Shown here: in pieces, positions 1 through 64,000 of the stretch | Layout of the letters: the number at the start of each line of letters is the position of its first letter | How positions within the stretch are numbered: position 1 is the stretch's first letter | Source of the DNA: a virus | DNA length: 64,000 nt | Virus record (IMG/VR): IMGVR_UViG_3300045988_139374 | Span: 1 to 64,000 of that record | Reading direction: 5' to 3' (one strand) | Position numbers and translations under genes: made by a program | Notes under the pieces: model-generated | Told to the model about the DNA's origin: nothing | The model's input: the letters and a program-made list of their open reading frames with translations, nothing else | The model's database searches: none

Positions 1-18
1 AGAAGCGTCATTCCACAT
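1..18 (-). CDS. first 6 codons (MWNDAS) of a leftward gene of the NDAS...ITCxYWYI cassette family; continues off the window
   Basis: reverse complement of 1-18 is ATG TGG AAT GAC GCT TCT, 16/18 nt identical to the start of the ORF at 1062 (ATG TGT AAT GAC GCT TCT). Confidence 0.35.
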
Positions 19-38
19 TTTAATTATTCTTATTTTCA

Positions 39-86
39 CTTGTATAGTATAAAATTGAAATAGAAGGAAGAAAGAGTACTTCTATT
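39..86 (+). promoter_or_regulatory. degenerate phage promoter box (cTTGTATAGTATAAAATTG) plus 8-bp 5' stem-loop (59-66 / 79-86)
   Basis: resembles the recurrent AGATATTATAATAwTG box; same box-then-hairpin-then-SD layout upstream of the 124 gene. Confidence 0.35.
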
Positions 87-123
87 GGTCGTATAATTTT
101 GATGCAAATAAAGGAGATTTACT

Positions 124-444
124 ATGTCTACTATTAGCAAGAACTTCCGTAATACCATCACTGCAAATGTCATTTCCATGTGTGGAAATGAGCAGCATGA
201 TGTTCATGCTATTCGTACTCGCTTTACCCGCAAGGGTAATAAGTGGGCTAATGTGCTTGATCGCATGATCAGCACTGGCAAAACAAAATCTGGCAAAACA
301 ATGTGTCAGATTTATCGCTATTGCCAAGTATGGCTAAGCGATATTGGAGCAACTGATTTTTGTTGCCCCAAGTTCAACCCCAATGCAAAGTATACAGTGG
401 ATGTAGATGATGAAGGCAAAATCTACATCCACCGTGTAGCTTAA
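124..444 (+). CDS. hypothetical protein, 106 aa, monocistronic, G/C-ending codon bias
   Basis: ORF with AAAGGAG SD 7 nt upstream; followed directly by a terminator. Confidence 0.8.
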   Translation: MSTISKNFRNTITANVISMCGNEQHDVHAIRTRFTRKGNKWANVLDRMISTGKTKSGKTMCQIYRYCQVWLSDIGATDFCCPKFNPNAKYTVDVDDEGKIYIHRVA

Positions 445-448
445 GAAT

Positions 449-488
449 AAAAGGAGTGAGCTATAAACTCACTCCTTTTATTTTTTTT
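449..488 (+). terminator. intrinsic terminator (GGAGTGAG...CTCACTCC plus T8)
   Basis: 10-bp GC-containing stem followed by a T-tract; member of the GGAGTGGG hairpin family. Confidence 0.85.
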
Positions 489-585
489 CAAATAATCTGA
501 CGCTTCTATTAAAATTAAGACAGATACTTGTAAAATTCCAGGAAGTAATATTGCTGCTTATATTCCTAAAAGATGCGTAATTCAA

Positions 586-792
586 ATGTTCCCAATAACT
601 TATCCAAGTGGAAATAAAAATGCTGGATATTACATTGTTCCATTCATCGCAGTATCTGGATATTTTCTTGACGGTGTTTTTCAGGCTACAGGATCTGATG
701 TTTGGATGACAAAAAATGGAACTCTTGCATCTGGTGTATATCAAGATTTTGATAATCTAATTATATGTAAATATTGGTATATAAGCATTTAA
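586..792 (+). CDS. cassette A ORF (68 aa from first ATG; family homology SDASIKIKTDTCKIP extends upstream to 497 with no start codon)
   Basis: no SD before the ATG; the open frame begins right after a TAA at 494-496. Confidence 0.3.
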   Translation: MFPITYPSGNKNAGYYIVPFIAVSGYFLDGVFQATGSDVWMTKNGTLASGVYQDFDNLIICKYWYISI

Positions 793-853
793 TGACGCTT
801 CTATTAAGACAGATACTTGTAAAGTTCCAGATTATAGTACTACAACAGATATA

Positions 854-1069
854 ATGGGAAGACATGTTATTTGGGCTACCATTATAGAGTATCCTAAAAA
901 TGTCAAAGACGTATGGGCGTATGAAATCATATATATTATGACAATTACAGATAGAGATGCTATAATTTATGGAAGCAGAATTGGTATAGCAAAATTATGG
1001 GCTAATGGAGGTTTCTACGACGATTCAAATAATCCAATTACGTGTAAATATGGATATTTAGATGTGTAA
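854..1069 (+). CDS. cassette B ORF (71 aa from first ATG; homology NDASIKTDTCKVPDY extends upstream to 785 with no start codon)
   Basis: no SD; conserved N-terminal box lies upstream of the only ATG. Confidence 0.3.
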   Translation: MGRHVIWATIIEYPKNVKDVWAYEIIYIMTITDRDAIIYGSRIGIAKLWANGGFYDDSNNPITCKYGYLDV

Positions 1070-1361
1070 TGACGCTTCTTTTAAAACTGATACTTGTAAA
1101 GTTCCAGAATATGATTCCGGTGTTACTCTTATAAGTTATAGAGTTGTAGTACAAGTAGCAATAATACAATATACATCTACTAGTATGAATGTCAATGATA
1201 CAGAATATAGATTTCCTATTATATATGCATATGGTACTGCCAATCCTGATATTCCAACTTATCGTTTAATAGTAATATCAAAAAATCCAAGATCTATAGA
1301 ATCCAGTGATATATATCAAGTCACTGGAAGACCTATTACATGCAGATATTGGTATATTTAA
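1062..1361 (+). CDS. cassette C, the only in-window copy with an ATG at the family N-terminus (MCNDASFKTDTCKVPEY...ITCRYWYI), 99 aa
   Basis: full-length ORF; weak or no SD; overlaps the cassette B stop. Confidence 0.5.
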   Translation: MCNDASFKTDTCKVPEYDSGVTLISYRVVVQVAIIQYTSTSMNVNDTEYRFPIIYAYGTANPDIPTYRLIVISKNPRSIESSDIYQVTGRPITCRYWYI

Positions 1362-1442
1362 TTAATATACAATGACGCTTCTATAAAACAACTTAAATTT
1401 ACTACTGGAAGAACAACATTTAAAGGATTTATAGATTATAAG

Positions 1443-1664
1443 ATGATTTACTCAACTGAAGATAGCATCATTCCTATATCTATATACAATGATAATGGTT
1501 CTATTTTGCCTAGCACAGATTCAAATCTAGATAACGTTATTACATTAAATTATTCTTGGTATAAATATAATAAAGTCATGATATATCTTTTATTTGCTCA
1601 AAGAACTTCTACACTCAATTATACCATATCATCATTATTTTCTACGTGTGTCTATTATCTTTAA
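1443..1664 (+). CDS. cassette D ORF (73 aa from first ATG; NDASIKQLKF homology extends upstream to 1362, in frame just after the cassette C stop)
   Basis: no SD; most diverged copy. Confidence 0.3.
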   Translation: MIYSTEDSIIPISIYNDNGSILPSTDSNLDNVITLNYSWYKYNKVMIYLLFAQRTSTLNYTISSLFSTCVYYL

Positions 1665-1672
1665 TATATAAT

Positions 1673-1710
1673 ATAGAGGATAGAGAGTAATCTCTATCCT
1701 CTATTAATTT
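1673..1710 (+). terminator. intrinsic terminator (14-bp perfect stem ATAGAGGATAGAGA / TCTCTATCCTCTAT)
   Basis: perfect hairpin followed by a T-rich tract. Confidence 0.75.
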
Positions 1711-1716
1711 TGATTT

Positions 1717-1738
1717 TTGACTTAGCATCATAATAATT
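1717..1738 (+). promoter_or_regulatory. variant promoter box TTGACTTAGCATCATAATAATT
   Basis: aligns to the consensus TTGAwTAGATATTATAATAwTG with 3 substitutions; sits between terminator and SD. Confidence 0.4.
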
Positions 1739-1754
1739 AGGAGGTTTATATTTT

Positions 1755-2165
1755 ATGGAAAATATTATCACTATAGAATGTATAAAAGGAATAGAACTAG
1801 AAGATCATAAATTATTTCTTGAGAAATGGTCTATTGATGAATTTGTAAAATATTGTATTTTGCAGATAGATTATCTATCATTTCCAAATTCACTTGATTT
1901 TGATCCATCTATAAGAAATACTAAATTTCTATTTTCTAAGACAAGAGGATTATTCTACAACTCAGCTGAAAATTGGAAGAAGATTGAAGATTATTTTAAT
2001 TATCATAAACCAATAATGTATGGTACATATGATACTAGTATAACTAAATCTATTATTATAGAAGATGCTCTTAATGAGAAAATAGATGATGATAATTTTG
2101 ATATGATTCCTAAATTACATGAATTTATTTATATGGAAAGGAGTGTGCCAATAAATGATAGATGA
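1755..2165 (+). CDS. hypothetical protein, paralog family 1 (hxhxExW/Y motif: LFLEKWS)
   Basis: AGGAGG SD; motif shared with the 2155 and 10728 products. Confidence 0.8.
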   Translation: MENIITIECIKGIELEDHKLFLEKWSIDEFVKYCILQIDYLSFPNSLDFDPSIRNTKFLFSKTRGLFYNSAENWKKIEDYFNYHKPIMYGTYDTSITKSIIIEDALNEKIDDDNFDMIPKLHEFIYMERSVPINDR

Positions 2166-2616
2166 TTCTTATTACACTCTTGCAATTACTATACTTAAAG
2201 CTTGTACGTATTATATAGACAAGCATCCATATTCAACATTCTTAGAAAAATGGTCATATCAAGGAAAAGATTTATATTGTATTGGAACTATTCTTTATTA
2301 TGAAAATCCAAATAAAATATTAGCTAAGAAATATAGATATCTTAGTGAGTTTTATAGATCTAATTTCTATTCTAAAGATGAAGCAGAAAAAGATTATAAT
2401 AATAGAATAGAAGATGCAAAACTTAGATATCCTGATGGAATACAAATCTTTGACTTTATAGATGATAATACATTTAATACTCATAGAGAATATTATGTAT
2501 TAAATATGAATCTAAAAAGTATTCTTTGGAAAGATCCGTATGGGCGAATTGATGATACATATGATGATTTTGTAAATGCATGGAATAAGGAGTATAAAAA
2601 TGGAATACAAAATTAA
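2155..2616 (+). CDS. hypothetical protein, paralog family 1 (TFLEKWS; C-terminal KEYKNGIQN)
   Basis: ORF overlapping the upstream stop; family motifs. Confidence 0.8.
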   Translation: MIDDSYYTLAITILKACTYYIDKHPYSTFLEKWSYQGKDLYCIGTILYYENPNKILAKKYRYLSEFYRSNFYSKDEAEKDYNNRIEDAKLRYPDGIQIFDFIDDNTFNTHREYYVLNMNLKSILWKDPYGRIDDTYDDFVNAWNKEYKNGIQN

Positions 2617-3283
2617 AGCACTTAAGGTTTCTAGTATTCGTGGATATATTGTAATTCTAGAGGAATATAGTTTACCTGAAAAATATACTACTTATAGAGT
2701 TCATCTTCATATACCTGGAATTAAGCAAATCTTTAAAGATTATCCATCTACTGCAATTTCTGCAGCCGATAGATATTCTAACTTCAATGATGATTATAAA
2801 CAAATTCTTGATACTTATGCAAATTGGGTAATAGAAATTAATAATATTGATATCGATTCAGATACTATTTCTGCTCTTGAGTATCCTAAATATATAGATC
2901 CAGATGAAAATAAAGTTTATATTCCAAATGGATATTATCTGTTAAGAGGAACTATTGAGCATGATATTGAAGTTTCTATAAATGAATGTGCTGATAGCAA
3001 TGAATACGTATATTCCGGAACTCTGAAATTTGCCAATGGAGATACCTATACTTTTGTATATGATTATGATACAGAAAATGCTGCTGATTTAAAAGACTTA
3101 CTTGCTAATTATATATTTGAATGCTATGATCAAAATGGAAACTATATTAATTGCTATGATGTATTTGAAAATCATGGATATAATGCTGATACATTTGGTA
3201 GTATCATTGAAGATATTCTAAATGAAGCAGTAAATGATTTTCGTGAAAAGAGTAAGGAGAATAAAAATGGAAGTACAACTTAA
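2600..3283 (+). CDS. hypothetical protein, paralog family 1 (start MEYKIKAL)
   Basis: AAGGAG SD embedded in the C-terminal codons of the upstream gene; 17-nt overlap; the track ATG at 2576 lacks an SD. Confidence 0.75.
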   Translation: MEYKIKALKVSSIRGYIVILEEYSLPEKYTTYRVHLHIPGIKQIFKDYPSTAISAADRYSNFNDDYKQILDTYANWVIEINNIDIDSDTISALEYPKYIDPDENKVYIPNGYYLLRGTIEHDIEVSINECADSNEYVYSGTLKFANGDTYTFVYDYDTENAADLKDLLANYIFECYDQNGNYINCYDVFENHGYNADTFGSIIEDILNEAVNDFREKSKENKNGSTT

Positions 3284-3629
3284 ATCTATTAAGAATGAAC
3301 TTCATAGATGCTCTGTTGTAGATTATACAGAAGAATCTGTAATGTGCATTATTAAGGATGAGCATACTAGAAAATGCATCATTGAAAGACACACTAGTAA
3401 ATATACTACATATAAAAATACACAAGATAATTTTATATTTAAAGACGGTAATGATAATATCATTGGAGGTATTAATTGTAATATATACCCTGGTACAAGA
3501 TCTTATGAGATTGTAAAAGAATTACCCTATGAGTATATTGGTCAGATGGATTTTATAGTATTTCTTTTAATGCATATTTATTATAATCCTGCATGGAAAG
3601 TATTTATGGTACTTAATAATGAAGATTAA
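3267..3629 (+). CDS. hypothetical protein (start MEVQLKS), paralog of the 3619 product
   Basis: AAGGAG SD inside the upstream C-terminus, same junction layout as at 2600; shared ELPxExIGxMxFDFI motif. Confidence 0.75.
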   Translation: MEVQLKSIKNELHRCSVVDYTEESVMCIIKDEHTRKCIIERHTSKYTTYKNTQDNFIFKDGNDNIIGGINCNIYPGTRSYEIVKELPYEYIGQMDFIVFLLMHIYYNPAWKVFMVLNNED

Positions 3630-3972
3630 ATTAGAGCTTAGATATCAAGCAAATATTAGAATATCAAATGGTCGTGTTAAAGGCCAATTTGCATATATCA
3701 CAATAAATGATAAGAAATATAAAATCTCAAGATGTGTATCTCATAAATGCAAATTTAATGATGACAAGATGTATATGCTTTACACATTAGAAGATTCTAA
3801 TGTTTTAGGATTTATCAGTATTAGATCTGATGAGACTAGTATAAAGCCTATAGGAAATATACAAGAATTTCCTAAAGAAATCATTGGTGATATGAGCACT
3901 TTTGATTTTATTATGGATTATATTGATAAAGATGAAGCGTGGAATCAAAAAGCATGTGAGGAGGAAAAATAA
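3619..3972 (+). CDS. hypothetical protein, paralog of the 3267 product
   Basis: ORF overlapping the upstream stop; motif EFPKEIIGDMSTFDFI. Confidence 0.75.
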   Translation: MKIKLELRYQANIRISNGRVKGQFAYITINDKKYKISRCVSHKCKFNDDKMYMLYTLEDSNVLGFISIRSDETSIKPIGNIQEFPKEIIGDMSTFDFIMDYIDKDEAWNQKACEEEK

Positions 3973-4383
3973 ATGAGAAAAGATTTCTTAATGGTAGGAG
4001 ATAAATTTTGGTATAATATCAAAGGATCTTATTATCCGTATATCATGGTAAAACTCGGTAATGATAAACAAGTATTATTTCCAGTAGAAAAAGATTCTCC
4101 TGTACTTAATATTTCTAGTATAGATGATAATAAGATGACTGTTATTTATCTTAGTAGCAAAAATAGATATTATAGATATTATAAAATGCTAGAAGATATT
4201 GCACCTAAAATCGAAGGATACAATCGTATTACTCTTCCTGATAAACTATTTAAAATCTGTACGGAAGTTACTGAACAAATGTGCGATACAAGGCTTCCAG
4301 AAAATGAAGCCGATGAAGAGAATATGATTAAAGTATTTTGTCGTACAGAAATTGATAGAATGCTAGTAAGGCAATATAATTAA
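3973..4383 (+). CDS. hypothetical protein, 136 aa
   Basis: GAGGAGGA SD; ATG directly after the upstream stop. Confidence 0.8.
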   Translation: MRKDFLMVGDKFWYNIKGSYYPYIMVKLGNDKQVLFPVEKDSPVLNISSIDDNKMTVIYLSSKNRYYRYYKMLEDIAPKIEGYNRITLPDKLFKICTEVTEQMCDTRLPENEADEENMIKVFCRTEIDRMLVRQYN

Positions 4384-4387
4384 AAGC

Positions 4388-4424
4388 ATTCCGGAAGAGT
4401 ATAATCTCTTCCGGAATTATTTAT
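4388..4424 (+). terminator. intrinsic terminator (ATTCCGGAAGAG / CTCTTCCGGAAT)
   Basis: 12-bp stem plus T-rich tail. Confidence 0.8.
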
Positions 4425-4425
4425 T

Positions 4426-4473
4426 TTGATTAGATATTATAATATTGATAAAGACAAATAGTTTCTTTATCAA
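4426..4473 (+). promoter_or_regulatory. phage promoter box TTGATTAGATATTATAATATTG plus 5' stem-loop (4445-4453 / 4465-4473)
   Basis: consensus box copy; the hairpin starts at the conserved terminal TG. Confidence 0.7.
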
Positions 4474-4506
4474 AGTCTAAAAATCTTTATAAGGAGGTCC
4501 AAAATT

Positions 4507-5811
4507 ATGGACATCAGCAAAATGAACAAAATTTTTATCGATAGCGAATTAAAAAATAGTCAACGGGATATATTATTAAGCAGAATAATGAATACCAATG
4601 ATGATAATGATGTAAGCATGTATTTACGTGACCAATATATAATACAGCAGTTTATTGGAAATACTGCTGTAATTACTGGTCGTGGATCTTTTATCGTTAT
4701 CACACATATTGATCATGATAATGTATCAATTATGGTTGGAGGAACTGATCCTAGACGTAATTATAAAATTACTTCTTATGTGGATAAAGATACGTATTCT
4801 ATCAAAGATATATATGCCCAAGATATTAGCTATTTGCTTAATAAGAAAACTGTGATTATAGATGAGAACTATACTGATGATTATATTAGATGGACGCTTG
4901 CTGGCATAATTATCCAATTTCATGTCCTTGCTATGCATCCAGAATATTATGATCAAAAAGTTGTATATGCTAAAAATACCAGTAAGAAAGGAAATAAAGC
5001 TCCACATAGAGTAATGGAATATAGATTAAATAAAAGATATTTTATTAATGACTATATTGGTGCTAGATACTCTAAGTGGGATAGAATTTCTATTGGAAAT
5101 AACTATAATTTATACGATCCTAATAATATTCTTACTCCAGTATTTCCTCTTCAACATGGAGTTATCACTTCTGGATTTGAAAATCTCACATCTAGACAAG
5201 ATGATAGAGCTGCAATTTCCAGAAATATAACAATGAAATTAGCAATTGCATTTAATGTAATTACTAAATCCACAATTTCTATTAAAGCATATGCTTTAAA
5301 TATTGATGGCAAAGGAGAGATTATTTCAAACTGTATTTATGATTTTAAGTCAGACACTTTTGAAAGAATATCTGATGACAATTTTGTCGATACAATAAAA
5401 GCAAATGTTTCAGAAGTCATTGATGAAGCTGGTGATAATGATATTATTCATCTTTGCATCGATGTACTGAAGTATATGGCTTATCATGTAGAACTCGTTT
5501 CCAAAAAGGATGTAGTTACTGGATCTATTGAAAGTTCTAGTAACTATACTCCCAAAGCAAATGATAAGCCTCGGTTTGAGACTAGTATCTGCTCTCATAA
5601 GGTATATGGAATTACTAAGAAAATAATTCCTGTTACTGAAGCAGAAGCTAAGGAGAAACGGAAATATACGCCTTGCCAGTATGCTGTTACTGTCAAGGGC
5701 CATTTCCGTCATTATAAATCTGGCAAGGTAATCTGGGTTGAACATTTTATCCGTAATAAAGATAAAGAATTTAAACCTAAAGATTATGTTGATAAAAAGA
5801 AAGAAGGCTAA
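4507..5811 (+). CDS. hypothetical protein, 434 aa
   Basis: AAGGAGG SD; monocistronic between promoter box and terminator. Confidence 0.85.
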   Translation: MDISKMNKIFIDSELKNSQRDILLSRIMNTNDDNDVSMYLRDQYIIQQFIGNTAVITGRGSFIVITHIDHDNVSIMVGGTDPRRNYKITSYVDKDTYSIKDIYAQDISYLLNKKTVIIDENYTDDYIRWTLAGIIIQFHVLAMHPEYYDQKVVYAKNTSKKGNKAPHRVMEYRLNKRYFINDYIGARYSKWDRISIGNNYNLYDPNNILTPVFPLQHGVITSGFENLTSRQDDRAAISRNITMKLAIAFNVITKSTISIKAYALNIDGKGEIISNCIYDFKSDTFERISDDNFVDTIKANVSEVIDEAGDNDIIHLCIDVLKYMAYHVELVSKKDVVTGSIESSSNYTPKANDKPRFETSICSHKVYGITKKIIPVTEAEAKEKRKYTPCQYAVTVKGHFRHYKSGKVIWVEHFIRNKDKEFKPKDYVDKKKEG

Positions 5812-5817
5812 TTATAT

Positions 5818-5859
5818 AAAAGGAGTGGGTTTTATTTGCCCACTCCTTTTATTTTTTTT
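5818..5859 (+). terminator. intrinsic terminator AAAGGAGTGGGTTTTATTTGCCCACTCCTTT plus T-tract
   Basis: near-identical to the terminator at 14965-15008. Confidence 0.9.
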
Positions 5860-5873
5860 ATAATTTTATATTA

Positions 5874-5920
5874 TTGATTAGATATTATAATAATGGAGAT
5901 AAAGAATATATTTTATCTCC
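5874..5920 (+). promoter_or_regulatory. phage promoter box TTGATTAGATATTATAATAATG plus 5' stem-loop (5895-5903 / 5912-5920)
   Basis: exact consensus copy. Confidence 0.7.
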
Positions 5921-5965
5921 AAGTCATTTTTATTCATTCATCCATAATATAGGAGGTAAATTATT

Positions 5966-6790
5966 ATGGGACGTATCAAAGATATCAGCAATGCCTCTGG
6001 CATCAATATTCACGTTACGAAGGAATTTGTGCGTGATAATGATGCAAAGATCGTTGTTGGTGAGTTGACCAACTGGTTCGGTGATAATACTGGTCCTGAC
6101 TGGGTTAATCTCACTATGAACAAGGTCGGAGAAATCACCGATTTCAACTTCTACTTCACTGAAGCTGAGGCAGCAAATTTCTCTGGCATCAAATTCAACA
6201 ACGTTGATCATGATATTACGATCGATTATCATGGTCAGGTCGAAAGCATCACTGGCTGGGGCCGTGATGACTGTACCACATATAATTTCCAGACATCTGT
6301 ATTGGATAGCTACATGTACTATGAAGCTATCTACGTTGACAATATTGATATTATCATTAATGGCAATAATTTTGCTATCAGTGGTAATGTATTTGATATT
6401 ACCAATGATGAGCTGTTGTTCCATTTTACAGCTGTTCCTGGAATCAACAGCTATGACATCGATTACTATACCTGTGATGGCAAGAAGATCGATGCTCTTG
6501 GGATGGCTAATATCGAAGCCAGCAAAATTTGTGGTGCTGGCAATGAGGATGTAGATAATGCTATCTACTATGTGATTTCCAGCAAGATTTACGATGCCAT
6601 GATCGAGACTCTTCCGATCTCGATTTTATTTAAAGTGTGCTATGGTGTTAATGATGCGCACAAAAAGAATCCTAATGCTCCGACTGCAAAGGAGTATATC
6701 AAGGAGCTGTTCAATGATGGTGCCATCGATCGGTTCCTTGCAGAGTTTATGATGTCTTTGATTGGCAAATACGGAAACATCCGCACCTAA
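5966..6790 (+). CDS. hypothetical abundant protein, 274 aa (G/C-ending codon bias, monocistronic)
   Basis: AGGAGG SD; flanked by promoter box and terminator; codon usage unlike neighbours. Confidence 0.85.
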   Translation: MGRIKDISNASGINIHVTKEFVRDNDAKIVVGELTNWFGDNTGPDWVNLTMNKVGEITDFNFYFTEAEAANFSGIKFNNVDHDITIDYHGQVESITGWGRDDCTTYNFQTSVLDSYMYYEAIYVDNIDIIINGNNFAISGNVFDITNDELLFHFTAVPGINSYDIDYYTCDGKKIDALGMANIEASKICGAGNEDVDNAIYYVISSKIYDAMIETLPISILFKVCYGVNDAHKKNPNAPTAKEYIKELFNDGAIDRFLAEFMMSLIGKYGNIRT

Positions 6791-6801
6791 TTTGATCTAT
6801 A

Positions 6802-6846
6802 ATACCAGTAGAGTTGGAGGACTCTACTGGTATTTATTTTTTATTT
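6802..6846 (+). terminator. intrinsic terminator (ATACCAGTAGAGT / ACTCTACTGGTAT)
   Basis: 13-bp stem plus T-tract. Confidence 0.85.
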
Positions 6847-6851
6847 TTATA

Positions 6852-6893
6852 TTCAGGCAGATATTATAATAATGGTAAAGAAGATATCTTTAC
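6852..6893 (+). promoter_or_regulatory. phage promoter box (GCAGATATTATAATAATG) plus 5' stem-loop 6875-6893
   Basis: core box identical to consensus; the upstream TTGA part is diverged. Confidence 0.65.
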
Positions 6894-6928
6894 TATATAT
6901 CTTTTATAAAATAGAAAGGATGTACACT

Positions 6929-7720
6929 ATGATTACAGATGCTAGGATTCATGATCTGAAACGAAAACTTGTTAAAGGCCATAAGATTACCCTTCAGGAG
7001 TGGGTAAATAAAACCGACAAAGATATCTGCAGATATCTTGTCTTGGATGATATCTTACGATATCATGAGATTCCTTCTTCTACCCCTAGATATGAAGTCT
7101 TCAATTGCAGTACCTATGGATTCTTTGATAAAATTGAAGATGCAGAAAAGAAATATGAAGACATTATTTCTCAATATGCAAATATCAATCTTGTAACCTT
7201 TAGAGATGCTGCTCCGAGTTTCACCTCTAAAGGAAACGATTTTGATCTTATTTCTGCAAAAGAAATGTTTACCTGTGATGAATTCTATGTAGACTTCTAT
7301 ATGATCGAGCCCAGTGTCATGATGCTTTTGAGCAGTGTTATTACAGCATTCGATAACGAGGAATATACTGTGAATATCAGCTTCAATTTCGCTAGATCGA
7401 ATGATGTTTGTATTGCTCACAATTATATCATCATTGATATCGTAGATGCAGATGGAAATCTTGTTGTAAAACATTCTTGTGATCTCGATATTGATCGTAT
7501 TAAGTCTAGATCTAAAAAGGCAAATGGTAGATATCTTATTAATGCTATCACACCTAAGGATTATCATGTCTATGCTTCTTACGATAGAAACTGTAAGGCA
7601 AGTGATGAATTCATTAAGAAGTATAATGTAGATCCTGTGTATCTTTGCAATTATGTAATTACACAAGCAATTCCTACTATCATGACTACTCATAATAACA
7701 AAATTAAAGAAGGAGAATAA
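6929..7720 (+). CDS. hypothetical protein, paralog family 1 (start MITDARI; alternatives at 6920 or 6872)
   Basis: GAAAGGA SD 8 nt upstream of 6929; the track start at 6872 lies inside the promoter/hairpin. Confidence 0.7.
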   Translation: MITDARIHDLKRKLVKGHKITLQEWVNKTDKDICRYLVLDDILRYHEIPSSTPRYEVFNCSTYGFFDKIEDAEKKYEDIISQYANINLVTFRDAAPSFTSKGNDFDLISAKEMFTCDEFYVDFYMIEPSVMMLLSSVITAFDNEEYTVNISFNFARSNDVCIAHNYIIIDIVDADGNLVVKHSCDLDIDRIKSRSKKANGRYLINAITPKDYHVYASYDRNCKASDEFIKKYNVDPVYLCNYVITQAIPTIMTTHNNKIKEGE

Positions 7721-7722
7721 TT

Positions 7723-8496
7723 ATGAACTTCACTCACACTAGCATTATCAATTCCATCTTTATCAATGGTCACTATTTGACCATTTTTGAACTGGATTAT
7801 TATACTAACAGCAATCATCCTAGATATATTTTCCAGGATGCAGTGTATGATCATGTAGCAGTTCTCAGTGCTAATGGACTCTTATCTTATAGTCCTGTGT
7901 ATACTCCGCTTTATACTTCTCGTGCTTATAAAAAGTATGAAGATGCTCTTCCTGAATATCAGGCTTTCTATGATATTTATCAAAAGACTCCTGATCCTAC
8001 TACCAATATTAGGTCCAAAGCTGGCTTTGGTACTGAAGTATCTAGAATGTACTTTGATGAAATCGCAAAAGAAGTAATTGGAGTAAATGATACAAGCAAT
8101 ATCAAGTTTGATGAACCTACCAGCAATTGTCCTGCATATGTAGAAATTAATTTCTTTATCTGCGGGCATGGATACACGGCATGTGTTTATATTTCTACTG
8201 ATAAATTGTCTGGTACTATCATTTCCAATATTATGGATAATAATGATGGTAGTAAGCATATTACCGGTCATGGTAAATTCTATATTGGGTATGATGCAGA
8301 ATGTGGTTGCTCTATTGGAGCTGATAATTCCATTTATGCTGGGAAAGATCATGATATGGATGATGGTAAGAGTACTCTTGATTTTATGAATGAACAGGGT
8401 ATTCCTACTGATACTGTATTCCGGTTCATCCATCGTAAAGCACTTGATGTCTTTACCAGATATTTTATCAGTAAGGAGAATAAGAAAAATGGCTAA
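7723..8496 (+). CDS. hypothetical protein, paralog family 1 (HPRYIF; C-terminal SKENKKNG)
   Basis: AAGGAG SD; motifs shared with the 8489 and 6929 products. Confidence 0.8.
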   Translation: MNFTHTSIINSIFINGHYLTIFELDYYTNSNHPRYIFQDAVYDHVAVLSANGLLSYSPVYTPLYTSRAYKKYEDALPEYQAFYDIYQKTPDPTTNIRSKAGFGTEVSRMYFDEIAKEVIGVNDTSNIKFDEPTSNCPAYVEINFFICGHGYTACVYISTDKLSGTIISNIMDNNDGSKHITGHGKFYIGYDAECGCSIGADNSIYAGKDHDMDDGKSTLDFMNEQGIPTDTVFRFIHRKALDVFTRYFISKENKKNG

Positions 8497-9280
8497 TGCT
8501 AATATCATTAATTACTTTTCTGCATTTGGGCATATTGCTTATTTGTATGAACTTACTCATCCTCTTTGCACTGAACCCAGATATGTCTTTACTGATGAAG
8601 TATTGACTCCTAAAGAAAAAGAGGATGGATATGATTTTGAATTCAATCTGGCATATACCTCAAAAGTTTATGACAATAAAGAGGAGGCAGAATCTAAGTT
8701 TAATAAACTCGAATATGCATATCTGTTCAATGCTCATGTTATGATTCCTGAGGAGGATGAGTATAAGAATTTAACTGTAGTTCCTATCAGATCTGATCTA
8801 TGTGAGAAGTATATGGATTCTATCATGGATAAAATCGTTACTATCACTGATGTCACAGCAACTGATAATTCGATTTTTAAAGATTTCGAATCTGGATTCT
8901 ATGCTGATTTTAATCTGAAATTTAAGATCAATAATATCGAATTCACTGCAGAAGCATATACTAGATATGGAGAATGTGCAAATGGTGAAAACCCATGCAT
9001 TAATATTGTAGTGTATAAAGATGGAACTAACTCTGCATTTATTACTGATAGTTTTGATCTCTATATCAATCATGAGCATAATGCACAATCTGCTGTTAGA
9101 AGCAGTAATAATGTCTTCGCTACCGATATTGGTAATATTGATCCTGATATTAAAGATGAATTCAATTTCAGCATTCCTAAAGAACTCGATATCAATCTCA
9201 CTTCCCTTGGTAGATTCCTTGTAAATAGAGTTTATCAAGAGATCAATGGTATTATCAGCAAAGTAGAGCAAAAAGCATAA
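8489..9280 (+). CDS. hypothetical protein, paralog family 1 (start MANANIINYF; EPRYVF)
   Basis: AAGGAG SD encoded by the upstream KENKKNG codons; ATG overlaps the upstream stop; the track start at 8390 lacks an SD. Confidence 0.75.
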   Translation: MANANIINYFSAFGHIAYLYELTHPLCTEPRYVFTDEVLTPKEKEDGYDFEFNLAYTSKVYDNKEEAESKFNKLEYAYLFNAHVMIPEEDEYKNLTVVPIRSDLCEKYMDSIMDKIVTITDVTATDNSIFKDFESGFYADFNLKFKINNIEFTAEAYTRYGECANGENPCINIVVYKDGTNSAFITDSFDLYINHEHNAQSAVRSSNNVFATDIGNIDPDIKDEFNFSIPKELDINLTSLGRFLVNRVYQEINGIISKVEQKA

Positions 9281-9285
9281 CTAAA

Positions 9286-9326
9286 AAGTCCCGTAGAGAG
9301 TTAATCTCTACGGGATTTATTTTTTA
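9286..9326 (+). terminator. intrinsic terminator (TCCCGTAGAGAG / CTCTCTACGGGA)
   Basis: 12-bp stem plus T-tract. Confidence 0.85.
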
Positions 9327-9360
9327 ATGTAAGCCCAATATTTCAATAATATTTATTATT

Positions 9361-9409
9361 TTGAATAGATATTATATAATTGAGAGTATAAATAATGTAT
9401 TGCTCTCAA
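9361..9409 (+). promoter_or_regulatory. phage promoter box TTGAATAGATATTATATAATTG plus 5' stem-loop 9380-9409
   Basis: consensus copy with a 2-nt AT insertion; hairpin TTGAGAG/CTCTCAA. Confidence 0.65.
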
Positions 9410-9437
9410 TGGTCAAAAAAAGAAAGGAAAATGTAAA

Positions 9438-9785
9438 ATGAAAAAGACAGACAAAAAGAAAAGGTACTTCGAGTTTCAGCATACGCTCGACTATTTCTTT
9501 TGTGAGCACGAAGGAATAGACGAAGAAGATTATTTCAAATTAAATGAAATAAAATCTGGAATCATTTTCTTTATGTGCAAGGATAAATTCCATGAGAATA
9601 GCACTTGCTTTCTAGCAAATTGCAAAAGCCAAATCTATGAGAATTTAAACAAGCTTGTAGAAAAGCATAAAGATCTTGAGCATAATGCTAAGATCCTGAC
9701 AGAGTTCATGGAAGATTTTTATCCAGATATTAAAATCAACTATGGACAGATGTGGAAAGATGGTATTCTTCTGCTGGAGGAATAA
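9438..9785 (+). CDS. hypothetical protein, 115 aa, first gene of a nine-gene operon
   Basis: GAAAGGA SD; ORF. Confidence 0.75.
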   Translation: MKKTDKKKRYFEFQHTLDYFFCEHEGIDEEDYFKLNEIKSGIIFFMCKDKFHENSTCFLANCKSQIYENLNKLVEKHKDLEHNAKILTEFMEDFYPDIKINYGQMWKDGILLLEE

Positions 9786-9788
9786 ATA

Positions 9789-10715
9789 ATGCCATATACA
9801 GTTAAGCAAATCTCTAATTTACTAAATGTAGATCCAGAGACTGTTAGACGATGGATAAGACGAGGAGATCTGAAGGCTACACAAAGATCTAAGAAAGATG
9901 GAAATGTAATATCTGAAGATCAGTTAAATGAATTTTTAATATCTCGTCCAAAATATTCTCAAATTAAAATTAAGCCATCAAAAGTTAAAAAAGTAAAAGT
10001 TATAATTCATAAGTCTAAGAGGAGAAATAAAGCTATGATGAATGTACTAAATGCTTCTGATACTACCATTATCTCTTATGATAGCTCTGTTGCTACTAAG
10101 AGATTTATTACCAATAATGACCTTGGTAAAACCTTGGCCTTTGGTGGTAACAATCCTGCCCCGAGTGCATTGCTTGCTACCTTGCTTCGCACTGCTACTC
10201 TTAAAGCAGCACGTGAACTTGCAGAATATCGCAGAACTCATCCTGCGACTGTGAAAGATGATGATTATTATCGCCATCTTGAGTTTGGTCATCAGTCTTA
10301 TAGAATGGATGGCTGTGGCTATAAGACTATATTCTTCAATGTTGATATTACTGATGTTAAGGATATCAACAAGGTGAATGAATTCATTAACAGCTGTGCA
10401 AATATCAGCTCTGATGAGTTTAAAAAGTATATGGCAGATACCACTAAGTCTGAAGAATATATGCTGAAGATGAATTTTGGTATCAACTTTGGTGATCAGC
10501 CGGATTATGATGTATTTAATCCTGCTGCTGGTCAGTATGAGGTGATTAAATACCTTGTAAAATGTGTTCTGCTTGATATGCGTCATGCATTTATGCAGAA
10601 TAAGGGCCTCAGATATATCTCTTTTGAAAATAATAAGGATCCTGAATCGATTTATATTATTGCAGAAAAGAAATATACTGACAAGAATATTGTTACTCTT
10701 ACCATTGGTGCCTAA
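9789..10715 (+). CDS. DNA-binding protein with an N-terminal MerR/excisionase-type HTH
   Basis: N-terminus YTVKQISNLLNVDPETVRRWIRRGDLKA matches the excisionase-family HTH pattern; the C-terminal part resembles downstream paralogs. Confidence 0.7.
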   Translation: MPYTVKQISNLLNVDPETVRRWIRRGDLKATQRSKKDGNVISEDQLNEFLISRPKYSQIKIKPSKVKKVKVIIHKSKRRNKAMMNVLNASDTTIISYDSSVATKRFITNNDLGKTLAFGGNNPAPSALLATLLRTATLKAARELAEYRRTHPATVKDDDYYRHLEFGHQSYRMDGCGYKTIFFNVDITDVKDINKVNEFINSCANISSDEFKKYMADTTKSEEYMLKMNFGINFGDQPDYDVFNPAAGQYEVIKYLVKCVLLDMRHAFMQNKGLRYISFENNKDPESIYIIAEKKYTDKNIVTLTIGA

Positions 10716-10727
10716 GGAGGTATAAAA

Positions 10728-11396
10728 ATGGAAATCAAAGTTGAAGTGCTCGATACTAGAATGGTCAACGGTCATCTTATTGAGCTTGAGCATTGGTCCA
10801 CTACAGCAGCAAATCCTGAGCATAGCCTTTCTAAATACACAGTGCATGATCGCATTTATTATGCACTTGGTCATATCATCAAGGAGTTATCTACTCCGAA
10901 ATTTGTTTCTGAAAAAGAAGCAAGAAGAATGTTTGAGGAGTGTATCCTTGAATATTCTAAATTCAATGTAGGCGGTCCTCAAGCAATTAGGAAAAAGGAT
11001 CGTGTGCTCACTACTGCTGAATGCGAGATTGATGATCAGTATTATAATAAATTTATTGATCTCAATACCAATTGGGATTTCAGCAATTTTACTATTAATA
11101 AAGATCTGACCAACTCTGAAGACGATGCTACTGTAAATTTTGTAGTTACTATTAATAACAATAAATTTACTGGCAGATGTCACCTTTACGATTTTCTGAG
11201 GCAAGATACTACTATTATCGTAGTTGATACATCTAAAATCATCAATCTCACTGAATATATGGATAATGTAGACAGAAATGGTAGATATCCTGGATTCTTT
11301 GAGAAGAATTATGGTGTATCTGATGAGCTTCTGAGAGATGATATCATTTCCAAAGTTAAAGCATTTTTGAGAGGAGAAGATCCTAATGAGTTTTGA
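10728..11396 (+). CDS. hypothetical protein, paralog family 1 (LIELEHWS)
   Basis: AAGGAGG SD; family motifs. Confidence 0.8.
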   Translation: MEIKVEVLDTRMVNGHLIELEHWSTTAANPEHSLSKYTVHDRIYYALGHIIKELSTPKFVSEKEARRMFEECILEYSKFNVGGPQAIRKKDRVLTTAECEIDDQYYNKFIDLNTNWDFSNFTINKDLTNSEDDATVNFVVTINNNKFTGRCHLYDFLRQDTTIIVVDTSKIINLTEYMDNVDRNGRYPGFFEKNYGVSDELLRDDIISKVKAFLRGEDPNEF

Positions 11397-12117
11397 TGAT
11401 TTTGCTATTAAAGCTTCTATCATTCCGGCAGGAGAAAATAATACGGGTCATATTGCTGCTATAAAGCCCATTGCTGAGATATACGATATTGAGGAATTTA
11501 GAAAGATCTTTGATGAAAAGATCTACGATAAGGAAGTTCCTGAGTTTGGGCCAAAGGATCCATTTGTATATAATCTAATCAGGGTTCTGATCGAGCCTAT
11601 GATCCTGTACAATAAAGAAGAAGAAATGGGTATTTATCACAAAGTACTTCCTAAAGTAGACCATGCTATTCCTGTAAGTGATTCTGATAATTCTATTAAG
11701 CTTCTTCTTACTGGAAATATTAATGCGGATAATTTTATCTCCAGTAAAATGCTCGATGGGCTCGAGATTATCGTTTCTAATCCTGATGTAATTGGTAATA
11801 TTTTACCTGGATATTGGGATGATAGATATAGCTTCGATGTCCAGAACCTTAAGAATCCTCATTGGACTTATATGTTTGCATTTCTCAAGTGTTGTGTAAA
11901 AACAGCTCAGCAGGGATGTGAAACATCTGGAATGAAATCTATTGAATTCAGGAATCAAGTAAATGAGAGCATCAAAATTTCTGTATCCAAATTTGCTGAT
12001 GGCTATATCTGTGAGATTGCGATGCCTATGCATCAAGTTGCCACTACTCCTCAATTCTTCAGTGCTGTTATGAGAAAGAGAGCGATCAATAATATCCTGG
12101 AGGATGATTATGAATGA
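11386..12117 (+). CDS. hypothetical protein, paralog family 2
   Basis: SD GAGGAGAAG; shared C-terminal helix plus three-strand pattern (MKSIEFRN...IKISVSK...YICEIAMP). Confidence 0.75.
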   Translation: MSFDDFAIKASIIPAGENNTGHIAAIKPIAEIYDIEEFRKIFDEKIYDKEVPEFGPKDPFVYNLIRVLIEPMILYNKEEEMGIYHKVLPKVDHAIPVSDSDNSIKLLLTGNINADNFISSKMLDGLEIIVSNPDVIGNILPGYWDDRYSFDVQNLKNPHWTYMFAFLKCCVKTAQQGCETSGMKSIEFRNQVNESIKISVSKFADGYICEIAMPMHQVATTPQFFSAVMRKRAINNILEDDYE

Positions 12118-12658
12118 GCCGGAAGTATTATCCATCACTTATGATATAGAGTATTTTATTGAGAGATCTAAAGAAGAATGTATCAATAAATACAAATATG
12201 ATGAGATGGAAACTGAATGTGCATATGGCAATCTTGATCAGATATTCGAAACTGCATTTAACTGCATTGGAGAACATCATATCGCATTTGAGCACATTTT
12301 AAATGGAAGATCGATTCGCTATAATAGTATCATCTCTAAATCAATTAAATATTCTATCCAAATTGATAATGGATTTGATCTTATTAAATTGATGCACCAT
12401 AATAATTTATATGGAGCCTTCTGTTTAAAACGACCCAAATATACAGAAAACTATTATCCTGCTATTAATCTTATCGACACTGTTGTAGCAGGTACTAGTA
12501 AATTGCTCGATAATCATAAATCTATCAGGAAGATAATAATCGAACCTGATAATTATGATATGATTGAATTCAATGTAGAAAGGATTGAAGATAGCCCAGA
12601 GGAATATATGCATACAATACTATTGAAAAACTTTAAATGGAAAAGGACTGTAATGTAA
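12104..12658 (+). CDS. hypothetical protein, paralog family 2 (start may be 12110)
   Basis: CTGGAGGA SD; overlaps the upstream stop. Confidence 0.75.
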   Translation: MIMNEPEVLSITYDIEYFIERSKEECINKYKYDEMETECAYGNLDQIFETAFNCIGEHHIAFEHILNGRSIRYNSIISKSIKYSIQIDNGFDLIKLMHHNNLYGAFCLKRPKYTENYYPAINLIDTVVAGTSKLLDNHKSIRKIIIEPDNYDMIEFNVERIEDSPEEYMHTILLKNFKWKRTVM

Positions 12659-12660
12659 AT

Positions 12661-13350
12661 ATGGCAGAATTATTCGTATCTCCATTCAGAGAGGTTATCA
12701 AAAAGGATTATGACATTATGGACTTCACTCCTAAGGATAAGGATGAAGGATATACTGTCATTGATCTTAAAGATCCCAGTCTAGCTGATCTATGCAATGG
12801 AGTCATTATGATTTGCAGTAACTATGCATATCGTGATAGTAATTCTAAGTATCACGATATCTTGTATAACGTATATGGTGATTTTTACGTTACAAAAAGA
12901 ATCTCTATGTTGAAAATTGAGATTCCTGATATCACCGATACTGGTAATATTATCAAGATCAGGAGACTCTTTAAAGACTATCTTGATCTTTATGATCTCA
13001 TTAATACAACAAGAGGAGGTGAAGAAAATCCGATTGATGTAATTATTAAGAAATATGGATTTTTCCTTAACAAAGCAAAAGGATTTAATCCGTATATTGC
13101 AGGCAAATCATACATTTATGCAAAATCTACTATGAGTAGATGCATTAATTTCCTGCTCTATAGTATTCTTTATAATATTGGAGCAGGATTAAAAAATGGC
13201 ATACAGAATTGTGTAGTTTCTAAATATCCTATTAGGACAGTATATGAAATTACTGATAGTAAAGAAAAGATTTCGTTTAAACTCGAAATCGACAATCGTG
13301 ATAATTCCGGAATTTTTACAATCTCTTCTGAGATTGATAAAAAACAATAA
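12661..13350 (+). CDS. hypothetical protein, paralog family 2 (alternative start 12637)
   Basis: ATG 2 nt after the upstream stop with a weak AAAGGA SD; 12637 has no SD. Confidence 0.65.
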   Translation: MAELFVSPFREVIKKDYDIMDFTPKDKDEGYTVIDLKDPSLADLCNGVIMICSNYAYRDSNSKYHDILYNVYGDFYVTKRISMLKIEIPDITDTGNIIKIRRLFKDYLDLYDLINTTRGGEENPIDVIIKKYGFFLNKAKGFNPYIAGKSYIYAKSTMSRCINFLLYSILYNIGAGLKNGIQNCVVSKYPIRTVYEITDSKEKISFKLEIDNRDNSGIFTISSEIDKKQ

Positions 13351-13377
13351 TCTTTACAAACAGAAAGGGAAATAAAA

Positions 13378-13965
13378 ATGGAATTGAAATTCATGATGCC
13401 TTCTACCTGCATCGATAAGACTACTCGGTACTATGATCTTCAGGATGTGATCTTCGGTGTTGGAGCCTTGTCTGAAGGCTTTGACGTTGATTATCGCACT
13501 GGCAAGGTACCAACCTTTAATGGGTTGGTATTCTCTCTGATCAATATGATCGCAATCAATGCTGATGAGCATGATTACCGCTTTAACTTTGACTTTAAAA
13601 AGAGCAATCGTGAGATGTTTTTCATCACTAATCCTGGTAAGAACAAACTTGAAGAGACTTTCAAGTCTCTTCAGAGTTGCATTATTGAGCCTCAGTTCGA
13701 AGTTGCTCTCTTCGATCATGACAACTATGAGGATGCCAAAATCGAAGGCTTTACGTACTTCGATTTGAAAAATGACGCATATAAAGGAGTTATGTTTATC
13801 CTTAACCACGTTGTTGAGGAAAGCATCTCTGAGATGGAAAAAGACCAATCTTTGTGTGAAATTATTACCTGTGATGATTTCACCTCTATCTCTGTAAAGA
13901 AGATTTCTTCCACAATGTATGATGTCATTATTAAGGCATATGCAGATAAAGTTAAGGAGGTTTAA
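13378..13965 (+). CDS. hypothetical abundant protein, 195 aa, tandem paralog of the 13968 product
   Basis: SD AAAGGGA; G/C-ending codon bias; alignable with the 13968 product (FNGLVFSLIN vs INGLVFGIIN). Confidence 0.85.
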   Translation: MELKFMMPSTCIDKTTRYYDLQDVIFGVGALSEGFDVDYRTGKVPTFNGLVFSLINMIAINADEHDYRFNFDFKKSNREMFFITNPGKNKLEETFKSLQSCIIEPQFEVALFDHDNYEDAKIEGFTYFDLKNDAYKGVMFILNHVVEESISEMEKDQSLCEIITCDDFTSISVKKISSTMYDVIIKAYADKVKEV

Positions 13966-13967
13966 TT

Positions 13968-14558
13968 ATGGAAAATATGGTATTTGAAAAGCCAAGCAAT
14001 TATAAAGTAGAGATTACTAGAGTTTATAAGCTCGATGATGCAATTAAGAGTTTCAATATTGGTTATGGTACAACTGTACCCAGTATCAATGGTTTGGTAT
14101 TTGGTATTATCAATGCTTGCATTGCAGCAAAATTTGATGAAAAATTCGGATATGCTTTTAAATCTGGTCATATTTTCCGTCATGTTAAAATTACTCTTGA
14201 CACTGAAGACGCTGCAGCCCAGTTTAAAACTCAGATGGATGATCTTATTAGTAAGCCAATTGATAAAGCCATGAGAATGGCTCTCATTCATACTGATAAT
14301 TACAATCCCAAGCATTTGATCCCTGGATTTGAATATACTAATATGCATAATGATGTATATACTAGCATCTTCTATATGATCATTGAGATTATTAGGTCTG
14401 CAGTAATCGATTTTGAATCCATTGAAAATTTGTCTGATGTACTCTATAGGAGTGGTGATAATAACATTAGCATTCGTATTCATAAGAATACAAATGCAAA
14501 AAGATATACACTCTATATTATTGCATTTACTGACAAATACTATCATGGCAATAATTAA
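13968..14558 (+). CDS. hypothetical protein, 196 aa, tandem paralog of the 13378 product
   Basis: TTAAGGAGGTTTAATTATGGAAA initiation region. Confidence 0.85.
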   Translation: MENMVFEKPSNYKVEITRVYKLDDAIKSFNIGYGTTVPSINGLVFGIINACIAAKFDEKFGYAFKSGHIFRHVKITLDTEDAAAQFKTQMDDLISKPIDKAMRMALIHTDNYNPKHLIPGFEYTNMHNDVYTSIFYMIIEIIRSAVIDFESIENLSDVLYRSGDNNISIRIHKNTNAKRYTLYIIAFTDKYYHGNN

Positions 14559-14570
14559 GGAGGTTTAATT

Positions 14571-14954
14571 ATGGAAATTAATATCAAATTAAGCACTACA
14601 GACATTGAAAAGATGCTTAGCAGAATCTACTGTTTCAAAGAAGGTTCTGTTAAAGTTTCTATCAACAGTAGTGGGGAAATCATTGCTATCGCAAATGAAT
14701 TTCCTGTTCAGTCTGCTCCTGCTCTTTATTATGGCTCTGGAGTAAGAGATCTTAGTTCTGATCCCACCTGCAGTCGTATTAATACTATTAATACAACAGT
14801 AGATCCAAATGTAAAGGTTACTCTTCAGAATTGCCCTGATTCCAATTCTGGAAATTCTATGGACCCTAATGATAGATGTAGCATTGCTGATGCAATCATG
14901 GATCGTCATTTCGGCAAATATAGTTCCAAAGCACCTAAAAACATTATGAAGTAA
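14571..14954 (+). CDS. hypothetical protein, 127 aa
   Basis: 23-nt initiation region identical to that of the 13968 gene. Confidence 0.8.
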   Translation: MEINIKLSTTDIEKMLSRIYCFKEGSVKVSINSSGEIIAIANEFPVQSAPALYYGSGVRDLSSDPTCSRINTINTTVDPNVKVTLQNCPDSNSGNSMDPNDRCSIADAIMDRHFGKYSSKAPKNIMK

Positions 14955-14964
14955 TCTTTAATAT

Positions 14965-15008
14965 AAAAGGAGTGGGTTTCATTTGCCCACTCCTTTTATT
15001 TTTTTTTT
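14965..15008 (+). terminator. intrinsic terminator AAAAGGAGTGGGTTTCATTTGCCCACTCCTTTT plus T-tract
   Basis: near-identical to 5818-5859. Confidence 0.9.
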
Positions 15009-15056
15009 GATTGTTTTAATTCTACATTCTAATAAAAATCAGATATTCTTCTGATT
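15007..15056 (+). promoter_or_regulatory. possible host sigma-A-type promoter (TTGATT-17 nt-TAATAA) followed by stem-loop 15037-15056
   Basis: -35/-10-like hexamers at canonical spacing; no phage box here. Confidence 0.3.
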
Positions 15057-15087
15057 AAACCAATTTTCTGTAAAGGAGAATAATACT

Positions 15088-15351
15088 ATGGATACTAAGA
15101 TTGATTGGAAGCAGAAGCTAACCTCTCGTAAGTTCTGGGCTGCCGTTGTTGGCTTTGTTACTCCTCTTTTGATTGCATTTGGCTTCTCTGATAACCAAAT
15201 TGCAGAAGCTACTTCTATCATCATGGCTGGGGCTACTCTTATTGCATATATTATCGGCGAGGGTCTAGTAGATTCTAGTCGTATTGCTGCGAATACTACT
15301 GCTAACAATACTATCACTACTACTACGATTAAGAGTGATTCCAATGAGTAA
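15088..15351 (+). CDS. holin (Gram-positive phage holin type)
   Basis: 87 aa. N-terminus DWKQKLTSRKFWAAVVGFVTPLLIAF plus a second hydrophobic helix. Immediately upstream of the endolysin. Confidence 0.75.
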   Translation: MDTKIDWKQKLTSRKFWAAVVGFVTPLLIAFGFSDNQIAEATSIIMAGATLIAYIIGEGLVDSSRIAANTTANNTITTTTIKSDSNE

Positions 15352-15712
15352 GCATTCTAAGAAAAGCAATAAGAAGCCTTTAAGAAGAAGAACTAAATTT
15401 ACAATGCTTGCTATATTCAATATAATTTGGTATACTGTCACTGTATTGATTCTATCTTTCTTTGATCATACAGTTCCTGCAGAACTGACTACTGCTTGGT
15501 TTGCTGCTTGGACAATCGAATTAGCTTTACTTTATGGAATTAAAGTAAAGAGTAAAGATGCTCCTAGCAGTGAATTTAAAGATATTCCAGATTATATTGA
15601 TGAACAACCTACACAAGAGCCTATTGTAGATAATACTTCTTCTAATGATGAAGCCATTAATGTGCAGGATGAATCTAATGTTCCAGATTATGACGAAGAA
15701 GCTCTGGGATAA
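15344..15712 (+). CDS. membrane protein with two TM helices and an acidic tail (holin partner or antiholin candidate)
   Basis: start MSKHSKKSNKK overlaps the holin stop; TM segments FTMLAIFNIIWYTVTVLILSFF and LTTAWFAAWTIELALLYGI. Confidence 0.7.
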   Translation: MSKHSKKSNKKPLRRRTKFTMLAIFNIIWYTVTVLILSFFDHTVPAELTTAWFAAWTIELALLYGIKVKSKDAPSSEFKDIPDYIDEQPTQEPIVDNTSSNDEAINVQDESNVPDYDEEALG

Positions 15713-15737
15713 ATTCTTTTTCACGAGGTGATAACCA

Positions 15738-16715
15738 ATGGCTAATCCTTTTCCTATTCTAACTAGCAAACCTAGTAAATCTGATAAATATATTTATCTA
15801 TATAATAATGCATCTAGAGGCGGTAAATCTAGATGCATTTCTGGTAAGCCTACTGACTCTACTTGCAATGTCCTTTGCAATTGTGTTGGTTGGGCTTGTG
15901 CAAGATTCAATCATATCTATAATCTACTTACTGGATATAATGGAATTAAATATCCTAATTTTTGTGTCAATGCTGAAAACTTTATTGAAATTGCTAAGCA
16001 ATACGGTCTATCTACTGGACTAACTCCTAAGCCTGGTGCTATTATGGTTTGGCAAAAAGGTGCTACACTTGGTAAAGCAGATGGTGCAGGACATGTTGCT
16101 GTAGTGGAGCAAGTAATATCTTCTACCCGAGTTAAAACTTCTGAATCTGGTTATAATTCTTTTGCTTTTAGAAACAGAATTAGAACTAAGGGTGCAGATG
16201 GTAACTGGGGTACCGCAGGTAGATATCATTTCAGAGGATTTATCTATAATCCAGCAATAAAGGAAACCATTACAGAATCTACAAATAAAACAACCATTGT
16301 AGCTGCTATAGCTAGAAATACTAAAGTAAATCAGATCCAAGTTCTTACAAAGAATCTAAGAGTTCGTGATGATTCTGGAAAAATACTTGGATTTGCAAAG
16401 GAAGGCTACTATAATTATAGTACCCATGAAAACTTTGGTGGATACGAAAGATATAAGATTGGTACTAATAATTGGATAGCATATGATGCTAAATGGGCTA
16501 AAATCCTTCCTGCTGATTCTACTATTACTATTGGATGCCAAGTAAAAGTTGCTAAGAATGCTCCTATTTATGGAACTTCTAAGTCTTTTGCATCTTGGGT
16601 ATATAGTACTAAACTATATACAAGATCTATTAATGGAAATAAAGTAGGTATTTCTACTAATAAAGATGGTGCATTAACTGGATATGTAGATAAGAAATAT
16701 CTAACAAAAGTCTAA
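15738..16715 (+). CDS. endolysin: Cys/His peptidoglycan hydrolase (CHAP/NlpC-P60-like) with two C-terminal SH3b-like domains
   Basis: catalytic-type Cys (CNCVGWACARF) and His (GAGHVAVVEQV); C-terminal repeats typical of cell-wall binding domains. Confidence 0.8.
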   Translation: MANPFPILTSKPSKSDKYIYLYNNASRGGKSRCISGKPTDSTCNVLCNCVGWACARFNHIYNLLTGYNGIKYPNFCVNAENFIEIAKQYGLSTGLTPKPGAIMVWQKGATLGKADGAGHVAVVEQVISSTRVKTSESGYNSFAFRNRIRTKGADGNWGTAGRYHFRGFIYNPAIKETITESTNKTTIVAAIARNTKVNQIQVLTKNLRVRDDSGKILGFAKEGYYNYSTHENFGGYERYKIGTNNWIAYDAKWAKILPADSTITIGCQVKVAKNAPIYGTSKSFASWVYSTKLYTRSINGNKVGISTNKDGALTGYVDKKYLTKV

Positions 16716-16727
16716 AATCATATATTT

Positions 16728-16761
16728 AGAGGTAGGGAATCGCTTCCCTACCTCTTTTTTA
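16728..16761 (+). terminator. intrinsic terminator (AGAGGTAGGGAA / TTCCCTACCTCT plus T6)
   Basis: 12-bp GC-rich stem plus T-tract. Confidence 0.9.
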
Positions 16762-16933
16762 TCATTTTACCACTATTTTTGGCCAAGTAAACTTTTTTTC
16801 AGATAGATATTTTAAAATTGTATTAATTTTAAAAATTGTTTAAATTAATCTAAAATAATCTTAATTATATTCACTATTCTTAAAGATATTTTATATCAAA
16901 TATACTAGTCTTAAAGAAACAATATTTGGATTC

Positions 16934-17000
16934 TTGAATATACAATTATAAAATAACTACGGGGGAATTTATAAGGTTTTCACTTTTATGAAAACCTTAT
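16934..17000 (+). promoter_or_regulatory. variant promoter box TTGAATATACAATTATAAAATAACT plus 5' stem-loop 16971-17000
   Basis: aligns to the consensus with a 1-nt insertion; 11-bp hairpin ATAAGGTTTTC/GAAAACCTTAT just before the SD. Confidence 0.45.
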
Positions 17001-17022
17001 AATAATCAAGGAGGAGTGAATT

Positions 17023-17547
17023 ATGAAAAATAGATTATATGATATGCAATCTAGACCATTAAATTTTTCATTAAGAGTTAAATCTTCTAATTGCGAATAT
17101 GAAGACATTAAATATGCTCTATTAGATATAAAGAAAGCTATTGAATATTTTAGTGATATTAAATATAATGAAAATAAATCAAGAGACAAAGATCTTATTT
17201 CAATTAACAACATTGATTTTGGAATTTGCTATATTATGAATACTATTATTATTGCAATTAAACAAAATAATGTAGCTGAACTTACTGTAATTTACTACAT
17301 GATTTCCTTAATGGATTTTAGCAAATATAATACACATACTAGATTTACTAAATACTTTAATAAAGTTATAAAAGCATTATTAAAAATGGCAAGAAAAAAT
17401 GAAAATAATAATTTCAATGAATCAACATGGTATAAAATTATAGAAAAGCATTATTTTAAAATGCTATATTATCTGTATTCTAATGCATATCATTGCAGGT
17501 ATTTTGATACTTGGATAAGGGAATTAAATCATATGCTATACTATTAA
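17023..17547 (+). CDS. hypothetical protein, 174 aa, paralog of the 17638 product
   Basis: AAGGAGG SD; shared motifs IDFGICYIMNTI / IDEGICSMIYEI and HYFKMLYYLYSNAYH / QYYHLMYYAYSDIHS. Confidence 0.8.
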   Translation: MKNRLYDMQSRPLNFSLRVKSSNCEYEDIKYALLDIKKAIEYFSDIKYNENKSRDKDLISINNIDFGICYIMNTIIIAIKQNNVAELTVIYYMISLMDFSKYNTHTRFTKYFNKVIKALLKMARKNENNNFNESTWYKIIEKHYFKMLYYLYSNAYHCRYFDTWIRELNHMLYY

Positions 17548-17550
17548 AAA

Positions 17551-17585
17551 ATAGGATAGAGTTACATACTCTATCCTATATATTT
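17551..17585 (+). terminator. stem-loop, probable terminator (ATAGGATAGAG / CTCTATCCTAT)
   Basis: 11-bp stem; weak T-tail. Confidence 0.55.
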
Positions 17586-17637
17586 TGGTAAGTTCAACCC
17601 TATAATAAATGATTAAATAGATAAGGAGATAACTAAA

Positions 17638-18222
17638 ATGGATGATATAACAATAAAACATCTTCTATCTAGAAGATTTGAATATAGTTCAAATAGAGAT
17701 ACAGAATTTAGTCATAGAATTAAATCAGATCATTGGTTTAATTCTATTGATGATTGTGTATCGTATCTTCATTCTATTGTACATGATAATCCATACATTC
17801 ATGGATCTATAGGATTTAATTCTTATAAACAAGCTCCTGTATTTGGAATTAATATCATTGATGAAGGAATATGCTCAATGATATATGAGATATTTCAATT
17901 CAGATATAAGAAAGATAATGATGAATTAAATCGTTCAGAGACTTTATTAAAGAATCTAGTGGATGATATAAATCATCAATATGATAAACTCAAAGAGCAA
18001 AATCATCTAAGTAATAATTTTTTTGTTATATCTGCTCTTCTAGATATTGTTATGAGCGTGCATGATATTTGTATTCCTATAGAAGAATATCATGAAGAAG
18101 CTATATTCGAATTACTATCTGAACAATATTATCATCTCATGTATTATGCATATTCAGATATACATTCTGAAGATATGTATTACTGCAATAAGATGAAACG
18201 TAGATATTCTGAATATTTGTAA
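17638..18222 (+). CDS. hypothetical protein, 194 aa, paralog of the 17023 product
   Basis: AAGGAG SD; see 17023. Confidence 0.8.
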   Translation: MDDITIKHLLSRRFEYSSNRDTEFSHRIKSDHWFNSIDDCVSYLHSIVHDNPYIHGSIGFNSYKQAPVFGINIIDEGICSMIYEIFQFRYKKDNDELNRSETLLKNLVDDINHQYDKLKEQNHLSNNFFVISALLDIVMSVHDICIPIEEYHEEAIFELLSEQYYHLMYYAYSDIHSEDMYYCNKMKRRYSEYL

Positions 18223-18236
18223 AGGAGAGATTATAT

Positions 18237-20030
18237 ATGAATGATAATATAAATATTATTGGAGAATATGGATATATTGATACCTCATATGATCCTCTTG
18301 ATAAATTCTTTGAAAGTATAGATAATAGTCCTGAATGGTTAGCCCTTGATGAAGTATCTTATCAACAAAGAGCAGAAAATGCTGTTCTTCAACTTGAGAT
18401 CATGGATATTCCTCTATATATTAAACAGAATGAGCTTCAAGAAATTACTAATCCTACTTTCTTTTCTCCTTCTGGAGCTCCTACATCTGATGGCCTACTT
18501 TCTAATGAAATCTTTGGATTTACACAGAAAGAAAGATCTGGTATTTATGCATATATTGATCTAGGAGAATGGTTTATTGATCCTTCTTGCTGGAAAACTC
18601 TTACTAAACTAGATTCTAAATTTAAGGGAATTGTAAATGGTATTAACCATTTTATCATTTCTCCTGATGGAGATCTAGTAGAAGATCCTACTGGAGAAAC
18701 CGGTATTAAATGGCTTAAAGCTAATTTTAAGAAAATTAAATTTAAGTCTACAAAGTCACGTACTAGAGATATGCGTATCAAATATATTATGCATAACTTC
18801 GAAAAAGGAAGAATGTTTATTAATAAATATATTGTCATTCCTCCTTACTATCGTGACGTAAATACTACCGGTAAGCATACAGGTGTTGGTCAGATTAATA
18901 CTTTCTATGTTAATCTTATTACAGCATCTAGAGCATTAAAAGAAAATGCTGACTATGGACTTTCTATGGCAGATACTACTTGCTATAGAATTCAGAATAC
19001 ACTAAAAGCTATTTATGACTGGTTCTGTGGAAACTCTAATAGTGATATTAAAGATAAAGGATCTGGATTAGGAGGAAAATTTGGTCTTATTAGATCTAAT
19101 ATGGGATACACTTCTGACTATTCTTCTCGTCTAGTTCTATCTGCACCTAATCTGAATACCAATAGTGTAAATGATCTAATGGTAAACCTAGATAAATCTG
19201 CTATTCCTCTAGCAGCAGTTGCTGCAGACTTTTATCCTTTCATGATGTTCCATCTAAGAAAATTCTTTGAAAACGAATTTCAAAATGTTACTTCTTATGA
19301 GGGAATTAATGTTCAAGGAAATCCTATTCATCTAGAACTTGCTGAAGATCCTATGGCATATTTTAATGATGATATGCTTAAAGATCATCTAAAGAAATTT
19401 GTATATGCTCATAATAACAGATTTATTCCTATTGAATTGCCTCTAAAAGATCCTAGTGTTGGAGAATATTATATGCAATTCAAAGGTGCTAGATGGAATA
19501 GTGCAACTAATGCTGCAATGAGTCCCGAACCTACTTTGCAGAGACCTCTTACTTGGGTTGATGTAATTTATATTTCTGCAAAAAGAGCAACTGAAGGAAA
19601 GCAGATTTCCTTTACTCGTTATCCTTATGATTCTTACTTTAATACAATTTATACTGGCATTGAAATTGCTACTACTAAGGAAACTGAAGAAATTATCCTA
19701 AATGGAGAATTGTATAAATTCTATCCGAAGATTAGATTGTCCGATATTAATCAACCTTCTGCTCAGAAGTTTATTGATACAATGCAGATCTCTAATTTGT
19801 ATCTAAATGGTATGGGCGCTGACTATGATGGCGATATGGGACAAGTCAAAGGATCTTTCTTTAAAGAAACGAATGATGAGCTTTCTAACTTTAGTAATTC
19901 TAAAGCTAATTTTATTAATATGGCATGTACAAATATTCGTGTATCTGAAAAGGAAGCTGTTCAATCTCTATTTAATATGACTCTAGTACTTAGAGATGAT
20001 AAAGATAAACTAACAGATCCTACCTATTAA
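18237..20030 (+). CDS. multisubunit RNA polymerase beta-prime subunit, N-terminal part (split gene)
   Basis: catalytic Mg-binding motif NGMGADYDGDMG, cf. the universal NADFDGD; size and motif position match jumbo-phage split beta-prime N fragments. Confidence 0.85.
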   Translation: MNDNINIIGEYGYIDTSYDPLDKFFESIDNSPEWLALDEVSYQQRAENAVLQLEIMDIPLYIKQNELQEITNPTFFSPSGAPTSDGLLSNEIFGFTQKERSGIYAYIDLGEWFIDPSCWKTLTKLDSKFKGIVNGINHFIISPDGDLVEDPTGETGIKWLKANFKKIKFKSTKSRTRDMRIKYIMHNFEKGRMFINKYIVIPPYYRDVNTTGKHTGVGQINTFYVNLITASRALKENADYGLSMADTTCYRIQNTLKAIYDWFCGNSNSDIKDKGSGLGGKFGLIRSNMGYTSDYSSRLVLSAPNLNTNSVNDLMVNLDKSAIPLAAVAADFYPFMMFHLRKFFENEFQNVTSYEGINVQGNPIHLELAEDPMAYFNDDMLKDHLKKFVYAHNNRFIPIELPLKDPSVGEYYMQFKGARWNSATNAAMSPEPTLQRPLTWVDVIYISAKRATEGKQISFTRYPYDSYFNTIYTGIEIATTKETEEIILNGELYKFYPKIRLSDINQPSAQKFIDTMQISNLYLNGMGADYDGDMGQVKGSFFKETNDELSNFSNSKANFINMACTNIRVSEKEAVQSLFNMTLVLRDDKDKLTDPTY

Positions 20031-20084
20031 AGTTTATATATACTGAAACTTATTATTACTAATAATAAATCCGATCAATAAATG

Positions 20085-20108
20085 TTATGATGATATATTA
20101 TAATAATG
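20085..20108 (+). promoter_or_regulatory. phage promoter box (GATGATATATTATAATAATG)
   Basis: close match to the consensus and to the 28104 copy. Confidence 0.6.
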
Positions 20109-20155
20109 AACCTGATTGGGTTTATATTTTTTCATCTAAAAAAGGAGATAATATT

Positions 20156-20938
20156 ATGGCACTCGGTGGAAACTACAATTCTCAGAATAATGGAAACAAT
20201 GGTCCCAACAATCCCACTTATTATTCTCGCCTGCGCATCAAGAACTATGAAAACCACACTATGCTGTCTTTCAATTATTGGAAAGGAACTTTGAAGATTA
20301 TTATCACTGAGCCTTCTGATAATAATAGTAACAGTCGTCCTAATGAACTTGCATCGATTTATATGTCTCCCACTAAAGCTCGCATTCTTGCAGAAGGCGT
20401 TGCACGTATCATTTCTTCTAGAGAAGATAAGGTATATGGTGTTGACACTGGTACTGGCAATATTAAGGGCTTTATTGCAATTGGTCGTTCTAAGGGTGAT
20501 CCGTTCCTCTTTATCGGTAAGGTAAATGCAGATGGTAAGTATGAATTGAATCAGACTTTCAATTTCAATATCAATAGCAATTTCTTGTTCGATGTTAAGG
20601 ATCTTGCAAATATTAAGTTCCAGAAGGAAGCTCTTGAGAATGTTGAACTTCAGGAGTTTATGGATCTTCTGAATGATTATGCAAGAGCAGCTTCTGGTGC
20701 AATTGCTGCTAGTGTGCATGATATTAACTTCTACGAAAATAACAGATTCACTGGTCTGGTTCGTAGTATTGCTAATAAAGTTGGTGCTGGTAACGGTGGT
20801 AACAATAATGGCGGTGGCAATAATCATTTCTTTGATAATGCCAACAGTGAATATTCTGAACCTTCTCATAATTCTCAGAATAATGCTCGTACTAATCGCT
20901 ATGAAAACATCGACGATCTCGAGGATGCACTGGAGTAA
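20156..20938 (+). CDS. probable single-stranded DNA-binding protein
   Basis: start MALGG with AAAGGAG SD. N/G-rich linker and acidic C-terminal tip (DDLEDALE). G/C-ending codon bias. No direct motif proof. Confidence 0.45.
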   Translation: MALGGNYNSQNNGNNGPNNPTYYSRLRIKNYENHTMLSFNYWKGTLKIIITEPSDNNSNSRPNELASIYMSPTKARILAEGVARIISSREDKVYGVDTGTGNIKGFIAIGRSKGDPFLFIGKVNADGKYELNQTFNFNINSNFLFDVKDLANIKFQKEALENVELQEFMDLLNDYARAASGAIAASVHDINFYENNRFTGLVRSIANKVGAGNGGNNNGGGNNHFFDNANSEYSEPSHNSQNNARTNRYENIDDLEDALE

Positions 20939-20944
20939 TTAATT

Positions 20945-21625
20945 ATGCCTGAAGGAAATAACAATCTAAACGGACATGTTGTAAATTCTGTAATAGATTT
21001 CAATATGATTGTCAATACTGACATTGGATTGATTAAATTCATTCAGGATAGTTATCAAGATAATAGGGTTTTTAAGTTAGAGGATATAAATAGGAGTGAT
21101 AGAGAGATTCTGTCACTCCTATATTCTCGTAAGAATCCAAATCCTTTGTCAGAATTTGTTAATGAAGAATTTATTGGAGAAATTGATTCTCTATATAAAT
21201 CTTTCTTTGATTCTTATAAGCAAGAAATTCTCGACCACTCTATTATTTTTAGCAATATTTACAAATTTGTAAGTATGGCTACTGCAAATGGTATTAATCT
21301 TGGTATTAATACAGCTATTGCAATTAGAGATGATCTAGAAGAAAAAGAATTAGATAAGCATTTTAATATTGCTAATTTTCTTAATAAAGATTCCGATAAA
21401 TCTTTAATTATAAGAAGAGAAGCATTTTACATAAATGATTATTTATTTTTTAATAAGAATAGAGAAAAGATTCTTCATAAAAAGATTTACATAACTCCTA
21501 TGCAATATAATTTAGATTTCCTTGAACAGGATAAATCTAAATTTGTTACCCAAAATCAATTTATTTTCTTTGGAGAAGATTTTAAACCAAAAGGAGAAAA
21601 CAATGATGGCACCGAGCAATCTTAA
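20945..21625 (+). CDS. hypothetical protein, 226 aa
   Basis: ORF with GGAG SD. Confidence 0.8.
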   Translation: MPEGNNNLNGHVVNSVIDFNMIVNTDIGLIKFIQDSYQDNRVFKLEDINRSDREILSLLYSRKNPNPLSEFVNEEFIGEIDSLYKSFFDSYKQEILDHSIIFSNIYKFVSMATANGINLGINTAIAIRDDLEEKELDKHFNIANFLNKDSDKSLIIRREAFYINDYLFFNKNREKILHKKIYITPMQYNLDFLEQDKSKFVTQNQFIFFGEDFKPKGENNDGTEQS

Positions 21626-23438
21626 CCGTGTTACATTTGATAGTGTGAATAATGTTGTTAAGGGTGAAAGACTTCGTGAAGTTCAGAAGAAGGTTCTTTC
21701 TGATCTTGCAGAAGCTATTATTCCTTCTATGGGCCCTGCAGGTTCTAACTCTCTTGTTATCAAGGGTAGCTCTGAAGCAGATATTGTTGCAGAGTACACT
21801 AAGGATGGTAATAAGATCATTAAGAGTGTAAAGTATCAAGAGCCTATTGAAATGGCTATTAAGTCTGAAATTGAAAATGCTACTCGACATATTGAAAAGG
21901 TAGTTGGAGATGGTACTTCTTCTGTTGTTGTGATGGCTCATAATATTTTCGATGGTCTTTGCACTGCTGATGAAGAAGGTAAGCTTCCTTCTAATCCTTA
22001 TGAGACTATTAGAGTCTTTAAGGATGTTGTAGCAAAGCTGTCTGAGAAGATTCGCAAAAAGGGTCATGAGTGCACTCTAGAAGATATCTACAATATTGCA
22101 TATATTTCTACAAATGGTAATGAATATATTGCAGATACTCTTAAAGACATCTATGCTCAGTATGGAATGAATGTTTTCATTGATGTTTCTGCATCTACTA
22201 ATGAAAATACTTATATTAAGAGCTATGATGGCGTAACTATCGAGTCTGGTTACTCAGATCCTGCAATGATTAATAATCTGGATAGACATTCTTGTATCAT
22301 TCATTCTCTTAAGGATTCTCCTATTCGCATTTATCATTTTGCAGAAGCTATTGATACTCCTGAACAGCTTGCTATGTTCCAGAAGATTATTGAGACCAAT
22401 GTAGTTGATAAGTATTCTCGTAGAATGCAGGCTATTCCTACTGTTATTTTCGTTCCTCAGATTAGTCGTGATGCTCAGGCTTATATGCGTAGAATCACTC
22501 AGATGCTTCTTCAGTTCCCTGAGTCTGCATATTCTCAGAAGCCTCAGCTTTTGATTGTTACCAATTATATTGGTCTCAATGAGAATTATATTGATTATAT
22601 TTCTCAGCTCTGTGGCTGTACTCCTATTAAGAAATATATCGATGAAAAGATTCATAAGCAGGATCAGGAGAATGGACTTGCTCCTACTCTAGATAATGTA
22701 TGTGATAATTTCTTTGGAAGTGCAACTGAAGTAGAAGCAGATGAATCTCGCACTAGAGTCATTGATCCTGCTCTTATGTACAAGAAGGATTCTGATGGCA
22801 ATATTGTACTTGATGAAAATGAAAAACCTATTCTGAGTGATACTTATAATAGCATCGTGAATTTTATTCAGGCTCAGTATAACAGTGCAGCTTCTCAGGG
22901 TGGTAATGCTGGTACTCTTGGCTCTCTTAAGAGACAGCTTAATGCTATTCGCTGTAATATGATTGAAATCTTTGTCGGTGGTATTTCAATTTCTGATAGA
23001 GATTCTCTTCGTGACCTTGTTGAAGATGCAGTTCTAAACTGCAGATCTGCAGCTAAGAATGGTGTTGGATTCGGTGCCAATGCTATGGGCTATAATGCTC
23101 TTAACGATGCTGTTATCGATAGTTCCTATAGCAATTCTGATATTGAAACTAAAGAGTGTGCAGATGCAATTATCAATATTCTGTATGATGCTTATAATGA
23201 AACTATTAAGCACTTGTATCAGACTAAATATGATAGTAGTAGTGTTATTAGCATCCTTGCAAATATGTGTGAAAATGGTATTCCTTACAATATGAATACT
23301 AATAAATATGATAATAAGGTTCTTACGTCTATTGAGTCTGAACCTATGATTCTTGACACTATTGCCAAGATTATCACTATCATGTTTACTGCAAATCAGG
23401 CAATTCTTCAGACTCCTTCTCTGGCAATGCATTATTGA
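21603..23438 (+). CDS. GroEL-like (Cpn60 family) chaperonin
   Basis: GPAGSN...TKDGN...VVGDGTSSVVV aligns with GroEL GPKGRN...TKDGV...AGDGTTTATV; start at MMAPSNL with AAAGGAG SD. Confidence 0.8.
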   Translation: MMAPSNLNRVTFDSVNNVVKGERLREVQKKVLSDLAEAIIPSMGPAGSNSLVIKGSSEADIVAEYTKDGNKIIKSVKYQEPIEMAIKSEIENATRHIEKVVGDGTSSVVVMAHNIFDGLCTADEEGKLPSNPYETIRVFKDVVAKLSEKIRKKGHECTLEDIYNIAYISTNGNEYIADTLKDIYAQYGMNVFIDVSASTNENTYIKSYDGVTIESGYSDPAMINNLDRHSCIIHSLKDSPIRIYHFAEAIDTPEQLAMFQKIIETNVVDKYSRRMQAIPTVIFVPQISRDAQAYMRRITQMLLQFPESAYSQKPQLLIVTNYIGLNENYIDYISQLCGCTPIKKYIDEKIHKQDQENGLAPTLDNVCDNFFGSATEVEADESRTRVIDPALMYKKDSDGNIVLDENEKPILSDTYNSIVNFIQAQYNSAASQGGNAGTLGSLKRQLNAIRCNMIEIFVGGISISDRDSLRDLVEDAVLNCRSAAKNGVGFGANAMGYNALNDAVIDSSYSNSDIETKECADAIINILYDAYNETIKHLYQTKYDSSSVISILANMCENGIPYNMNTNKYDNKVLTSIESEPMILDTIAKIITIMFTANQAILQTPSLAMHY

Positions 23439-23447
23439 TAATTAAAT

Positions 23448-23479
23448 CATGGGGGAAGAGATAAAACTCTTTCCCCATG
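23448..23479 (+). promoter_or_regulatory. 13-bp stem-loop (CATGGGGGAAGAG / CTCTTCCCCATG) without a U-tract
   Basis: perfect hairpin between the chaperonin stop and the next SD. Confidence 0.5.
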
Positions 23480-23504
23480 AGTGTTATTATGTGGAGGTGA
23501 TAAT

Positions 23505-24302
23505 GTGACATATGACCAATACATAAAGAATCCTATGGGTGGATCTGTTGTTACGAATAGACAAGTACTCATGGATATGTATCGTCAAAAATGGAATAAT
23601 ATTCTAGTTAGAGAAAATGGACAAATTAATTATAGCATTTATAAAGGTGCTAATGATTTTTATGTTCATCTAAAGATTCCTTCTGAAGTTGTACCAAAAT
23701 TTTATTACGATACAATAGCTCGATTCTACATTGATAAGCATAAAACAGCTGGAACTTTGCCTGCTAACCTTAATACATATGAAGTTCAATTTTACTCTAA
23801 TGATCCTAGTTTCGTATATACATTTACTCATGCATTTGTCAAGAATAAAATGTTTATTAAAGACCTAGAATCTAAGATGGTAAAAGCAGCTATTGAAAAG
23901 AAGGCTGTAGAAAAGAACCCTAGAGATGAAATTGGATATGTAAAATCTTTAGTATTTATGTATTTTGCAATTAAGCAATTTAATCTTTTTCAGAAATCTC
24001 AATATGATATCAAGGCACATCCTTATTCTAAGGACGTATGGAAATCTGTAGAACATGCTGAAGATAAAATTAGAGAGCGTCAAGAAAAAGGTAATGCTAT
24101 TGCAAAAGAAGAACACAAGAGAGAACACATTAGACAATCTCAAAATAAAACCAGAGTAACCAATCCTATTGCAAAAGCTTTTTCTAGTCCAAACAAGAAA
24201 AATTTCGGTCATTTTAAGAAGACTGATTATAACAAAGGATTCAACAAGATTAAAAATGGGCCTCTTAAGTTTGTTGAATCTATTAAAAAGCCTTCTAAAT
24301 AA
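23505..24302 (+). CDS. hypothetical protein with a basic C-terminus (GTG start)
   Basis: GGAGGTG SD 5 nt before the GTG at 23505; the track start at 23481 lies within or adjacent to the hairpin. Confidence 0.65.
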   Translation: MTYDQYIKNPMGGSVVTNRQVLMDMYRQKWNNILVRENGQINYSIYKGANDFYVHLKIPSEVVPKFYYDTIARFYIDKHKTAGTLPANLNTYEVQFYSNDPSFVYTFTHAFVKNKMFIKDLESKMVKAAIEKKAVEKNPRDEIGYVKSLVFMYFAIKQFNLFQKSQYDIKAHPYSKDVWKSVEHAEDKIRERQEKGNAIAKEEHKREHIRQSQNKTRVTNPIAKAFSSPNKKNFGHFKKTDYNKGFNKIKNGPLKFVESIKKPSK

Positions 24303-24304
24303 TG

Positions 24305-24354
24305 GAACGAAAAGATATTATAAATTTGAATAGATACATAAGACTTCTGTTCAA
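24305..24354 (+). promoter_or_regulatory. phage promoter box (AAAGATATTATAAATTTG) plus 5' stem-loop 24326-24354
   Basis: core box match; 9-bp hairpin starting at the terminal TTG. Confidence 0.6.
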
Positions 24355-24380
24355 ATATGTTTTTCAAGGGAGAATTAAAA

Positions 24381-25955
24381 ATGGGCGCAACAATGGAAGG
24401 AAAAATCAACGCAATATATTTTATGGATGAATACACTAAGCCTCGGAGGGATAATAGGACTCAGTTTGTTCCTGTTGATCTTTGGCAGCCTTCTTGCCCT
24501 GAAGAGGTTATTATCAATTGTAAGCCTGGTTTCTTTATCGCTCCTCTTAGTGTAATTTTCAACTTGAACATTGATCCTAATGATAAACTGAATTATTTTA
24601 TGCTTTCTACTAAGAAATGCTATAATTCTGCTGACATGAGAAATCATTTGTTTAAGTATGTAAATTACTTCTGCAACTATTATGATTCTGATTGGGAATA
24701 TATGTCTGTGCTCCTTAAAATGAAATTGTGTATTGATAGATATGATGCATCTGCATATTCTATTGAGCATCTTTTCTATGATATGGAGCGTTATATCGTA
24801 AGAAGTAATATTGCAAATAAAGTAGAAAAGATGGTTCAGGATAATTATTATCAGGAACTTAACTATTCTAACATCAAGAATCCTACTTTGCAGTATACTA
24901 ATGATCATGCAAAGCTTCTTCATAAGATGTCTATCCTAATCGATCTTTGTATTCCTCTTCTTACTAATTATGCTTATATGCATAAGGTAGATGTCATTGA
25001 TGATTTTCTGCTTGCATTCTATGATCGTATTCTGCACATGGATCCTAGTATTAATATTTATGCTAAGCTCTATGATACTGCATTTACAAACGTAGTTGCA
25101 AACCAGAAGAACAATCAAGGTATTTGGGTTAAACAAGATATTCGTTCTATTGATACTACTACTCATAGTACAGATTCTGTTCATAATATTATTCTTAATA
25201 TTATGCCCAAGTACACATTTGATAAGAATATCATATCTTTCAACTATGCATCTATCCGTAGAAATACTAGCTATAAGATTACCGATATTTCTTTTGAGTT
25301 CTCTTATGTTCCTATTAGCTCTTCTAAGAGAGATAATGATTCTATCTCTGATTTTGATAAGTTCGAATCTAATCTTATCAGATCTAATGAAGGACTTTAT
25401 CTTCAGAATAAGATTAATGGTGAAACATGTATGAGAAAAATCGAAGACATGTTTGGTCCTTTTGATCCTGTAGAAATTGAGCATTATACTCAGAGAATTA
25501 TGATTGATGCAAATGGAAATTATACCATTAATTCTTTCCAAAAGCAATTGATCTTTAATCTATTCTCTCATTGGTTTGGTGATACTCAGTCTATCTACTC
25601 TATTAATCGTATAGATTTTGTAAAGCTAGTAATTGCTGCTAAGAAACTTCTTATCTCTAAGAATATGGTTGTATTACCGTATATCATTGCTGGTAAGATT
25701 GATAAATTGGTACAGAGAAAGAATGTAAACAAAAAAGAAAAAGCAATTGTAGAATCTTCTCCTTCTTATCCTTTGATTCTTGAAAAGTATAAGAGTGATA
25801 AAGTTGTTAATGAAATTCTTAGTATTGTAGCAACTATTATCTCTTCTGACTTTTCTATTGTGGATATTGATCCTAACATTGATGGAAAACCGTTGAATAC
25901 TGTTGCTGTTAATGTAATCATTGAAGAAGTAGAAATGTTTGTTTTACTTTGCTAA
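24381..25955 (+). CDS. hypothetical protein, 524 aa
   Basis: start MGATMEG with AAGGGAGA SD. Confidence 0.8.
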   Translation: MGATMEGKINAIYFMDEYTKPRRDNRTQFVPVDLWQPSCPEEVIINCKPGFFIAPLSVIFNLNIDPNDKLNYFMLSTKKCYNSADMRNHLFKYVNYFCNYYDSDWEYMSVLLKMKLCIDRYDASAYSIEHLFYDMERYIVRSNIANKVEKMVQDNYYQELNYSNIKNPTLQYTNDHAKLLHKMSILIDLCIPLLTNYAYMHKVDVIDDFLLAFYDRILHMDPSINIYAKLYDTAFTNVVANQKNNQGIWVKQDIRSIDTTTHSTDSVHNIILNIMPKYTFDKNIISFNYASIRRNTSYKITDISFEFSYVPISSSKRDNDSISDFDKFESNLIRSNEGLYLQNKINGETCMRKIEDMFGPFDPVEIEHYTQRIMIDANGNYTINSFQKQLIFNLFSHWFGDTQSIYSINRIDFVKLVIAAKKLLISKNMVVLPYIIAGKIDKLVQRKNVNKKEKAIVESSPSYPLILEKYKSDKVVNEILSIVATIISSDFSIVDIDPNIDGKPLNTVAVNVIIEEVEMFVLLC

Positions 25956-25973
25956 TAAAAAGGAGATAAATTT

Positions 25974-26459
25974 ATGGCTATTATGGGCAACAAGACTTAT
26001 CAGAGTGATAGCTTTAATCTTGGTGGAGATAAACGTATGGAGTTTATCCTCGCTGCAGATAAAGTGAATCCTGATTATTTTATGTTTATGACTCAGATTG
26101 ATGATCTTTGGATCCGACTTGTGTCTGATAATGTCTATCGTCATATGAAGGCATATCAGAATAGTTGTACCGGATGCAATTTTGATGATCCTGGTAATTT
26201 TGCTTGCACTATTAAGTATTCTATCTTTAAGAATCTGCTTCTTGTAGGTGAAGCAGTTCGTCTTCAGGATTATGCTGAAGCTCTGTGGGTTCGTTTGGTA
26301 GATCTTAAACTTAGTGGATCTATTAAGGAACTTACTTCTATGGCAGTTAATTTCACGTCTACTAGTAATGATAATCACTTCATTACTGTTCTTCGGTATG
26401 GAGATATGATTACCATTAATTGCAAGACGAATGATGTTCCTATTGAGATTCAACAGTAA
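25974..26459 (+). CDS. hypothetical protein, 161 aa
   Basis: AAAGGAG SD. Confidence 0.8.
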   Translation: MAIMGNKTYQSDSFNLGGDKRMEFILAADKVNPDYFMFMTQIDDLWIRLVSDNVYRHMKAYQNSCTGCNFDDPGNFACTIKYSIFKNLLLVGEAVRLQDYAEALWVRLVDLKLSGSIKELTSMAVNFTSTSNDNHFITVLRYGDMITINCKTNDVPIEIQQ

Positions 26460-26468
26460 TTAAAAACT

Positions 26469-26506
26469 GAGGAGAACTCACAACGAGTTCTCCTCTTTTA
26501 TTTTTA
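26469..26506 (+). terminator. intrinsic terminator (GAGGAGAACTC / GAGTTCTCCTC)
   Basis: 11-bp stem plus T-tract. Confidence 0.85.
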
Positions 26507-26545
26507 ATTCATGGAAATACTCTAAGATAAAGGAGTGAAATATAA

Positions 26546-27610
26546 GTGAACAAAAATTTTATTTTTGGGCAACAGTTTATAGACTATATAAAGACAATGA
26601 TTCCTGGAGCTCATGAAGTATCTGGTGGTACAGAAATAGTTTGTAGGTGTAGATATTGCCCAGATTCTAGAGATCAAAACCATGGTCATATGTATATTAA
26701 AGTACCGCAAGAATCCGATGATCCAATATTGTTTCATTGTTTTAAATGTCAAACATCTGGAGCTCTTGACTCCAGAACTCTATTAGATTGGGGAATCTAT
26801 GATCCTAGCATTGCAGTTACTATTGATAAAATTAATAAGAAAGCTGCTAAGTCTAATAAGTTTATTGGATATACGAAAGACTGGTATAATTTCTATAATT
26901 GCATATCTAATCCTCAGCTAGCACAGAATAAAGTAGATTATATCAATAATAGACTTGGAACCTCTTTATCTATTAATGACTGTATTCAAGATAAAATAGT
27001 ATTAAACTTATCTGATTGCCTAAATGCTATGAATCTTCAATATACTAGACATCCAAATATTGTGAATCAATTAAATCAATATTTTGTTGGATTTCTTAGT
27101 CTAGATAATAACTTTGTAAATCTTAGAAGAATGTGTAATGAAGGTATAGTTTATAATGGTATTGATAAAAGATATATAAACTATAATATTCATGGTAAGA
27201 AAGATAATACAGAAAAGATGTATATCTTGCATTCTAATGTAGATCTTACAAGTCCTAAGAGAATTCAGATTCATATTGCTGAAGGACCATTTGATATCCT
27301 TAGTATTAAGCATAATTTAAGATTAAATGAGCCTAATAGTATTTATGCAGCAATTACTGGGTCTGGGTATAAAGGATTAATAATGCATATTATTAATACT
27401 TTTCAAATATTCTATTTTGATCTTCATGTATATCCAGACAACGATGATATAGGTAGTAAGGATATGATTAATGAATTAATTAATATAGTTGATCCATTTA
27501 ATGCTACTCTATACGAGCACAGAAATCTATATCCTGGTGAGAAAGATTTTGGCGTTCCATTGTCTAGAATAAATGAAACAATAATCACTCATAAATCTCA
27601 TTTCTTCTAA
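26546..27610 (+). CDS. DNA primase (Zn-finger plus TOPRIM), GTG start
   Basis: CRCRYCPDS...FHCFKCQ zinc motif. TOPRIM-like acidic motifs IAEGPFD and YPDNDD. AAAGGAG SD. Confidence 0.7.
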   Translation: MNKNFIFGQQFIDYIKTMIPGAHEVSGGTEIVCRCRYCPDSRDQNHGHMYIKVPQESDDPILFHCFKCQTSGALDSRTLLDWGIYDPSIAVTIDKINKKAAKSNKFIGYTKDWYNFYNCISNPQLAQNKVDYINNRLGTSLSINDCIQDKIVLNLSDCLNAMNLQYTRHPNIVNQLNQYFVGFLSLDNNFVNLRRMCNEGIVYNGIDKRYINYNIHGKKDNTEKMYILHSNVDLTSPKRIQIHIAEGPFDILSIKHNLRLNEPNSIYAAITGSGYKGLIMHIINTFQIFYFDLHVYPDNDDIGSKDMINELINIVDPFNATLYEHRNLYPGEKDFGVPLSRINETIITHKSHFF

Positions 27611-27858
27611 TTATTAATTTACACTGCAAGTAACTACTAATTAGTAGAGCAGGAATATTATGATCCTCCTAGGTACGTTTGTATCACAGCTGGTTGCTTT
27701 TACAGATTTCTAAAACAATTCAAACTTCTTTTATACTATAGATCTTTATGGCGCGGGAGAGATTTATAGTTTATCATGTATTGCTTGGGACGTAGTATAT
27801 GATCTCCTTTTTAAGTTTGGATGTGTTCATTTTCAAGTCATGGTGTAACTGCTCTATT

Positions 27859-27897
27859 ACCTGATGAGAGTTAATTCACACTCATCAGGTTCTTTAG
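27859..27897 (+). terminator. stem-loop, possible terminator of the primase transcript (ACCTGATGAG / CTCATCAGGT)
   Basis: 10-bp stem followed by TCTTTAGTT; 250 nt beyond the primase stop. Confidence 0.45.
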
Positions 27898-27931
27898 TTG
27901 TAAGATAGAAGAATTTGGGTTTCTTCTATCT

Positions 27932-28036
27932 TTACATATATTCAAGAGTAGCCCAATATACTCTTGGAGAAACCATTTTCTTAGTCCTGTAATATAAGCC
28001 TCCAAATTTTATATTACAACCAGATTTCATTCCCAT
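27932..28036 (-). CDS. candidate 34-aa basic peptide MGMKSGCNIKFGGLYYRTKKMVSPRVYWATLEYM
   Basis: AGGAGA SD 6 nt upstream on the minus strand; bracketed by hairpins; below the ORF-track cutoff. Confidence 0.3.
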   Translation of the reverse strand: MGMKSGCNIKFGGLYYRTKKMVSPRVYWATLEYM

Positions 28037-28052
28037 TTTTATCTCCTAATTG

Positions 28053-28090
28053 ACCCATAAGGATGAAAGTCCTTATGGGTTTATTTTTTT
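28053..28090 (+). terminator. intrinsic terminator (ACCCATAAGGA / TCCTTATGGGT plus T-tract)
   Basis: 11-bp stem plus T7; no annotated plus-strand gene directly upstream. Confidence 0.7.
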
Positions 28091-28103
28091 ATAAATTATG
28101 ATT

Positions 28104-28154
28104 TATGAATATATATTATAATAATGAAGTAAAGATATAAAGATTCTTTATTTC
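28104..28154 (+). promoter_or_regulatory. phage promoter box (TATGAATATATATTATAATAATG) plus 5' stem-loop 28126-28154
   Basis: box variant; 10-bp hairpin with one G-U pair. Confidence 0.6.
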
Positions 28155-28201
28155 GAGTCGTTTATCTATTTCATTTAAACCATAATAGGAGGTAAAATAT
28201 T

Positions 28202-28534
28202 ATGGAAGTTAAAACTGAACAACATAACTTGATTGACGATTGTACCGAGTTGAAAAACTTAGGATACAAACTAGCAATTCTTGAGAGCTCTAAGCAGGAT
28301 CCTGCTTTCAGCTTAGAGGTTAGTGATCGAGCAATGTCGATCATCAGAAAGTACATTGGTGCCGATCAGATGGAGGCTATTGATTGGTATCACTGCGGAT
28401 ATGACAATGGCATCCATGACTGGAACTATGGTGATCATAAGCAGTTCGTCTTCAATCCAACTACTGGTGAAATTACCAGTAAGAAAATTCTGAAGATTGC
28501 AGAACCTGCTGATGCTAAGCGGTTCCGATTGTAG
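28202..28534 (+). CDS. hypothetical protein, 110 aa
   Basis: AGGAGG SD; G/C-ending codon bias. Confidence 0.8.
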   Translation: MEVKTEQHNLIDDCTELKNLGYKLAILESSKQDPAFSLEVSDRAMSIIRKYIGADQMEAIDWYHCGYDNGIHDWNYGDHKQFVFNPTTGEITSKKILKIAEPADAKRFRL

Positions 28535-28559
28535 TGATCTTTTAAGGAGGTGCATGATT

Positions 28560-28910
28560 ATGTCTATCAGAAAAGGCCCTATTACGACTAAGGAGATCGA
28601 TAACGCAACTCCTTACATTTCCGATATCAAAGGGTTTCCAATTCAATGCCCTGGTATCGGTTTTTGCACTACAAGTCACCATGCTATTCTTGTAGTGTCT
28701 GATCTCAATGGTACAAAGTATAGTATCATTGAGGCAGTTCGGAGCTTTATCGCTGAAGGATCTATTGAAATCATCGGGTTATGGGAAGCATCTTCTCAGG
28801 ATGGTTCCTATACTCCTGAATATCGTTTCAACAAAGTTTACAGCGAAGATGGTGTAAAGGAGGCCTTCGCTAAAGCTAAGGCACTGATGGAGGAGGCTAA
28901 TAATGTCTGA
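28560..28910 (+). CDS. hypothetical protein, about 116 aa (start MSIRKGP)
   Basis: AAGGAGG SD 9 nt upstream of 28560; the track start at 28497 overlaps the upstream gene without an SD. Confidence 0.7.
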   Translation: MSIRKGPITTKEIDNATPYISDIKGFPIQCPGIGFCTTSHHAILVVSDLNGTKYSIIEAVRSFIAEGSIEIIGLWEASSQDGSYTPEYRFNKVYSEDGVKEAFAKAKALMEEANNV

Positions 28911-29232
28911 GTACGTTATTTATCATTTGACCTCTGATGGAAAAACCCAGAACTTTGCAGATGCTATTGCATCATATACTGATCTTGGTGCATTCCTTAG
29001 TGCCATGGATCAGCTTAGTAGTATGGTTTTTTCCATTAGAGATAGATATGTGAAAGAGGGTAATCTTGATAATCTTGTTAAGAACCCTCCCATTATTGTC
29101 TACTCGTATTTCGGGTATGAAGACATTGGAAGCAATGCCATGCATGATAGTGGTAATATGCTTGGAAAATTAAAAAGCATAAGTATCAATATCAATGGCG
29201 TTGATCATACCTATAAAGGTATGATTGTCTAA
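28903..29232 (+). CDS. hypothetical protein, 109 aa
   Basis: GGAGGAGG SD; overlaps the upstream stop. Confidence 0.8.
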   Translation: MSEYVIYHLTSDGKTQNFADAIASYTDLGAFLSAMDQLSSMVFSIRDRYVKEGNLDNLVKNPPIIVYSYFGYEDIGSNAMHDSGNMLGKLKSISININGVDHTYKGMIV

Positions 29233-29239
29233 AAGAATA

Positions 29240-29279
29240 AGGGGAGTGGGCTTTATGCTCACTCCCTTTTATTTTTTTT
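29240..29279 (+). terminator. intrinsic terminator (GGGAGTGGGC / GCTCACTCCC plus T-tract)
   Basis: GGAGTGGG hairpin family. Confidence 0.85.
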
Positions 29280-29347
29280 CTATTTACCGTTGTTAAACCA
29301 TGAAAACTGAACAGTTTAATAACAATTAAAAATGGGAGGTTTTGAAC

Positions 29348-31981
29348 ATGGTTTCTACACCGCTAAACATTGCAAGATATGTGTATAAGCGTGGGCGTTC
29401 ATTGGAAAGAAGAAAGTCTATTCATGAAAATTGTGTAGCATATCCAGATCTTTCTAATGTAAAAAGTAAGGATATTTACAAGTATCGTGTTGAATCTTTT
29501 CTAAGAGATTGTATTGATTATAAAGATGCATTGTCTCTAATGGAGACTATGTACAATGATAATCAATTTGATATCCTTGAGAGTACTGTAAATTATACCA
29601 TTAATAATATTATTCCTACAGTAGAATCCTCTGAACTCCCTGTATGTATTGTTAGAATTGGTGAATCTACTATTGGTGATATTAATAAAGACAGACTTAC
29701 TGAAGCAGCTGCAAATTTTAAATCTATTGATCGTATTATCAAGAATCACAAAACCATTACTAAGAGATTTAGAGTAGATTCTCTAAAAGGAAAGTCTGAG
29801 AAAGATAGAGTACATACTGTATGTGAAATGGTATGTACTTATGGTAGGCCTAAGTATATTAATTTTAATATTGCACTTGAAGAATGTGCATATATTGAAA
29901 GTATTAATGACTTTAGAACCGGTCCAATGAATGAAGATGCTCTAGTAAAATATATTGCTGATTACTTCCTAGAGTTTGATAATAATACAGATAAAGATAT
30001 TCAGAGTTATCGTAAGGCTATTATTGAATCTAAAATTCTTAGCAATAATGCTAGTTGTCTAGTTCCTTATCTAATGGATGGCGCTAAGAAAAATGGATCT
30101 TGGTGGGATAAACTCACTGAATGGAAAATGGATCCTAATAAATCTATGAAGTCCATTATTGAACTTGCCAGAGAAAATTATTCTGATATTGGAGCTTTTG
30201 GAGAAATCATTAATACTGCAAAAGATTTTGCTAGAATTAATGAAATAGAATTTAATATTGGAACTGTATTTTCTGAGTTTAATAGTCCTATTAGTAGAGA
30301 TCAAGCAAAGAATATTCTTCAAGTTATTAAAGAGAATAATGTAAAAACTTCTGATGATCTAATATTTAGTCTAAGATCTATCTGGGAAGCAGAAGTTAAT
30401 GATGATTCTTATTATGCAGATGGTAATACTGTTCCTCAGACATTTACATCTGATGATATTGATAAATTCAAGATGCATAATCTGATTACAGATGCTCAAG
30501 ATGCTGGAGAATTTATTGATCATGCAATATCTACTTCTTCTAAAGAATCTCCTGTAAAGATTACTGATGGAGGAGTTGGAGATATTAGTAAAGTATCTGA
30601 ATCTAATATTATTGATTATATTGATGAAGAGGGATATATCAATATTCCTCTAAGACATTTTTCTTATAATGAAAATAGCAATCCTGATATTGCATATAAG
30701 ATTATTGAATCTACTGCAAAGTGTGCTAATAATATTCTAGCAAATAGAAATTCTAGAATTTATTATACTATTGAAGGCTGTCACTTCTCTTATTCTCTAA
30801 GATCGAAGTACAAAGTTGTACTAAGTGAATCCCAAGAAAATAAGAGAGGATTTACTAATTTTGATAAAAAGAATATTCTTTATATCAATAAATGCGCAGA
30901 AGTTGCTCAAGAGATTGATGAATCTTGCATCTATGAAATTATTGATAATCTTAAGGATAATATGAATTATGCTGCTAATGTTTCTGTAGAAGAAGCTAGA
31001 CTTGTGGCAGATATTATTAAGCCTTATGTAGATGAAAGTGTTTTTGAAGAGTTCATCTATAATTGCCGTCATGAAGGCAATACTAAAGCTGAGGCAATTG
31101 CTAATGCTATTAATGAATCTAATACTGAATTCAATATCGATGCGGATCATAATAGTAGAATTAATCTTTGTGCTAGAGTAATGTCTATGAATGAAGATGC
31201 TAATATTACTCCTATCGTTAAGAAAGCTGCTTCTAATGTAAAGAAAGCAGTTGGTATCAAGTTTAAAGATAAAGATACTGATGATAGTGGTGATAAGAAA
31301 CCTTCTTCTGTGACTAAGAATATAGATGACGATAAGCCTAAACAGAGCAAAGCTATTAATGATAAATCTGATGATCTAGATGATAAAGATACTAAGGAAT
31401 CTAAGAGAGATAATGACGACGGTTCCGAAGATGGAAGCTATGGTAAATCTGTTAAATCTCTAAATGATGCTAAGCTTGCTCTTAGAGGACTTAAAGCAAA
31501 AGGTAAAGATCTATCTGCTAAAGAGCAAGAAGCTTCTAGAGATCTTGATATGGAATTTAATCATCTTCTCAAATGTATTAAGAGTATATATACTACTGAT
31601 CATAGAGAAGAAATCATTACTGGTGAAGTAAATGTAAGTATTTCTAAAATTCTTAAGATTGCTATTGCTTTAGCAGGAGCTGGAGTTGCATCTGGTACAA
31701 TTGCTGTTCCTGCTATTGGTGCAGTTACTCTCTTTGCTCTTTCTAAGCATGCTTCTAAAAAGGAAAAACAAGCAGTTCTTGATCAAATTGATGTTGAACT
31801 TCAAGTGCTAGATCGTGAGATTAGCCGTGCAGAATCTTCTGGATCTGCTAAGAAGTATAGACAACTTCTTATGATCCAGAAAAATCTACAACGTAAGCGT
31901 CAACAAATTCATTTCGGAATTGCAAAAAGTGGAAAGAGAATTCCTATTAGTTCTACTACAGGTTTAAGAGAGAGGGAGTGA
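29348..31981 (+). CDS. large hypothetical protein, 877 aa, with a charged low-complexity region, one hydrophobic segment and a C-terminal coiled-coil; possible virion/head-module protein
   Basis: GGGAGG SD before the ATG at 29348; position upstream of the polyacidic protein and the codon-biased 584-aa protein. Confidence 0.7.
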   Translation: MVSTPLNIARYVYKRGRSLERRKSIHENCVAYPDLSNVKSKDIYKYRVESFLRDCIDYKDALSLMETMYNDNQFDILESTVNYTINNIIPTVESSELPVCIVRIGESTIGDINKDRLTEAAANFKSIDRIIKNHKTITKRFRVDSLKGKSEKDRVHTVCEMVCTYGRPKYINFNIALEECAYIESINDFRTGPMNEDALVKYIADYFLEFDNNTDKDIQSYRKAIIESKILSNNASCLVPYLMDGAKKNGSWWDKLTEWKMDPNKSMKSIIELARENYSDIGAFGEIINTAKDFARINEIEFNIGTVFSEFNSPISRDQAKNILQVIKENNVKTSDDLIFSLRSIWEAEVNDDSYYADGNTVPQTFTSDDIDKFKMHNLITDAQDAGEFIDHAISTSSKESPVKITDGGVGDISKVSESNIIDYIDEEGYINIPLRHFSYNENSNPDIAYKIIESTAKCANNILANRNSRIYYTIEGCHFSYSLRSKYKVVLSESQENKRGFTNFDKKNILYINKCAEVAQEIDESCIYEIIDNLKDNMNYAANVSVEEARLVADIIKPYVDESVFEEFIYNCRHEGNTKAEAIANAINESNTEFNIDADHNSRINLCARVMSMNEDANITPIVKKAASNVKKAVGIKFKDKDTDDSGDKKPSSVTKNIDDDKPKQSKAINDKSDDLDDKDTKESKRDNDDGSEDGSYGKSVKSLNDAKLALRGLKAKGKDLSAKEQEASRDLDMEFNHLLKCIKSIYTTDHREEIITGEVNVSISKILKIAIALAGAGVASGTIAVPAIGAVTLFALSKHASKKEKQAVLDQIDVELQVLDREISRAESSGSAKKYRQLLMIQKNLQRKRQQIHFGIAKSGKRIPISSTTGLRERE

Positions 31982-31985
31982 TTTA

Positions 31986-32984
31986 ATGAGCCTCTTTGAT
32001 TATTATAGAAAGGAATATCTGCATGAATTATCTGTTAACGGTAATAATGTCGATGACAATGATGACTTCAATGTAGATGATCCTAGCGATAACAATACAG
32101 ATGAAAATAATACTGATGATCAAGAAAATGAAGAAGGTACGCCTTCAGATGCTACTGCAGATGATGCAGAAGCTGAAGATGATACTGATACTGCAGGTGC
32201 AGAAGATCAAGGATCTGATGATAATACTGATGAAGACAATGAAGATAATTTTACTCTAGAAGATGATGACGATGGATCAATGGATGAAGGAGATAATACA
32301 GAAGATGCAGATGAGCAATCTGATGATTTTACTGTAGATGACGATACTTCTGATACTGATACTCAGTCTGATGATCCTAATGAAGATACTCCAACAGATG
32401 ATGGAGAAGATACTAATACTGGAGATTCTGATACAGATACCACTGATGACACTTCTGGAGATGATACAGGAGATTCAGGTGGTGATGATGGAGCAGATGA
32501 TTTTACTGTAGATGGTGACTCTGGTGGAGACACTGGAGATGGAGGAGAATCTACAGATGATGGATCATCTGATTCTGGAGATACCTCTGGCAGTGATACT
32601 TCCAATTCTTCTGGTGGAGGAGATCCTGCAGCAAAGATTCCAGATGATGAAGAACGTGCTGCAGAAGAAGCTATATATAATACACTTTCTGATGATGATA
32701 AACTCAAGCGTATCATTAAGCTAAAAGAAAGTTTTAGAGATCTATATGATACTATCAATACCATTATCAATGCTGTCAATCATATTCCTAAAAGAGCTAA
32801 TAATTTGGAGAAGATCCAGAAGACCCAAATTGCATTGAATAAGCTAAAGGAAATTATCGTAGACTACATCACTTATAATTTTGATAATAGAGCCTATATT
32901 GATAATTATACTAATTATATCAAATTTATCGCTGCTCTAAGAACCGTTTCTGATGTCATTAGCTACATAAATTCTGATAAATAA
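31986..32984 (+). CDS. polyacidic low-complexity protein (scaffold-like or DNA-mimic-like), 332 aa
   Basis: about 200 residues of D/E/T/S/G followed by a helical C-terminal ~110 aa; directly upstream of the putative capsid gene. Confidence 0.75.
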   Translation: MSLFDYYRKEYLHELSVNGNNVDDNDDFNVDDPSDNNTDENNTDDQENEEGTPSDATADDAEAEDDTDTAGAEDQGSDDNTDEDNEDNFTLEDDDDGSMDEGDNTEDADEQSDDFTVDDDTSDTDTQSDDPNEDTPTDDGEDTNTGDSDTDTTDDTSGDDTGDSGGDDGADDFTVDGDSGGDTGDGGESTDDGSSDSGDTSGSDTSNSSGGGDPAAKIPDDEERAAEEAIYNTLSDDDKLKRIIKLKESFRDLYDTINTIINAVNHIPKRANNLEKIQKTQIALNKLKEIIVDYITYNFDNRAYIDNYTNYIKFIAALRTVSDVISYINSDK

Positions 32985-33157
32985 TCATTTATTATTAATT
33001 TATCGTAACTAATAAATAAAATATTTGCAAGAAACCTCTCTAATTCTTGCTTATATCTTTAAAACCCTTTATACAAAAAATAACTAAAATATTTTCGATT
33101 TACTATTTGTCACGTCCTTCAAATAGTAAGTCATAAATTATCAAGGAGGATAACCAA

Positions 33158-34912
33158 ATGCCTATCGGTGCTGTTAACTCTAAGACGGGCTTTGTGGGTG
33201 GTAGCTTTATGCGCGATCCCATGAGTGACTACACTCAGAGTTTTATTGATGTTGCAAAGAATATCCTTGAAGAGTCTAATCTGGATATTTTTGAGGATAC
33301 TAAAAAGATTCTTCGTCGTCCCGCAGAGAAGGAAGCTCTGAAGGAATTCTTCTGCGAGAATTTCATGGATGAAGATATTCGTGATCCCTTTGTCAAAGAT
33401 CCTGGTTACATCGAGGATCAGCATGCTATGATGGAGCAGCAGTTCGAGAACGATGCAGATGCCATTCTGGAGCATGCTTCCATGGCTGATTACAACCCCG
33501 TCATCGGTATGACTTTCCCTGTTCATAAGAACATTCTGATGAACATGGTCTTCGATAAGGGTGCAATCCAGAAGGTTGTTGCAGAGGGTCCCAAGTTCAC
33601 CATGACTATGGAGCGTCGTCTGCTGGTTGATACCAAGGGCAACGAGATTGATATGTTCCTGGATCAGAATAAGATGACTGCTGCCATCGATGAGTCTAAT
33701 CCTGTATACGAGATCGAGCTGACCCTGCCTGAGATGGGTGACACTGACGTTCTGAAGCAGTGTGGTGGCACCAAGCAGGATGATCTGTCTATTAAGACTC
33801 ATATTTCTGCTATCCAGATCGAGAAGCTGTACATTGCTGAGGGCGATATTATGCCCGATGCAGATGGTTTCATTCGTTCCAATGGTAAGATCGCTACCGC
33901 TGCTGATGTTGGTGAAGTCAGCAATGTCTGGTTCCCCACTAACATTCGCTTTGCTCCTGGCTACAACCAGTATGAGCGTACCTTTGTTGCTCCAATTGAG
34001 CTGATTGTCCGTAAGGATGCTGCTACGACTGAGAAGATCGCTGATTCTCTGACTGGTACCATGGACAAGAATGTCTTTACTATCTTCTCTGCTGCTGGCA
34101 AGATCAAGAAGGTTATGCTGGCTGCTGAGCTGGATACTGCTAATCACATGCTGGATACCTGCACTGTGAAGTGGGATACCTTCACTAAGCTGATTGAGAT
34201 CCCGAATGCTATTCCTCTGTCTGTTACCATCAGCCCTGAGGAAGTTAAGGATCTTGCTGCTCTGTACCAGGTTAACCAGCTGACCAAGATCATGTCTCTG
34301 CTGAAGACCACTCTGGCTAACTACAAGGATGACAAGATCAAGCAGTTCCTTGATGACTCCTACGAACGCCTTGACCCGAGAAGCAAGTCGTACATGGAGT
34401 TTGATTACGCTCCTCCCACGGGTTATGCTCTGGATCCGCTGACCTGGCGTCATTCGATGTTCTTCGATGCATTCGATACCGAGGTTACTCGTATGCTGCA
34501 GGTTCTGAATGATCCTAATATGGTCATTACTGTCTTCGGTGATCCTGATCTGGTTCGTAAGATTACTCCTGTTGAGTATTCCTACACTACTCCCAATACT
34601 ATTGGTGCAGTTGATCTGGATTACAAGCGTACCGTTGTTACCTCTGATAAGCGCATCTATCAGTTCATTGGTAGTGATAAGCTCCGCTGGTCCGATACAC
34701 TTGTTGTAATTTTGTGTCCGCATAACAGCAACCGCATGACTTACAGAATCTTTGATTATCAGATGTATGTCTCCAACGAGATTCGTAACGCTGCTAATCC
34801 GACTCTGCCTGCAGTCACTGCGTTTGAGCGCTTCCTAGTAGACGAGTATCAGCCCGTACAGGGTCACGTCGTCATTAAGAATAGAAGCGGATTCAAGCCG
34901 GCTCAACCGTAA
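33158..34912 (+). CDS. very highly expressed structural protein, probable major capsid protein, 584 aa
   Basis: strongest G/C-ending codon bias in the window. Monocistronic with a long structured leader, AAGGAGG SD and a terminator. No motif-level proof. Confidence 0.4.
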   Translation: MPIGAVNSKTGFVGGSFMRDPMSDYTQSFIDVAKNILEESNLDIFEDTKKILRRPAEKEALKEFFCENFMDEDIRDPFVKDPGYIEDQHAMMEQQFENDADAILEHASMADYNPVIGMTFPVHKNILMNMVFDKGAIQKVVAEGPKFTMTMERRLLVDTKGNEIDMFLDQNKMTAAIDESNPVYEIELTLPEMGDTDVLKQCGGTKQDDLSIKTHISAIQIEKLYIAEGDIMPDADGFIRSNGKIATAADVGEVSNVWFPTNIRFAPGYNQYERTFVAPIELIVRKDAATTEKIADSLTGTMDKNVFTIFSAAGKIKKVMLAAELDTANHMLDTCTVKWDTFTKLIEIPNAIPLSVTISPEEVKDLAALYQVNQLTKIMSLLKTTLANYKDDKIKQFLDDSYERLDPRSKSYMEFDYAPPTGYALDPLTWRHSMFFDAFDTEVTRMLQVLNDPNMVITVFGDPDLVRKITPVEYSYTTPNTIGAVDLDYKRTVVTSDKRIYQFIGSDKLRWSDTLVVILCPHNSNRMTYRIFDYQMYVSNEIRNAANPTLPAVTAFERFLVDEYQPVQGHVVIKNRSGFKPAQP

Positions 34913-34960
34913 ATATTGCATGTTTACATCATTTGGAATTCTTAATATTTAACTAGTATA

Positions 34961-34998
34961 ATAGGGATAGGTTTTTATGGCCTATCCCTATTTTTTAT
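34961..34998. terminator. terminator hairpin between convergent genes (TAGGGATAGG / CCTATCCCTA)
   Basis: 10-bp stem with a T-tract on the plus side. Confidence 0.75.
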
Positions 34999-36207
34999 TT
35001 ATTCTTTAATAGGTTTTCCATTATCATCTACAAAATAAATTGCATTTATAGGAATTTTTACATTTCCTTTGGAATCCATAATAGGAGTATTTAATGCATC
35101 TTCAATACTCATACCTTTATTAAGTCTATGGCAAGTTGTGTCTTGTGTAAATCCTCTAGCTCTATCCCAATCAGCACAGGTCATGGTAGTTCCATCATAT
35201 GTAATATATCTAATTCCTTGCGTTGCTGGTGTTGTTAATGCTCTATCAATATTCCATCCTTTTTTAATAATTCTATCATATAATAGATCATTACTGATAC
35301 CGGTAATAGATGACCATTCTTGAAGTGTATGAATTTCACCATAAGAGTTAGCTATTCTAATAAATTGATCATTAATTGCTGTATATAATGTTTGATATGC
35401 AGTCCATTGTTTATTTACATATCTATCATAGATAGTGGCATAAGGAATTCCTGTAATAGTTGACCATTCGGAAATCGTATGAGTTTCTCCATTATATTCA
35501 ATATAAATAGTATTTCTTTTATTATTTGCTTGCATTTTAGAATCTGCCCATCTACAATTATTAGGCTCATAATTACCATTTACATTAATTCTATCAATAG
35601 ACAATTCATCTGTATATCCATTAGCCATTGCCCAATTATAGAAATTAATAAATCCATTCTCACCTCTCCATGCATTGCATACTTTAATTCCTCTTCCGCC
35701 ATAATCCATATAATGATCATTATTTTTATTATAGCATCTATCGAGCATGTTTTTATATGTATTATAGATTCTAGTTCCATGCATTCCATGCTTTGTAGCT
35801 GCTTCTACAATAGCGCATCCACAAGATTTAGTATGGCCATTACGAAGACTATGCCCTCTTACGATACACTCATTACCACAAAGGCATTTACATTTCCAGC
35901 ATACATGCTTTTCTCCATTCTTATCAATATAATCATCAGCTCTTTCTATTACCGTAAGTTTACCAAAAGTTTGTCCGGTTAAATCTTTTAATTTATTTGC
36001 AGATTGACACCCACAATGCCAAGCATGACCATTTCTTAATAAATTACCAGGAACGCTTCTCAATCCACCACATTGGCATCGACAAATCCAGCGAGCGACG
36101 TGTTTTCCAGTCTTAGGTTGAATATAATCATTTTCATCTCTCCTTAATACTGTTAACATACCATATTGCTTCCCGGTTAAATCAGTTGTAGTGTAATTAG
36201 TTCGCAT
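34999..36207 (-). CDS. Zn-ribbon (x2) plus HNH-like (YGGRGI...DRINxNGNYEPNNCRW) plus 3 helix-turn-helix-like repeats; homing-endonuclease-like protein
   Basis: CxCxCG...SCGC motifs twice. Degenerate beta-beta-alpha-Me-type motif. AAGGAGG SD on the minus strand. The only long minus-strand gene inside a plus-strand block. Confidence 0.75.
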   Translation of the reverse strand: MRTNYTTTDLTGKQYGMLTVLRRDENDYIQPKTGKHVARWICRCQCGGLRSVPGNLLRNGHAWHCGCQSANKLKDLTGQTFGKLTVIERADDYIDKNGEKHVCWKCKCLCGNECIVRGHSLRNGHTKSCGCAIVEAATKHGMHGTRIYNTYKNMLDRCYNKNNDHYMDYGGRGIKVCNAWRGENGFINFYNWAMANGYTDELSIDRINVNGNYEPNNCRWADSKMQANNKRNTIYIEYNGETHTISEWSTITGIPYATIYDRYVNKQWTAYQTLYTAINDQFIRIANSYGEIHTLQEWSSITGISNDLLYDRIIKKGWNIDRALTTPATQGIRYITYDGTTMTCADWDRARGFTQDTTCHRLNKGMSIEDALNTPIMDSKGNVKIPINAIYFVDDNGKPIKE

Positions 36208-36239
36208 AATATTGCCTCCTTAAATTATAAAAGTATTAT

Positions 36240-36350
36240 TATGTATACATTATAATAAAATATTAATGCGGATCCATGAGTATCTTACCGGTTCAATGCA
36301 ACGTAGTAGAACAGGCTGATATTCATGATCAATTAATATAATAAATTATT
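36240..36350. promoter_or_regulatory. divergent control region: box-like ACATTATAATAAAA, long hairpin (36271-36284 / 36318-36330), second box-like CAATTAATATAATAAAT
   Basis: partial matches to the promoter box between two divergent paralogs. Confidence 0.35.
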
Positions 36351-36365
36351 TGGAGGATTATAACT

Positions 36366-37289
36366 ATGGCACTTACTAAAATTAAAATTGGAGATCGATT
36401 TGGAAGGCTAACTGTAATAGGTTATGCTGGACATGAAAGAAGTAAAAATGGATCTAGCAAGTTATTAATTAAATGCAAATGTGATTGTGGTAATGTTATT
36501 ATTACTAGATCAAATAATTTAACTAGAGGAGATACTAAATCTTGTGGATGCTATAGTAAAGAAGTAGCTAGAGAAATCCATTTAGGAAAAGCTTATAACT
36601 ATAAGCATGGAGGTACGATGTACAATTCTAGATTGTATAAAGTATATATAACCATGCATCAAAGATGTGAGAATCCTAATTGCGATCATTATGATAGATA
36701 TGGCGGTAGAGGAATTTATGTATGTAAAGAATGGTCTGGAGAAAATGGATTTTCTAATTTTAGAGAATGGGCTATGAATAATGGATATAATCCTGATGCT
36801 CCAAAAGGTGAATGCACAATCAATAGAATTGATAATGATGGGCCTTATTCTCCTGATAATTGTAAATGGGCTAATATGAAAACTCAAATGAATAATTATA
36901 TTACATGTAATGGAGAAACTCATACACTTCAAGAATGGGCCGATAAAAATAATATAAATTTTAGTACTATTGAAAATAGACTTCATAGCGGATGGCCTAT
37001 TGAAAAAGCATTATTCACACCAGCTGAAAAGAATATTACATATATTGATTATAATGGAAATAATTATTCTGTTGCTGAATGGTGTTATATCTTTGGCATT
37101 GCTCAAACTACTATATCTACAAGAATAAAAAAATATGGAATGGATGATCCACATAAGATTTTGCTATATAATAATGGATATAAAAACCAAACTCCTGTGA
37201 ATGCAATTTATTTTGTAGATGAGAATGAACGACCTATTAATCAGCAGGATTATGCTAATGGAGTTAGAGTTGGAAGGAAAGCTTACTAA
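36366..37289 (+). CDS. Zn-ribbon plus HNH-like plus HTH-like repeats; homing-endonuclease-like protein (paralog of the 34999-36207 product)
   Basis: FGRLTVI...CKCDCG...SCGC; YGGRGIYVC; [16 protein letters not shown]; shared C-terminal [13 protein letters not shown]. Confidence 0.75.
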
Positions 37290-37310
37290 TACTATTGGAG
37301 GCAAAATATT

Positions 37311-38816
37311 ATGGAAGATAATTCGCAAATTCTTAAATTAATGAGAATGATGAATAACACACCGAAATATTGGATTTTATCGCCAGATGCTGTTATGACT
37401 GGATCGTATGATGATGGGCGTCCTTTACTTCCACCAGGAGAAGCATTTGAAAATAAAATAGTTTTAACCAATCCTAAAGATAATCCATCTATTCTCTGTG
37501 AATATATATGTGAGAAATGTTCCGATGGATGCTATAAATGGGAATATATTGGTACATGGGATAATAATCTAGATCTTTTAGATTTGGATTTGGACAAAGA
37601 ATATGATAGCCATGGCCATCATAATGAAAATCTTGAATACAATAATCCAATATTAGAGTTCAGACAAAAAGTTAAAAATGATGATATGGATCGTGATGAT
37701 ATTGTAAGACTATTCATGAAAATGCAATCTCAATTGGAAAAATATATTCTCCATATTGATACTGAATATGAATCTTTGGCTGTTAAAATTCAAAGTTTTC
37801 CAAAGATTGATGAGTATGATAAATATCTTTATCGAGATGATGATGGAAATATTAGTATCATAGATTATAATGATAATTTGGGATATCATCAATTCACTTT
37901 ATTCAATCTAAAAGATTGTGATAAATTTAGAGAAAATACTATTCTTTCTGCAGATCTTGATATAAATGAATTTAGATCTAAAATTAGATCTTCTTCTGGA
38001 TATTCAAATAAGGTTGATATTTTCCAATATTTTGATTGGTATCACCATTTGAAATTTGCTGGAAAGAGTAATAATAAAGATGATAAACCTTTGATTAAGG
38101 CATCTAGAGATACTACTGATTATCTTTATATTACAGAATATAAAGATACTAAAGAGCATCTTTACCAAGTTTTTTGCACATTTAAAAATATCCATAATGA
38201 TTATTATTGGGAATTCATCTGCAATGTAAATGATTGCAAACCGTATATAGAGCATGAAATAGAGAAGCATATAGAGATAGAGAAAAAGAGAGAAATGATT
38301 CTTGAATTTCAGAGGGAGCAGCAAGAAGAAAAATCAACCTATCAAGATAGTAAATACGATTGGACGCGATATTCTGCTGGATTAAATAATAAAGAGGCTG
38401 AAATTAATAATCGTATTTTCAATAATGCATCTACTGAAAATATTGGTCATGATAAAGAAGATATCGATATGATTCTTACAAATTCTTCTACATCTACTGT
38501 AAATTGTTCTAGCTCTATTTCTAAGAGGTTGAAATATATAGAAATGAAACAAAAGAAGCATGGCACAATCACGTCTCAGAATATTACTATTACTGGAAAT
38601 TATAATTATACAGTTGGAATTTCTATGAATCAGGCAGGAGGAGATGATTGTGAGCAATCCCAAACTGTAGTAATCAAAAATCCAAAATCTGAAAAGAAGA
38701 AAGAAAAGAAGGAATCTGTATTTGGGGTCTTGCATCATGCTCTAATCAACTTAGCGAAAATTATAGAGCGCTATACTCGATATTTGCTTGATCACTGCAT
38801 GGATAATTTCTTCTAA
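37311..38816 (+). CDS. hypothetical protein, 501 aa
   Basis: GGAGG SD. Confidence 0.8.
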   Translation: MEDNSQILKLMRMMNNTPKYWILSPDAVMTGSYDDGRPLLPPGEAFENKIVLTNPKDNPSILCEYICEKCSDGCYKWEYIGTWDNNLDLLDLDLDKEYDSHGHHNENLEYNNPILEFRQKVKNDDMDRDDIVRLFMKMQSQLEKYILHIDTEYESLAVKIQSFPKIDEYDKYLYRDDDGNISIIDYNDNLGYHQFTLFNLKDCDKFRENTILSADLDINEFRSKIRSSSGYSNKVDIFQYFDWYHHLKFAGKSNNKDDKPLIKASRDTTDYLYITEYKDTKEHLYQVFCTFKNIHNDYYWEFICNVNDCKPYIEHEIEKHIEIEKKREMILEFQREQQEEKSTYQDSKYDWTRYSAGLNNKEAEINNRIFNNASTENIGHDKEDIDMILTNSSTSTVNCSSSISKRLKYIEMKQKKHGTITSQNITITGNYNYTVGISMNQAGGDDCEQSQTVVIKNPKSEKKKEKKESVFGVLHHALINLAKIIERYTRYLLDHCMDNFF

Positions 38817-38829
38817 TCAAAATTTAAGA

Positions 38830-38878
38830 TTGAATAGATATTATAATAATGAGAGTAAGAGAAAAACTCTTACTCTCA
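38830..38878 (+). promoter_or_regulatory. phage promoter box TTGAATAGATATTATAATAATG plus perfect 12-bp 5' stem-loop 38850-38878
   Basis: exact consensus; TGAGAGTAAGAG/CTCTTACTCTCA. Confidence 0.7.
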
Positions 38879-38905
38879 ATTTTAATAAAAGGAGATAAAA
38901 AGAAA

Positions 38906-39415
38906 ATGGTTTACGTAGCAAATGATGGAAGATACATTATCAAGGATAGAAGTATCACAAATTCAACGGATCTTCCTGGGAATATTGAGATTACTTATCC
39001 TATGGATAATTTTCCATGTGACGATTTAATTGCTCCTGCAGTTGCTGAGCTTCTTAAGAGAGGATATCAGACTAAGTATTGCTGCCAAGGGCATATAGCT
39101 CCTGATTTAGTAAATGATATTTCTACAGTGCACGGAACTGATATTCCTATTGTAGAAAATTTTGAAGTATTCTCTGCTTCTAATATGTGTGTTCCTTATA
39201 TCATGTTTGAGAAATCTGTTATTAGGCATGATCTTTATAATCTTCCTTCTAGTTGGGAAATTAGAAAAGGTAAGATGCATGGATGCATTACTATTGAAGC
39301 AAAGATCGATAATAATATTGGAGATCATTATGAATTCTTTACTTTTCATAGAAGAGCTATTGAATGTGCAGAAGATCTTTATAAATGGGCTTGTGGATTG
39401 GAGTGGAGAAAATGA
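38906..39415 (+). CDS. hypothetical protein (start MVYVANDG), likely paralog of the 39412 product
   Basis: AAAGGAG SD; the track start at 38849 lies in the promoter hairpin. Confidence 0.75.
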   Translation: MVYVANDGRYIIKDRSITNSTDLPGNIEITYPMDNFPCDDLIAPAVAELLKRGYQTKYCCQGHIAPDLVNDISTVHGTDIPIVENFEVFSASNMCVPYIMFEKSVIRHDLYNLPSSWEIRKGKMHGCITIEAKIDNNIGDHYEFFTFHRRAIECAEDLYKWACGLEWRK

Positions 39416-40029
39416 GACCTTTAGTGTATAATGATGATGGACGTATGATTACTCAAGAAGAATATGAGCAGATTCATAATAACGATGCATCAGTTCCTGT
39501 AGATGATCCTGTAATGGGATTATTTGTTCCATTCTTTGAAAAACTTGGAGTTAGATGTAAAGTTGTTGGAGATCTTAGCTTTGGCCAATATGTGGAAAAA
39601 CAAGAAATCTATAATCATGATGGATGGATTTATATTCCTTATCTGATTCTTGATACTAACTATGGAGAAAATCCTGAGTTTGTTTCCAAAATGGAAAATA
39701 TGCTTAAAAGTTCTACCAATACTGATATCTTTGATCAGATGGAACAGTATCTGAAAGGAAAGTATACCACTTCTAATAAAGTTTGGGAGTTAGAAGATAC
39801 TGCAGATGAAAATTCTAAATTCCATGTAGTAATCGATGCATATGGAAATACACATGGCCAGCATGATAGATATGTTCTTAAACTTCATATGACAGACGAT
39901 GTTAGACTCGGATTAATTAATTTTAGTAATAATACAGATCTTTATTATAAACTTGCTGCTATTATTACTGACATCAGTATTCTTATGAAGATGCTAGTAG
40001 AAACATTCGAAGACAAGAAAAAAGAATAA
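39412..40029 (+). CDS. hypothetical protein (start MRPLVYNDDG)
   Basis: ATGA start/stop overlap with the upstream gene; GGAGTGGAG SD. Confidence 0.75.
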   Translation: MRPLVYNDDGRMITQEEYEQIHNNDASVPVDDPVMGLFVPFFEKLGVRCKVVGDLSFGQYVEKQEIYNHDGWIYIPYLILDTNYGENPEFVSKMENMLKSSTNTDIFDQMEQYLKGKYTTSNKVWELEDTADENSKFHVVIDAYGNTHGQHDRYVLKLHMTDDVRLGLINFSNNTDLYYKLAAIITDISILMKMLVETFEDKKKE

Positions 40030-40040
40030 TATCTAATAAT

Positions 40041-40076
40041 AAAGTCAGAGAGTAAAATCTCTGACTTTATTTTTTC
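40041..40076 (+). terminator. intrinsic terminator (AAAGTCAGAGA / TCTCTGACTTT)
   Basis: 11-bp stem plus T-tract. Confidence 0.85.
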
Positions 40077-40083
40077 TCTATTT

Positions 40084-40113
40084 TTGATTTTGCTCTCTAG
40101 CTGAACTTAATAT
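40084..40113 (+). promoter_or_regulatory. possible host sigma-A-type promoter (TTGATT-18 nt-TAATAT) for nrdDG
   Basis: canonical-like hexamers and spacing; no phage box upstream of nrdD. Confidence 0.35.
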
Positions 40114-40167
40114 TAATCCGACTCTGAATGTCGAAAAGAATTTTTATTTTAGGAGGAAATATTAACA

Positions 40168-42307
40168 ATGGCTGAAATTAAAAATGTTGTAAAGAGGAAT
40201 GGTCAAATCGTCAAGTTTGATCAGACAAAGATCCTAAATGCCATTACAAAAGCAAATAACTCCGTTCCTGAATCAGAAAGACTGTCTGCTGATAAGATTT
40301 CTGAAATTACTAGCACTGTTGTAAATGAATGTGCTAAGAGCACTGAAAATATTGGCGTAGAAGATATCCAGGATATGGTTGAGACCGGTATCATGGAAGC
40401 TGGCGCATTTGCTGTAGCTAAGCATTATATTACATATAGATTTCAGCACAGCCAGATTCGTCAAAAAAATACTACTGATGATAAAATTCTTTCGTTGGTT
40501 GGTCTGAATAATAAAGAGGCCAAGAGCGAGAATTCTAATAAAAATCCTGTCATTAATTCTACTCAGAGAGATTATATGGCAGGTGAAGTTTCTAGAGATC
40601 TTACTCATAGATATTTACTTCCTCAGATTGTTCTTGATGCATGGAATGAAGGTGCTATTCACTTCCATGACAGTGACTATTATAGCCAACATATGCATAA
40701 CTGCGATTTAATAAATCTCGATGATATGTTAAAAAATGGCACTGTTATCACAGGAACTCTTATTGAACCTCCTCATAGTTTCTCCACAGCATGTAACATT
40801 GCTACTCAGATTATTGCTCAAGTAGCATCTAATCAATACGGTGGACAAAGTATTTCTTTGACTCATCTTGCTCCTTTTGTTGACATTAATAGAAAGAAAA
40901 TTCGTAAAGAAGTTATTGCTGAGCATGAAGAAATTGGAGTTTCTATTTCTGATGATGAAGTTAATAGAATTACTGAGATGCGTCTGAAAAAAGAAGTTCA
41001 ACGTGGTGTTCAGACTATTCAGTATCAGGTTGTCACTCTTCTTACAACCAATGGTCAAGCTCCTTTCATTACTGTTTTCATGTATCTGAATGAAGCTAGA
41101 AATGAGCAAGAGAAAAAAGATCTTGCAATGATCATTGAAGAGACTCTGAAGCAGCGTTATCAAGGTGTTAAGAATGAATGTGGCGTTTGGGTTACTCCTG
41201 CATTTCCTAAACTGGTTTATGTTCTAGAAGAAAATAATATTACAGAGGATTCTCCTTACTGGTATCTAACTGAGCTTGCTGCTAAGTGTACAGCTAAGAG
41301 AATGGTTCCTGATTATCTGTCCGAAAAGAAGATGCTCGAACTAAAAGGTGATGTATTTACTCCTATGGGATGCAGATCTTTCCTTACTCCTGATAGATTT
41401 AGCAATAAACTTGGCAATATTGCAAATGCTGGTAATTATGAACCTGGTAAGCATAAATACTATGGAAGATTTAATCAGGGTGTTGTAACTATCAATCTTC
41501 CTTATATTGCAATGCTATCTCATAGAGATATGAATAAATTCTGGGAAATTTTTGATAAGTATTTGGATATCTGTCATACTGGACTTCGTTGTCGCCATGA
41601 AAGACTTCTTGGGACACCTTCTGATGTAGCTCCTATCCTTTGGCAGTATGGAGCACTAGCACGTCTTAAGAAAGGTGAAACTATTGATAAACTTCTTTAT
41701 GATGGATACTCTACTCTTTCTCTTGGATATGCAGGCCTTTACGAATGTACTGTTTATATGACTGGTAAATCTCATACAGATCCTGAAGGCGAACCTTTTG
41801 CTATTCAGGTTATGCAGCATATGAATGATAAGACTGCTGAGTGGAAAGCTGCTGAGAATATTGATTACTCGCTTTACGGAACTCCTATGGAGAGTACCAC
41901 ACAAACATTTGCAAAAGCTCTTAAGAAGTTCGAAATTGTACCTAATGTGAATGATCATAATTATATAACAAATTCTTACCATTGTTGTGTACGGGAGCAT
42001 ATGGATATCTTCAAAAAGCTTCATTTCGAATCTAAGTTTCAGGAGATGTCCCCAGGCGGAGCAATCAGCTATGGAGAGGTCCCAGACATGAAAGACAATA
42101 TTGATGCTGTACTTAAAGTATTGCAATATATTTATGATACTATCATTTATGCAGAGCTTAATACTAAGAGTGATTATTGCCAGTGTTGTGGATATGATGG
42201 AGAAATTGAAATTGTAAAGGATGATAAGGGAGAACTTATTTGGAAATGCCCTAATTGTGGTAACACTGATCAGAATAAGATGAATGTCGCAAGACGTACT
42301 TGTGGGT
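40168..42307 (+). CDS. nrdD: anaerobic ribonucleoside-triphosphate reductase, exon 1
   Basis: N-terminal ATP-cone (VKRNGQIVKFDQTKI), C-terminal Zn motif CQCCG...CPNCG, ends ...RRTCG at the glycyl-radical motif. The apparent stop at 42313-42315 lies inside the intron. Confidence 0.9.
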
Positions 42308-42634
42308 TAAGATGAATAAAATATGGCTCACGTTAAATTGCTTAAATTGCGGGGACAATCCCATAACCTTAGTCGACTACAACGTAATCAGAAATGATAA
42401 GCGTGATAGTGGCATGAGTTTTGAACTCAACAGCTTGAAATATAGTAGAGACCATAAGAACTGACTAAGCTAGGATCAACCGAGTGTGCAAGTCACTCAG
42501 ACGCAGCGAAATCTTCTATAGAAATATAGGTGAGACGTTCAACGACTATAATAGCAATAAGTTTAGTATTTTACTAAATGATAAGGTATAGTCTACTCCC
42601 GTACTTAAATATCGGGAAACCGAGGGTAGAAAGG
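42308..42634 (+). ncRNA. group I self-splicing intron, ORF-less, 327 nt
   Basis: follows a U and ends with G. Internal guide AATATG-GCTCAC (42320-42331) pairs with the 5' exon GTGGGT (P1, U-G at the splice site) and the 3' exon ATATT (P10). Removal restores RRTCG-YIGTQFWNQGRTEEIKDRVLHL. Confidence 0.85.
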
Positions 42635-42702
42635 ATATTGGAACTCAATTCTGGAATCAGGGACGTACTGAAGAGATTAAGGATAGAGTTCTTCATTTGT
42701 AA
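42635..42702 (+). CDS. nrdD: anaerobic ribonucleoside-triphosphate reductase, exon 2 (22 codons plus stop)
   Basis: joined frame gives CGYIGTQFWNQGRTEEIKDRVLHL, cf. E. coli NrdD CGYLG...NAGKQEEVKRRVKH; exon lengths sum to a multiple of 3. Confidence 0.85.
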
Positions 42703-42721
42703 TTTTCAAAAGTTTTAATTT

Positions 42722-42762
42722 AAGAGGAGTGGAAACTTAATCCACTCCTCTTTTATTTATTT
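42722..42762 (+). terminator. stem-loop or partial terminator (GAGGAGTGGA / TCCACTCCTC plus T-tract) between nrdD and nrdG
   Basis: GGAGTGG hairpin family. Confidence 0.7.
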
Positions 42763-42774
42763 GGAGGAAATATT

Positions 42775-43323
42775 ATGAATTATTGTAAGATTAAACAATG
42801 TGATATTGCTGATGGATTGGGAGTTAGAGTATCTTTATTTGTTTCTGGCTGCACTAATCACTGCAAAGGATGTTTTCAACCTGAGACATGGGATTTCAAT
42901 TATGGTTGGGAATTTGATAAGAGCACTGAAGATACTGTAATTAGATCTCTTAAACAGAATTATGTAAATGGACTTACTCTATTAGGAGGAGATCCATTTG
43001 AACCTAAGAATCAATATCCGTTATATCAGTTTCTTCTTAGAGTAAAGAAAGAAGTTCCTGATAAAGATATCTGGGCATATACAGGATTTAGATTTGAAGA
43101 TATTCTTGATCCTACTGCATATCCTCATACTAATTGTTCTGAAAAATATATGAATCTTATTGATGTTCTTGTAGATGGTCCTTATGAAGAAGAGTTACAT
43201 TCTCCTGCACTTAAGTTTAGAGGATCTTCTAATCAGAGAATTATTGATGTAAAGAAATCTATCGAGTCTAATCAAATCATTTTGGTACCGATTATTGATA
43301 GAGAATATAATCCTAGCCTTTAA
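42775..43323 (+). CDS. nrdG: anaerobic ribonucleotide reductase activating protein (radical SAM)
   Basis: GVRVSLFVSGCTNHCKGCFQPETW matches the NrdG CxxxCxxC cluster region. Confidence 0.9.
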   Translation: MNYCKIKQCDIADGLGVRVSLFVSGCTNHCKGCFQPETWDFNYGWEFDKSTEDTVIRSLKQNYVNGLTLLGGDPFEPKNQYPLYQFLLRVKKEVPDKDIWAYTGFRFEDILDPTAYPHTNCSEKYMNLIDVLVDGPYEEELHSPALKFRGSSNQRIIDVKKSIESNQIILVPIIDREYNPSL

Positions 43324-43382
43324 AAATCTATTACTGAAGATACATCTATATACCATATAAAATAAATTTGGAGGTAAATATT

Positions 43383-43937
43383 ATGGATTTCACTAGTGCT
43401 TTTGTTTCTATGCAGCAGGGTCATAAAGTAACTCGTACCACTTGGAAAGGTTATTGGTGCATTCTGAATGGCGAGATCATTATGGTTACTAAAGATGGTA
43501 AAGCTGTTAATCTTCGTGAATCTCCTGACATGATGTATACCATTTCTAATATGCTCTGTGACGACTGGGGCGTATGTGATGATCGGGTGGTATCTATGAT
43601 GCCTGGAGAATCTGCTACTACAGCATCTAAGATTGATCCGAAGAATATTCGTAGTGATGCTAAAGTAAATAAGCATGAAGAGCAGAAGAAGAAACCTGAA
43701 TACACTTATAATATCAAGAAGCCTGATATTAATAACGATAAAGATACTTCTAAGGATGAGACTAAGTCTACTTCATATTCTGCATCCAAAAAGAATAAAT
43801 ACAATGCATACTGCAATGCAATTGTAGTAGATAATGAAGGCAAGGTTCACAAGATCACTCTGGACAATATTCCTGAGTTGAAACAGTTTGTCAAAGATGA
43901 TGACACTCTTAAGAGACTTATTAACTGGCTGATGTAA
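43383..43937 (+). CDS. DUF2829-domain protein (Tad2-like candidate) with a Lys-rich linker and a small C-terminal domain
   Basis: MDFTSAFVSMQQGHKVTRTTWKGYW...LCDDWGV fits the DUF2829 signature (F..A...M..G.KV.R..W.G ... DW); GGAGG SD. Confidence 0.55.
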   Translation: MDFTSAFVSMQQGHKVTRTTWKGYWCILNGEIIMVTKDGKAVNLRESPDMMYTISNMLCDDWGVCDDRVVSMMPGESATTASKIDPKNIRSDAKVNKHEEQKKKPEYTYNIKKPDINNDKDTSKDETKSTSYSASKKNKYNAYCNAIVVDNEGKVHKITLDNIPELKQFVKDDDTLKRLINWLM

Positions 43938-43959
43938 AAAATAAAGAGAGGTATTAATA

Positions 43960-45183
43960 ATGGGACTACTTGCAGATCGTTTTAGAGCTCAAATGGCAAA
44001 GACAAAAGACCCTAGAATGGAAGAAGCAAATGCAGACGTGCTATACCCCACAGGGTTTCTTCCGTTCGACTTTCTAAATGGATATCGAGTTCATGTAAAG
44101 TCCGAAACTGAGGACTTCTGGTATAATTCTGTAGGAATTGTCGATGGCTCGTCAGTAAGTTTCGCTGGGCGCTCGGGATCGGGGAAAACCACGGCGGCTA
44201 TTCAGATGGCTGCTAATATTGTTAGACCTTTTCCTGAGGCTACTATCTTCTTTGATGATATTGAAGGTGGATCTAATGCTACTCGTAGAGAGCTTCTGAC
44301 ACACTTTACTCCTGAGGAAGCTGAACAAAGAATCATTTATAGAAATACTGCAGTATCTGCAGAAAACTTCTATAAGAGAATTGCTTCTATTTATGAGATT
44401 AAAATGAATAATAGAGCAGACTTTGAATACGATACAGGTAAGCTAGATTCTAGAGGAAATAAGATTTATAAGCTTATTCCTACTGTATATATTCTTGATT
44501 CTTTGGCTATGCTTACTCCTGAGAAGTTGACTGAAGAAGAAGAACTTAGTGGACAGATGTCTACTACTGCTACAGCTAAGACTAATACTGCAGTATTTAA
44601 AAGAATCGTTCCTAAGTTGAAAGCTGCTAATATTATTCTATTTACTATCAATCATATCAATGATAAGATTGAAGTAAATGCTTTTACTCACACTAAGTCT
44701 CAGGTTAGTTTCTTGAAACCTGGTGAAACTCTTCCTGGTGGTAAAGCAGCATTGTATCTGGCAAATAACTTGATTCGTGTAGATGATGGTGCTAAGTTGA
44801 AAGAAACTGATGGTCTTGGAATTAATGGTAAGATTGTTGATTTTGAGATCATTAAGTCTCGTACCAATGCTGCTGGTAGATCTGTTCCTATGGTATTTGA
44901 TTTTACCAATGGTTTTGATGACATTCTTTCATTGTTTATGTTCCTAAAGTCCACTGGTGCTATTATTACTGGTGCTACTTGCTATCTTCGTGGACATGAA
45001 GATATGAAGTTTAGGCAGAGAGATTTTAAGAATAAACTGTTTAATGATCCTGAATTTGCTAAAGCATTTAATAAAGTTGCTAGAGCAGAATTGGAAACTC
45101 TATTGGGTAATCCTGAGGTTGAGGAACAGAAAAATATTACTCAACCTAATCAGAATATCATTAATAGTATTCTTGGATTGTAA
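43960..45183 (+). CDS. RecA/UvsX-family recombinase
   Basis: Walker A GRSGSGKTT. Walker B-like hydrophobic strand TVYILDS. Size ~400 aa. Confidence 0.7.
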   Translation: MGLLADRFRAQMAKTKDPRMEEANADVLYPTGFLPFDFLNGYRVHVKSETEDFWYNSVGIVDGSSVSFAGRSGSGKTTAAIQMAANIVRPFPEATIFFDDIEGGSNATRRELLTHFTPEEAEQRIIYRNTAVSAENFYKRIASIYEIKMNNRADFEYDTGKLDSRGNKIYKLIPTVYILDSLAMLTPEKLTEEEELSGQMSTTATAKTNTAVFKRIVPKLKAANIILFTINHINDKIEVNAFTHTKSQVSFLKPGETLPGGKAALYLANNLIRVDDGAKLKETDGLGINGKIVDFEIIKSRTNAAGRSVPMVFDFTNGFDDILSLFMFLKSTGAIITGATCYLRGHEDMKFRQRDFKNKLFNDPEFAKAFNKVARAELETLLGNPEVEEQKNITQPNQNIINSILGL

Positions 45184-45198
45184 TAGGAGAATAGATAA

Positions 45199-45657
45199 AT
45201 GAAAGAAATTCTTAATAATAATACACTTAGTGTAATGATCTTTCTATACTGTGTATTATTTATCGGAGCAATATTGTGTATCATTAAAGATAATATTGTA
45301 AATGATAAAAAAGGTTTAAATCCTCAGATTGCAATGATTGTATCACTTGGAGTATTTTCAATTGGTGTATTGACTGTTGTCTGCAGATGTATTTATTTAT
45401 TCTCTTCTTTCATCATTACTAAGATTCTTACCAAAATGATTCGTAGTGATATGCTTTGGACAATTGTTGGAGCTATTGTAATTGGTGTAGCTACAACAAT
45501 TTACTGGCTTATTAAAATCGATGATCTTTCTGATAATAATCCTAATGAAGAAAGTGATCAGACTTATGAATCAGATAAGAATGATGAGATTGAACCACAT
45601 GAAGAAGCAGCTGTAGAAACTGTTGACGCTGTACCTGAAGAGCATACTAATATTTAA
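45199..45657 (+). CDS. integral membrane protein (3-4 TM) with an acidic C-terminal tail
   Basis: hydrophobic segments; AGGAG SD. Confidence 0.8.
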   Translation: MKEILNNNTLSVMIFLYCVLFIGAILCIIKDNIVNDKKGLNPQIAMIVSLGVFSIGVLTVVCRCIYLFSSFIITKILTKMIRSDMLWTIVGAIVIGVATTIYWLIKIDDLSDNNPNEESDQTYESDKNDEIEPHEEAAVETVDAVPEEHTNI

Positions 45658-45660
45658 AGC

Positions 45661-45704
45661 AAAAAACTGGTCTAGAGAGAAATCTCTAGACCTTTTATTT
45701 TTAT
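45661..45704 (+). terminator. intrinsic terminator, GGTCTAGAGAGAAATCTCTAGACC family copy 1
   Basis: about 43 nt identical to the 49774-49816 copy. Confidence 0.9.
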
Positions 45705-45722
45705 TTATGGAGGATATTTTAT

Positions 45723-46475
45723 ATGGGCAGAATGTATAATATCCAAAGTGGAGATATCTTTGGAAGACTAGTTGTTATTGGAAAAGCAGCAGATTTCATA
45801 GATCCGAAAAGTAAAAAGCATATGACACAGTATCTATGCCAATGTAGTTGCCCTGAAAGAAATACTGTAATTGTAAAAGCTAAGAATCTTGTAGGAAACA
45901 TTACTAGATCATGTGGATGCTTAAGACGAGAAACTACTGCTGCTAAATTTAATAATAAACCTATAGAAAATTATCCTCCTTGTGGATATTATGTAAATGA
46001 AGTAATCTATGCATATCATTATATGATTTATGAAGCTACAAGAGCTCCAGAAACTAAGCACTTTAATATTCCTGTATATGGAGAATGGATTAATTCTAAA
46101 ACTGGAATAAAAGCATTTTATGATGATATGTCTCCTACATATGAATTAGGATGTAAAATTGGTAGAATTAATGACTCTCTTGGGTATAGACCTGATAACT
46201 GTATTTGGGTAGAAAAGAGTATAAAACAATTCGATAGAATAAATGATATGGTAATTAGATATGAAGAATCTTCATATATGGTATCTGAATGGAATAGAGC
46301 AATGGGATATGAAAAGAATACCATAAGAGATAGAATTATAGATGGATATTCCTATGAAGATGCTATATCTGGAACTTATGATGATAGAGATTTTGATTAT
46401 GTAAATGCTATATTTTTTATGGACAAATATGGAAGACCAATAAATAATGAATATGCTAAATATATGATATTCTAA
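45723..46475 (+). CDS. Zn-ribbon plus degenerate HNH-like plus one HTH-like repeat; homing-endonuclease-like family
   Basis: FGRLVVI...CQCSC...SCGC; GRINDSLGYRPDNCIW; C-terminal NAIFFMDKYGRPI. Confidence 0.7.
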   Translation: MGRMYNIQSGDIFGRLVVIGKAADFIDPKSKKHMTQYLCQCSCPERNTVIVKAKNLVGNITRSCGCLRRETTAAKFNNKPIENYPPCGYYVNEVIYAYHYMIYEATRAPETKHFNIPVYGEWINSKTGIKAFYDDMSPTYELGCKIGRINDSLGYRPDNCIWVEKSIKQFDRINDMVIRYEESSYMVSEWNRAMGYEKNTIRDRIIDGYSYEDAISGTYDDRDFDYVNAIFFMDKYGRPINNEYAKYMIF

Positions 46476-46482
46476 AAATAAT

Positions 46483-46530
46483 AAGAGATAGATATTATAA
46501 ATATGATTAGAGATTGATATTATTTCTAAT
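46483..46530 (+). promoter_or_regulatory. phage promoter box (ATAGATATTATAAATATG) plus 5' stem-loop 46506-46530
   Basis: core box match inside the tandem HNH-like gene array. Confidence 0.55.
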
Positions 46531-46553
46531 TTATTATTAAAGGAGTGAAATAT

Positions 46554-47054
46554 ATGAGTAGACTAATTGATTTAACTGGACAAAGATTTGGTAGACTCTA
46601 TGTATTGGGTAGAGATGAAAATCATTTTGGCCATCCTTATAGAAGAGAGGCATTCTGGTGGTGTCAATGCAGTTGCCCAGAACATACAACAATTTCTGTT
46701 TGCGGTACTGCTCTTAGATCTGGTCATACTACATCTTGCGGATGCTACCAAAGAGAAAATAATCATAGACTAGTTACTCATAAAAGAGTATATAAGAAAG
46801 GACTTAGTAAAGAATATCCTGAGCTTCTTAAATATTGGGAAAGGTTGATGAAATTTAAGAAAGATTTACTCTGTGATAGATGGAAAGATGAAGAAAATGG
46901 TGTATATAATTTCATAGATGATATGAAAAATACTCATTTTAAGAGAGCAAGAATTCACAGAAAAGATCCACTTCTACCTTATAGTAAGGAAAATTGTTTC
47001 TGGGATTCAAGAAATTATATTGTAGATCTTCCATTAAAAAATAAGGAGTTGTAA
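46554..47054 (+). CDS. Zn-ribbon protein, truncated member of the HNH-like family
   Basis: FGRLYVL...CQCSC...SCGC; retains only ...YSKENCFW of the nuclease-like motif; AAAGGAG SD. Confidence 0.7.
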   Translation: MSRLIDLTGQRFGRLYVLGRDENHFGHPYRREAFWWCQCSCPEHTTISVCGTALRSGHTTSCGCYQRENNHRLVTHKRVYKKGLSKEYPELLKYWERLMKFKKDLLCDRWKDEENGVYNFIDDMKNTHFKRARIHRKDPLLPYSKENCFWDSRNYIVDLPLKNKEL

Positions 47055-47057
47055 AAT

Positions 47058-47507
47058 GTGTCTATTGGTTCTGTAATTCAACCTGGAGATAAGTATAATC
47101 ATCTAACAGTACTTGAGAGAGTAGAAGATAGGAAATTTCCTAATGGAGAAAAGAAACCAACTTTTCTCTGTGAGTGTGACTGTCCTGAAAGAAATAGAAT
47201 AGTAGTCATTGGAGAATATCTTAGAAATGGACATACCAAATCTTGTGGTTGTCTATTGAAAGAAGTTCAAAGTCATGTTGGAGATATGACTAGAACTCAT
47301 GGATTATCTAAAACTAAAGAGGCAATAGTTTATTATCATCTTACAAGTAGGCATCCAGATGAACTATGTGAAAGATGGGCAAAAGATAATCCTAATGGAA
47401 TGGTAAATTTCTATAATGATATGCACATCTCTTATAAACCCGGAAGTAGGCTCGCTAAGAAATATCCTACTGAAAATTATGGCCCCAAGAACTGTTATTG
47501 GCTATAA
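47058..47507 (+). CDS. Zn-ribbon protein, truncated member of the HNH-like family (GTG start)
   Basis: CECDC...SCGC; C-terminal YGPKNCYW; AAGGAG SD 9 nt upstream. Confidence 0.65.
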   Translation: MSIGSVIQPGDKYNHLTVLERVEDRKFPNGEKKPTFLCECDCPERNRIVVIGEYLRNGHTKSCGCLLKEVQSHVGDMTRTHGLSKTKEAIVYYHLTSRHPDELCERWAKDNPNGMVNFYNDMHISYKPGSRLAKKYPTENYGPKNCYWL

Positions 47508-47530
47508 ATTTTATAAAAGGAGATAAACAA

Positions 47531-49771
47531 ATGGCAAGTAACTTTGTAGATCAGGTTAGAGAGGCAGCCAGCTATTTAAGTTCGCCAGAACAGATGCTAG
47601 GAAAAGGTCTAAATATTCCTAATAATGCTACTAATAGTGGTGGACGAAAGATTATGGGTAACACCCATCAGTCTCATTCTCTAGTTCTTACTCGTGGAGA
47701 GATTCCATATGTAGCAACTGGCTATGAAAATAGATTTGGTGAAAGATCTTCTTCTATCATTCAGATGGATGATGATTATGAAGTAATCGCTAAGATTTCT
47801 AAATTTTCATATGCTCCTAACCATCACTATTATCTCATTCTCAGAAGTCTTTCTAAGAATGAATTAACTGTAGTAGAACGTATTTCCTATAAATATGTAA
47901 CAGAAGTTTATGGCTATCTTCATAATAATGCCATTATGGATAATTATAGTAACCCTGGTACTATTATTCATAAAGGCGATATTATTAGAAGATCCACTGG
48001 TTTTGATCAGTATGGCAATAAGACTAGTGGACGTAATATCAATGTTGCATATATGGCACTAGATAATAATATGGAAGACTCTGTTGTTATTTCTAGTAGA
48101 TGCAGTGATCTTCTGTCTGCTCCTTTACTTCGTACTGTAAAGATCATTATTAATGAAAATGATATTCCTCTGAATATCTATGGCAATGATGATATGTATA
48201 AGGTATATCCTGATATTGGTGAAGATGTCAAAGATGGCATCCTTATGGCATATAGAAGAGATAAAAAGGAAGAAGCAATCTATACTCAGTCTGTTAAGAG
48301 ATTGCAAGAGATTATGATGTCTGATGATAAGATTACCATTAAAGGTAAGGTCATTGATATTAATATCTATTGTAATAATCCTGAGTATATTAAGACCAAT
48401 GCATATAATCAGCAGTTCCTTGCATATTATGAAGATAGGCAAAGAATGAATCAGGAGATTGTAAATGTAGTTGGTACATTTGCAACTCAAGGATATAGTC
48501 TCAGCTATGACTTGAATAAAATGTTCTATACTGCTAAAGCTGAACTTGAAGGTAAAAAGTTTATTGATAAAAAGCAATTTAGCAATATTACTATTGAATT
48601 TGTAGTAATGGAAAATCGTAAGCTTGGTGTTGGAGATAAAGTTTCTGATAGATATGGCGGAAAGGGTGTTGTTTCTAAGATCGTTGATACTGAATTAATG
48701 CCTAAAATGTATAATGGCCAGCCTATTGATATGATCAAGAATTCTTCTACGATGTATAACCGAGAGAATGCTGGTCAGATCTTTGAGCATGAGATCAATT
48801 ATATTTCTATGAATATCTTAGACAGAATTAGAGAAGGCAATATGAATCTTCAAGATGCATTTGATGACATTTTGAAATTCTTGAGTCTTCAGTCTCCGCA
48901 ACAGTGTCAAGATATGAGCACCTATATCAATTCTTTGGATTATAGACAGCAGAATGCTTTTCTTGAGAGCATTCTGAACAAGACTTGTATCAATGTATCG
49001 AATAATCCCATTTCTGAAACTATGAATATCGATAAATTGATTACTCTCTATAAAGCTTTTCCTTGGATTGATGAAAAGAGAATCTTGGTTCCTATTGTAG
49101 ATTCTCGTGGCAATTATAGATTCATTCCTACCAGAAGACCTATGATTGCTGCTCCTCAGTATGTCATTCGTCTGAAGCAGTTTGCTGAAGAGAAATTCTC
49201 TGCTGCTAGTTTGTCTTCTACTAACCTTAAAAATGAGAATGCAAAGAGTAAAGCTTCTAAGAATTATAGAGAGCCTAACTCTAATACTCCTATTAAACTG
49301 GGTCAGATGGAATCCGGTGACCTGGATCATATGGGAACAGAATATGTTGTTATCAACCTTTTGCTGCATTCTCTGTCTCCTCATGCAAGACGTTTAGTTG
49401 AGCAGATTGCTATTAATGATCCTTACAATGTCAATGTTCAAATTGATACCACATCTAAGAATAGATCTGCAGAAATCCTTAATGCAAGATTGAAGATTAT
49501 GGGATATAAGATTACTTTCTCTAAGAAAAGAAAGATTAAGAGATATCCTATGATGCAAAATGCAGTAGAATTCCTTGGTAATCCTAATGGAATGACTCCT
49601 GCTATTGAATTCATGGATGAAGGATATGATTTTGATCATTGGTATAAGACTGTAGACGAAATTAAGAAGATCAGTAGTATGCTAGGATTTACTATTGATG
49701 CTGTATCTTTCTCTGATGATATAGAAGATGTGCAACCTGTTTATCCTAAAGATGATATTACTGAAGAATAA
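47531..49771 (+). CDS. multisubunit RNA polymerase beta subunit, C-terminal half (split gene)
   Basis: GDKVSDRYGGKGVVSKI, cf. bacterial beta GDKMAGRHGNKGVISK. N-terminal GRKIMGNTHQSHSLVL...PYVATGYE, cf. ANMQRQAVP...PLVGTGME. AAAGGAG SD at the MASNF start. Confidence 0.85.
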   Translation: MASNFVDQVREAASYLSSPEQMLGKGLNIPNNATNSGGRKIMGNTHQSHSLVLTRGEIPYVATGYENRFGERSSSIIQMDDDYEVIAKISKFSYAPNHHYYLILRSLSKNELTVVERISYKYVTEVYGYLHNNAIMDNYSNPGTIIHKGDIIRRSTGFDQYGNKTSGRNINVAYMALDNNMEDSVVISSRCSDLLSAPLLRTVKIIINENDIPLNIYGNDDMYKVYPDIGEDVKDGILMAYRRDKKEEAIYTQSVKRLQEIMMSDDKITIKGKVIDINIYCNNPEYIKTNAYNQQFLAYYEDRQRMNQEIVNVVGTFATQGYSLSYDLNKMFYTAKAELEGKKFIDKKQFSNITIEFVVMENRKLGVGDKVSDRYGGKGVVSKIVDTELMPKMYNGQPIDMIKNSSTMYNRENAGQIFEHEINYISMNILDRIREGNMNLQDAFDDILKFLSLQSPQQCQDMSTYINSLDYRQQNAFLESILNKTCINVSNNPISETMNIDKLITLYKAFPWIDEKRILVPIVDSRGNYRFIPTRRPMIAAPQYVIRLKQFAEEKFSAASLSSTNLKNENAKSKASKNYREPNSNTPIKLGQMESGDLDHMGTEYVVINLLLHSLSPHARRLVEQIAINDPYNVNVQIDTTSKNRSAEILNARLKIMGYKITFSKKRKIKRYPMMQNAVEFLGNPNGMTPAIEFMDEGYDFDHWYKTVDEIKKISSMLGFTIDAVSFSDDIEDVQPVYPKDDITEE

Positions 49772-49773
49772 CT

Positions 49774-49816
49774 AAAAAACTGGTCTAGAGAGAAATCTCT
49801 AGACCTTTTATTTTTA
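49774..49816 (+). terminator. intrinsic terminator, GGTCTAGAGAGAAATCTCTAGACC family copy 2
   Basis: identical hairpin and flanks. Confidence 0.9.
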
Positions 49817-49824
49817 AAAATGAA

Positions 49825-49847
49825 ATTATTAAGATATTATAATAGTG
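49825..49847 (+). promoter_or_regulatory. phage promoter box (TTAAGATATTATAATAGTG)
   Basis: core box match; no clear hairpin. Confidence 0.55.
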
Positions 49848-49922
49848 ATAGAAAGGAGAAAATGGTTTATAATTATTGGTTCAACTTCGAAATATAGACA
49901 AGAAGAGAAAGGAGAAACATAA

Positions 49923-52298
49923 ATGAATGCAGCAATCCAAAATGTTCTTAACGGATTAAGAAATGGAAATATGTCTATTGCATATGAGTATAAAGAGTAT
50001 TTAAATGACGTAGCTATGACTCTTTATAATAAGCCTCAACTCAGTGCAGAAGATATTGATGATCTTAAAGGTATTATTACTATTTGTAATATTACCTATA
50101 ATGATACTGATAAAGAGTTGCTTCCTATTGAAGATGGATTTTATGATTTACTTCTTGAGAAGTATAAAACATATGATCCAAACTTTCAAGTTGGCGCAGA
50201 AGTAATTAATTTTAAAGCATCTACAGGAACTAATAAAGTATTTGTAGAGCAACAAATGACTCAAGCGATATCTTTTATAGATCCAGTTGATGAAAATGAT
50301 TGCTTCTTTAAAGATGATCTTCTGATTCCATATAATCAGTATATTGATCATAGAGATTTTGAAAACGTATCCAATCCAGTAACTGCAGAAATGATATCTA
50401 AAAGATATCATGATACTCAGCATAATCATCCTGAACTTGTTGGCACTCTTGATAAATGCAAATTTGTATTAGATAAAGATGCTGCTGAAAGAGGAGTTCT
50501 TGATGATTCTAATGTAAAGACAGTGGAAAGAGATTTCTTTCAGGATCATCTGAAGAGAGGAATCATTCGGCCAAATGAGAAATTTGATATTATACTTGAA
50601 TTAAAGTATGATGGAATTTCTGTAGAAGCTGATTGTACAGATGAAGTTGTTTCTGCAAGATCTCGTGGCGATACTGGTGTTGGACGAGCATCTGATTTGA
50701 CTCCTATTCTTAAGGGATATAAATTCCCCCATAGAAAAAAAGATGCTCCTATGGTTGGAGTTAAATTTGAAGCAATCATTACTCAGTATGATCTGCCTTA
50801 TTTCAATGCCGCTAAAGGATATGAATATAAGAATTGTAGATCTGCTATTGTTGGATTGTTTGCTTCTGGAGATGCTTGGAAGTATAGAGATTTCATTACT
50901 CTAGTCCCTCTAGCAGTAGAACAAAAAGTCTATCATGATGTATGCCATTCTGATAGACTTGAGGAGATCTATTTCTTAAATCACGACTTTGTGTCTAAAG
51001 GGTGTCCACTTAGATTCTCTATGGGATCTGGTAATTATATTGAGAATCTTGTTTGGATTAATATCTTTACAAAGAATGCTGAAATGTTGAGAAATCAAAT
51101 TCCATTCATGTATGATGGTATTGTAGTCTCTTATAGAGATGAAAATATTCGTCAGAAACTTGGAAGAGAAAATTATATCAATAAATATAGCATTGCTGTT
51201 AAGTTTAATCCTCTCAAGAAGCAAACTATTTTTAGAGGATACTCTTATACTGTTGGTCAAGATGGAAGTATTACTCCTATGATCCATTACGATCCTGTGG
51301 AGTTCTATGGAACTATTCATCCTAAATCTTCTGGACAATCTCTTGCTAGGTTTAATGAGCTTAAGCTTCATAAAGGTGATATGCTTGATGTTGAATATGT
51401 CAATGATGTAATGCCTTATGTATCTAAGCCATTGAATGATTGGAATATGGATAATGAAAAAGTTTCTCCTCTTGAAGTATTCCCTTCTACTTGTCCTGTA
51501 TGTGGTTCTCCTGTACAGATTTCTGATTCCGGTAGGTCTGCAAGATGTTTAAATCCTGATTGTGGCGGAAGACAGCTTGCACGAATGGTTAATATGTGTG
51601 CTAAACTTGGTCTTATTGGATTTGGTGAAGCAACTATTAATCAAATCGGATGCTACCATCTTAAAGATATGATGGAATTAGTTACTGGTCCTAATTGGAA
51701 TGAAGAACTGCAGAAGAGAGGATTTGGCCCTATTGAATGTGCTAATATTCATGGACAATGTATGAATCTTCTCACCCAGCCTTTGTTGGATTCTGTACTT
51801 CTTGGAGCAATTGGATTTACTGGTATTTCTACTAAGACTTGGGAGTTGATACTTCCTGAGTTGAATTATTTTAAGATCAGAGATATGTTTGGTATGCTAG
51901 ATCCTTCTAAGTATTATTATAAGAGAGTCATCGAGCATATGGCAAGCATTAAAGGAATTGGCCCTACTACTGCTGATACTATTGGAAGAGAATGGGACTA
52001 TTTCAAGAACGATCTTGAATATATGTTTGCTAATGGTAATATCCAGAAATATCAGAGAAGAGAAGGAAGAAAAATTAGATTTACAGGATTTAGAGATAAA
52101 GAACTGGAAGTCTATTTGAATTCTCTTGGGTTCGATGCAGACCAAGACGGTGCAGTTAATAAAGATTGTTATGCTCTACTAGTCCCTAGTGAGAATACCA
52201 ATACTTCTAAGACTAGAAAAGCAGAACATTTTGGTGTTATGATTGTTACAAAGGATGACTTTGTAAATAATCTTAATAAGTATATGGAAAAGGAGTAA
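49923..52298 (+). CDS. ligA: NAD-dependent DNA ligase
   Basis: adenylation motif ELKYDGISV. Cys4 zinc finger CPVCGS...CLNPDCGG. HhH region. C-terminal BRCT-like domain. Confidence 0.9.
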   Translation: MNAAIQNVLNGLRNGNMSIAYEYKEYLNDVAMTLYNKPQLSAEDIDDLKGIITICNITYNDTDKELLPIEDGFYDLLLEKYKTYDPNFQVGAEVINFKASTGTNKVFVEQQMTQAISFIDPVDENDCFFKDDLLIPYNQYIDHRDFENVSNPVTAEMISKRYHDTQHNHPELVGTLDKCKFVLDKDAAERGVLDDSNVKTVERDFFQDHLKRGIIRPNEKFDIILELKYDGISVEADCTDEVVSARSRGDTGVGRASDLTPILKGYKFPHRKKDAPMVGVKFEAIITQYDLPYFNAAKGYEYKNCRSAIVGLFASGDAWKYRDFITLVPLAVEQKVYHDVCHSDRLEEIYFLNHDFVSKGCPLRFSMGSGNYIENLVWINIFTKNAEMLRNQIPFMYDGIVVSYRDENIRQKLGRENYINKYSIAVKFNPLKKQTIFRGYSYTVGQDGSITPMIHYDPVEFYGTIHPKSSGQSLARFNELKLHKGDMLDVEYVNDVMPYVSKPLNDWNMDNEKVSPLEVFPSTCPVCGSPVQISDSGRSARCLNPDCGGRQLARMVNMCAKLGLIGFGEATINQIGCYHLKDMMELVTGPNWNEELQKRGFGPIECANIHGQCMNLLTQPLLDSVLLGAIGFTGISTKTWELILPELNYFKIRDMFGMLDPSKYYYKRVIEHMASIKGIGPTTADTIGREWDYFKNDLEYMFANGNIQKYQRREGRKIRFTGFRDKELEVYLNSLGFDADQDGAVNKDCYALLVPSENTNTSKTRKAEHFGVMIVTKDDFVNNLNKYMEKE

Positions 52299-52303
52299 AT
52301 ATT

Positions 52304-53071
52304 ATGGAAGAAAAGTCTTATAAGTTTATCGAGCCTGGTTCTATTAAATTCAGTGAAATGCGTAAGTTTGCTGAACTTAGCTACAATATCAATGAGCTTA
52401 AGGAATGCCTTAAGTCTGAAGGAGTAGATCTAAGAGTAAGCGAACTGGTTAGAGTTATTGAAGCAGTACTTTGTGATTCTGGCCTTGCATTTAGTGAAGA
52501 TGGTCAGCCCAAATATCTGAATTGCACTCTTGGATATATCAGCATTGTAAGTCCTTTTGAGATGATTGAGGAAGACAATACTGAAGAGCAGACTAATCTT
52601 CTTCATCGGCTCACTGAGTATTATATTGATCTGGCTCAGCATTGTGGCGATGAGCCTTTCAATGTAGAAACTATCATATCTAATATCGGAATTATCTATA
52701 AAGAGGTATGCATTTTCATTAATGACCTCTTTGAGTATATTCATAATGAATATGCTAGAGATATTATTGAGCATAGATATAATAGTCTTACCCATCACTA
52801 TTTTATGTTTGCTGATGACAATAACAGCAAGACTAGTGATTACTTCATCGAGCTCGATATGTTTGTAGATAGTATTATTGAAAAGCCCGTACTGCATATT
52901 ACTGGCACTTGCTTTAGTGGTGAGGTTCCTAAGTCTTCTCCTGTAATGATCATTGATTCTTTCAATGATGAAGACAAGAATAAGCTAATGGCAAGATACT
53001 ACAATACTGTAGAACTTGGTGCTGATGCTGCTGAGCCTGAACATGCAGAGGCAGAAATCGTTTCTGAATGA
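52304..53071 (+). CDS. acidic hypothetical protein, 255 aa
   Basis: AAAGGAG SD. Confidence 0.8.
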   Translation: MEEKSYKFIEPGSIKFSEMRKFAELSYNINELKECLKSEGVDLRVSELVRVIEAVLCDSGLAFSEDGQPKYLNCTLGYISIVSPFEMIEEDNTEEQTNLLHRLTEYYIDLAQHCGDEPFNVETIISNIGIIYKEVCIFINDLFEYIHNEYARDIIEHRYNSLTHHYFMFADDNNSKTSDYFIELDMFVDSIIEKPVLHITGTCFSGEVPKSSPVMIIDSFNDEDKNKLMARYYNTVELGADAAEPEHAEAEIVSE

Positions 53072-53073
53072 TT

Positions 53074-53114
53074 AAAAATCGGTCTAGAGAGAAATCTCTA
53101 GACCTTTTTATTTA
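53074..53114 (+). terminator. intrinsic terminator, GGTCTAGAGAGAAATCTCTAGACC family copy 3
   Basis: identical hairpin. Confidence 0.9.
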
Positions 53115-53129
53115 AAACCTAAAATCAGA

Positions 53130-53166
53130 AACAGCAAGATATTATAATAATGATCCACTAGTGGAT
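53130..53166 (+). promoter_or_regulatory. phage promoter box (GCAAGATATTATAATAATG) plus palindromic 5' hairpin ATCCACTAGTGGAT
   Basis: core box identical to consensus. Confidence 0.65.
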
Positions 53167-53312
53167 ATATTATATTCTGGAGGTATAAAATGAAAAAATA
53201 TGATGTTTATGGTCCATAGATTATGTAAATTTTTATGCATATCGGAACTATAAATTACAGCATGGAAACATACTGGAGTACAATTTTCAATCAAAAAAGG
53301 AGATAAACTACT

Positions 53313-53930
53313 ATGGAAAAGAAATTTAAGGAAACCCGTATCAGCGAAGAATATTCTAAGGCTCTGGCAAACCAGCATCTTCTGATTGGACCTACTCATA
53401 TCTATAAGATTGCAACTGTCTTGTTCCATGGTGCAAGTATGTGCCTGTCTGCAATGAAGAATACTTCCGTTGGCAAGGCTCTTATCTTCCGTGCTGTTGA
53501 TGGTAGATTCCTGGCAGGTGCTAAGGTACAGTATATTGCAAATGTCGATGATCCTAACAATCCCGCCGCAGGTCGTTGGGATTATACCTGGACTGCATAT
53601 GAAGAAGATTTGAAGGATTGCGATACTGTCGATGTTGCAAACAATGCAATGATCGCTCCTTACTTCACAGCTGCTGGTATTTCTCTGTACAACATGAAGT
53701 TTGCAGATAGTGATACCTGCATCACTATGATGAATACTCTGGTTGAGTTCATCATCAACTGGCTGAAGGAGAATGTTACTGATACTGAGCCTGCTACTCT
53801 GGTTCTTGAAGGTGTCTTTAAGGGCGTAGCAGAAGTTGATCCTGATGGTTCTATCGATATTGGTATTATTCCTGATGGTGCTATGAAGGTTCTGATTAAG
53901 GACGATTCTGCAATTCAGGACGCAGCATAA
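53313..53930 (+). CDS. hypothetical abundant protein, 205 aa (G/C-ending codon bias, monocistronic, ~150-nt leader)
   Basis: AAAGGAG SD; codon usage like the 33158 gene; followed by an 18-bp-stem terminator. Confidence 0.85.
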   Translation: MEKKFKETRISEEYSKALANQHLLIGPTHIYKIATVLFHGASMCLSAMKNTSVGKALIFRAVDGRFLAGAKVQYIANVDDPNNPAAGRWDYTWTAYEEDLKDCDTVDVANNAMIAPYFTAAGISLYNMKFADSDTCITMMNTLVEFIINWLKENVTDTEPATLVLEGVFKGVAEVDPDGSIDIGIIPDGAMKVLIKDDSAIQDAA

Positions 53931-53967
53931 TCCATTATTCCTAAGCATTGGTAGTATAATTTAAAAT

Positions 53968-54020
53968 AAGACAGTGGGCTGGGGAAGAGATTCCCCAGCC
54001 TACTGTCTTATATTATTTTG
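53968..54020 (+). terminator. intrinsic terminator with an 18-bp stem
   Basis: AAGACAGTGGGCTGGGGA / TCCCCAGCCTACTGTCTT, one G-U pair. Confidence 0.85.
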
Positions 54021-54037
54021 ATCGGAGATACCAAAAT

Positions 54038-54697
54038 ATGGAACTGAAGACGGCTACAATTGATGGAAAAATCATGGATGTTATACAAGAAGATAGATTT
54101 AGAAGCGAATATTTGACTTATACTAATCCCAGTTTAGCCGCTTCAACAGCTGTTGAAGTAAAAGATGAAAACGGTGTAGGATATATTCTTCCATTTAGAG
54201 GAAAGACTGACGAGCAGCCTGGAATTTATCAAGATGGGTGTATATATTTTACTAAGTTTCCTACTCATGAAGAAGAATCTAAATATAGATCTGATAGTGT
54301 CAATTCTGTAGATTTTAGTGATGTTAATAATATCACTGACTTTCTAGATAGAAATAAACAGATCAGAGATATGGAAACAACTATTCTTACGGATAGTGAT
54401 TCTGTCTTTACTCCTCCTATGAATCAAGATGATAGTCCTGAGATGAGAGCTTTTAAACAGGCTATTGCATCTAAGCATATGGATATAAACAAATATGCTC
54501 CTAGATTTGGAGACAATTATCTGAACGATAAGCGTATTCTCAAAACTAGTTCTATTACAATGAATAAACTAGTAGCTATGAGTGAAAGACTTGATATTGA
54601 AGTTGAGCTTACACTTCGTAATGCTAGTGACAATGTTCCTAATCCTATGGATAAGCCTATCACTGTAATTCTTACTGGAAACACTGATTCTGATTAA
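54038..54697 (+). CDS. hypothetical protein, 219 aa
   Basis: GGAG SD. Confidence 0.8.
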   Translation: MELKTATIDGKIMDVIQEDRFRSEYLTYTNPSLAASTAVEVKDENGVGYILPFRGKTDEQPGIYQDGCIYFTKFPTHEEESKYRSDSVNSVDFSDVNNITDFLDRNKQIRDMETTILTDSDSVFTPPMNQDDSPEMRAFKQAIASKHMDINKYAPRFGDNYLNDKRILKTSSITMNKLVAMSERLDIEVELTLRNASDNVPNPMDKPITVILTGNTDSD

Positions 54698-54713
54698 GGA
54701 GGAGTATAGTTAA

Positions 54714-56666
54714 ATGGATTTTTCACAATATTCAACCCAATATGGAAGTCTTCAAACTCCGCAAAACATTAATCCATATACAGCAAATGGTATGGATTCA
54801 ATGATGCATGCTCCTACAGAAAATCCAAATGTCGATAAATTTCTTCATGATTTTAATGATAGTCATAGAGAGAGATTTAATGATTTTTGGTTTACCAGAA
54901 ATGATGATGATATTATCGAAGGCATGAAACAGGTTATTCTGTCATGTGAGCGAGATAAATATTTCATCATTAAAGTTATTGGCTTTGAAGTGATTAAAGA
55001 TTATGAAGAAATTCAGAAGATCCTTTATCACTACTATTCTATGAAGACTAAGAATGGTAAGAAAGTCAGTAATGAATATGATTATATCAATCTTAGAGAT
55101 TCTGATGTAATGCTACTCAAGGTAAGATACTATATCAAGTTGAATATTCCTGAAAGTAAAATTAGATTGGATCCTAAGACTGGTGAACTGGAAAAGTCTG
55201 AAGGAGAACTGGAGGTACTTATTGCATTACCGATCTATGTCAATAAGTATTATTTCAGAATCCTTGGCAACTATTATAATCCTATTTTCCAAATTGTTGA
55301 TGGTAGTACTTACAATAACTCCACATCTAATAGTCGTGTACAGAGTATCACTCTGAAAACTCAATTCATGCCTATTAAAGTATATAAGGAATTATATGAT
55401 ATTCCTGATATTGTGGATTGTAGCTATCATCGTTGTGTCTTGTTCACCTCTTATGTCTTCAATAAGAAAACAGATACAATTAAATTCATTTTAGGAAGAT
55501 ATGGATTGCTGGGTGCTATGGAAATGTTGGAGCTTGAAGGGATCTATGTGTCTCCTGCATCTTGTCCTCCTATGGATCCTGAGATCTTCTATAATTTCGA
55601 AGATCCTCATAAGAAGATTGTAGTATCTGTAGTAAAAGGATTGTTTGATAAAGATAATGTCACTCAATCTTTTGTGTATACAGTACTCAAGTCTGTGAAG
55701 AAACTCGAAAAGTATGATGATTTGTATGATCCGAGATATTGGAATAAAATCTTAGGTGCAGATTTCCAATCTGCTACTTTGGATAAAGGTATTCCTGTTC
55801 TTGATTCTTTGGAATCTATTTATGATCTACGTACTAAACAATCTATCAGACTTCCTAAAGAAGATAAAGAAGATTCTTATTGTATTCTTAGATGGATGAT
55901 GAGAGAATTCTCTTTTCTAAAAGCTAGAGACAATATGGATATTTCCACAAAACATCCTAGAATGGCAGATGAGTATCTTCCTGCTATTTATGCAATGAAG
56001 ATTTCTCGTGGCCTTTATAGAATTTCTGATAAAGGCAAAAATGTTACTTTTAAAGATGTAGTAAGAGTGCTTGATACACCTCCTAACTATATCTTGAAGA
56101 ATATCAATGCTGCTAACCTTGTTGATTATGTAGATCTGGTTAATGATAACGATGCTGAACTTGCAATCTCTTATACCTATAAGGGTGTATCTGGTCTTGG
56201 TGATCAAGGTTCTGGTACTGCAGTTCCTATTGTTTATCGTTTCGTGCATCCTAGCCAGCTCGGTAGAGTTGATCTCGATGCTTCCTCTTCTTCTGATCCT
56301 GGCCTGTCTGGATTGATTTGTCCTATGGCTAAGATCAATAATGGATCGTTTACTGATTATAACGAACCTAATGGATGGAAGAAATTCTATATCGAAACAT
56401 TGTCGGAACTCAAGACTATGCATAATATGCAACAGGCTATCGATCTTAAGAAAAGATGTGGTCTGGAATATGATTATGTAAAAGAAGATATGGTTAGAGA
56501 AACTATTGAATCTTATCAGAGACTTATTCCTGCAATTATTGATATTGAAGGCAAGAAAGATTATACTCTTGGAGTTATTATGCCTGATACTACTGTTGTA
56601 TCTGGTGATGACGATGGAGTCGGTGAAGTTTCAACTGGTGTAGAAACTCCTCCTTCTGATGACTAA
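54714..56666 (+). CDS. multisubunit RNA polymerase beta subunit, N-terminal half (split gene)
   Basis: YRFVHPSQLGRVDLDASSSSDPGLSGLICPMA, cf. bacterial beta RDVHPSHYGRxCPIETPEGPNIGLI. Confidence 0.7.
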   Translation: MDFSQYSTQYGSLQTPQNINPYTANGMDSMMHAPTENPNVDKFLHDFNDSHRERFNDFWFTRNDDDIIEGMKQVILSCERDKYFIIKVIGFEVIKDYEEIQKILYHYYSMKTKNGKKVSNEYDYINLRDSDVMLLKVRYYIKLNIPESKIRLDPKTGELEKSEGELEVLIALPIYVNKYYFRILGNYYNPIFQIVDGSTYNNSTSNSRVQSITLKTQFMPIKVYKELYDIPDIVDCSYHRCVLFTSYVFNKKTDTIKFILGRYGLLGAMEMLELEGIYVSPASCPPMDPEIFYNFEDPHKKIVVSVVKGLFDKDNVTQSFVYTVLKSVKKLEKYDDLYDPRYWNKILGADFQSATLDKGIPVLDSLESIYDLRTKQSIRLPKEDKEDSYCILRWMMREFSFLKARDNMDISTKHPRMADEYLPAIYAMKISRGLYRISDKGKNVTFKDVVRVLDTPPNYILKNINAANLVDYVDLVNDNDAELAISYTYKGVSGLGDQGSGTAVPIVYRFVHPSQLGRVDLDASSSSDPGLSGLICPMAKINNGSFTDYNEPNGWKKFYIETLSELKTMHNMQQAIDLKKRCGLEYDYVKEDMVRETIESYQRLIPAIIDIEGKKDYTLGVIMPDTTVVSGDDDGVGEVSTGVETPPSDD

Positions 56667-56703
56667 TAATTAATTTATAGACTTTAGAAGGAGGTCTTTT
56701 ATT

Positions 56704-56955
56704 ATGGGTGCTAATATCGAAAAAACCAAAGATACTTTTGTTTATTTCCTGTATTCTGAACAGCAGATTTCTGAAAGATCTGCTATTGAGAAAACAATGT
56801 CAAGAGTATTTTCTCCTGGTACTGTAATTATCAATGGTAGAAAGAAAATCTTTTCAGAGATTTCTAAGAAGTCATCTAATAGGTATCCTGATTGTAAAGT
56901 AGTTGCATCTGGATATAAGTCTCAGCTTGTTTATACTATGCCTAGTGCAAGATAA
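56704..56955 (+). CDS. hypothetical protein, 83 aa
   Basis: AAGGAGG SD. Confidence 0.75.
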   Translation: MGANIEKTKDTFVYFLYSEQQISERSAIEKTMSRVFSPGTVIINGRKKIFSEISKKSSNRYPDCKVVASGYKSQLVYTMPSAR

Positions 56956-56975
56956 TTCTAAAAGGAGGTTCATTC

Positions 56976-57716
56976 ATGGCTCATACTTTTGAAGTTATAT
57001 CATCTGTCTGCGTTCAGCTTAATAGCCTATCCAAAGAGTATATGGGAAATAGTAAAGCCAGAACCATGTCTAAGATCATGGATTCTCTATGCATCTCTGT
57101 AGGAAGATCTATTTCTACTATCGATGATATTATCATTGATAAAGAAAAAGATGCTTATGTAGATAAAGGTATCTTTGCTAATAATGGAGATAAGTTTCAT
57201 CCTGTATACGTTCTTTCCATTAAGAATATTAAGAAACCTTTTATCGACACAATCACAACCACTGCAAGAACTAATGATAATAACTTAGTAGTTGGCACTG
57301 TTATTGGTGTTCCATATATGATCTTTGATGAAAATACGAGCTTTAATGATGTTTGCAAGATTATTAAAGATATGTATTTCCAGATTGTCGATATGGATCG
57401 TAACATGTCCTTTAATGCAAATTTTGCATTAATTAATTTTAGCAGTGGAACTAGCAAAGTAAGAATTCCGACTTACGATCTTTCTATGATGCTAGCAACT
57501 GTCTGTTGTATGTATATCAATATCAAATCTTGGTTTGGTAACTCTGATGAACCTGATTTTAGAGTTCCTCCTAAAGATATGATTGATGCATTAGACACTA
57601 AGTTGTCTGATGATAAGATCAAAGGTTTGATTAATACTATCAACAGACATGCTTCTGGCGTTAACGATATCAGAGACTCTCTAGTTTCTGGTAGTATTGT
57701 CCGTGACTTCTTATAA
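56976..57716 (+). CDS. hypothetical protein, 246 aa
   Basis: AAAGGAGG SD. Confidence 0.8.
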   Translation: MAHTFEVISSVCVQLNSLSKEYMGNSKARTMSKIMDSLCISVGRSISTIDDIIIDKEKDAYVDKGIFANNGDKFHPVYVLSIKNIKKPFIDTITTTARTNDNNLVVGTVIGVPYMIFDENTSFNDVCKIIKDMYFQIVDMDRNMSFNANFALINFSSGTSKVRIPTYDLSMMLATVCCMYINIKSWFGNSDEPDFRVPPKDMIDALDTKLSDDKIKGLINTINRHASGVNDIRDSLVSGSIVRDFL

Positions 57717-57723
57717 TTAATAT

Positions 57724-57768
57724 AAACGTATAGTAGATTTCATGTCTACTATACGTTTTATTTTTTTA
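57724..57768 (+). terminator. intrinsic terminator (AAACGTATAGTAGA / TCTACTATACGTTT)
   Basis: 14-bp stem plus T-tract. Confidence 0.85.
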
Positions 57769-57770
57769 TT

Positions 57771-58088
57771 ATGGAAAATAATTTAAAATCTACCTCTGGC
57801 ATATCTGCATTCTTTAATGGATATAAGATGTGTGTTTCATATAATGATAACACATGTCCATATTGTGGACAAAGAATTTTAAGATATGAAGATCAACCAT
57901 TCTATGGAAACCATATTAAGATTAGATATATCTGTAGAAACTGTGGATTCATTTGCCCTGTAGGATATCCTAATCTTAAAGATGCAAAACCAGTATACGA
58001 TTCTACTGTAAATAATTTTATTGATAATTTTGGATCTACGATCCAGGATAGAATTAAAGATATTATAGTAGGAGGAATTGAAATTTAA
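57771..58088 (+). CDS. zinc-ribbon protein, 105 aa
   Basis: CPYCG...CRNCG; no SD (the ATG is 2 nt after the terminator T-tract). Confidence 0.55.
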   Translation: MENNLKSTSGISAFFNGYKMCVSYNDNTCPYCGQRILRYEDQPFYGNHIKIRYICRNCGFICPVGYPNLKDAKPVYDSTVNNFIDNFGSTIQDRIKDIIVGGIEI

Positions 58089-58409
58089 CAATATCACTTT
58101 ATTATAAATGCATTGGGAGAATTTCAATAAAAATCTAAAAAGCAAAACATAGGGTTTCTTTGCTTGTTCTGCATTTTCATTGAGTTTGTGATTACGGTTT
58201 CATACTTCTCATAATATAAACCTCCTTTTATGAATAAAAATAATCAGTTCAGCTTATTTCTTATTCCTAAGGATTTGGACCTTTCTTTTTTCGTTTTCGA
58301 CCTCTCTTAAATCTTATCCACTATGTGGTCTTTTGATCTTTTTCTCGCAGTTTTCTTATTCATGATTTTTATACACGATAAGGATAAGTAATTCTTCTAA
58401 TGCATTAAA

Positions 58410-58451
58410 AGATGGGTAGAGGCGGTATCTCTACCCATCTATTTTATTTTT
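58410..58451 (+). terminator. intrinsic terminator (AGATGGGTAGAG / CTCTACCCATCT)
   Basis: 12-bp stem plus T-rich tail; 320 nt downstream of the nearest plus-strand stop. Confidence 0.75.
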
Positions 58452-58494
58452 CAATTAGATATTATAATATTGAATAGATAGAGATACTATCTAT
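58450..58494 (+). promoter_or_regulatory. phage promoter box TTCAATTAGATATTATAATATTG plus 5' stem-loop 58474-58494
   Basis: consensus copy; the box itself is nearly palindromic (TTCAAT...ATTGAA). Confidence 0.65.
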
Positions 58495-58526
58495 AAATAT
58501 TTGTCTAAAAAGAAAGGAAATTTATT

Positions 58527-58973
58527 ATGTTGAAAGTTAATGGAATCGAAATTACCATTTATACCAATGGACGTGATGTGAACACTTATGTGGCAACCTA
58601 TATCCATCAGCAGTTGAGAGGTAATCCCAATTATATTGATAGCAATATTGTCCTTAATATGGATCAGGATGATAAGACTATTATCTATCTTGATCTTGAT
58701 CATATGGATAAAAAGCATATTCCTAATATTGCCATTGATTGGAATGGCATTGAAAGGATCAAGATCGATAATCTTGATGGCGCTACTAAAAACAGAATTG
58801 CAAAAAGCATCGAAGAATATTGTTATCAATATCCTAATATTGGCAACTTTGATATGTTGATCAATGATCTTCATCCTAATCAACTCATCGTTGTTGGTAA
58901 TGAACCTCATATCGTGTTTAATCTTCACGATTGGATTATTGATAACGATAAGAAAAATAAAAAGGAGAACTAA
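58527..58973 (+). CDS. hypothetical protein, 148 aa
   Basis: GAAAGGA SD. Confidence 0.8.
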   Translation: MLKVNGIEITIYTNGRDVNTYVATYIHQQLRGNPNYIDSNIVLNMDQDDKTIIYLDLDHMDKKHIPNIAIDWNGIERIKIDNLDGATKNRIAKSIEEYCYQYPNIGNFDMLINDLHPNQLIVVGNEPHIVFNLHDWIIDNDKKNKKEN

Positions 58974-58975
58974 AA

Positions 58976-59200
58976 ATGGGTAAGAAGCATTTTACTATTG
59001 TTGTGCACTCTATTGAGCACAAGATTCCTAAGACTACTTATGAAGTAGACGCTTTCAGTGCCGATAGAGCTATTGAAACTGTAGGTAAGAAGGTTAAAGC
59101 AAAATTTAAGACTTTTATCGGAGATACTAACTATACTGTTGATCAGATCTCTGATGAGGGTGAATCTACAAGAAGAGTATTTGAAGTTAATCACTTCTAA
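58976..59200 (+). CDS. hypothetical protein, 74 aa
   Basis: AAAGGAG SD. Confidence 0.75.
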   Translation: MGKKHFTIVVHSIEHKIPKTTYEVDAFSADRAIETVGKKVKAKFKTFIGDTNYTVDQISDEGESTRRVFEVNHF

Positions 59201-59206
59201 TAAATA

Positions 59207-59246
59207 AGGTGGGAGGGTTAAATAACACCCTCCCACTTTTTATTTT
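59207..59246 (+). terminator. intrinsic terminator (GTGGGAGGGT / ACCCTCCCAC)
   Basis: GC-rich 10-bp stem plus T-tract. Confidence 0.9.
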
Positions 59247-59286
59247 TAATAATTTTGAAACCCATTTATAAAAGGAGTGTAGATCT

Positions 59287-59475
59287 ATGAGTATTGATGT
59301 TTATAATATATCTCCAGAAGAATTGAATGAAATGCTTCAAGATATAAGGGAAACAAATAGAAAGGTATGTAAAAATCCTCAGATCTTTAGTCAGTATGAT
59401 GATTATAGCTCAGAAACTGTAGAATTTGAAGATCTTGATCTCTCAAATATAGAAAAGGAGAATAAGAAAGAATGA
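59287..59475 (+). CDS. hypothetical acidic protein, 62 aa
   Basis: AAAGGAG SD; ATGA overlap with the next gene. Confidence 0.7.
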   Translation: MSIDVYNISPEELNEMLQDIRETNRKVCKNPQIFSQYDDYSSETVEFEDLDLSNIEKENKKE

Positions 59476-62237
59476 GAATAGTTTATTTTAGATTAAAAGG
59501 ATATATCAAAGTCTTAAATGGCATGGGGCTCGATGAGATTTCAATTAATATGTCAGATTTTAAGAATCGTATTGTTCTTATTCAAGGTGAGAATGGATGT
59601 GCTAAATCTACTATTATTGATGCTATGAGTCCTAATGTAGATACTAGCGATTCTTATAGAACAGATGTTTTCATTGATGAAAACGGTAATAGACAGATTA
59701 TAGAGTATCCTGCAGAAAAAGAGATTCATTATATATACAATGGTCAAAATGGATCTCAGGATTATTATAAGATTCTTATAGTGTCCGGAGTTGATGGTTC
59801 TAGAACTAAGAGATTAGTTACTAAAGCATATATTTCTAAGAATGGTCAAGAACTCAACCCAAATGGAAATATATCTTCTTTTAAAGAGATCAGAGATTCT
59901 ATGATGGGTATAGATCCTATATATTTGGATTTATCTTCTATTTCTTCTGAGCATCGAGGAATAGTAGATATGATGCCTTCTGATAGAAGAAAATATATGG
60001 CTGCATATATTGGATCTCTTGACACATATAATGAAATCTTTAAACAGATTTCTAAAAAAGCAAATTCTCTTAAGTCTTATATGAATACTATCAATGCTAA
60101 ACTTAGTGAATTTGGTAATGAGAATGAATTAAGACTTAAACTTGCTCAATTAAATGATCAGAAAAAGAAGCTTAATTCTGATAGAGATAAATTGATCAAA
60201 GATCTTTCTGAAGCGGAGACTACAGTAAGATTAATTGATCCTGATAATAAAATGCAGGATCTATATCAATCTATTTCGGATAGATTAGGAACCATTGTTT
60301 CTAGTTTAAAGCAAATTGATGATAATCTAATGCAAGAATACACGAAACTTAAAATATCTCCTGAAAATCAGAATATTGGATATATTACTAGTTTCAAAGC
60401 AGATACAGAAAGACAACTTGATTTTCATAAGAAGTCTCTTGATGAAAAGAAAACTAGAATTTCTGTATTAATGGCCCTTAATGAATCTACTGCAAATACT
60501 ATTAATCAAGATAAGAATACCTATGCAGGTATTGAATCTAATATGATTCAGAATAATCTTGCATCATCTATTGAAGATATCACTAATCGTATTGAATCAT
60601 ATAGTGGATATATTTCAGATGATGATATGGGAATCTTGGATAGTGTATCTATGATAGATTTGGATGAGCTTAAGAAGGCATTAGATAATTTCCTTAATAT
60701 CTTAGGAGTGATTCAAGATGCTGGAGGAGAAAGTGAGATTTGTACTAGTATTGATCTCTATAGCCAATATGATCATAGGTCTATTAATAGAGTACAAAAA
60801 TGGATTCAAGAAAAACGAGATGAAATTACTGTGCGCTCTATGGATGTCAACAATCTTTCTGATCAATGTAGGAAAATGAGAGATGATCTTAAAGAGATTA
60901 ATGAGATGGCTCAAACTAGACCTTCTGAATGCACTATTGATACTTGTCCTTATATTGCAAAATATATTGCTAATAAGGATAAAGTATCTCAAGAGCAAAT
61001 TGATGATCTAATTGGTAAGATATCAGTTCTAGAATCTCAGAATAATCTTGATAAGGTTCAGATAATCTCTTTGGAGAAACAAGGAAATATTCTTCAGCTA
61101 TTAGATGAAGCGATGATTCAGATTAAGAGTTGCATGGGTACTATTAGAAAGATTAGATCTCTTGATGATATTTTCTCTGATAATAAAATTTATAATTTGA
61201 TTAAAAATCATTATGCTTTCACAGAGTTTAATATTGTTGGAGATCTAATTGAAAAAGCCAATATCTATGTGGTCCTTAAAAGCTTGCTTGATCAGAGAAA
61301 ATCAATAGAAGCAGATTATAAGATCTATCAGAATAACAAATCTATGATGGATAAGCTTAATGCTTCTATTGAAGAAAATGAAAAACTATATAAAGAAAGA
61401 GAAAGTGAATTAAAAGAATTAAATAAAAATTGTACTTTTATATCTGGTCTTATTGATACTCTAGAGTCACAGATTGCTATTGCCAATTCTATGATAGAAT
61501 TATTGCAATCTAAAAATCAAATGGATCAAGATAAAAACTCTCTTAAGCAAGAATTTGATTCTGTAAAAGATAGAATTAAAACAGTAAAAGAGAAAGTAGA
61601 TTCTTTAAATACTATTAAAAATAGTATTACAATAATCGAAGATAATCTTGGTCCTATTAATGATACTATTAATGGATTGAATTATTCTTTAAGTAGTATC
61701 GTTGATTATCAACGAGAATATGCAGATAGTGCAGACAGATATGATAAGATATCATTTATTAGAAATGCATGTAATCCTGGAAATGGTTTAGGCATTCAAT
61801 CTGAATATATCAAGAGATATATGAATGATGTGATTATTGACTGCAACCAGATGCTAGGATATATGTTTAATGGATCTATAAGACTTGAAGTTCCAGTAAT
61901 TAATGAGAAACAATTCTCTATTCCTTTTATTGGTCCTAATGGAATTGTAGTACCTGATATTTCTAATGGATCTACTGCACAGAAATGTATGATTGGTCTA
62001 GTATTCTCTTGTGTTGCTATGATGAAGAGTAGTACAACTTATAATATTCCTAGATTTGATGAAATAGATGGCGGTCTAGATCAACAGAATAGAGTAATGT
62101 TTATCAATGTACTAAATTCTATATTAAACTTCATGGGAAGTGAGCAGTGTATTATTTGCTCTCATAATATGGAATTTGATACTCAGTCTACTACAAGAAT
62201 TATATGTTCTCATACAGGTATTAGAATCGAGCAATAA
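59472..62237 (+). CDS. Rad50/SbcC-like (T4 gp46-type) SMC-family ATPase, 921 aa
   Basis: Walker A GENGCAKST. Long coiled-coil middle with a Cys pair (ECTIDTCPY). Walker B/D-loop FDEIDGGLD at the C-terminus. Confidence 0.6.
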   Translation: MRIVYFRLKGYIKVLNGMGLDEISINMSDFKNRIVLIQGENGCAKSTIIDAMSPNVDTSDSYRTDVFIDENGNRQIIEYPAEKEIHYIYNGQNGSQDYYKILIVSGVDGSRTKRLVTKAYISKNGQELNPNGNISSFKEIRDSMMGIDPIYLDLSSISSEHRGIVDMMPSDRRKYMAAYIGSLDTYNEIFKQISKKANSLKSYMNTINAKLSEFGNENELRLKLAQLNDQKKKLNSDRDKLIKDLSEAETTVRLIDPDNKMQDLYQSISDRLGTIVSSLKQIDDNLMQEYTKLKISPENQNIGYITSFKADTERQLDFHKKSLDEKKTRISVLMALNESTANTINQDKNTYAGIESNMIQNNLASSIEDITNRIESYSGYISDDDMGILDSVSMIDLDELKKALDNFLNILGVIQDAGGESEICTSIDLYSQYDHRSINRVQKWIQEKRDEITVRSMDVNNLSDQCRKMRDDLKEINEMAQTRPSECTIDTCPYIAKYIANKDKVSQEQIDDLIGKISVLESQNNLDKVQIISLEKQGNILQLLDEAMIQIKSCMGTIRKIRSLDDIFSDNKIYNLIKNHYAFTEFNIVGDLIEKANIYVVLKSLLDQRKSIEADYKIYQNNKSMMDKLNASIEENEKLYKERESELKELNKNCTFISGLIDTLESQIAIANSMIELLQSKNQMDQDKNSLKQEFDSVKDRIKTVKEKVDSLNTIKNSITIIEDNLGPINDTINGLNYSLSSIVDYQREYADSADRYDKISFIRNACNPGNGLGIQSEYIKRYMNDVIIDCNQMLGYMFNGSIRLEVPVINEKQFSIPFIGPNGIVVPDISNGSTAQKCMIGLVFSCVAMMKSSTTYNIPRFDEIDGGLDQQNRVMFINVLNSILNFMGSEQCIICSHNMEFDTQSTTRIICSHTGIRIEQ

Positions 62238-62239
62238 AA

Positions 62240-62278
62240 ATAGGGTAGAGGAATAAATCCTCTACCCTATTATTTTTT
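62240..62278 (+). terminator. intrinsic terminator (ATAGGGTAGAGGA / TCCTCTACCCTAT)
   Basis: 13-bp stem plus T-tract. Confidence 0.9.
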
Positions 62279-62292
62279 AATAAAAATGCAGA

Positions 62293-62346
62293 TTCAATTA
62301 GATATTATAAATATGAAACAAAGGTAACGGGAATACTAAAGTTTCA
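62293..62346 (+). promoter_or_regulatory. phage promoter box TTCAATTAGATATTATAAATATG plus stem-loop (62314-62319 / 62341-62346)
   Basis: consensus copy; followed by a ~120-nt A-rich leader. Confidence 0.6.
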
Positions 62347-62468
62347 ATAATTTATAGAAGGAAAGTGATAAAAGAAATATAAAATATTTTGGAAAAATTC
62401 TTTTAAAGATAAAAAATGAAAATTAAAAACAATAAAAGGAATGCGTAGCATTCAGAAAGGTATCAATT

Positions 62469-62729
62469 ATGTTTACAACTAATCAATTTAATATCTCTGA
62501 TCTTTATAAAATCACTGCCGTCAAGAGTCATAATAAAGATCATACTACTATTATCACCTGTGAGCAGATCGCTGATGGAGTACCTGAGATTATCAGGAAG
62601 ATGGCTCCTACACGAGTTCATACTATTCCAGATATCAAACCTAAAACAATCATTGATAAAATCAATAATATATGCAAAGGTTATGATAAACAGCTCAAGG
62701 CAATCAATCTACAATGCTGTGGATCTTAA
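62469..62729 (+). CDS. hypothetical protein, 86 aa
   Basis: weak GAAAGG SD. Confidence 0.65.
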   Translation: MFTTNQFNISDLYKITAVKSHNKDHTTIITCEQIADGVPEIIRKMAPTRVHTIPDIKPKTIIDKINNICKGYDKQLKAINLQCCGS

Positions 62730-62752
62730 TTGAATCTGCATTATAAGTAAGT

Positions 62753-62795
62753 AATAGGAGTAGAGATTTATTCTCTACTCCTATTACTTTTTATT
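62753..62795 (+). terminator. intrinsic terminator (AATAGGAGTAGAG / CTCTACTCCTATT)
   Basis: 13-bp stem plus T-rich tail. Confidence 0.85.
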
Positions 62796-62800
62796 AAAAT

Positions 62801-62845
62801 TTCAATTAGATATTATAATACCGAGAGTAATGGATAATTATTCTC
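62801..62845 (+). promoter_or_regulatory. phage promoter box TTCAATTAGATATTATAATACCG plus 5' stem-loop 62823-62845
   Basis: consensus copy. Confidence 0.65.
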
Positions 62846-62874
62846 AATATCTAAAATTTTGGAGGATATAGAAA

Positions 62875-63162
62875 ATGAAAATTCGCGTGAAGTTCAATCG
62901 TTACGGTAGTGAGGTATTTGGAGATTTTTCCATCAACTACTGTGTCAATTTTTCTGTCTACAGAAATAGTGTCTTGAATAGCTATTTCTGCTATCCTAAT
63001 GATGTTCATCCAGGTGATGTCTTTGATATTGAACATGTCGGAGAGAAAGGAGAAAATGACTACAAGATCAATTTTGTGCGCCATGATCCTGCATATCCTA
63101 ACAGATTCTTTAAGAAGCCTATCGAGCTTATTACTAATGAAGGAAGTGAAAATAATAAATGA
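62875..63162 (+). CDS. hypothetical protein, 95 aa
   Basis: GGAGG SD. Confidence 0.8.
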   Translation: MKIRVKFNRYGSEVFGDFSINYCVNFSVYRNSVLNSYFCYPNDVHPGDVFDIEHVGEKGENDYKINFVRHDPAYPNRFFKKPIELITNEGSENNK

Positions 63163-63719
63163 AAAAGTATTTTGCATATGTGGATGGAAGCCCACATTTG
63201 TTTAAATATGCTCCAGAAGATGGTAGAGGAGCAGTAGACTTTCCAATCAACAGTTTGATCAATCAGACTAGCCATGAATATGATGAAGATATCATGGTCG
63301 TGGCTATCATGTGGAAAGGCACTCCCGAGGATAAAATTATTGATTTTAAACAGGAGCTATTTTCTATCCATGATCCTGATCATACTGATCTTAAGATTCT
63401 CAGGATCAAAGAGTTGTTTCCTAAATACTTGATGTCTTTGACTGATTACATGATCATGCATGATTATGTACAGGATGGAGATATTATGTACTGGGATGCA
63501 ACTCAGACAGTCATTGCTCAGTGTATTCATACACTGTTTGTATGGGCATGTGAATCTTATGAAGACATTGGTTGTGAGAAAGTTATTATGACCATTGGTG
63601 ATACAATCTTTGATATAACCACTCAGATCAATGTCGAAGAAATGATTAGAATGTTGAGAAGGAACAATGTTCCAGAAGATAAAGTAAAGGATATTGTTCA
63701 TCAGACATTGACACTCTAA
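63159..63719 (+). CDS. hypothetical protein, 186 aa
   Basis: ATGA overlap with the upstream gene. Confidence 0.8.
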   Translation: MKKYFAYVDGSPHLFKYAPEDGRGAVDFPINSLINQTSHEYDEDIMVVAIMWKGTPEDKIIDFKQELFSIHDPDHTDLKILRIKELFPKYLMSLTDYMIMHDYVQDGDIMYWDATQTVIAQCIHTLFVWACESYEDIGCEKVIMTIGDTIFDITTQINVEEMIRMLRRNNVPEDKVKDIVHQTLTL

Positions 63720-63728
63720 TACAAAAAG

Positions 63729-63767
63729 TGGGGAGAGGTATTTAGCCTCTCCCCATTTATTTTTTTT
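63729..63767. terminator. bidirectional terminator between convergent genes (TGGGGAGAGG / CCTCTCCCCA)
   Basis: GC-rich stem flanked by an A-tract upstream and a T-tract downstream. Confidence 0.85.
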
Positions 63768-64000
63768 AGAAATTATTAAATTCTCCGTTATTAATAACAA
63801 CGACTTTCTTAATAGAATTCAAGTTAGTATTTTTAGCAAGATGAGTACGAGGATCAATAGTATAATCCTCAATAACTAGATTAGAAGTAATAGGCATATT
63901 GGGAATTACTTCTCCAGTTCTAGTATTCATCCACTGGAAATACTTAGCTCCAGTTGCTTGGTCGTAAACGATGACTTCTTCAATATCAGGATTATTATCA
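63766..64000 (-). CDS. C-terminal 77 codons of a leftward-reading gene truncated by the window edge
   Basis: open minus-strand frame ...DNNPDIEEVIVYDQATGAKYFQWMNTRTGE...VVVINNGEFNNF with its stop at 63766-63768. Confidence 0.6.
   Translation of the reverse strand, partial: DNNPDIEEVIVYDQATGAKYFQWMNTRTGEVIPNMPITSNLVIEDYTIDPRTHLAKNTNLNSIKKVVVINNGEFNNF

Follow-up and report, generated by a model that had tools for sequence, protein, structure and literature searches.

Silent-cassette systems such as pilS of Neisseria, vls of Borrelia and vsa of Mycoplasma pulmonis keep promoterless, start-less variable copies with conserved borders and Cys-flanked cores, one of which is joined to expression signals, and the same features are found here. 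In the pilS and vls systems, copies are donated by non-reciprocal gene conversion to one fixed locus (pilE and vlsE), and vsa undergoes site-specific inversions. Lactococcal phages swap the heads of their receptor-binding proteins and T-even phages recombine at the His boxes of gp37/gp38, in both cases by exchange between different phages over evolutionary time; as here, a conserved neck divides a constant shaft from exchangeable heads. Shufflons (Rci/pilV of R64; Gin of Mu, Cin of P1 and Min of p15B) likewise join a constant N-terminal adhesin or fibre part to alternative start-less C-terminal segments, with the crossover site in the coding sequence at the constant/variable junction, and in the sfx sites of R64 the core and one arm alone are conserved, as in the sites described below. 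With integrons, the present system shares co-oriented cassettes without expression signals of their own, each bounded by a recombination site, a single-site circular cassette form (a contig cycle that a tandem copy would also produce), the presumed expression of only the cassette beside the expression signals, and an Xer-related tyrosine recombinase, here in relatives. The Rin shufflon of Bifidobacterium prophages is an invertible tail-fibre type system (PMC6109161), and programmed gene-altering inversions belong to the same class of systems (PMC9881135). Searches of the literature turned up inversion shufflons in phage fibres and no system resembling the shaft-cassette switching proposed here.

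We analysed a window of 64 kb, the whole stretch of viral DNA under study, at whose left edge lie five units, A–D and E. An exact search of the window located the box TGACGCTTCT at 498, 793, 1070 and 1373 on the plus strand and at 1-10 on the minus strand, with no further copies in the rest of the 64 kb. All five units open with this box, which encodes xDAS. The features of the region are as follows.

1..10, minus strand: box of the fifth head cassette, E (TGACGCTTCT), reading leftward off the window; its ATG at 16-18 (reverse complement) is incidental
19..123, no strand assigned: intergenic, from the leftward array to gene X; a stretch containing TTTTATACTATACAAGTGAAAA is kept in relatives (alignment: L125 9762, L116 5889)
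124..444, plus strand: gene X, 106 aa, Cys-rich, with SD; not a cassette; lies between two divergent arrays
443..485, plus strand: intrinsic terminator of gene X, 18-bp stem and T-run, directly 5' of A
496..792, plus strand: head cassette A, frame 1, box 498-507, start-less; a TAA abuts SDAS; HMM E=1e-41
791..1069, plus strand: head cassette B, frame 2, box 793-802, start-less; the TAA of A abuts the box TGA
1068..1361, plus strand: head cassette C, frame 3, box 1070-1079
1371..1664, plus strand: head cassette D, in the frame of C, box 1373-1382, start-less; HMM E=4e-63
1673..1704, plus strand: terminator hairpin closing the array; the last cassette has no box behind it

A sequence-only reading had described four direct box-led units directly 3' of an intrinsic terminator, with near-identical boxes in B and C, conserved ends and an inverted copy at the window edge, and each of these observations was borne out. 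The 41-nt boxes of B and C differ at 3 positions, where chance predicts 0 matches, and the B/C junction regions align over 103 nt at 78% identity. By translation, the N-termini read SDAS... or NDAS... and the C-termini of A to D ...IICKYWYISI, ...ITCKYGYLDV, ...ITCRYWYI and ...STCVYYL. The reverse complement of window positions 1-18 is ATGTGGAATGACGCTTCT, and in a longer contig (L001) unit E extends as MWNDASTKIYKMEINYAYKAFSAGIDYIKI. The 7-nt core of the box, TGACGCT, has three extra copies in the window (24082 and 31902 on the minus strand, 45624 on the plus strand), which lie within unrelated genes and show none of the features of a cassette.

A conserved start codon and SD are absent from A–D and E. 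In A, B and D the upstream stop lies 0, 2 and 3 codons before xDAS, with no ATG, GTG or TTG between, in agreement with the earlier reading. That reading had also singled out unit C as the only one of A–D with an in-frame ATG. This ATG exists, at 1062, and is formed from the final codons of B; as a family feature it did not stand, as neither it nor the ATG of E is conserved at these sites in relatives (that of E is missing at the orthologous sites in L125 and L116), and both are therefore incidental. The claim that the unit interiors are almost unrelated was likewise only half right. At the DNA level no relatedness was detected between them, and TRF finds no array; at the protein level, in contrast, A, B and C form one family with 31–43% identity. 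Unit D, with its ...STCVYYL end, belongs to another head family.

Gene X has no match in family searches and is 53% identical to a 146-aa gene of a relative (L131) that likewise lies between a minus-strand and a plus-strand array. The conserved intergenic stretch upstream of it looks promoter-like and is a putative promoter, and its terminator is of a type that recurs throughout this genome. Rfam searches of positions 1-2000 gave sub-threshold matches to the terminator only, and the window contains no tRNAs. Megablast of positions 1-8000 against GenBank phages returned no match, nor did searches of the units and their neighbours against Pfam, PHROGs and NCBIfam.

The start-less state is clade-wide. 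Eight loci from ~200–290 kb relatives and the window together contain 45 box-led ORFs of 60 aa or more, 41 of which are not fused to a shaft. No in-frame Met lies upstream in 31 of these 41 free-standing ORFs, the other 10 have a non-conserved Met only, and a conserved start was found in none (0/41). Arrays occur on either strand, boxes inside each array are direct, and cassette borders account for 53 of the 55 TGACGCT sites in relatives. The first site in each array has a semi-conserved (A/G)TC immediately left of the core. Scanning IMG/VR with 14 bases of the box gave mostly chance matches and recovered the relatives L078 and L116; the A/B/C protein profile found nothing in IMG/VR.

The units are under purifying selection, with dN/dS between 0.23 and 0.68 (A 0.68 against L005, B 0.30, D 0.23 against L005), and an HMM search of the window recovered only these unit copies. 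One cassette encodes the Ser of DAS by AGT rather than TCT, a sign that selection acts on the amino acid. Structure prediction, which the sequence-only reading had proposed, gave a confident beta-sandwich for unit A (AlphaFold (AF2), pLDDT 93.8, pTM 0.82). A Foldseek search of this model against PDB and BFVD found nothing convincing (best E=0.33–0.74); the weak top matches include trimeric lectins.

In relatives, members of the same module families continue in frame, across the junction ...TLTSL|NDAS, from a conserved tail-fibre N-terminus of 137 aa, the shaft. We found 136 shaft homologues at E <= 0.001; among the best 120 of the 136, 113 carry the junction ...SLNDA(S), each a distinct fusion protein, and together they bear at least 25 unrelated heads. 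Over the first ~137 aa they share about 50–97% identity with the query, most of them 75–97%. The A/B/C head family of the window is represented among the fusions (P0042, P0063 and P0098), head C being 60% identical to the shaft-fused head of P0098; among the best 120 of 136 proteins, no fusion to a D-type or E-type head was found. In L125, positions 7740-8477 hold shaft, NDAS and head, with start-less cassettes directly 3'. A direct comparison of both states comes from L129 and L132, two 96% identical genomes: at one locus, a head shared by both (93.8% identity) follows the shaft in one genome and stands start-less in the other, and the homology begins exactly at the box. Residues 1–107 of the shaft, which contains a GKAAxNHSH motif, match the N-terminus of a 797-aa protein carrying Phage_fiber_rpt (PF22337) at 56% identity (E=1e-35); by this similarity, the constant part appears homologous to a bona fide tail fibre of the HxH-repeat type (Pfam Phage_fiber_rpt).

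The shaft is itself a cassette of 942–944 bp with TGACGCT at each end. It comprises an upstream region of ~530 bp, then an SD, an ATG and the 137 codons of the constant fibre N-terminus, without a stop codon, and the shaft gene sequence carries MAIIDKIKVGSTTYDV... Its left end always reads |TGACGCT|ATTACGAAG, behind four unrelated flanks, and its right end always CTAAA|TGACGCT|head. It was found at at least three distinct loci (L131, L125 and L133; also L132), before different heads. An empty site is present in L125r at 5562, and an occupied site in L131 at 9469/10411, 942 bp from core to core. In addition, one contig (L134, k141) has an exact terminal repeat of 141 nt and closes as a 944-bp cycle whose junction joins shaft end and cassette start across one core (...CTTCGCTAAA|TGACGCT|ATTACGAAG); this cycle comes from a single short-read contig, and a tandem duplication of the shaft cassette gives the same graph cycle. 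The site around the core of the circle is an imperfect palindrome with arms of ~17–21 nt. Within the cassette, ~160 nt upstream of the ATG, an internal inverted core site is conserved in five sequences.

A gene for an Xer-like tyrosine recombinase (329 aa) adjoins the fibre genes in L125, L131 and L133. Its best matches are XerA/XerC/XerD models, all under their cutoffs; it scores 101.8 bits against TIGR02249 (cutoff 265) and 70.9 against NF011946 (cutoff 435) and stays under every NCBIfam cutoff. By its proximity, this enzyme is the most likely catalyst at TGACGCT. RVT_1 genes were also observed near an RNAP subunit in L128 and L131. The 64-kb window holds neither a recombinase gene nor a shaft cassette or fibre gene, so the mechanism rests on relatives that share its cassette families and gene X.

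Together, these data make it probable that the locus is a silent archive of receptor-binding heads, one of which is activated by site-specific insertion of the shaft cassette. A–D and E would be stored and normally untranslated, each encoding the C-terminal head by which a short, modular tail fibre of a ~270-kb jumbo phage from the human gut binds its receptor, and spanning from the neck/head junction (xDAS, nnT GAC GCT TCT) to its own stop codon. A head would be made only with the shaft cassette directly upstream: as this cassette has no stop codon, ribosomes would read from the shaft through the box and on into the head that follows. Excision as circles and re-insertion at any box, by conservative site-specific recombination at TGACGCT, would apply to the shaft cassette and probably also to the heads. 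The genome would thereby hold a head library from which the phage population could switch its receptor specificity, perhaps frequently, and with it its host range. To a more specific version we give about an even chance, namely a 'reverse integron' for host range, in which an Xer-like recombinase would excise a ~0.94-kb circle of promoter and N-terminal fibre part and re-insert it at the 7-bp core before any of dozens of start-less heads, each insertion creating a different in-frame fibre; the internal inverted site may add on/off inversion.

Alternatively, there could be no dedicated switching machinery, the box being no more than a conserved neck at which co-infecting phages, on an evolutionary time scale, now and then exchange modules by ordinary homologous or microhomology recombination, and the unfused heads being leftovers on their way to loss. 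At least one event was of the ordinary homologous kind: L003 lost unit A by a crossover inside the extended 40-nt box, outside the 7-bp core. Unit A also shows a mosaic pattern between the window and L005, with identical interiors and diverged ends. The link of the recombinase to the system by proximity also leaves room for this reading. However, completely unrelated flanks share the 7-bp core alone, repeatedly and precisely, a closed 944-bp shaft-cassette cycle was found, the circle site has palindromic arms, and leftovers should gain stops and frameshifts, whereas the 41 start-less ORFs are intact and under purifying selection. We therefore regard this explanation as rather unlikely. That the units are decaying tandem paralogues that have lost their starts, as the sequence-only reading had offered among its options, is a negligible possibility: the start codon and SD are absent and L125 contains a 32-aa truncated remnant, but dN/dS is below 1, the fold is predicted with confidence, 41 free copies from diverged genomes have kept their reading frames and the same heads occur as fusions elsewhere. 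The same reading had considered inversional switching, for which no sign was seen. An inversion shufflon of the kind known from R64, Mu, P1 and p15B, in which a recombinase would invert segments between the box at 1-10 and the oppositely oriented direct boxes and so connect heads with a constant gene that stays in place, would account for the orientation of that one box against the other four, the conserved internal inverted core of the shaft cassette and arrays on both strands. Within each array, however, all boxes are direct, the gene X segment (124-444) keeps its orientation in the orthologous L131 region, all observed differences between genomes fit direct-orientation insertion or excision, and no flipped isoform was seen, which makes inversion very unlikely.

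Each unit might instead be translated alone, by reinitiation at the TAATGAC junction, from a non-AUG start or as a +1 frameshifted polyprotein. Inside the arrays the upstream TAA does abut the box TGA, successive units are shifted by +1, and the T before GAC is invariant though the residue it helps to encode varies (S/N/T/F/Y), so that an NTG is kept in the +1 frame and a TGA in the +2 frame. Yet this NTG is out of frame and is CTG at most first-in-array sites, first units lie behind a terminator with nothing upstream for coupling, the P-site codons before the stops (AUU, GUG, AUA) are not slippery, and a head without a shaft has no evident means of virion attachment. In-frame shaft fusions explain the conserved N-terminus without exotic translation, coupled reinitiation is unnecessary, and independent translation of the units is in our view quite unlikely. 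Several particular routes were considered and rejected. Frameshifting by +1 at TAA|TGA into a polyprotein fits the frames (1 to 2 to 3), but founders on the non-slippery P-site codons and on first units that follow terminators; a start at the box NTG (ATG/CTG/TTG, +1 frame) followed by a -1 shift finds a slippery T_TTA_AAA in unit C alone; translational bypassing from gene X would find the same codon, GCT, for take-off and landing in the window, a match that L005 does not have. A resume context like that of tmRNA (AUAGUC|GCA vs ATAGTC|TGACGCT) leaves no space for a tRNA-like domain, a leaderless mRNA from the TATAAT-like element in the T-run would have no 5' AUG, and stop-codon reassignment would require both TAA and TGA, and the window is without tRNAs. 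As for a box-specific hairpin element, the hairpins are terminators of the ordinary kind, present at cassette-free positions as well (5816, 14963, 29267 and 57756).

Insertion of a mobile shaft before stored heads agrees with the core of the sequence-only interpretation, which is supported: silent cassettes of a variable, receptor-binding module used by recombination are indicated by the ON/OFF head pair of L129 and L132, and the SD-bearing tail-fibre gene with the same box that it had anticipated is found in relatives as in-frame box fusions. What needs revising is the expressed locus: the cassettes seem not to be copied into one fixed place, as the shaft is itself box-bounded and stands before different heads at several loci. 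The four unrelated left flanks do not fit a single fixed expression locus of the pilE/pilS or vlsE type; here it is the expression module that moves, whole modules being joined through a 7-bp core, and a virus carries the system, with its receptor-binding protein as the target. Shufflons invert between inverted sites in one compact locus with a fixed constant part, whereas here the sites are direct, heads lie in several arrays, the constant part relocates, the evidence points to excision and integration, and at least 25 head families make up a much larger repertoire. Unlike in integrons, expression would be decided by a mobile promoter and 5' gene part and not (only) by promoterless cassettes, and the cassettes have no start codon and would be expressed as in-frame protein fusions. 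Integrons have a folded attC of 57–141 bp, in contrast to the 7–10 bp core here; a repeat search detected no inverted repeats at the cassette ends, whose borders share only TGACGCT(TCT) and an A/T-rich right arm. The recombinase also scores under the integron-integrase model cutoff (101.8 vs 265 bits), and the host of the system is a virulent-looking jumbo phage with arrays at several loci. Unlike in head swapping between phages, each genome has its own archive of silent heads and a bounded expression cassette. No TR/VR pair of a diversity-generating retroelement was seen, and the unit interiors are unrelated rather than near-identical.

If true, the proposed switching would explain why a class of ORFs in gut jumbo phages appears untranslatable and is mis-annotated by gene callers with junk N-termini, and would account for the breaks of assemblies at these loci. 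For engineering phage host range, a compact natural plug-and-play scaffold would be at hand, made up of a 7-bp junction, a 137-aa anchor and heads of ~70–290 aa, and the recombinase with its short site could serve as a tool. Host-range bet-hedging in uncultured gut phages would become testable in long-read viromes. Diversity-generating retroelements mutate one tip, and Mu, P1 and shufflons flip between few; here a virus would carry dozens of complete silent tips and place the first half of the gene before whichever tip is chosen, a new route by which it could carry and deploy a library of receptor specificities.

The 64 kb contain the 10-mer TGACGCTTCT just five times: on the (+) strand at 498, 793, 1070 and 1373, and on the (-) strand at 1-10. 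Unit C repeats the 41-nt box of unit B with three mismatches, where no match would be expected by chance, and identity between the junction regions 733-835 and 1010-1112 is 78%. These matches bear out the array of cassettes with a shared 5' box that the sequence-only reading had described; its inverted fifth copy is confirmed by contig L001, which reaches 72 nt further left, where the inverted box opens a fifth unit, MWNDASTKIYKMEINYAYKAFSAGIDYIKI. The same array is found on short contigs in four human-gut assemblies. From left to right, the window edge comprises:

1-10 (-), inverted fifth cassette, unit E, leaving the window edge
conserved intergenic region
124-444 (+), gene X, 106 aa
443-485, terminator (hairpin and T-run) 5' of unit A
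496-792 (+), unit A, frame 1, SDASIKIKTDTCKIP...IICKYWYISI
791-1069 (+), unit B, frame 2, NDASIKTDTCKVP...ITCKYGYLDV
1068-1361 (+), unit C, frame 3, NDASFKTDTCKVP...ITCRYWYI
1371-1664 (+), unit D, NDASIKQLKF...STCVYYL
terminator

The TAA stops of units A and B directly abut the TGA made by the box, and A, B and D each have a stop 0-3 codons before xDAS with no intervening start codon, as had been claimed. Near-identical intrinsic terminators (AAAAGGAGTGGG...CCCACTCCTTTTATTTTTTTT) recur at 452-485, 5816-5860, 14963-15007, ~29230-29280 and ~57720-57770 (one base in 37 nt differs between the copies at 5816 and 14963), and could provide dispersed homology for rearrangements.

Start-less units might be decaying tandem paralogs, yet several observations identify them as real protein modules. 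AlphaFold2 (20 sequences) predicted a six-strand beta-sandwich for unit A with very high confidence per residue and good confidence in the overall fold; a Foldseek search of PDB and BFVD with this model gave no significant match. Against the orthologous cassettes of L005, a 273.6-kb relative, dN/dS was 0.68 for A, 0.30 for B and 0.23 for D. The Ser codon of DAS is AGT, not TCT, in one relative (TGACGCTAGT), so the motif is selected at the protein as well as the DNA level. A profile search returned 24 homologues, several on 86-274 kb contigs and none with Pfam domains. No start is conserved among them: the N-terminal extensions assigned by gene callers (MTKILLYVDIGILIY-, MLMYFIFSKY-, MVLVQICYTFKQ- and others) are unrelated and stem from read-through, either from the preceding unit in a different frame or from a terminator T-run. 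Eight related loci and the window together hold 45 box-led ORFs of 60 aa or more, of which 41 are free-standing; 31 of these 41 lack any upstream in-frame Met and 10 have a non-conserved Met only. The ATGs of units C and E are missing at orthologous sites and are incidental. The cassette bodies, ~70 to ~290 aa long, belong to many families with no relation to one another.

In L125, a 271.7-kb relative, one box lies inside an ordinary SD-bearing gene (7740-8477 (-)), directly followed by start-less cassettes. Its 245-aa product reads MSIIDKIKVGSTTYDV...GKAAANHSHKVAQLPTSS...ALIYSMNQTLTSL/NDASIKLKYD...FYIKHNMYYQ, and residues 1-107 match the N-terminus of a nearby 797-aa protein with Pfam Phage_fiber_rpt at 56% identity. 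A search with this protein gave 136 homologues at E <= 0.001. Among the best 120, 113 share the first ~137 residues, hereafter the shaft, at about 50-97% identity (mostly 75-97%) and retain the junction ...L(T/N)SLN(D/N)A, beyond which the sequence is wholly different. These fusion proteins total 142 to 429 aa, and their C-terminal heads cluster into at least 25 unrelated families, the same families as the start-less cassettes. Heads of the window A/B/C family occur in the fusions P0042, P0063 and P0098, with 53-60% identity to A and C; other fused families include ...ARVYYI, a 290-aa ...GLRPLIYIR, IKKL...NIIYI and further ones, and no fused D- or E-type head was found among the best 120 of the 136. 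A full HMMER scan located the shaft domain in 495 clusters (50% level), with the SLNDA junction retained in more distant members. As fused heads and start-less cassettes share families, the window units are C-terminal heads, presumably for receptor binding, that belong to a short modular tail fibre and are kept apart from its N-terminal shaft. The proposal of silent donors for a box-bearing tail-fibre tip gene is supported by relatives, where the box is internal to the fibre-type gene of L125.

In all four genomes that cover this region, exactly one head is fused to the shaft. Contigs L129 and L132 (96.4% identity over 9.7 kb) carry the same head at the same locus with 93.8% nucleotide identity; it is start-less and preceded by another head cassette in L129, and joined to the shaft in L132, with homology setting in precisely at the box (239 in L129, 4564 in L132). 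Pairwise comparison of L131, L125 and L133 delimited a ~960-bp block, the shaft plus ~530 bp upstream, at three different genomic positions:

L131, behind the long fibre gene, before the 290-aa head
L125, between another cassette and the NDASIKLKYD head
L133, in an opposite-orientation array adjoining an RNA-polymerase subunit gene, before an A/B/C-type head

The left end of this shaft cassette is invariably TGACGCT/ATTACGAAGTAGTC, behind four unrelated flanks (...caatagtc, ...acataaa, ...tttatagtc and ...tgatagtc), and its right end is invariably ...CTTCGCTAAA/TGACGCT/head. Empty and occupied sites read:

L125r 5562, empty: caataatc/TGACGCT/agtaataaactc
L131 9469, occupied, left: caatagtc/TGACGCT/attacgaag
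L131 10411, occupied, right: cgctaaa/TGACGCT/tctaataagc

The occupied site spans 942 bp core to core. The first and last 141 nt of contig L134 (MEGAHIT k141, 1085 bp) are exactly the same, and the contig hence represents a 944-bp cycle, consisting of the shaft cassette alone with the joint cgctaaa/TGACGCT/attacgaag. This closed form could be a circle; a tandem copy would also fit. The comparisons establish the identity of the parts, the in-frame fusions, the precise junctions and the three forms, and empty, occupied and closed are those expected under conservative site-specific recombination. In the closed form, imperfect inverted arms flank the core (TCAGACTCTAACTTCGCTAAA against the reverse complement TCAGACTACTTCGTAAT), which is how tyrosine-recombinase sites are laid out. 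Over ~115 kb of relatives, 53 of 55 TGACGCT sites lie at cassette borders. The first site of each array, after terminator or intergenic DNA, has (A/G)TC on its left (for example ATAATC, ATAGTC or TAAGTC in relatives; 493-497 in the window), and array-internal sites have xAA, mostly the TAA stop of the upstream unit; the two classes suggest a recombination site reaching 3-6 nt left of the core.

The shaft cassette also holds an internal inverted core (...AATC/TGACGCT/ACT) ~160 nt 5' of the shaft ATG, kept in five sequences (L131 9831-9840 (-), L125 8639 (+), L132 4001 (-) and L134 930 (-) among them). A flip between it and the junction box would invert a ~570-bp promoter-shaft segment and join the shaft to a 38-aa tail (DATTFNGLDMDL...), and may act as an on/off switch. 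In L135 (contig ERZ27271590 k95_34715), 933-1364 is a hybrid gene with a strong SD and a long-fibre-type N-terminus (MASVNKVKVETDIY...), whose C-terminal part is the shaft as far as the box; the left end of the shaft cassette follows directly, giving a truncated product ...SLNDAITK*. The shaft cassette can therefore be placed behind another shaft-type gene.

The mechanism that most probably underlies these forms would run as follows. The shaft cassette has no stop codon, so that a downstream head would be read as shaft-NDAS-head and ended by the head's own stop; unfused heads would be silent because promoter, SD and start are all absent. Excised as a circle and re-inserted at another box, the cassette would express a different head, and since the core has polarity it could insert into arrays of either strand. 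In L125, L131 and L133, a tyrosine recombinase of 329 aa is encoded at a distance of 4-11 kb from the shaft. Its best matches are XerA/XerC/XerD models, under every cutoff and far under the integron-integrase cutoff; this Xer-like enzyme, linked to the cassettes only by proximity, is a candidate catalyst. Ordinary homologous recombination also works on the longer 40-nt box common to A/B/C heads: in L003, unit A is absent, with a crossover between ATTAAAATTAAG (A-specific) and GTTCCAG (B-specific). Strains differ in cassette content, and the differences fall where boxes begin a unit:

window, A-B-C-D
L005, a different head followed by A-B-D
L003, B-C-D

Assembly breaks coincide with these sites. 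Both contig L002 and the window begin at the first base of the inverted box, and the first bases of L129 and L130 are exactly TGACGCTTCT. Sample ERZ28595964 has the array on a 1,844-bp scaffold of its own, beginning at window base 1, and a 269,204-bp scaffold of the same phage begins at ~1790, within gene 1755-2165, so that the assembly graph forks on both sides of the array. Such breaks are compatible with structural heterogeneity within the sample, without proving it. All the evidence on mechanism is comparative, drawn from metagenome assemblies; switching may be frequent and may alter host range.

A tblastn search of the 64-kb window found no shaft, long fibre or recombinase; the window is the archive part only. 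L131 has a 146-aa gene with 53% identity to gene X, also placed between (-) and (+) cassette arrays; there the distance is ~7 kb to the shaft and ~12 kb to the recombinase. The parts absent here are probably located immediately beyond the left edge of the window. Elsewhere the window carries jumbo-phage replication and nucleotide-metabolism functions, with no tRNA gene in the 64 kb:

21522-23438, Cpn60-like chaperonin
40168-42315, NrdD (anaerobic ribonucleotide reductase)
47498-49771, RNA-polymerase beta-like fragment (Rpb2 domain 6)
49923-52298, NAD-dependent DNA-ligase-like protein
59472-62237, SMC/RecN-like ATPase

A 530-codon ORF (33131-34723 (-)) runs antisense to a 584-codon ORF (33158-34912 (+)) over nearly its full length, and further long antisense ORFs occur, for example at 7055-7693, 10047-10874 and 20132-20869. 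Within a few kb of the arrays lies the gene for a giant protein, ~3,430 aa long, that has Peptidase_C39_2, CHAP and lysozyme domains (L125 1-4840 (-), L131 20871-21272 (+)). RVT_1 reverse-transcriptase and HNH/NUMOD4 endonuclease genes (L128 5090-6376 and 1423-2160, L131 12388-13779) adjoin RNA-polymerase subunit and dCMP-deaminase genes in some relatives and not in others; they probably represent retroelements or mobile introns that have nothing to do with the cassettes.

Phages are known to have shufflons and invertible tail-fibre segments (PMC6109161, PMC9881135). The present system resembles them in its constant N-terminus, alternative start-less C-termini and a site within coding sequence, but the inversion between inverted sites that defines shufflons was looked for in the genomes compared and not found, and the suggested inversional switching is unlikely. 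Like integrons, it has expression-less cassettes in direct arrays, a probable one-site circle and, presumably, expression only beside expression signals; unlike them, it has neither attC structures nor an IntI-type enzyme, and the roles are swapped, since what moves is the 5' part of the gene together with its promoter. There is also a likeness to pilS/vls archives, though no expression locus is fixed here. A literature search of incomplete coverage, which does not prove absence, returned no description of such a system. We class it as programmed recombinational switching of an adhesin tip, in a new form.

Follow-up and report, generated by a model that had tools for sequence, protein, structure and literature searches.

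A short AT-rich box, lying each time between genes and mostly followed by an inverted repeat, recurs along the 64,000-nucleotide stretch of viral DNA analysed here (the window). It raises two questions: which polymerase would read the box, and what the repeat next to it is for. The focal copy is located at 5873-5920 on the + strand (PWM score 28.9), with the box at 5874-5895, a conserved G, numbered +1, at 5895 and a hairpin at 5895-5920 (GGAGAUAAAG/UUUAUCUCC, 9 bp, -9.4 to -11 kcal/mol), and is predicted to drive the ORF at 5966-6790. The best reading, to which we give a probability of about 0.6, is an early promoter of a virion RNA polymerase joined to a 5'-terminal stem-loop that would protect the mRNA.

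A recurrent intergenic box

Fourteen intergenic copies of the box are present in the 64-kb window, all on the + strand, and all had been located by a first-pass annotation of this DNA. A position weight matrix (PWM) was built from positions -22 to +2 of these sites. They score 22.7-30.1 (17.6-28.9 in leave-one-out), while the next-best score in the window is 16.1, which leaves a clear gap; on the minus strand no score exceeded 9.6. The matrix search that the first-pass annotation had proposed thus separates the 14 copies cleanly from the rest of the window. A 22-mer search allowing up to 3 mismatches gave 7 matches against 0.13 expected. In 33 related IMG/VR contigs the motif occurs 77 times on the + strand and twice on the - strand, a near-total strand bias.

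The invariant core of the 14 copies is A(G/t)ATATTATA, followed by T at -1, G at +1 and A at +2; the invariant or nearly invariant positions are -15 to -5 (A G/t A T A T T A T A A), T-1, G+1 and A+2. The recurrent 22-nucleotide box that had been described is real, but its conserved part is narrower, as the TTGAwT portion (-22 to -17) holds only 0.15-1.0 bit per position. A terminator precedes 10 of the 14 boxes, and is absent before those with G+1 at 20108, 24328, 38851 and 46505; the earlier statement that each copy sits between a terminator and a Shine-Dalgarno sequence (SD) is therefore correct for ten copies and fails for these four. The block from 28.2 to 38.8 kb, which contains the capsid gene, has no boxes.

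Phage placement and genes behind the boxes

A near-identity DNA search of 50,697 phage records gave no match, which points to an uncultured phage, and it was placed by protein searches and by its IMG/VR relatives. Its closest NrdD matches come from gut Clostridia and from Coriobacteriia (65-73% identity). The host inference is ambiguous, and an RNase J/Y/RppH-type decay system is consequently assumed for this phage. In the whole window, no family was matched by an Rfam 15 scan at gathering score and no tRNA was found by a tRNA scan. Pfam and PHROGs searches with the first genes behind each box left almost all without assignment, the only exceptions being an HNH-like protein (46554-47054) and an HTH protein (9789-10715). 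The box had been said to drive SSB and ligase genes. An NAD-dependent ligase gene (49923-52298) is indeed found behind the box with G+1 at 49847, after a 12-codon mini-ORF, but the putative SSB behind 38851, which has no match in Pfam or PHROGs, was not confirmed.

Relation to AR9-type early promoters

For Bacillus phage AR9, dRNA-seq and primer extension gave the early promoter consensus AAATATATATTAT-(6N)-G+1 (Lavysh et al. 2017, PMC5312081). Early transcription in AR9 is insensitive to chloramphenicol and needs no protein synthesis, and was therefore assigned to the injected virion RNA polymerase, vRNAP (PMC5312081). All 14 sites of the window fit A(G/T)ATATTAT-N6-G, that is, ATATATTAT followed by 6 nt and G, and from -13 to -7 they agree fully with AR9. 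The AR9/PBS1 early promoters likewise have the core ATATTAT, an invariant G after a spacer of 6 nt and A at +2, and they too lie between genes on the coding strand, upstream of early genes that include those for non-virion RNA polymerase (nvRNAP) subunits. The window phage differs in having G at -14 in 12 of 14 copies (T, as in AR9, at 20108 and 28126), a conserved N6 spacer (AAT/A-A-x-T) and a weak TT(G/C)A element at -22 to -18; one AR9 early promoter does read AAATAGATATTATAATAATG. The same core motif, TATATTAT, is found at predicted early promoters of the Staphylococcus aureus jumbo phages (MarsHill, PALS_2, S6 group), and was predicted upstream of 29 genes in MarsHill (bioRxiv 10.1101/2020.12.14.422802). 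Early promoters of the phiKZ type, compared by description, likewise have a long, highly conserved AT-rich element, an injected multisubunit polymerase and a conserved start about 6 nt downstream. Their consensus is different (an AT-rich box resembling an extended -10, with a T-rich tract upstream), their host is Gram-negative and no 5' hairpin has been reported for them.

The polymerase genes agree with this assignment, since split beta/beta' subunits of both AR9 enzymes have counterparts here. The ORF at 18237-20030 (+ strand), which has no box directly upstream, is a homolog of the beta' N-terminal subunit of the AR9 virion enzyme (E = 9e-47; 430 aa aligned at 29% identity to AR9 118211-123163, whose annotation names a virion RNAP subunit); the other vRNAP subunits are absent from the 64-kb window. 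ORFs 47498-49771, 54714-56666 and about 24357-25955 match the beta-C, beta-N and fifth subunits of the AR9 nvRNAP. Identity between the AR9 RNAP subunits and their window homologs is only about 29%. Boxes precede the operons of the fifth, beta-C and beta-N subunits, which parallels the annotated early promoters of AR9, and AR9 has one such promoter at the place equivalent to box 24328.

By homology, the box appears to be an additional member of the known AR9-type early promoter class, in a low-GC jumbo phage that resembles AR9. The conserved G would then be the transcription start site of the window phage, and the box would be used by its vRNAP. The first-pass annotation had proposed a phage-specific promoter read either by a phage multisubunit polymerase or by redirected host polymerase. 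The match to AR9 in core and spacing, together with the encoded vRNAP and nvRNAP subunits, favours the former and makes redirected host polymerase the less likely option.

A hairpin at the predicted 5' end

The stretch from +1 to +40 of each site was folded by minimum free energy. Pairing begins exactly at G+1 in 11 of 14 copies and by +3 in 13 of 14, with stems of 5-11 bp, whereas 13.5% of random G controls start pairing at +1 and 21% within +3 (P about 7e-8). The stem-loop had been described as always following at the terminal G; this is true of most copies, and one, 49847, has none. When the register was shifted, the peak of hairpin starts stayed at offset 0, with 9 of 14 sites still scoring at offset -1. 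With pairing forced at +1, the fold energy is -4 kcal/mol or below at 10 of 14 sites, compared with 10% of GA controls. Comparison with AR9 independently places the predicted start site in the same register.

All copies lie on the + strand, and their genes are assigned by prediction. Besides the focal copy, pairing from +1 was found at 4425-4471 (G+1 at 4447, PWM 30.0; +1 to +25, 8 bp; predicted to drive the 434-aa ORF 4507-5811), 6852-6894 (G+1 at 6874; +1 to +21, 8 bp with one G·U pair; ORF from 6929), 9360-9407 (G+1 at 9382, N6 ATAATT; +1 to +26, 7 bp; ORF 9438-9785), 28104-28154 (G+1 at 28126; +1 to +29, 10 bp; ORF 28202-28534) and 62801-62845 (G+1 at 62823, N6 AATACC; +1 to +23, 9 bp; ORF 62875-63162). 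The strongest hairpin is that of 38829-38877 (G+1 at 38851; +1 to +27, 11 bp, -15 to -17 kcal/mol; predicted to drive an ORF from 38906). The copy at 46483-46531 (G+1 at 46505; +1 to +27, 10 bp with two G·U pairs) would drive the HNH-like ORF, a second ORF and the nvRNAP beta C-terminal subunit, while the copy at 24306-24352 (G+1 at 24328; +1 to +25, 7 bp) lies immediately 5' of the fifth-subunit homolog (24381-25955). A weak hairpin is present at 20086-20123 (G+1 at 20108; +1 to +16, 6 bp with two G·U pairs; predicted ORF from 20156), and an interrupted one with 9 pairs at 62293-62345 (G+1 at 62315; +1 to +31), ahead of a long leader. Pairing begins at +2 in the short weak hairpin of 53130-53166 (G+1 at 53152; +2 to +15, 5 bp), where a long leader with a mini-ORF opens an operon that reaches the nvRNAP beta N-terminal subunit, and at +3 in 58450-58494 (G+1 at 58472, PWM 30.1; +3 to +23, 8 bp; ORF 58527-58973). 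At 49825-49847, upstream of the ligase gene, the terminal hairpin is absent and an SD is located at +7.

The 5' arms had been called purine-rich, and over +1 to +10 they contain 79% purine against 52% for the strand. They share the motifs GAGAGTAA and GTAAAGA, which may come from a preference of the polymerase for its initial transcribed sequence. Ten G·U pairs are distributed across 8 of 13 stems, the sense strand folds with a mean energy of -6.65 kcal/mol and the antisense strand with -4.79 kcal/mol, and six stems have a large strand asymmetry, every one favouring sense. The G·U pairs and the sense-strand asymmetry support a hairpin that acts as RNA. Weak stems (-3 to -5 kcal/mol), rich in AU and closed by loops of 9-12 nt, are present at several sites; over all sites, loops range from 4 to 12 nt and are heterogeneous in sequence. 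An intrinsic terminator or attenuator was considered and rejected, because a terminator has a GC-rich stem and a U-run, while these stems are AU-rich and run into A-rich sequence (CAA...). A nearby U-run after the hairpin was found only at 20108.

Conservation of the hairpin in relatives

Hairpins persist in relatives with 86-99% protein identity. Among the mapped pair changes, 18 preserve pairing (13 one-sided and 5 double-sided) and 12 break it, the latter mostly where the old hairpin has given way to a new one. Substitutions are less frequent in stems (8.6%) than in loops (15%). The focal stem has a compensatory G-C to A-U change in contig 127334, the stem at 38851 has two double-sided compensatory changes in contig 126218, and the stem at 24328 is rebuilt with a different sequence in relatives of 86-91% identity. 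Stems also differ from site to site, so that structure rather than sequence is kept, as in known stabilisers. Together, these patterns indicate that the hairpin is under selection.

Leaders and distribution among phages

At the window sites the SD never lies within the hairpin, and leaders are 48-76 nt long. The promoters that lack a hairpin are those with an SD adjoining the 5' end: 49847 in the window, and 87284 and 97383 in Staphylococcus phage PALS_2. In PALS_2, a hairpin that begins at +1 and folds at -4 kcal/mol or below follows ATATATTAT-N6-G at 13 of 16 promoters, against 2.7% of controls. The Staphylococcus hairpins exceed those of the window in length and strength (10-13 bp, -10 to -19 kcal/mol), and several are near-identical copies (GAGGTAATGACAT...). 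The chief difference from AR9 is found here: the window phage has a +1 hairpin at 11-13 of 14 promoters, whereas AR9 has hairpins at 4 of 37, which equals background. AR9 leaders are short, with a median SD position of +22 versus +43 and +46 in the sets compared with it; nine AR9 leaders are long, and these also have no hairpins. Metagenomic (IMG/VR) clades II and III have the same core motif with hairpins at background, and in clades IV and V the enrichment is weak and non-significant. In other clades, hairpins are present in 12 of 30 long leaders and in 0 of 29 short ones. A rule of either a short leader or a hairpin is suggestive, although the comparison is partly trivial, since a hairpin needs room.

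The hairpin is thus neither a general property of AR9-type promoters, as AR9 and clades II and III are at background, nor unique to the window clade, as PALS_2 is strongly positive. The searchable literature has no mention of +1 hairpins at jumbo-phage early promoters.

Possible function of the hairpin

Stem-loops at the 5' end are documented mRNA stabilisers in Escherichia coli ompA (Emory 1992), Bacillus subtilis aprE (Hambraeus 2002) and delta-ermC (Sharp and Bechhofer 2005), and the RppH of B. subtilis (BsRppH) needs two or more 5' nucleotides to be unpaired. If the conserved G is the start site, the stem-loops of the window begin where those of such stabilisers do. Both are located at or near the 5' end, are independent of sequence and are followed by a strong ribosome-binding site within leaders about 50-70 nt long. 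The known cases concern single genes, whereas a whole promoter class would be involved in the window phage, with a stabilising effect deduced by analogy. The T7 phi10 leader is presumably another 5'-terminal stem-loop stabiliser.

The mechanism that we propose begins with the injected multisubunit vRNAP, which would recognise A(G/T)ATATTAT and the six AT-rich bases after it and start at the conserved G, six bases past ATTAT. Its transcripts would encode early functions, among them nvRNAP subunits, ligase, HNH-like proteins and many small uncharacterised proteins. The first 16-31 nt of almost every early transcript would fold with +1 included in the first pair, leaving no single-stranded 5' end. 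Such a hairpin probably shields the transcript 5' end, and could block 5'-end-dependent decay both at the RppH-type removal of pyrophosphate and at the entry of RNase J or RNase Y. It would work together with a strong SD 15-40 nt downstream, as in the aprE leader of B. subtilis. A stabilising function would fit the position at +1, the RNA-level signature, the free SD and the absence of hairpins where the SD is 5'-proximal. AR9 manages without hairpins in B. subtilis, its host and the model organism for 5'-end-dependent decay; protection therefore cannot be obligatory.

An unlikely alternative keeps the same promoter and gives the nascent hairpin a role in aiding the sigma-less virion polymerase, through promoter clearance, RNA peeling or anti-backtracking, with stabilisation incidental. 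That the hairpin is tightly bound up with a single promoter class and with the precise start site would agree with this, as would the purine-rich initial transcribed sequences common to the 5' arms and the conserved T-1, which often extends the complementarity (the 9 of 14 sites that score at offset -1). However, AR9 has the same promoter class and only background hairpins, clades II and III combine the same core motif with no hairpins, and the window and PALS_2 promoters with a 5'-proximal SD do without one. Hairpin presence is scattered on the family tree and does not follow polymerase relatedness, which argues for an adaptive add-on over a polymerase requirement.

A more ambitious form of the protective reading, which we consider doubtful, is that the +1 hairpin is a modular, cap-like shield on nearly the whole virion-RNAP early regulon, exchangeable for a 5'-proximal ribosome-binding site and marking phage as against host mRNAs. 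It would apply to the window clade and to the S. aureus jumbo phages. The shield could let transcripts survive phage-induced or host attack on 5' ends, by RppH/RNase J-type decay or by an anti-phage 5'-end sensor; alternatively, it might be a handle by which a later phage factor shuts early genes off.

Improbable, in our view, is a hairpin that serves mainly as a recognition handle for a protein, be it a 'self' mark against a phage host-shutoff nuclease or a host 5'-end sensor, or a tag for the later shutoff of early mRNAs. Its shape and position are conserved while its sequence varies, and it recurs in two distant lineages, as such a handle might. Against it, no candidate partner protein was identified, loops of 4-12 nt on stems of 5-11 bp are too heterogeneous to be a good basis for specific protein binding, and nothing sets this reading apart from plain steric protection of the 5' end.

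It is very improbable that the box is a -10-only (TATAAT) promoter of host sigma-A, in which case transcription would start inside the 5' arm and no 5'-terminal hairpin would form. A perfect TATAAT is present in 10 of 14 copies within AT-rich upstream DNA, and a generic sigma-70 scan gives promoter-like sites everywhere in such DNA, but their number is at shuffle level (131 against 127 expected). Sigma-70/sigma-A promoters have -35 and -10 hexamers separated by 16-18 bp, or a -10 extended by TG, and a start about 7 nt past the -10; here no -35 element is located 16-18 bp upstream, positions -30 to -23 hold less than 0.6 bit, -32 to -27 are not conserved, TG is absent and TTGAwT lies 6 bp from TATAAT, in agreement with the earlier view that this is not a canonical -35/-10 promoter. 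The invariant AGATAT and the G 4 nt past TATAAT would have no role in a sigma-A promoter, yet they match the AR9 vRNAP consensus, and four copies break TATAAT (TATATA or TATAAA) while keeping ATTAT-N6-G intact.

The possibility that the repeat acts in DNA, as the operator of a dimeric regulator or as an extruded promoter hairpin of the N4 type, can be practically dismissed: inverted repeats do adjoin the promoter and the N4 virion polymerase does use DNA hairpins, but the stem sequence differs at every site and offers no shared operator, owing to G·U pairs six stems fold better in the sense strand than in the template strand and none the other way round, the repeat lies downstream of +1 rather than upstream, and the polymerase is multisubunit and not N4- or T7-like. 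Coliphage N4 shares with the window phage an injected polymerase and inverted repeats at early promoters. Its enzyme has a single subunit and its DNA hairpin, which we take to form on the template strand with conserved features, is upstream of the start; in the window phage the repeat would be transcribed (+1 to +31), varies in sequence and is sense-biased. The N4-like alternative raised by the first-pass annotation is also disfavoured by AR9, a member of the same promoter class without the hairpin.

Implications

For uncultured gut jumbo phages with the two polymerases of the AR9 type, a large family, the PWM combined with a G at +1 provides a high-specificity rule for annotating early regulons. 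An entire class of promoters can come with an RNA hairpin built in at the 5' end, a regulon-wide design. PALS_2 is cultured and has the same design, which makes the idea directly testable. The presence of hairpins in some lineages and of short leaders in AR9 could bear on how transcripts of the injected polymerase survive the first minutes of infection, and the hairpins could be portable mRNA stabilisers for Gram-positive hosts.

Weaker box candidates

Four weaker variants of the box had been listed in addition to the 14 copies. Those at 1717, 16934 and 36247 fall outside the class by PWM score, and the one at 39 (G at 57) was rejected with a score of only 11.4. A candidate that had been missed is located at 16798-16820 on the + strand (TTCAGATAGATATTTTAAAATTG, G at 16820, PWM 16.1). 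It has one core mismatch, ATTTT instead of ATTAT, and may be a fifteenth, degenerate box; in AR9, one early promoter predicted with a single mismatch proved silent (PMC5312081).

Phage identity and gene content

The GC content is 28-39% across the 64-kb window, transcription is almost all on the + strand, and a search of 50,697 deposited phage genomes turned up no near-identical DNA. Local tblastn against Bacillus phage AR9, from whose annotation the gene names were taken, detected homologs of the beta' N-terminal subunit in the virion RNA polymerase (vRNAP; 18237-20030), of the fifth, promoter-specificity subunit (24357-25955) and the beta-N subunit (54714-56666) of the non-virion RNA polymerase (nvRNAP), and of the major head protein (33158-34912), together with GroEL, primase, UvsX, ligase and SbcC. 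An RNA polymerase beta-like protein (47498-49771) contains Pfam Rpb2 domain 6 and is homologous to AR9 nvRNAP beta-C. Alongside it, the window codes for an anaerobic ribonucleotide reductase, as well as an NAD-dependent ligase, a chaperonin and an SbcC-like ATPase. Relatives of beta-C, 39-99% identical, are encoded on 33 contigs from IMG/VR, the longest being 288 kb. From these homologies, the window belongs to an uncultured jumbo phage of the AR9-like kind that has the two-polymerase strategy.

The closest relatives of the window NrdD (40168-42315) are from gut Clostridia (Oscillospiraceae, Faecousia, Anaerotignum) and Coriobacteriia (65-73% identity), whose GC content is far above that of the phage. 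This kinship points to a probable animal-gut origin without fixing the host, and hints at either a gut anaerobe as host or a gene that may have been acquired horizontally. The polymerase, fifth-subunit and SbcC proteins of the closest IMG/VR contig, IMGVR_UViG_3300045988_127334, are 98-99% identical to those of the window, while the first early ORF (4507-5811) shows just 92% identity; the early-gene region may diverge faster or be mosaic. Five paralogous ORFs with 27-36% identity (34999-36207 on the - strand, 36366-37289, 45723-46475, 46545-47054 and 47058-47507) look like homing-endonuclease-type genes; one has an HNH-endonuclease PHROG match, and three lie directly upstream of the nvRNAP beta-C gene.

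The repeated box as a predicted early promoter

All 14 good copies of the ~20-nt box listed by the first-pass annotation were found, each intergenic and on the + strand. A 22-mer search allowing up to 3 mismatches gave 7 matches, against 0.13 expected. When the sites were aligned on the terminal G, positions -15 to -5 were invariant or nearly so (A, then G in 12 and T in 2, then A T A T T A T A A), with T at -1 in 13/14, G at +1 in 14/14 and A at +2 in 12/14; the TTGAwT segment carries low information. Four copies break TATAAT (TATATA, TATAAA) yet keep ATTAT-N6-G intact, and therefore the ATTAT-to-G spacing is the constrained feature. The position weight matrix (PWM) search that the annotation had proposed left a clean gap in the window: the 14 sites score 22.7-30.1 (leave-one-out at least 17.6), against 16.1 for the best position outside them (G at 16820) and 9.6 for the best on the minus strand. 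The weaker variants that had been added to the class are thus non-members. The position scoring 16.1 is a degenerate box (16798-16820, TTCAGATAGATATTTTAAAATTG) with one core mismatch, absent from the earlier list, which comes after a terminator at 16728-16755. In AR9, a one-mismatch early promoter is transcriptionally silent.

Each copy had been described as lying between a terminator and a Shine-Dalgarno site (SD). The downstream part held throughout, an SD and an ORF following all 14 boxes with leaders mostly of 48-76 nt; a strong preceding terminator is present at only 10. No boxes occur between 28.2 and 38.8 kb, the capsid gene region. Across the 33 related contigs, matches to A[GT]ATATTAT[AT]2N4G number 77 on the gene strand once redundancy is removed, against two on the opposite one. 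Some terminator hairpins are near-identical, 5816-5852 to 14963-14999 (ATAAAAGGAGTGGGTTT(T/C)ATTTGCCCACTCCTTTTAT) and 49790-49815 to 53095-53120 (GGTCTAGAGAGAAATCTCTAGACC), and a similar one lies at 29243-29270.

In the AR9 transcriptome study, dRNA-seq and primer extension defined 41 early promoters that share the consensus AAATATATATTAT-(6N)-G+1; early transcription was independent of protein synthesis and was assigned by the authors to the injected virion RNAP (PMC5312081). The authors draw a parallel with phiKZ and phiR1-37, whose early promoters likewise start 6 nt past an extended AT-rich element. In the window the consensus is (GAAT)AGATATTAT-N6-G, which departs from that of AR9 essentially only at positions -19 and -14; 2 window copies have the AR9 base at the latter position, and one AR9 promoter, AAATAGATATTATAATAATG, is the same as the window box. 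The motif TATATTAT, predicted 5' of 29 genes in the S. aureus jumbo phage MarsHill, is also the same motif. Boxes stand upstream of the nvRNAP fifth-subunit gene, the beta-C operon and the beta-N operon, and the homologous AR9 genes are likewise preceded by annotated early promoters. A host sigma-A promoter was rejected, as there is no -35 element at 16-18 bp, no TG, and the conserved G follows TATAAT by only 4 nt; generic promoter-like matches in the window were at shuffle level only. We conclude from these sequence likenesses that the box is most probably a virion-RNAP early promoter with the G as start site, which supports and refines the earlier proposal of a phage-specific class, in the version in which the phage multisubunit RNAP reads it. 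By itself, the box is ordinary for the AR9-like phage family, a new member of a known promoter class.

The AR9 late-promoter consensus AACA-N6-TA, a short motif, was seen upstream of two genes without an early box: AACAGTTTAATA (29300-29325) precedes the 879-aa ORF 29342-31981, and AACAGGCTGATA (36300-36325) precedes ORF 36366-37289.

A hairpin at the predicted start site

The region from +1 to +40 was folded as RNA at each of the 14 sites, named here by the coordinate of the G. The hairpin said to begin at the terminal TG starts pairing exactly at the G in 11/14, as at site 5895 (box 5874-5895, hairpin 5895-5920), and at +2 or +3 in two more; site 49847 is the sole one without a hairpin. For random G positions in the window, the share is 13.5% for a start at +1 and 21% for one no later than +3 (P ~7e-8). 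Shifting the assumed start gave a peak at offset 0 and 0-3/14 at offsets 4-8. With +1 forced to pair, 10/14 sites reach -4 kcal/mol or lower, versus 10% of GA controls (Mann-Whitney P = 8e-8). Stems are AU-rich and of 5-11 bp, loops of 4-12 nt and energies of -3 to -15 kcal/mol, and purines make up 70-91% of most 5' arms. The start site predicted from AR9 is the same nucleotide as the hairpin base, and thus two independent lines lead to one nucleotide.

The stems contain 10 G·U pairs in total, within 8 of 13. Mean fold energy is -6.65 kcal/mol for the sense strand versus -4.79 for the antisense, and in six stems with large strand differences the sense is favoured in every one. These features speak for a structure that was selected as RNA, and against both a palindrome bound by a protein in double-stranded DNA and an N4-type hairpin in the template strand, the latter raised as an alternative in the first-pass annotation. 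Hairpins are kept in the orthologous promoters of four related contigs, which were found via downstream coding sequence only. Of the stem pairs that were mapped, 193 show no change, 13 differ on one side yet stay paired (mostly as G·U wobbles), and 5 differ on both sides yet stay paired, for instance a G-C replaced by A-U at 5895 and two neighbouring pairs at 38851; another 12 are broken, mainly at 58472 and 62823, where another hairpin replaces the old one. The 24328 stem is wholly different in the 86-91% relatives, still forming a +1 hairpin. The change rate is 8.6% in stems versus 15% in loops.

Distribution of the hairpin

Among promoters of the window clade taken together with the 86-91% relatives, 62% reach -4 kcal/mol or lower, versus 9% of controls (P = 7e-9). 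No enrichment was found in IMG/VR clades II (65-73%) and III (55-59%), and that of clades IV and V is weak and not significant. Of 37 AR9 early promoters, 4 have a +1 hairpin, which is background, and mean folding energy is weaker than in the control. The hairpin is therefore not a property of the promoter class itself, given AR9 and clades II and III. In the S. aureus jumbo phage PALS_2 (MN091626.1, bases 1-99,900 scanned), 13 of 16 strict-motif promoters in the first 100 kb have a +1 hairpin of -4 kcal/mol or lower, versus 2.7% of controls (P ~2e-18). Many have 10-13 bp and -10 to -19 kcal/mol; strong examples have the G at 37984, 51074, 79187 and 85233. Four PALS_2 hairpins share a near-identical arm (GAGGTAATGACAT...GTCATTACCTC), a likely sign of duplicated promoter-hairpin cassettes.

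The nvRNAP beta-C of Staphylococcus phages (~27-28% identity) and of AR9 (29%) are equally distant from that of the window, and therefore the hairpin is scattered over the family. This fits an adaptive add-on, gained and lost, better than a mechanistic requirement of the polymerase. The hairpin is unmentioned in the open-access text of the MarsHill, DC4, SA1, phiKZ, 201phi2-1 and AR9 transcriptome papers and of a 2026 jumbo-phage review, and a regulon-wide +1 hairpin appears to be a new twist on a known promoter design, unreported in the open-access text searched. Its presence in cultured Staphylococcus jumbo phages makes the design open to direct testing.

Leader organization and possible role

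The SD is never inside the hairpin across the window leaders, the two being separated by 15-40 nt of single-stranded, A-rich spacer. The median SD position is +43 in the window, +46 in PALS_2 and +22 in AR9, where hairpins are lacking and leaders are short. In other clades, the hairpin was found in 12/30 long leaders and 0/29 short ones, a difference that is partly trivial since a hairpin needs room. Hairpin-less promoters (window 49847, PALS_2 87284 and 97383) carry the SD almost at the 5' end.

In B. subtilis, RppH requires at least 2 unpaired 5' nucleotides and RNase J1 acts from the 5' end (PMC3997798). The ompA, aprE and ermC-derived mRNAs are stabilised by 5' stem-loops, and ribosome binding adds to the stability of aprE and related B. 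subtilis mRNAs (PMC7509114). The window leaders have an aprE-like layout, with a terminal stem-loop and a strong ribosome-binding site. We infer that 5'-end protection is the best explanation, whereby the hairpin would shield the 5' end of early mRNAs made by the virion RNAP. AR9 manages without the hairpin in B. subtilis, which counts against protection as a necessity. Two other roles are less likely candidates than protection: the hairpin may help the sigma-less vRNAP during transcription, or serve as a handle for protein recognition or self-marking. A terminator was rejected, as no U-run follows the hairpin.

The two promoters with no or weak hairpin have mini-ORF leaders. The 49847 leader (49847-49900) has an SD at +7 and a 12-codon mini-ORF, followed by the ligase gene, and the 53152 leader (53152-53220) has a 5'-proximal SD and a 9-codon mini-ORF ahead of ORF 53313-53930. 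In addition, the leader of the major-capsid-protein gene (33158-34912) has a 10-bp inverted repeat (33103-33128, TTACTATTTG...CAAATAGTAA) ~25 nt upstream of the SD, a possible further 5'-terminal hairpin.
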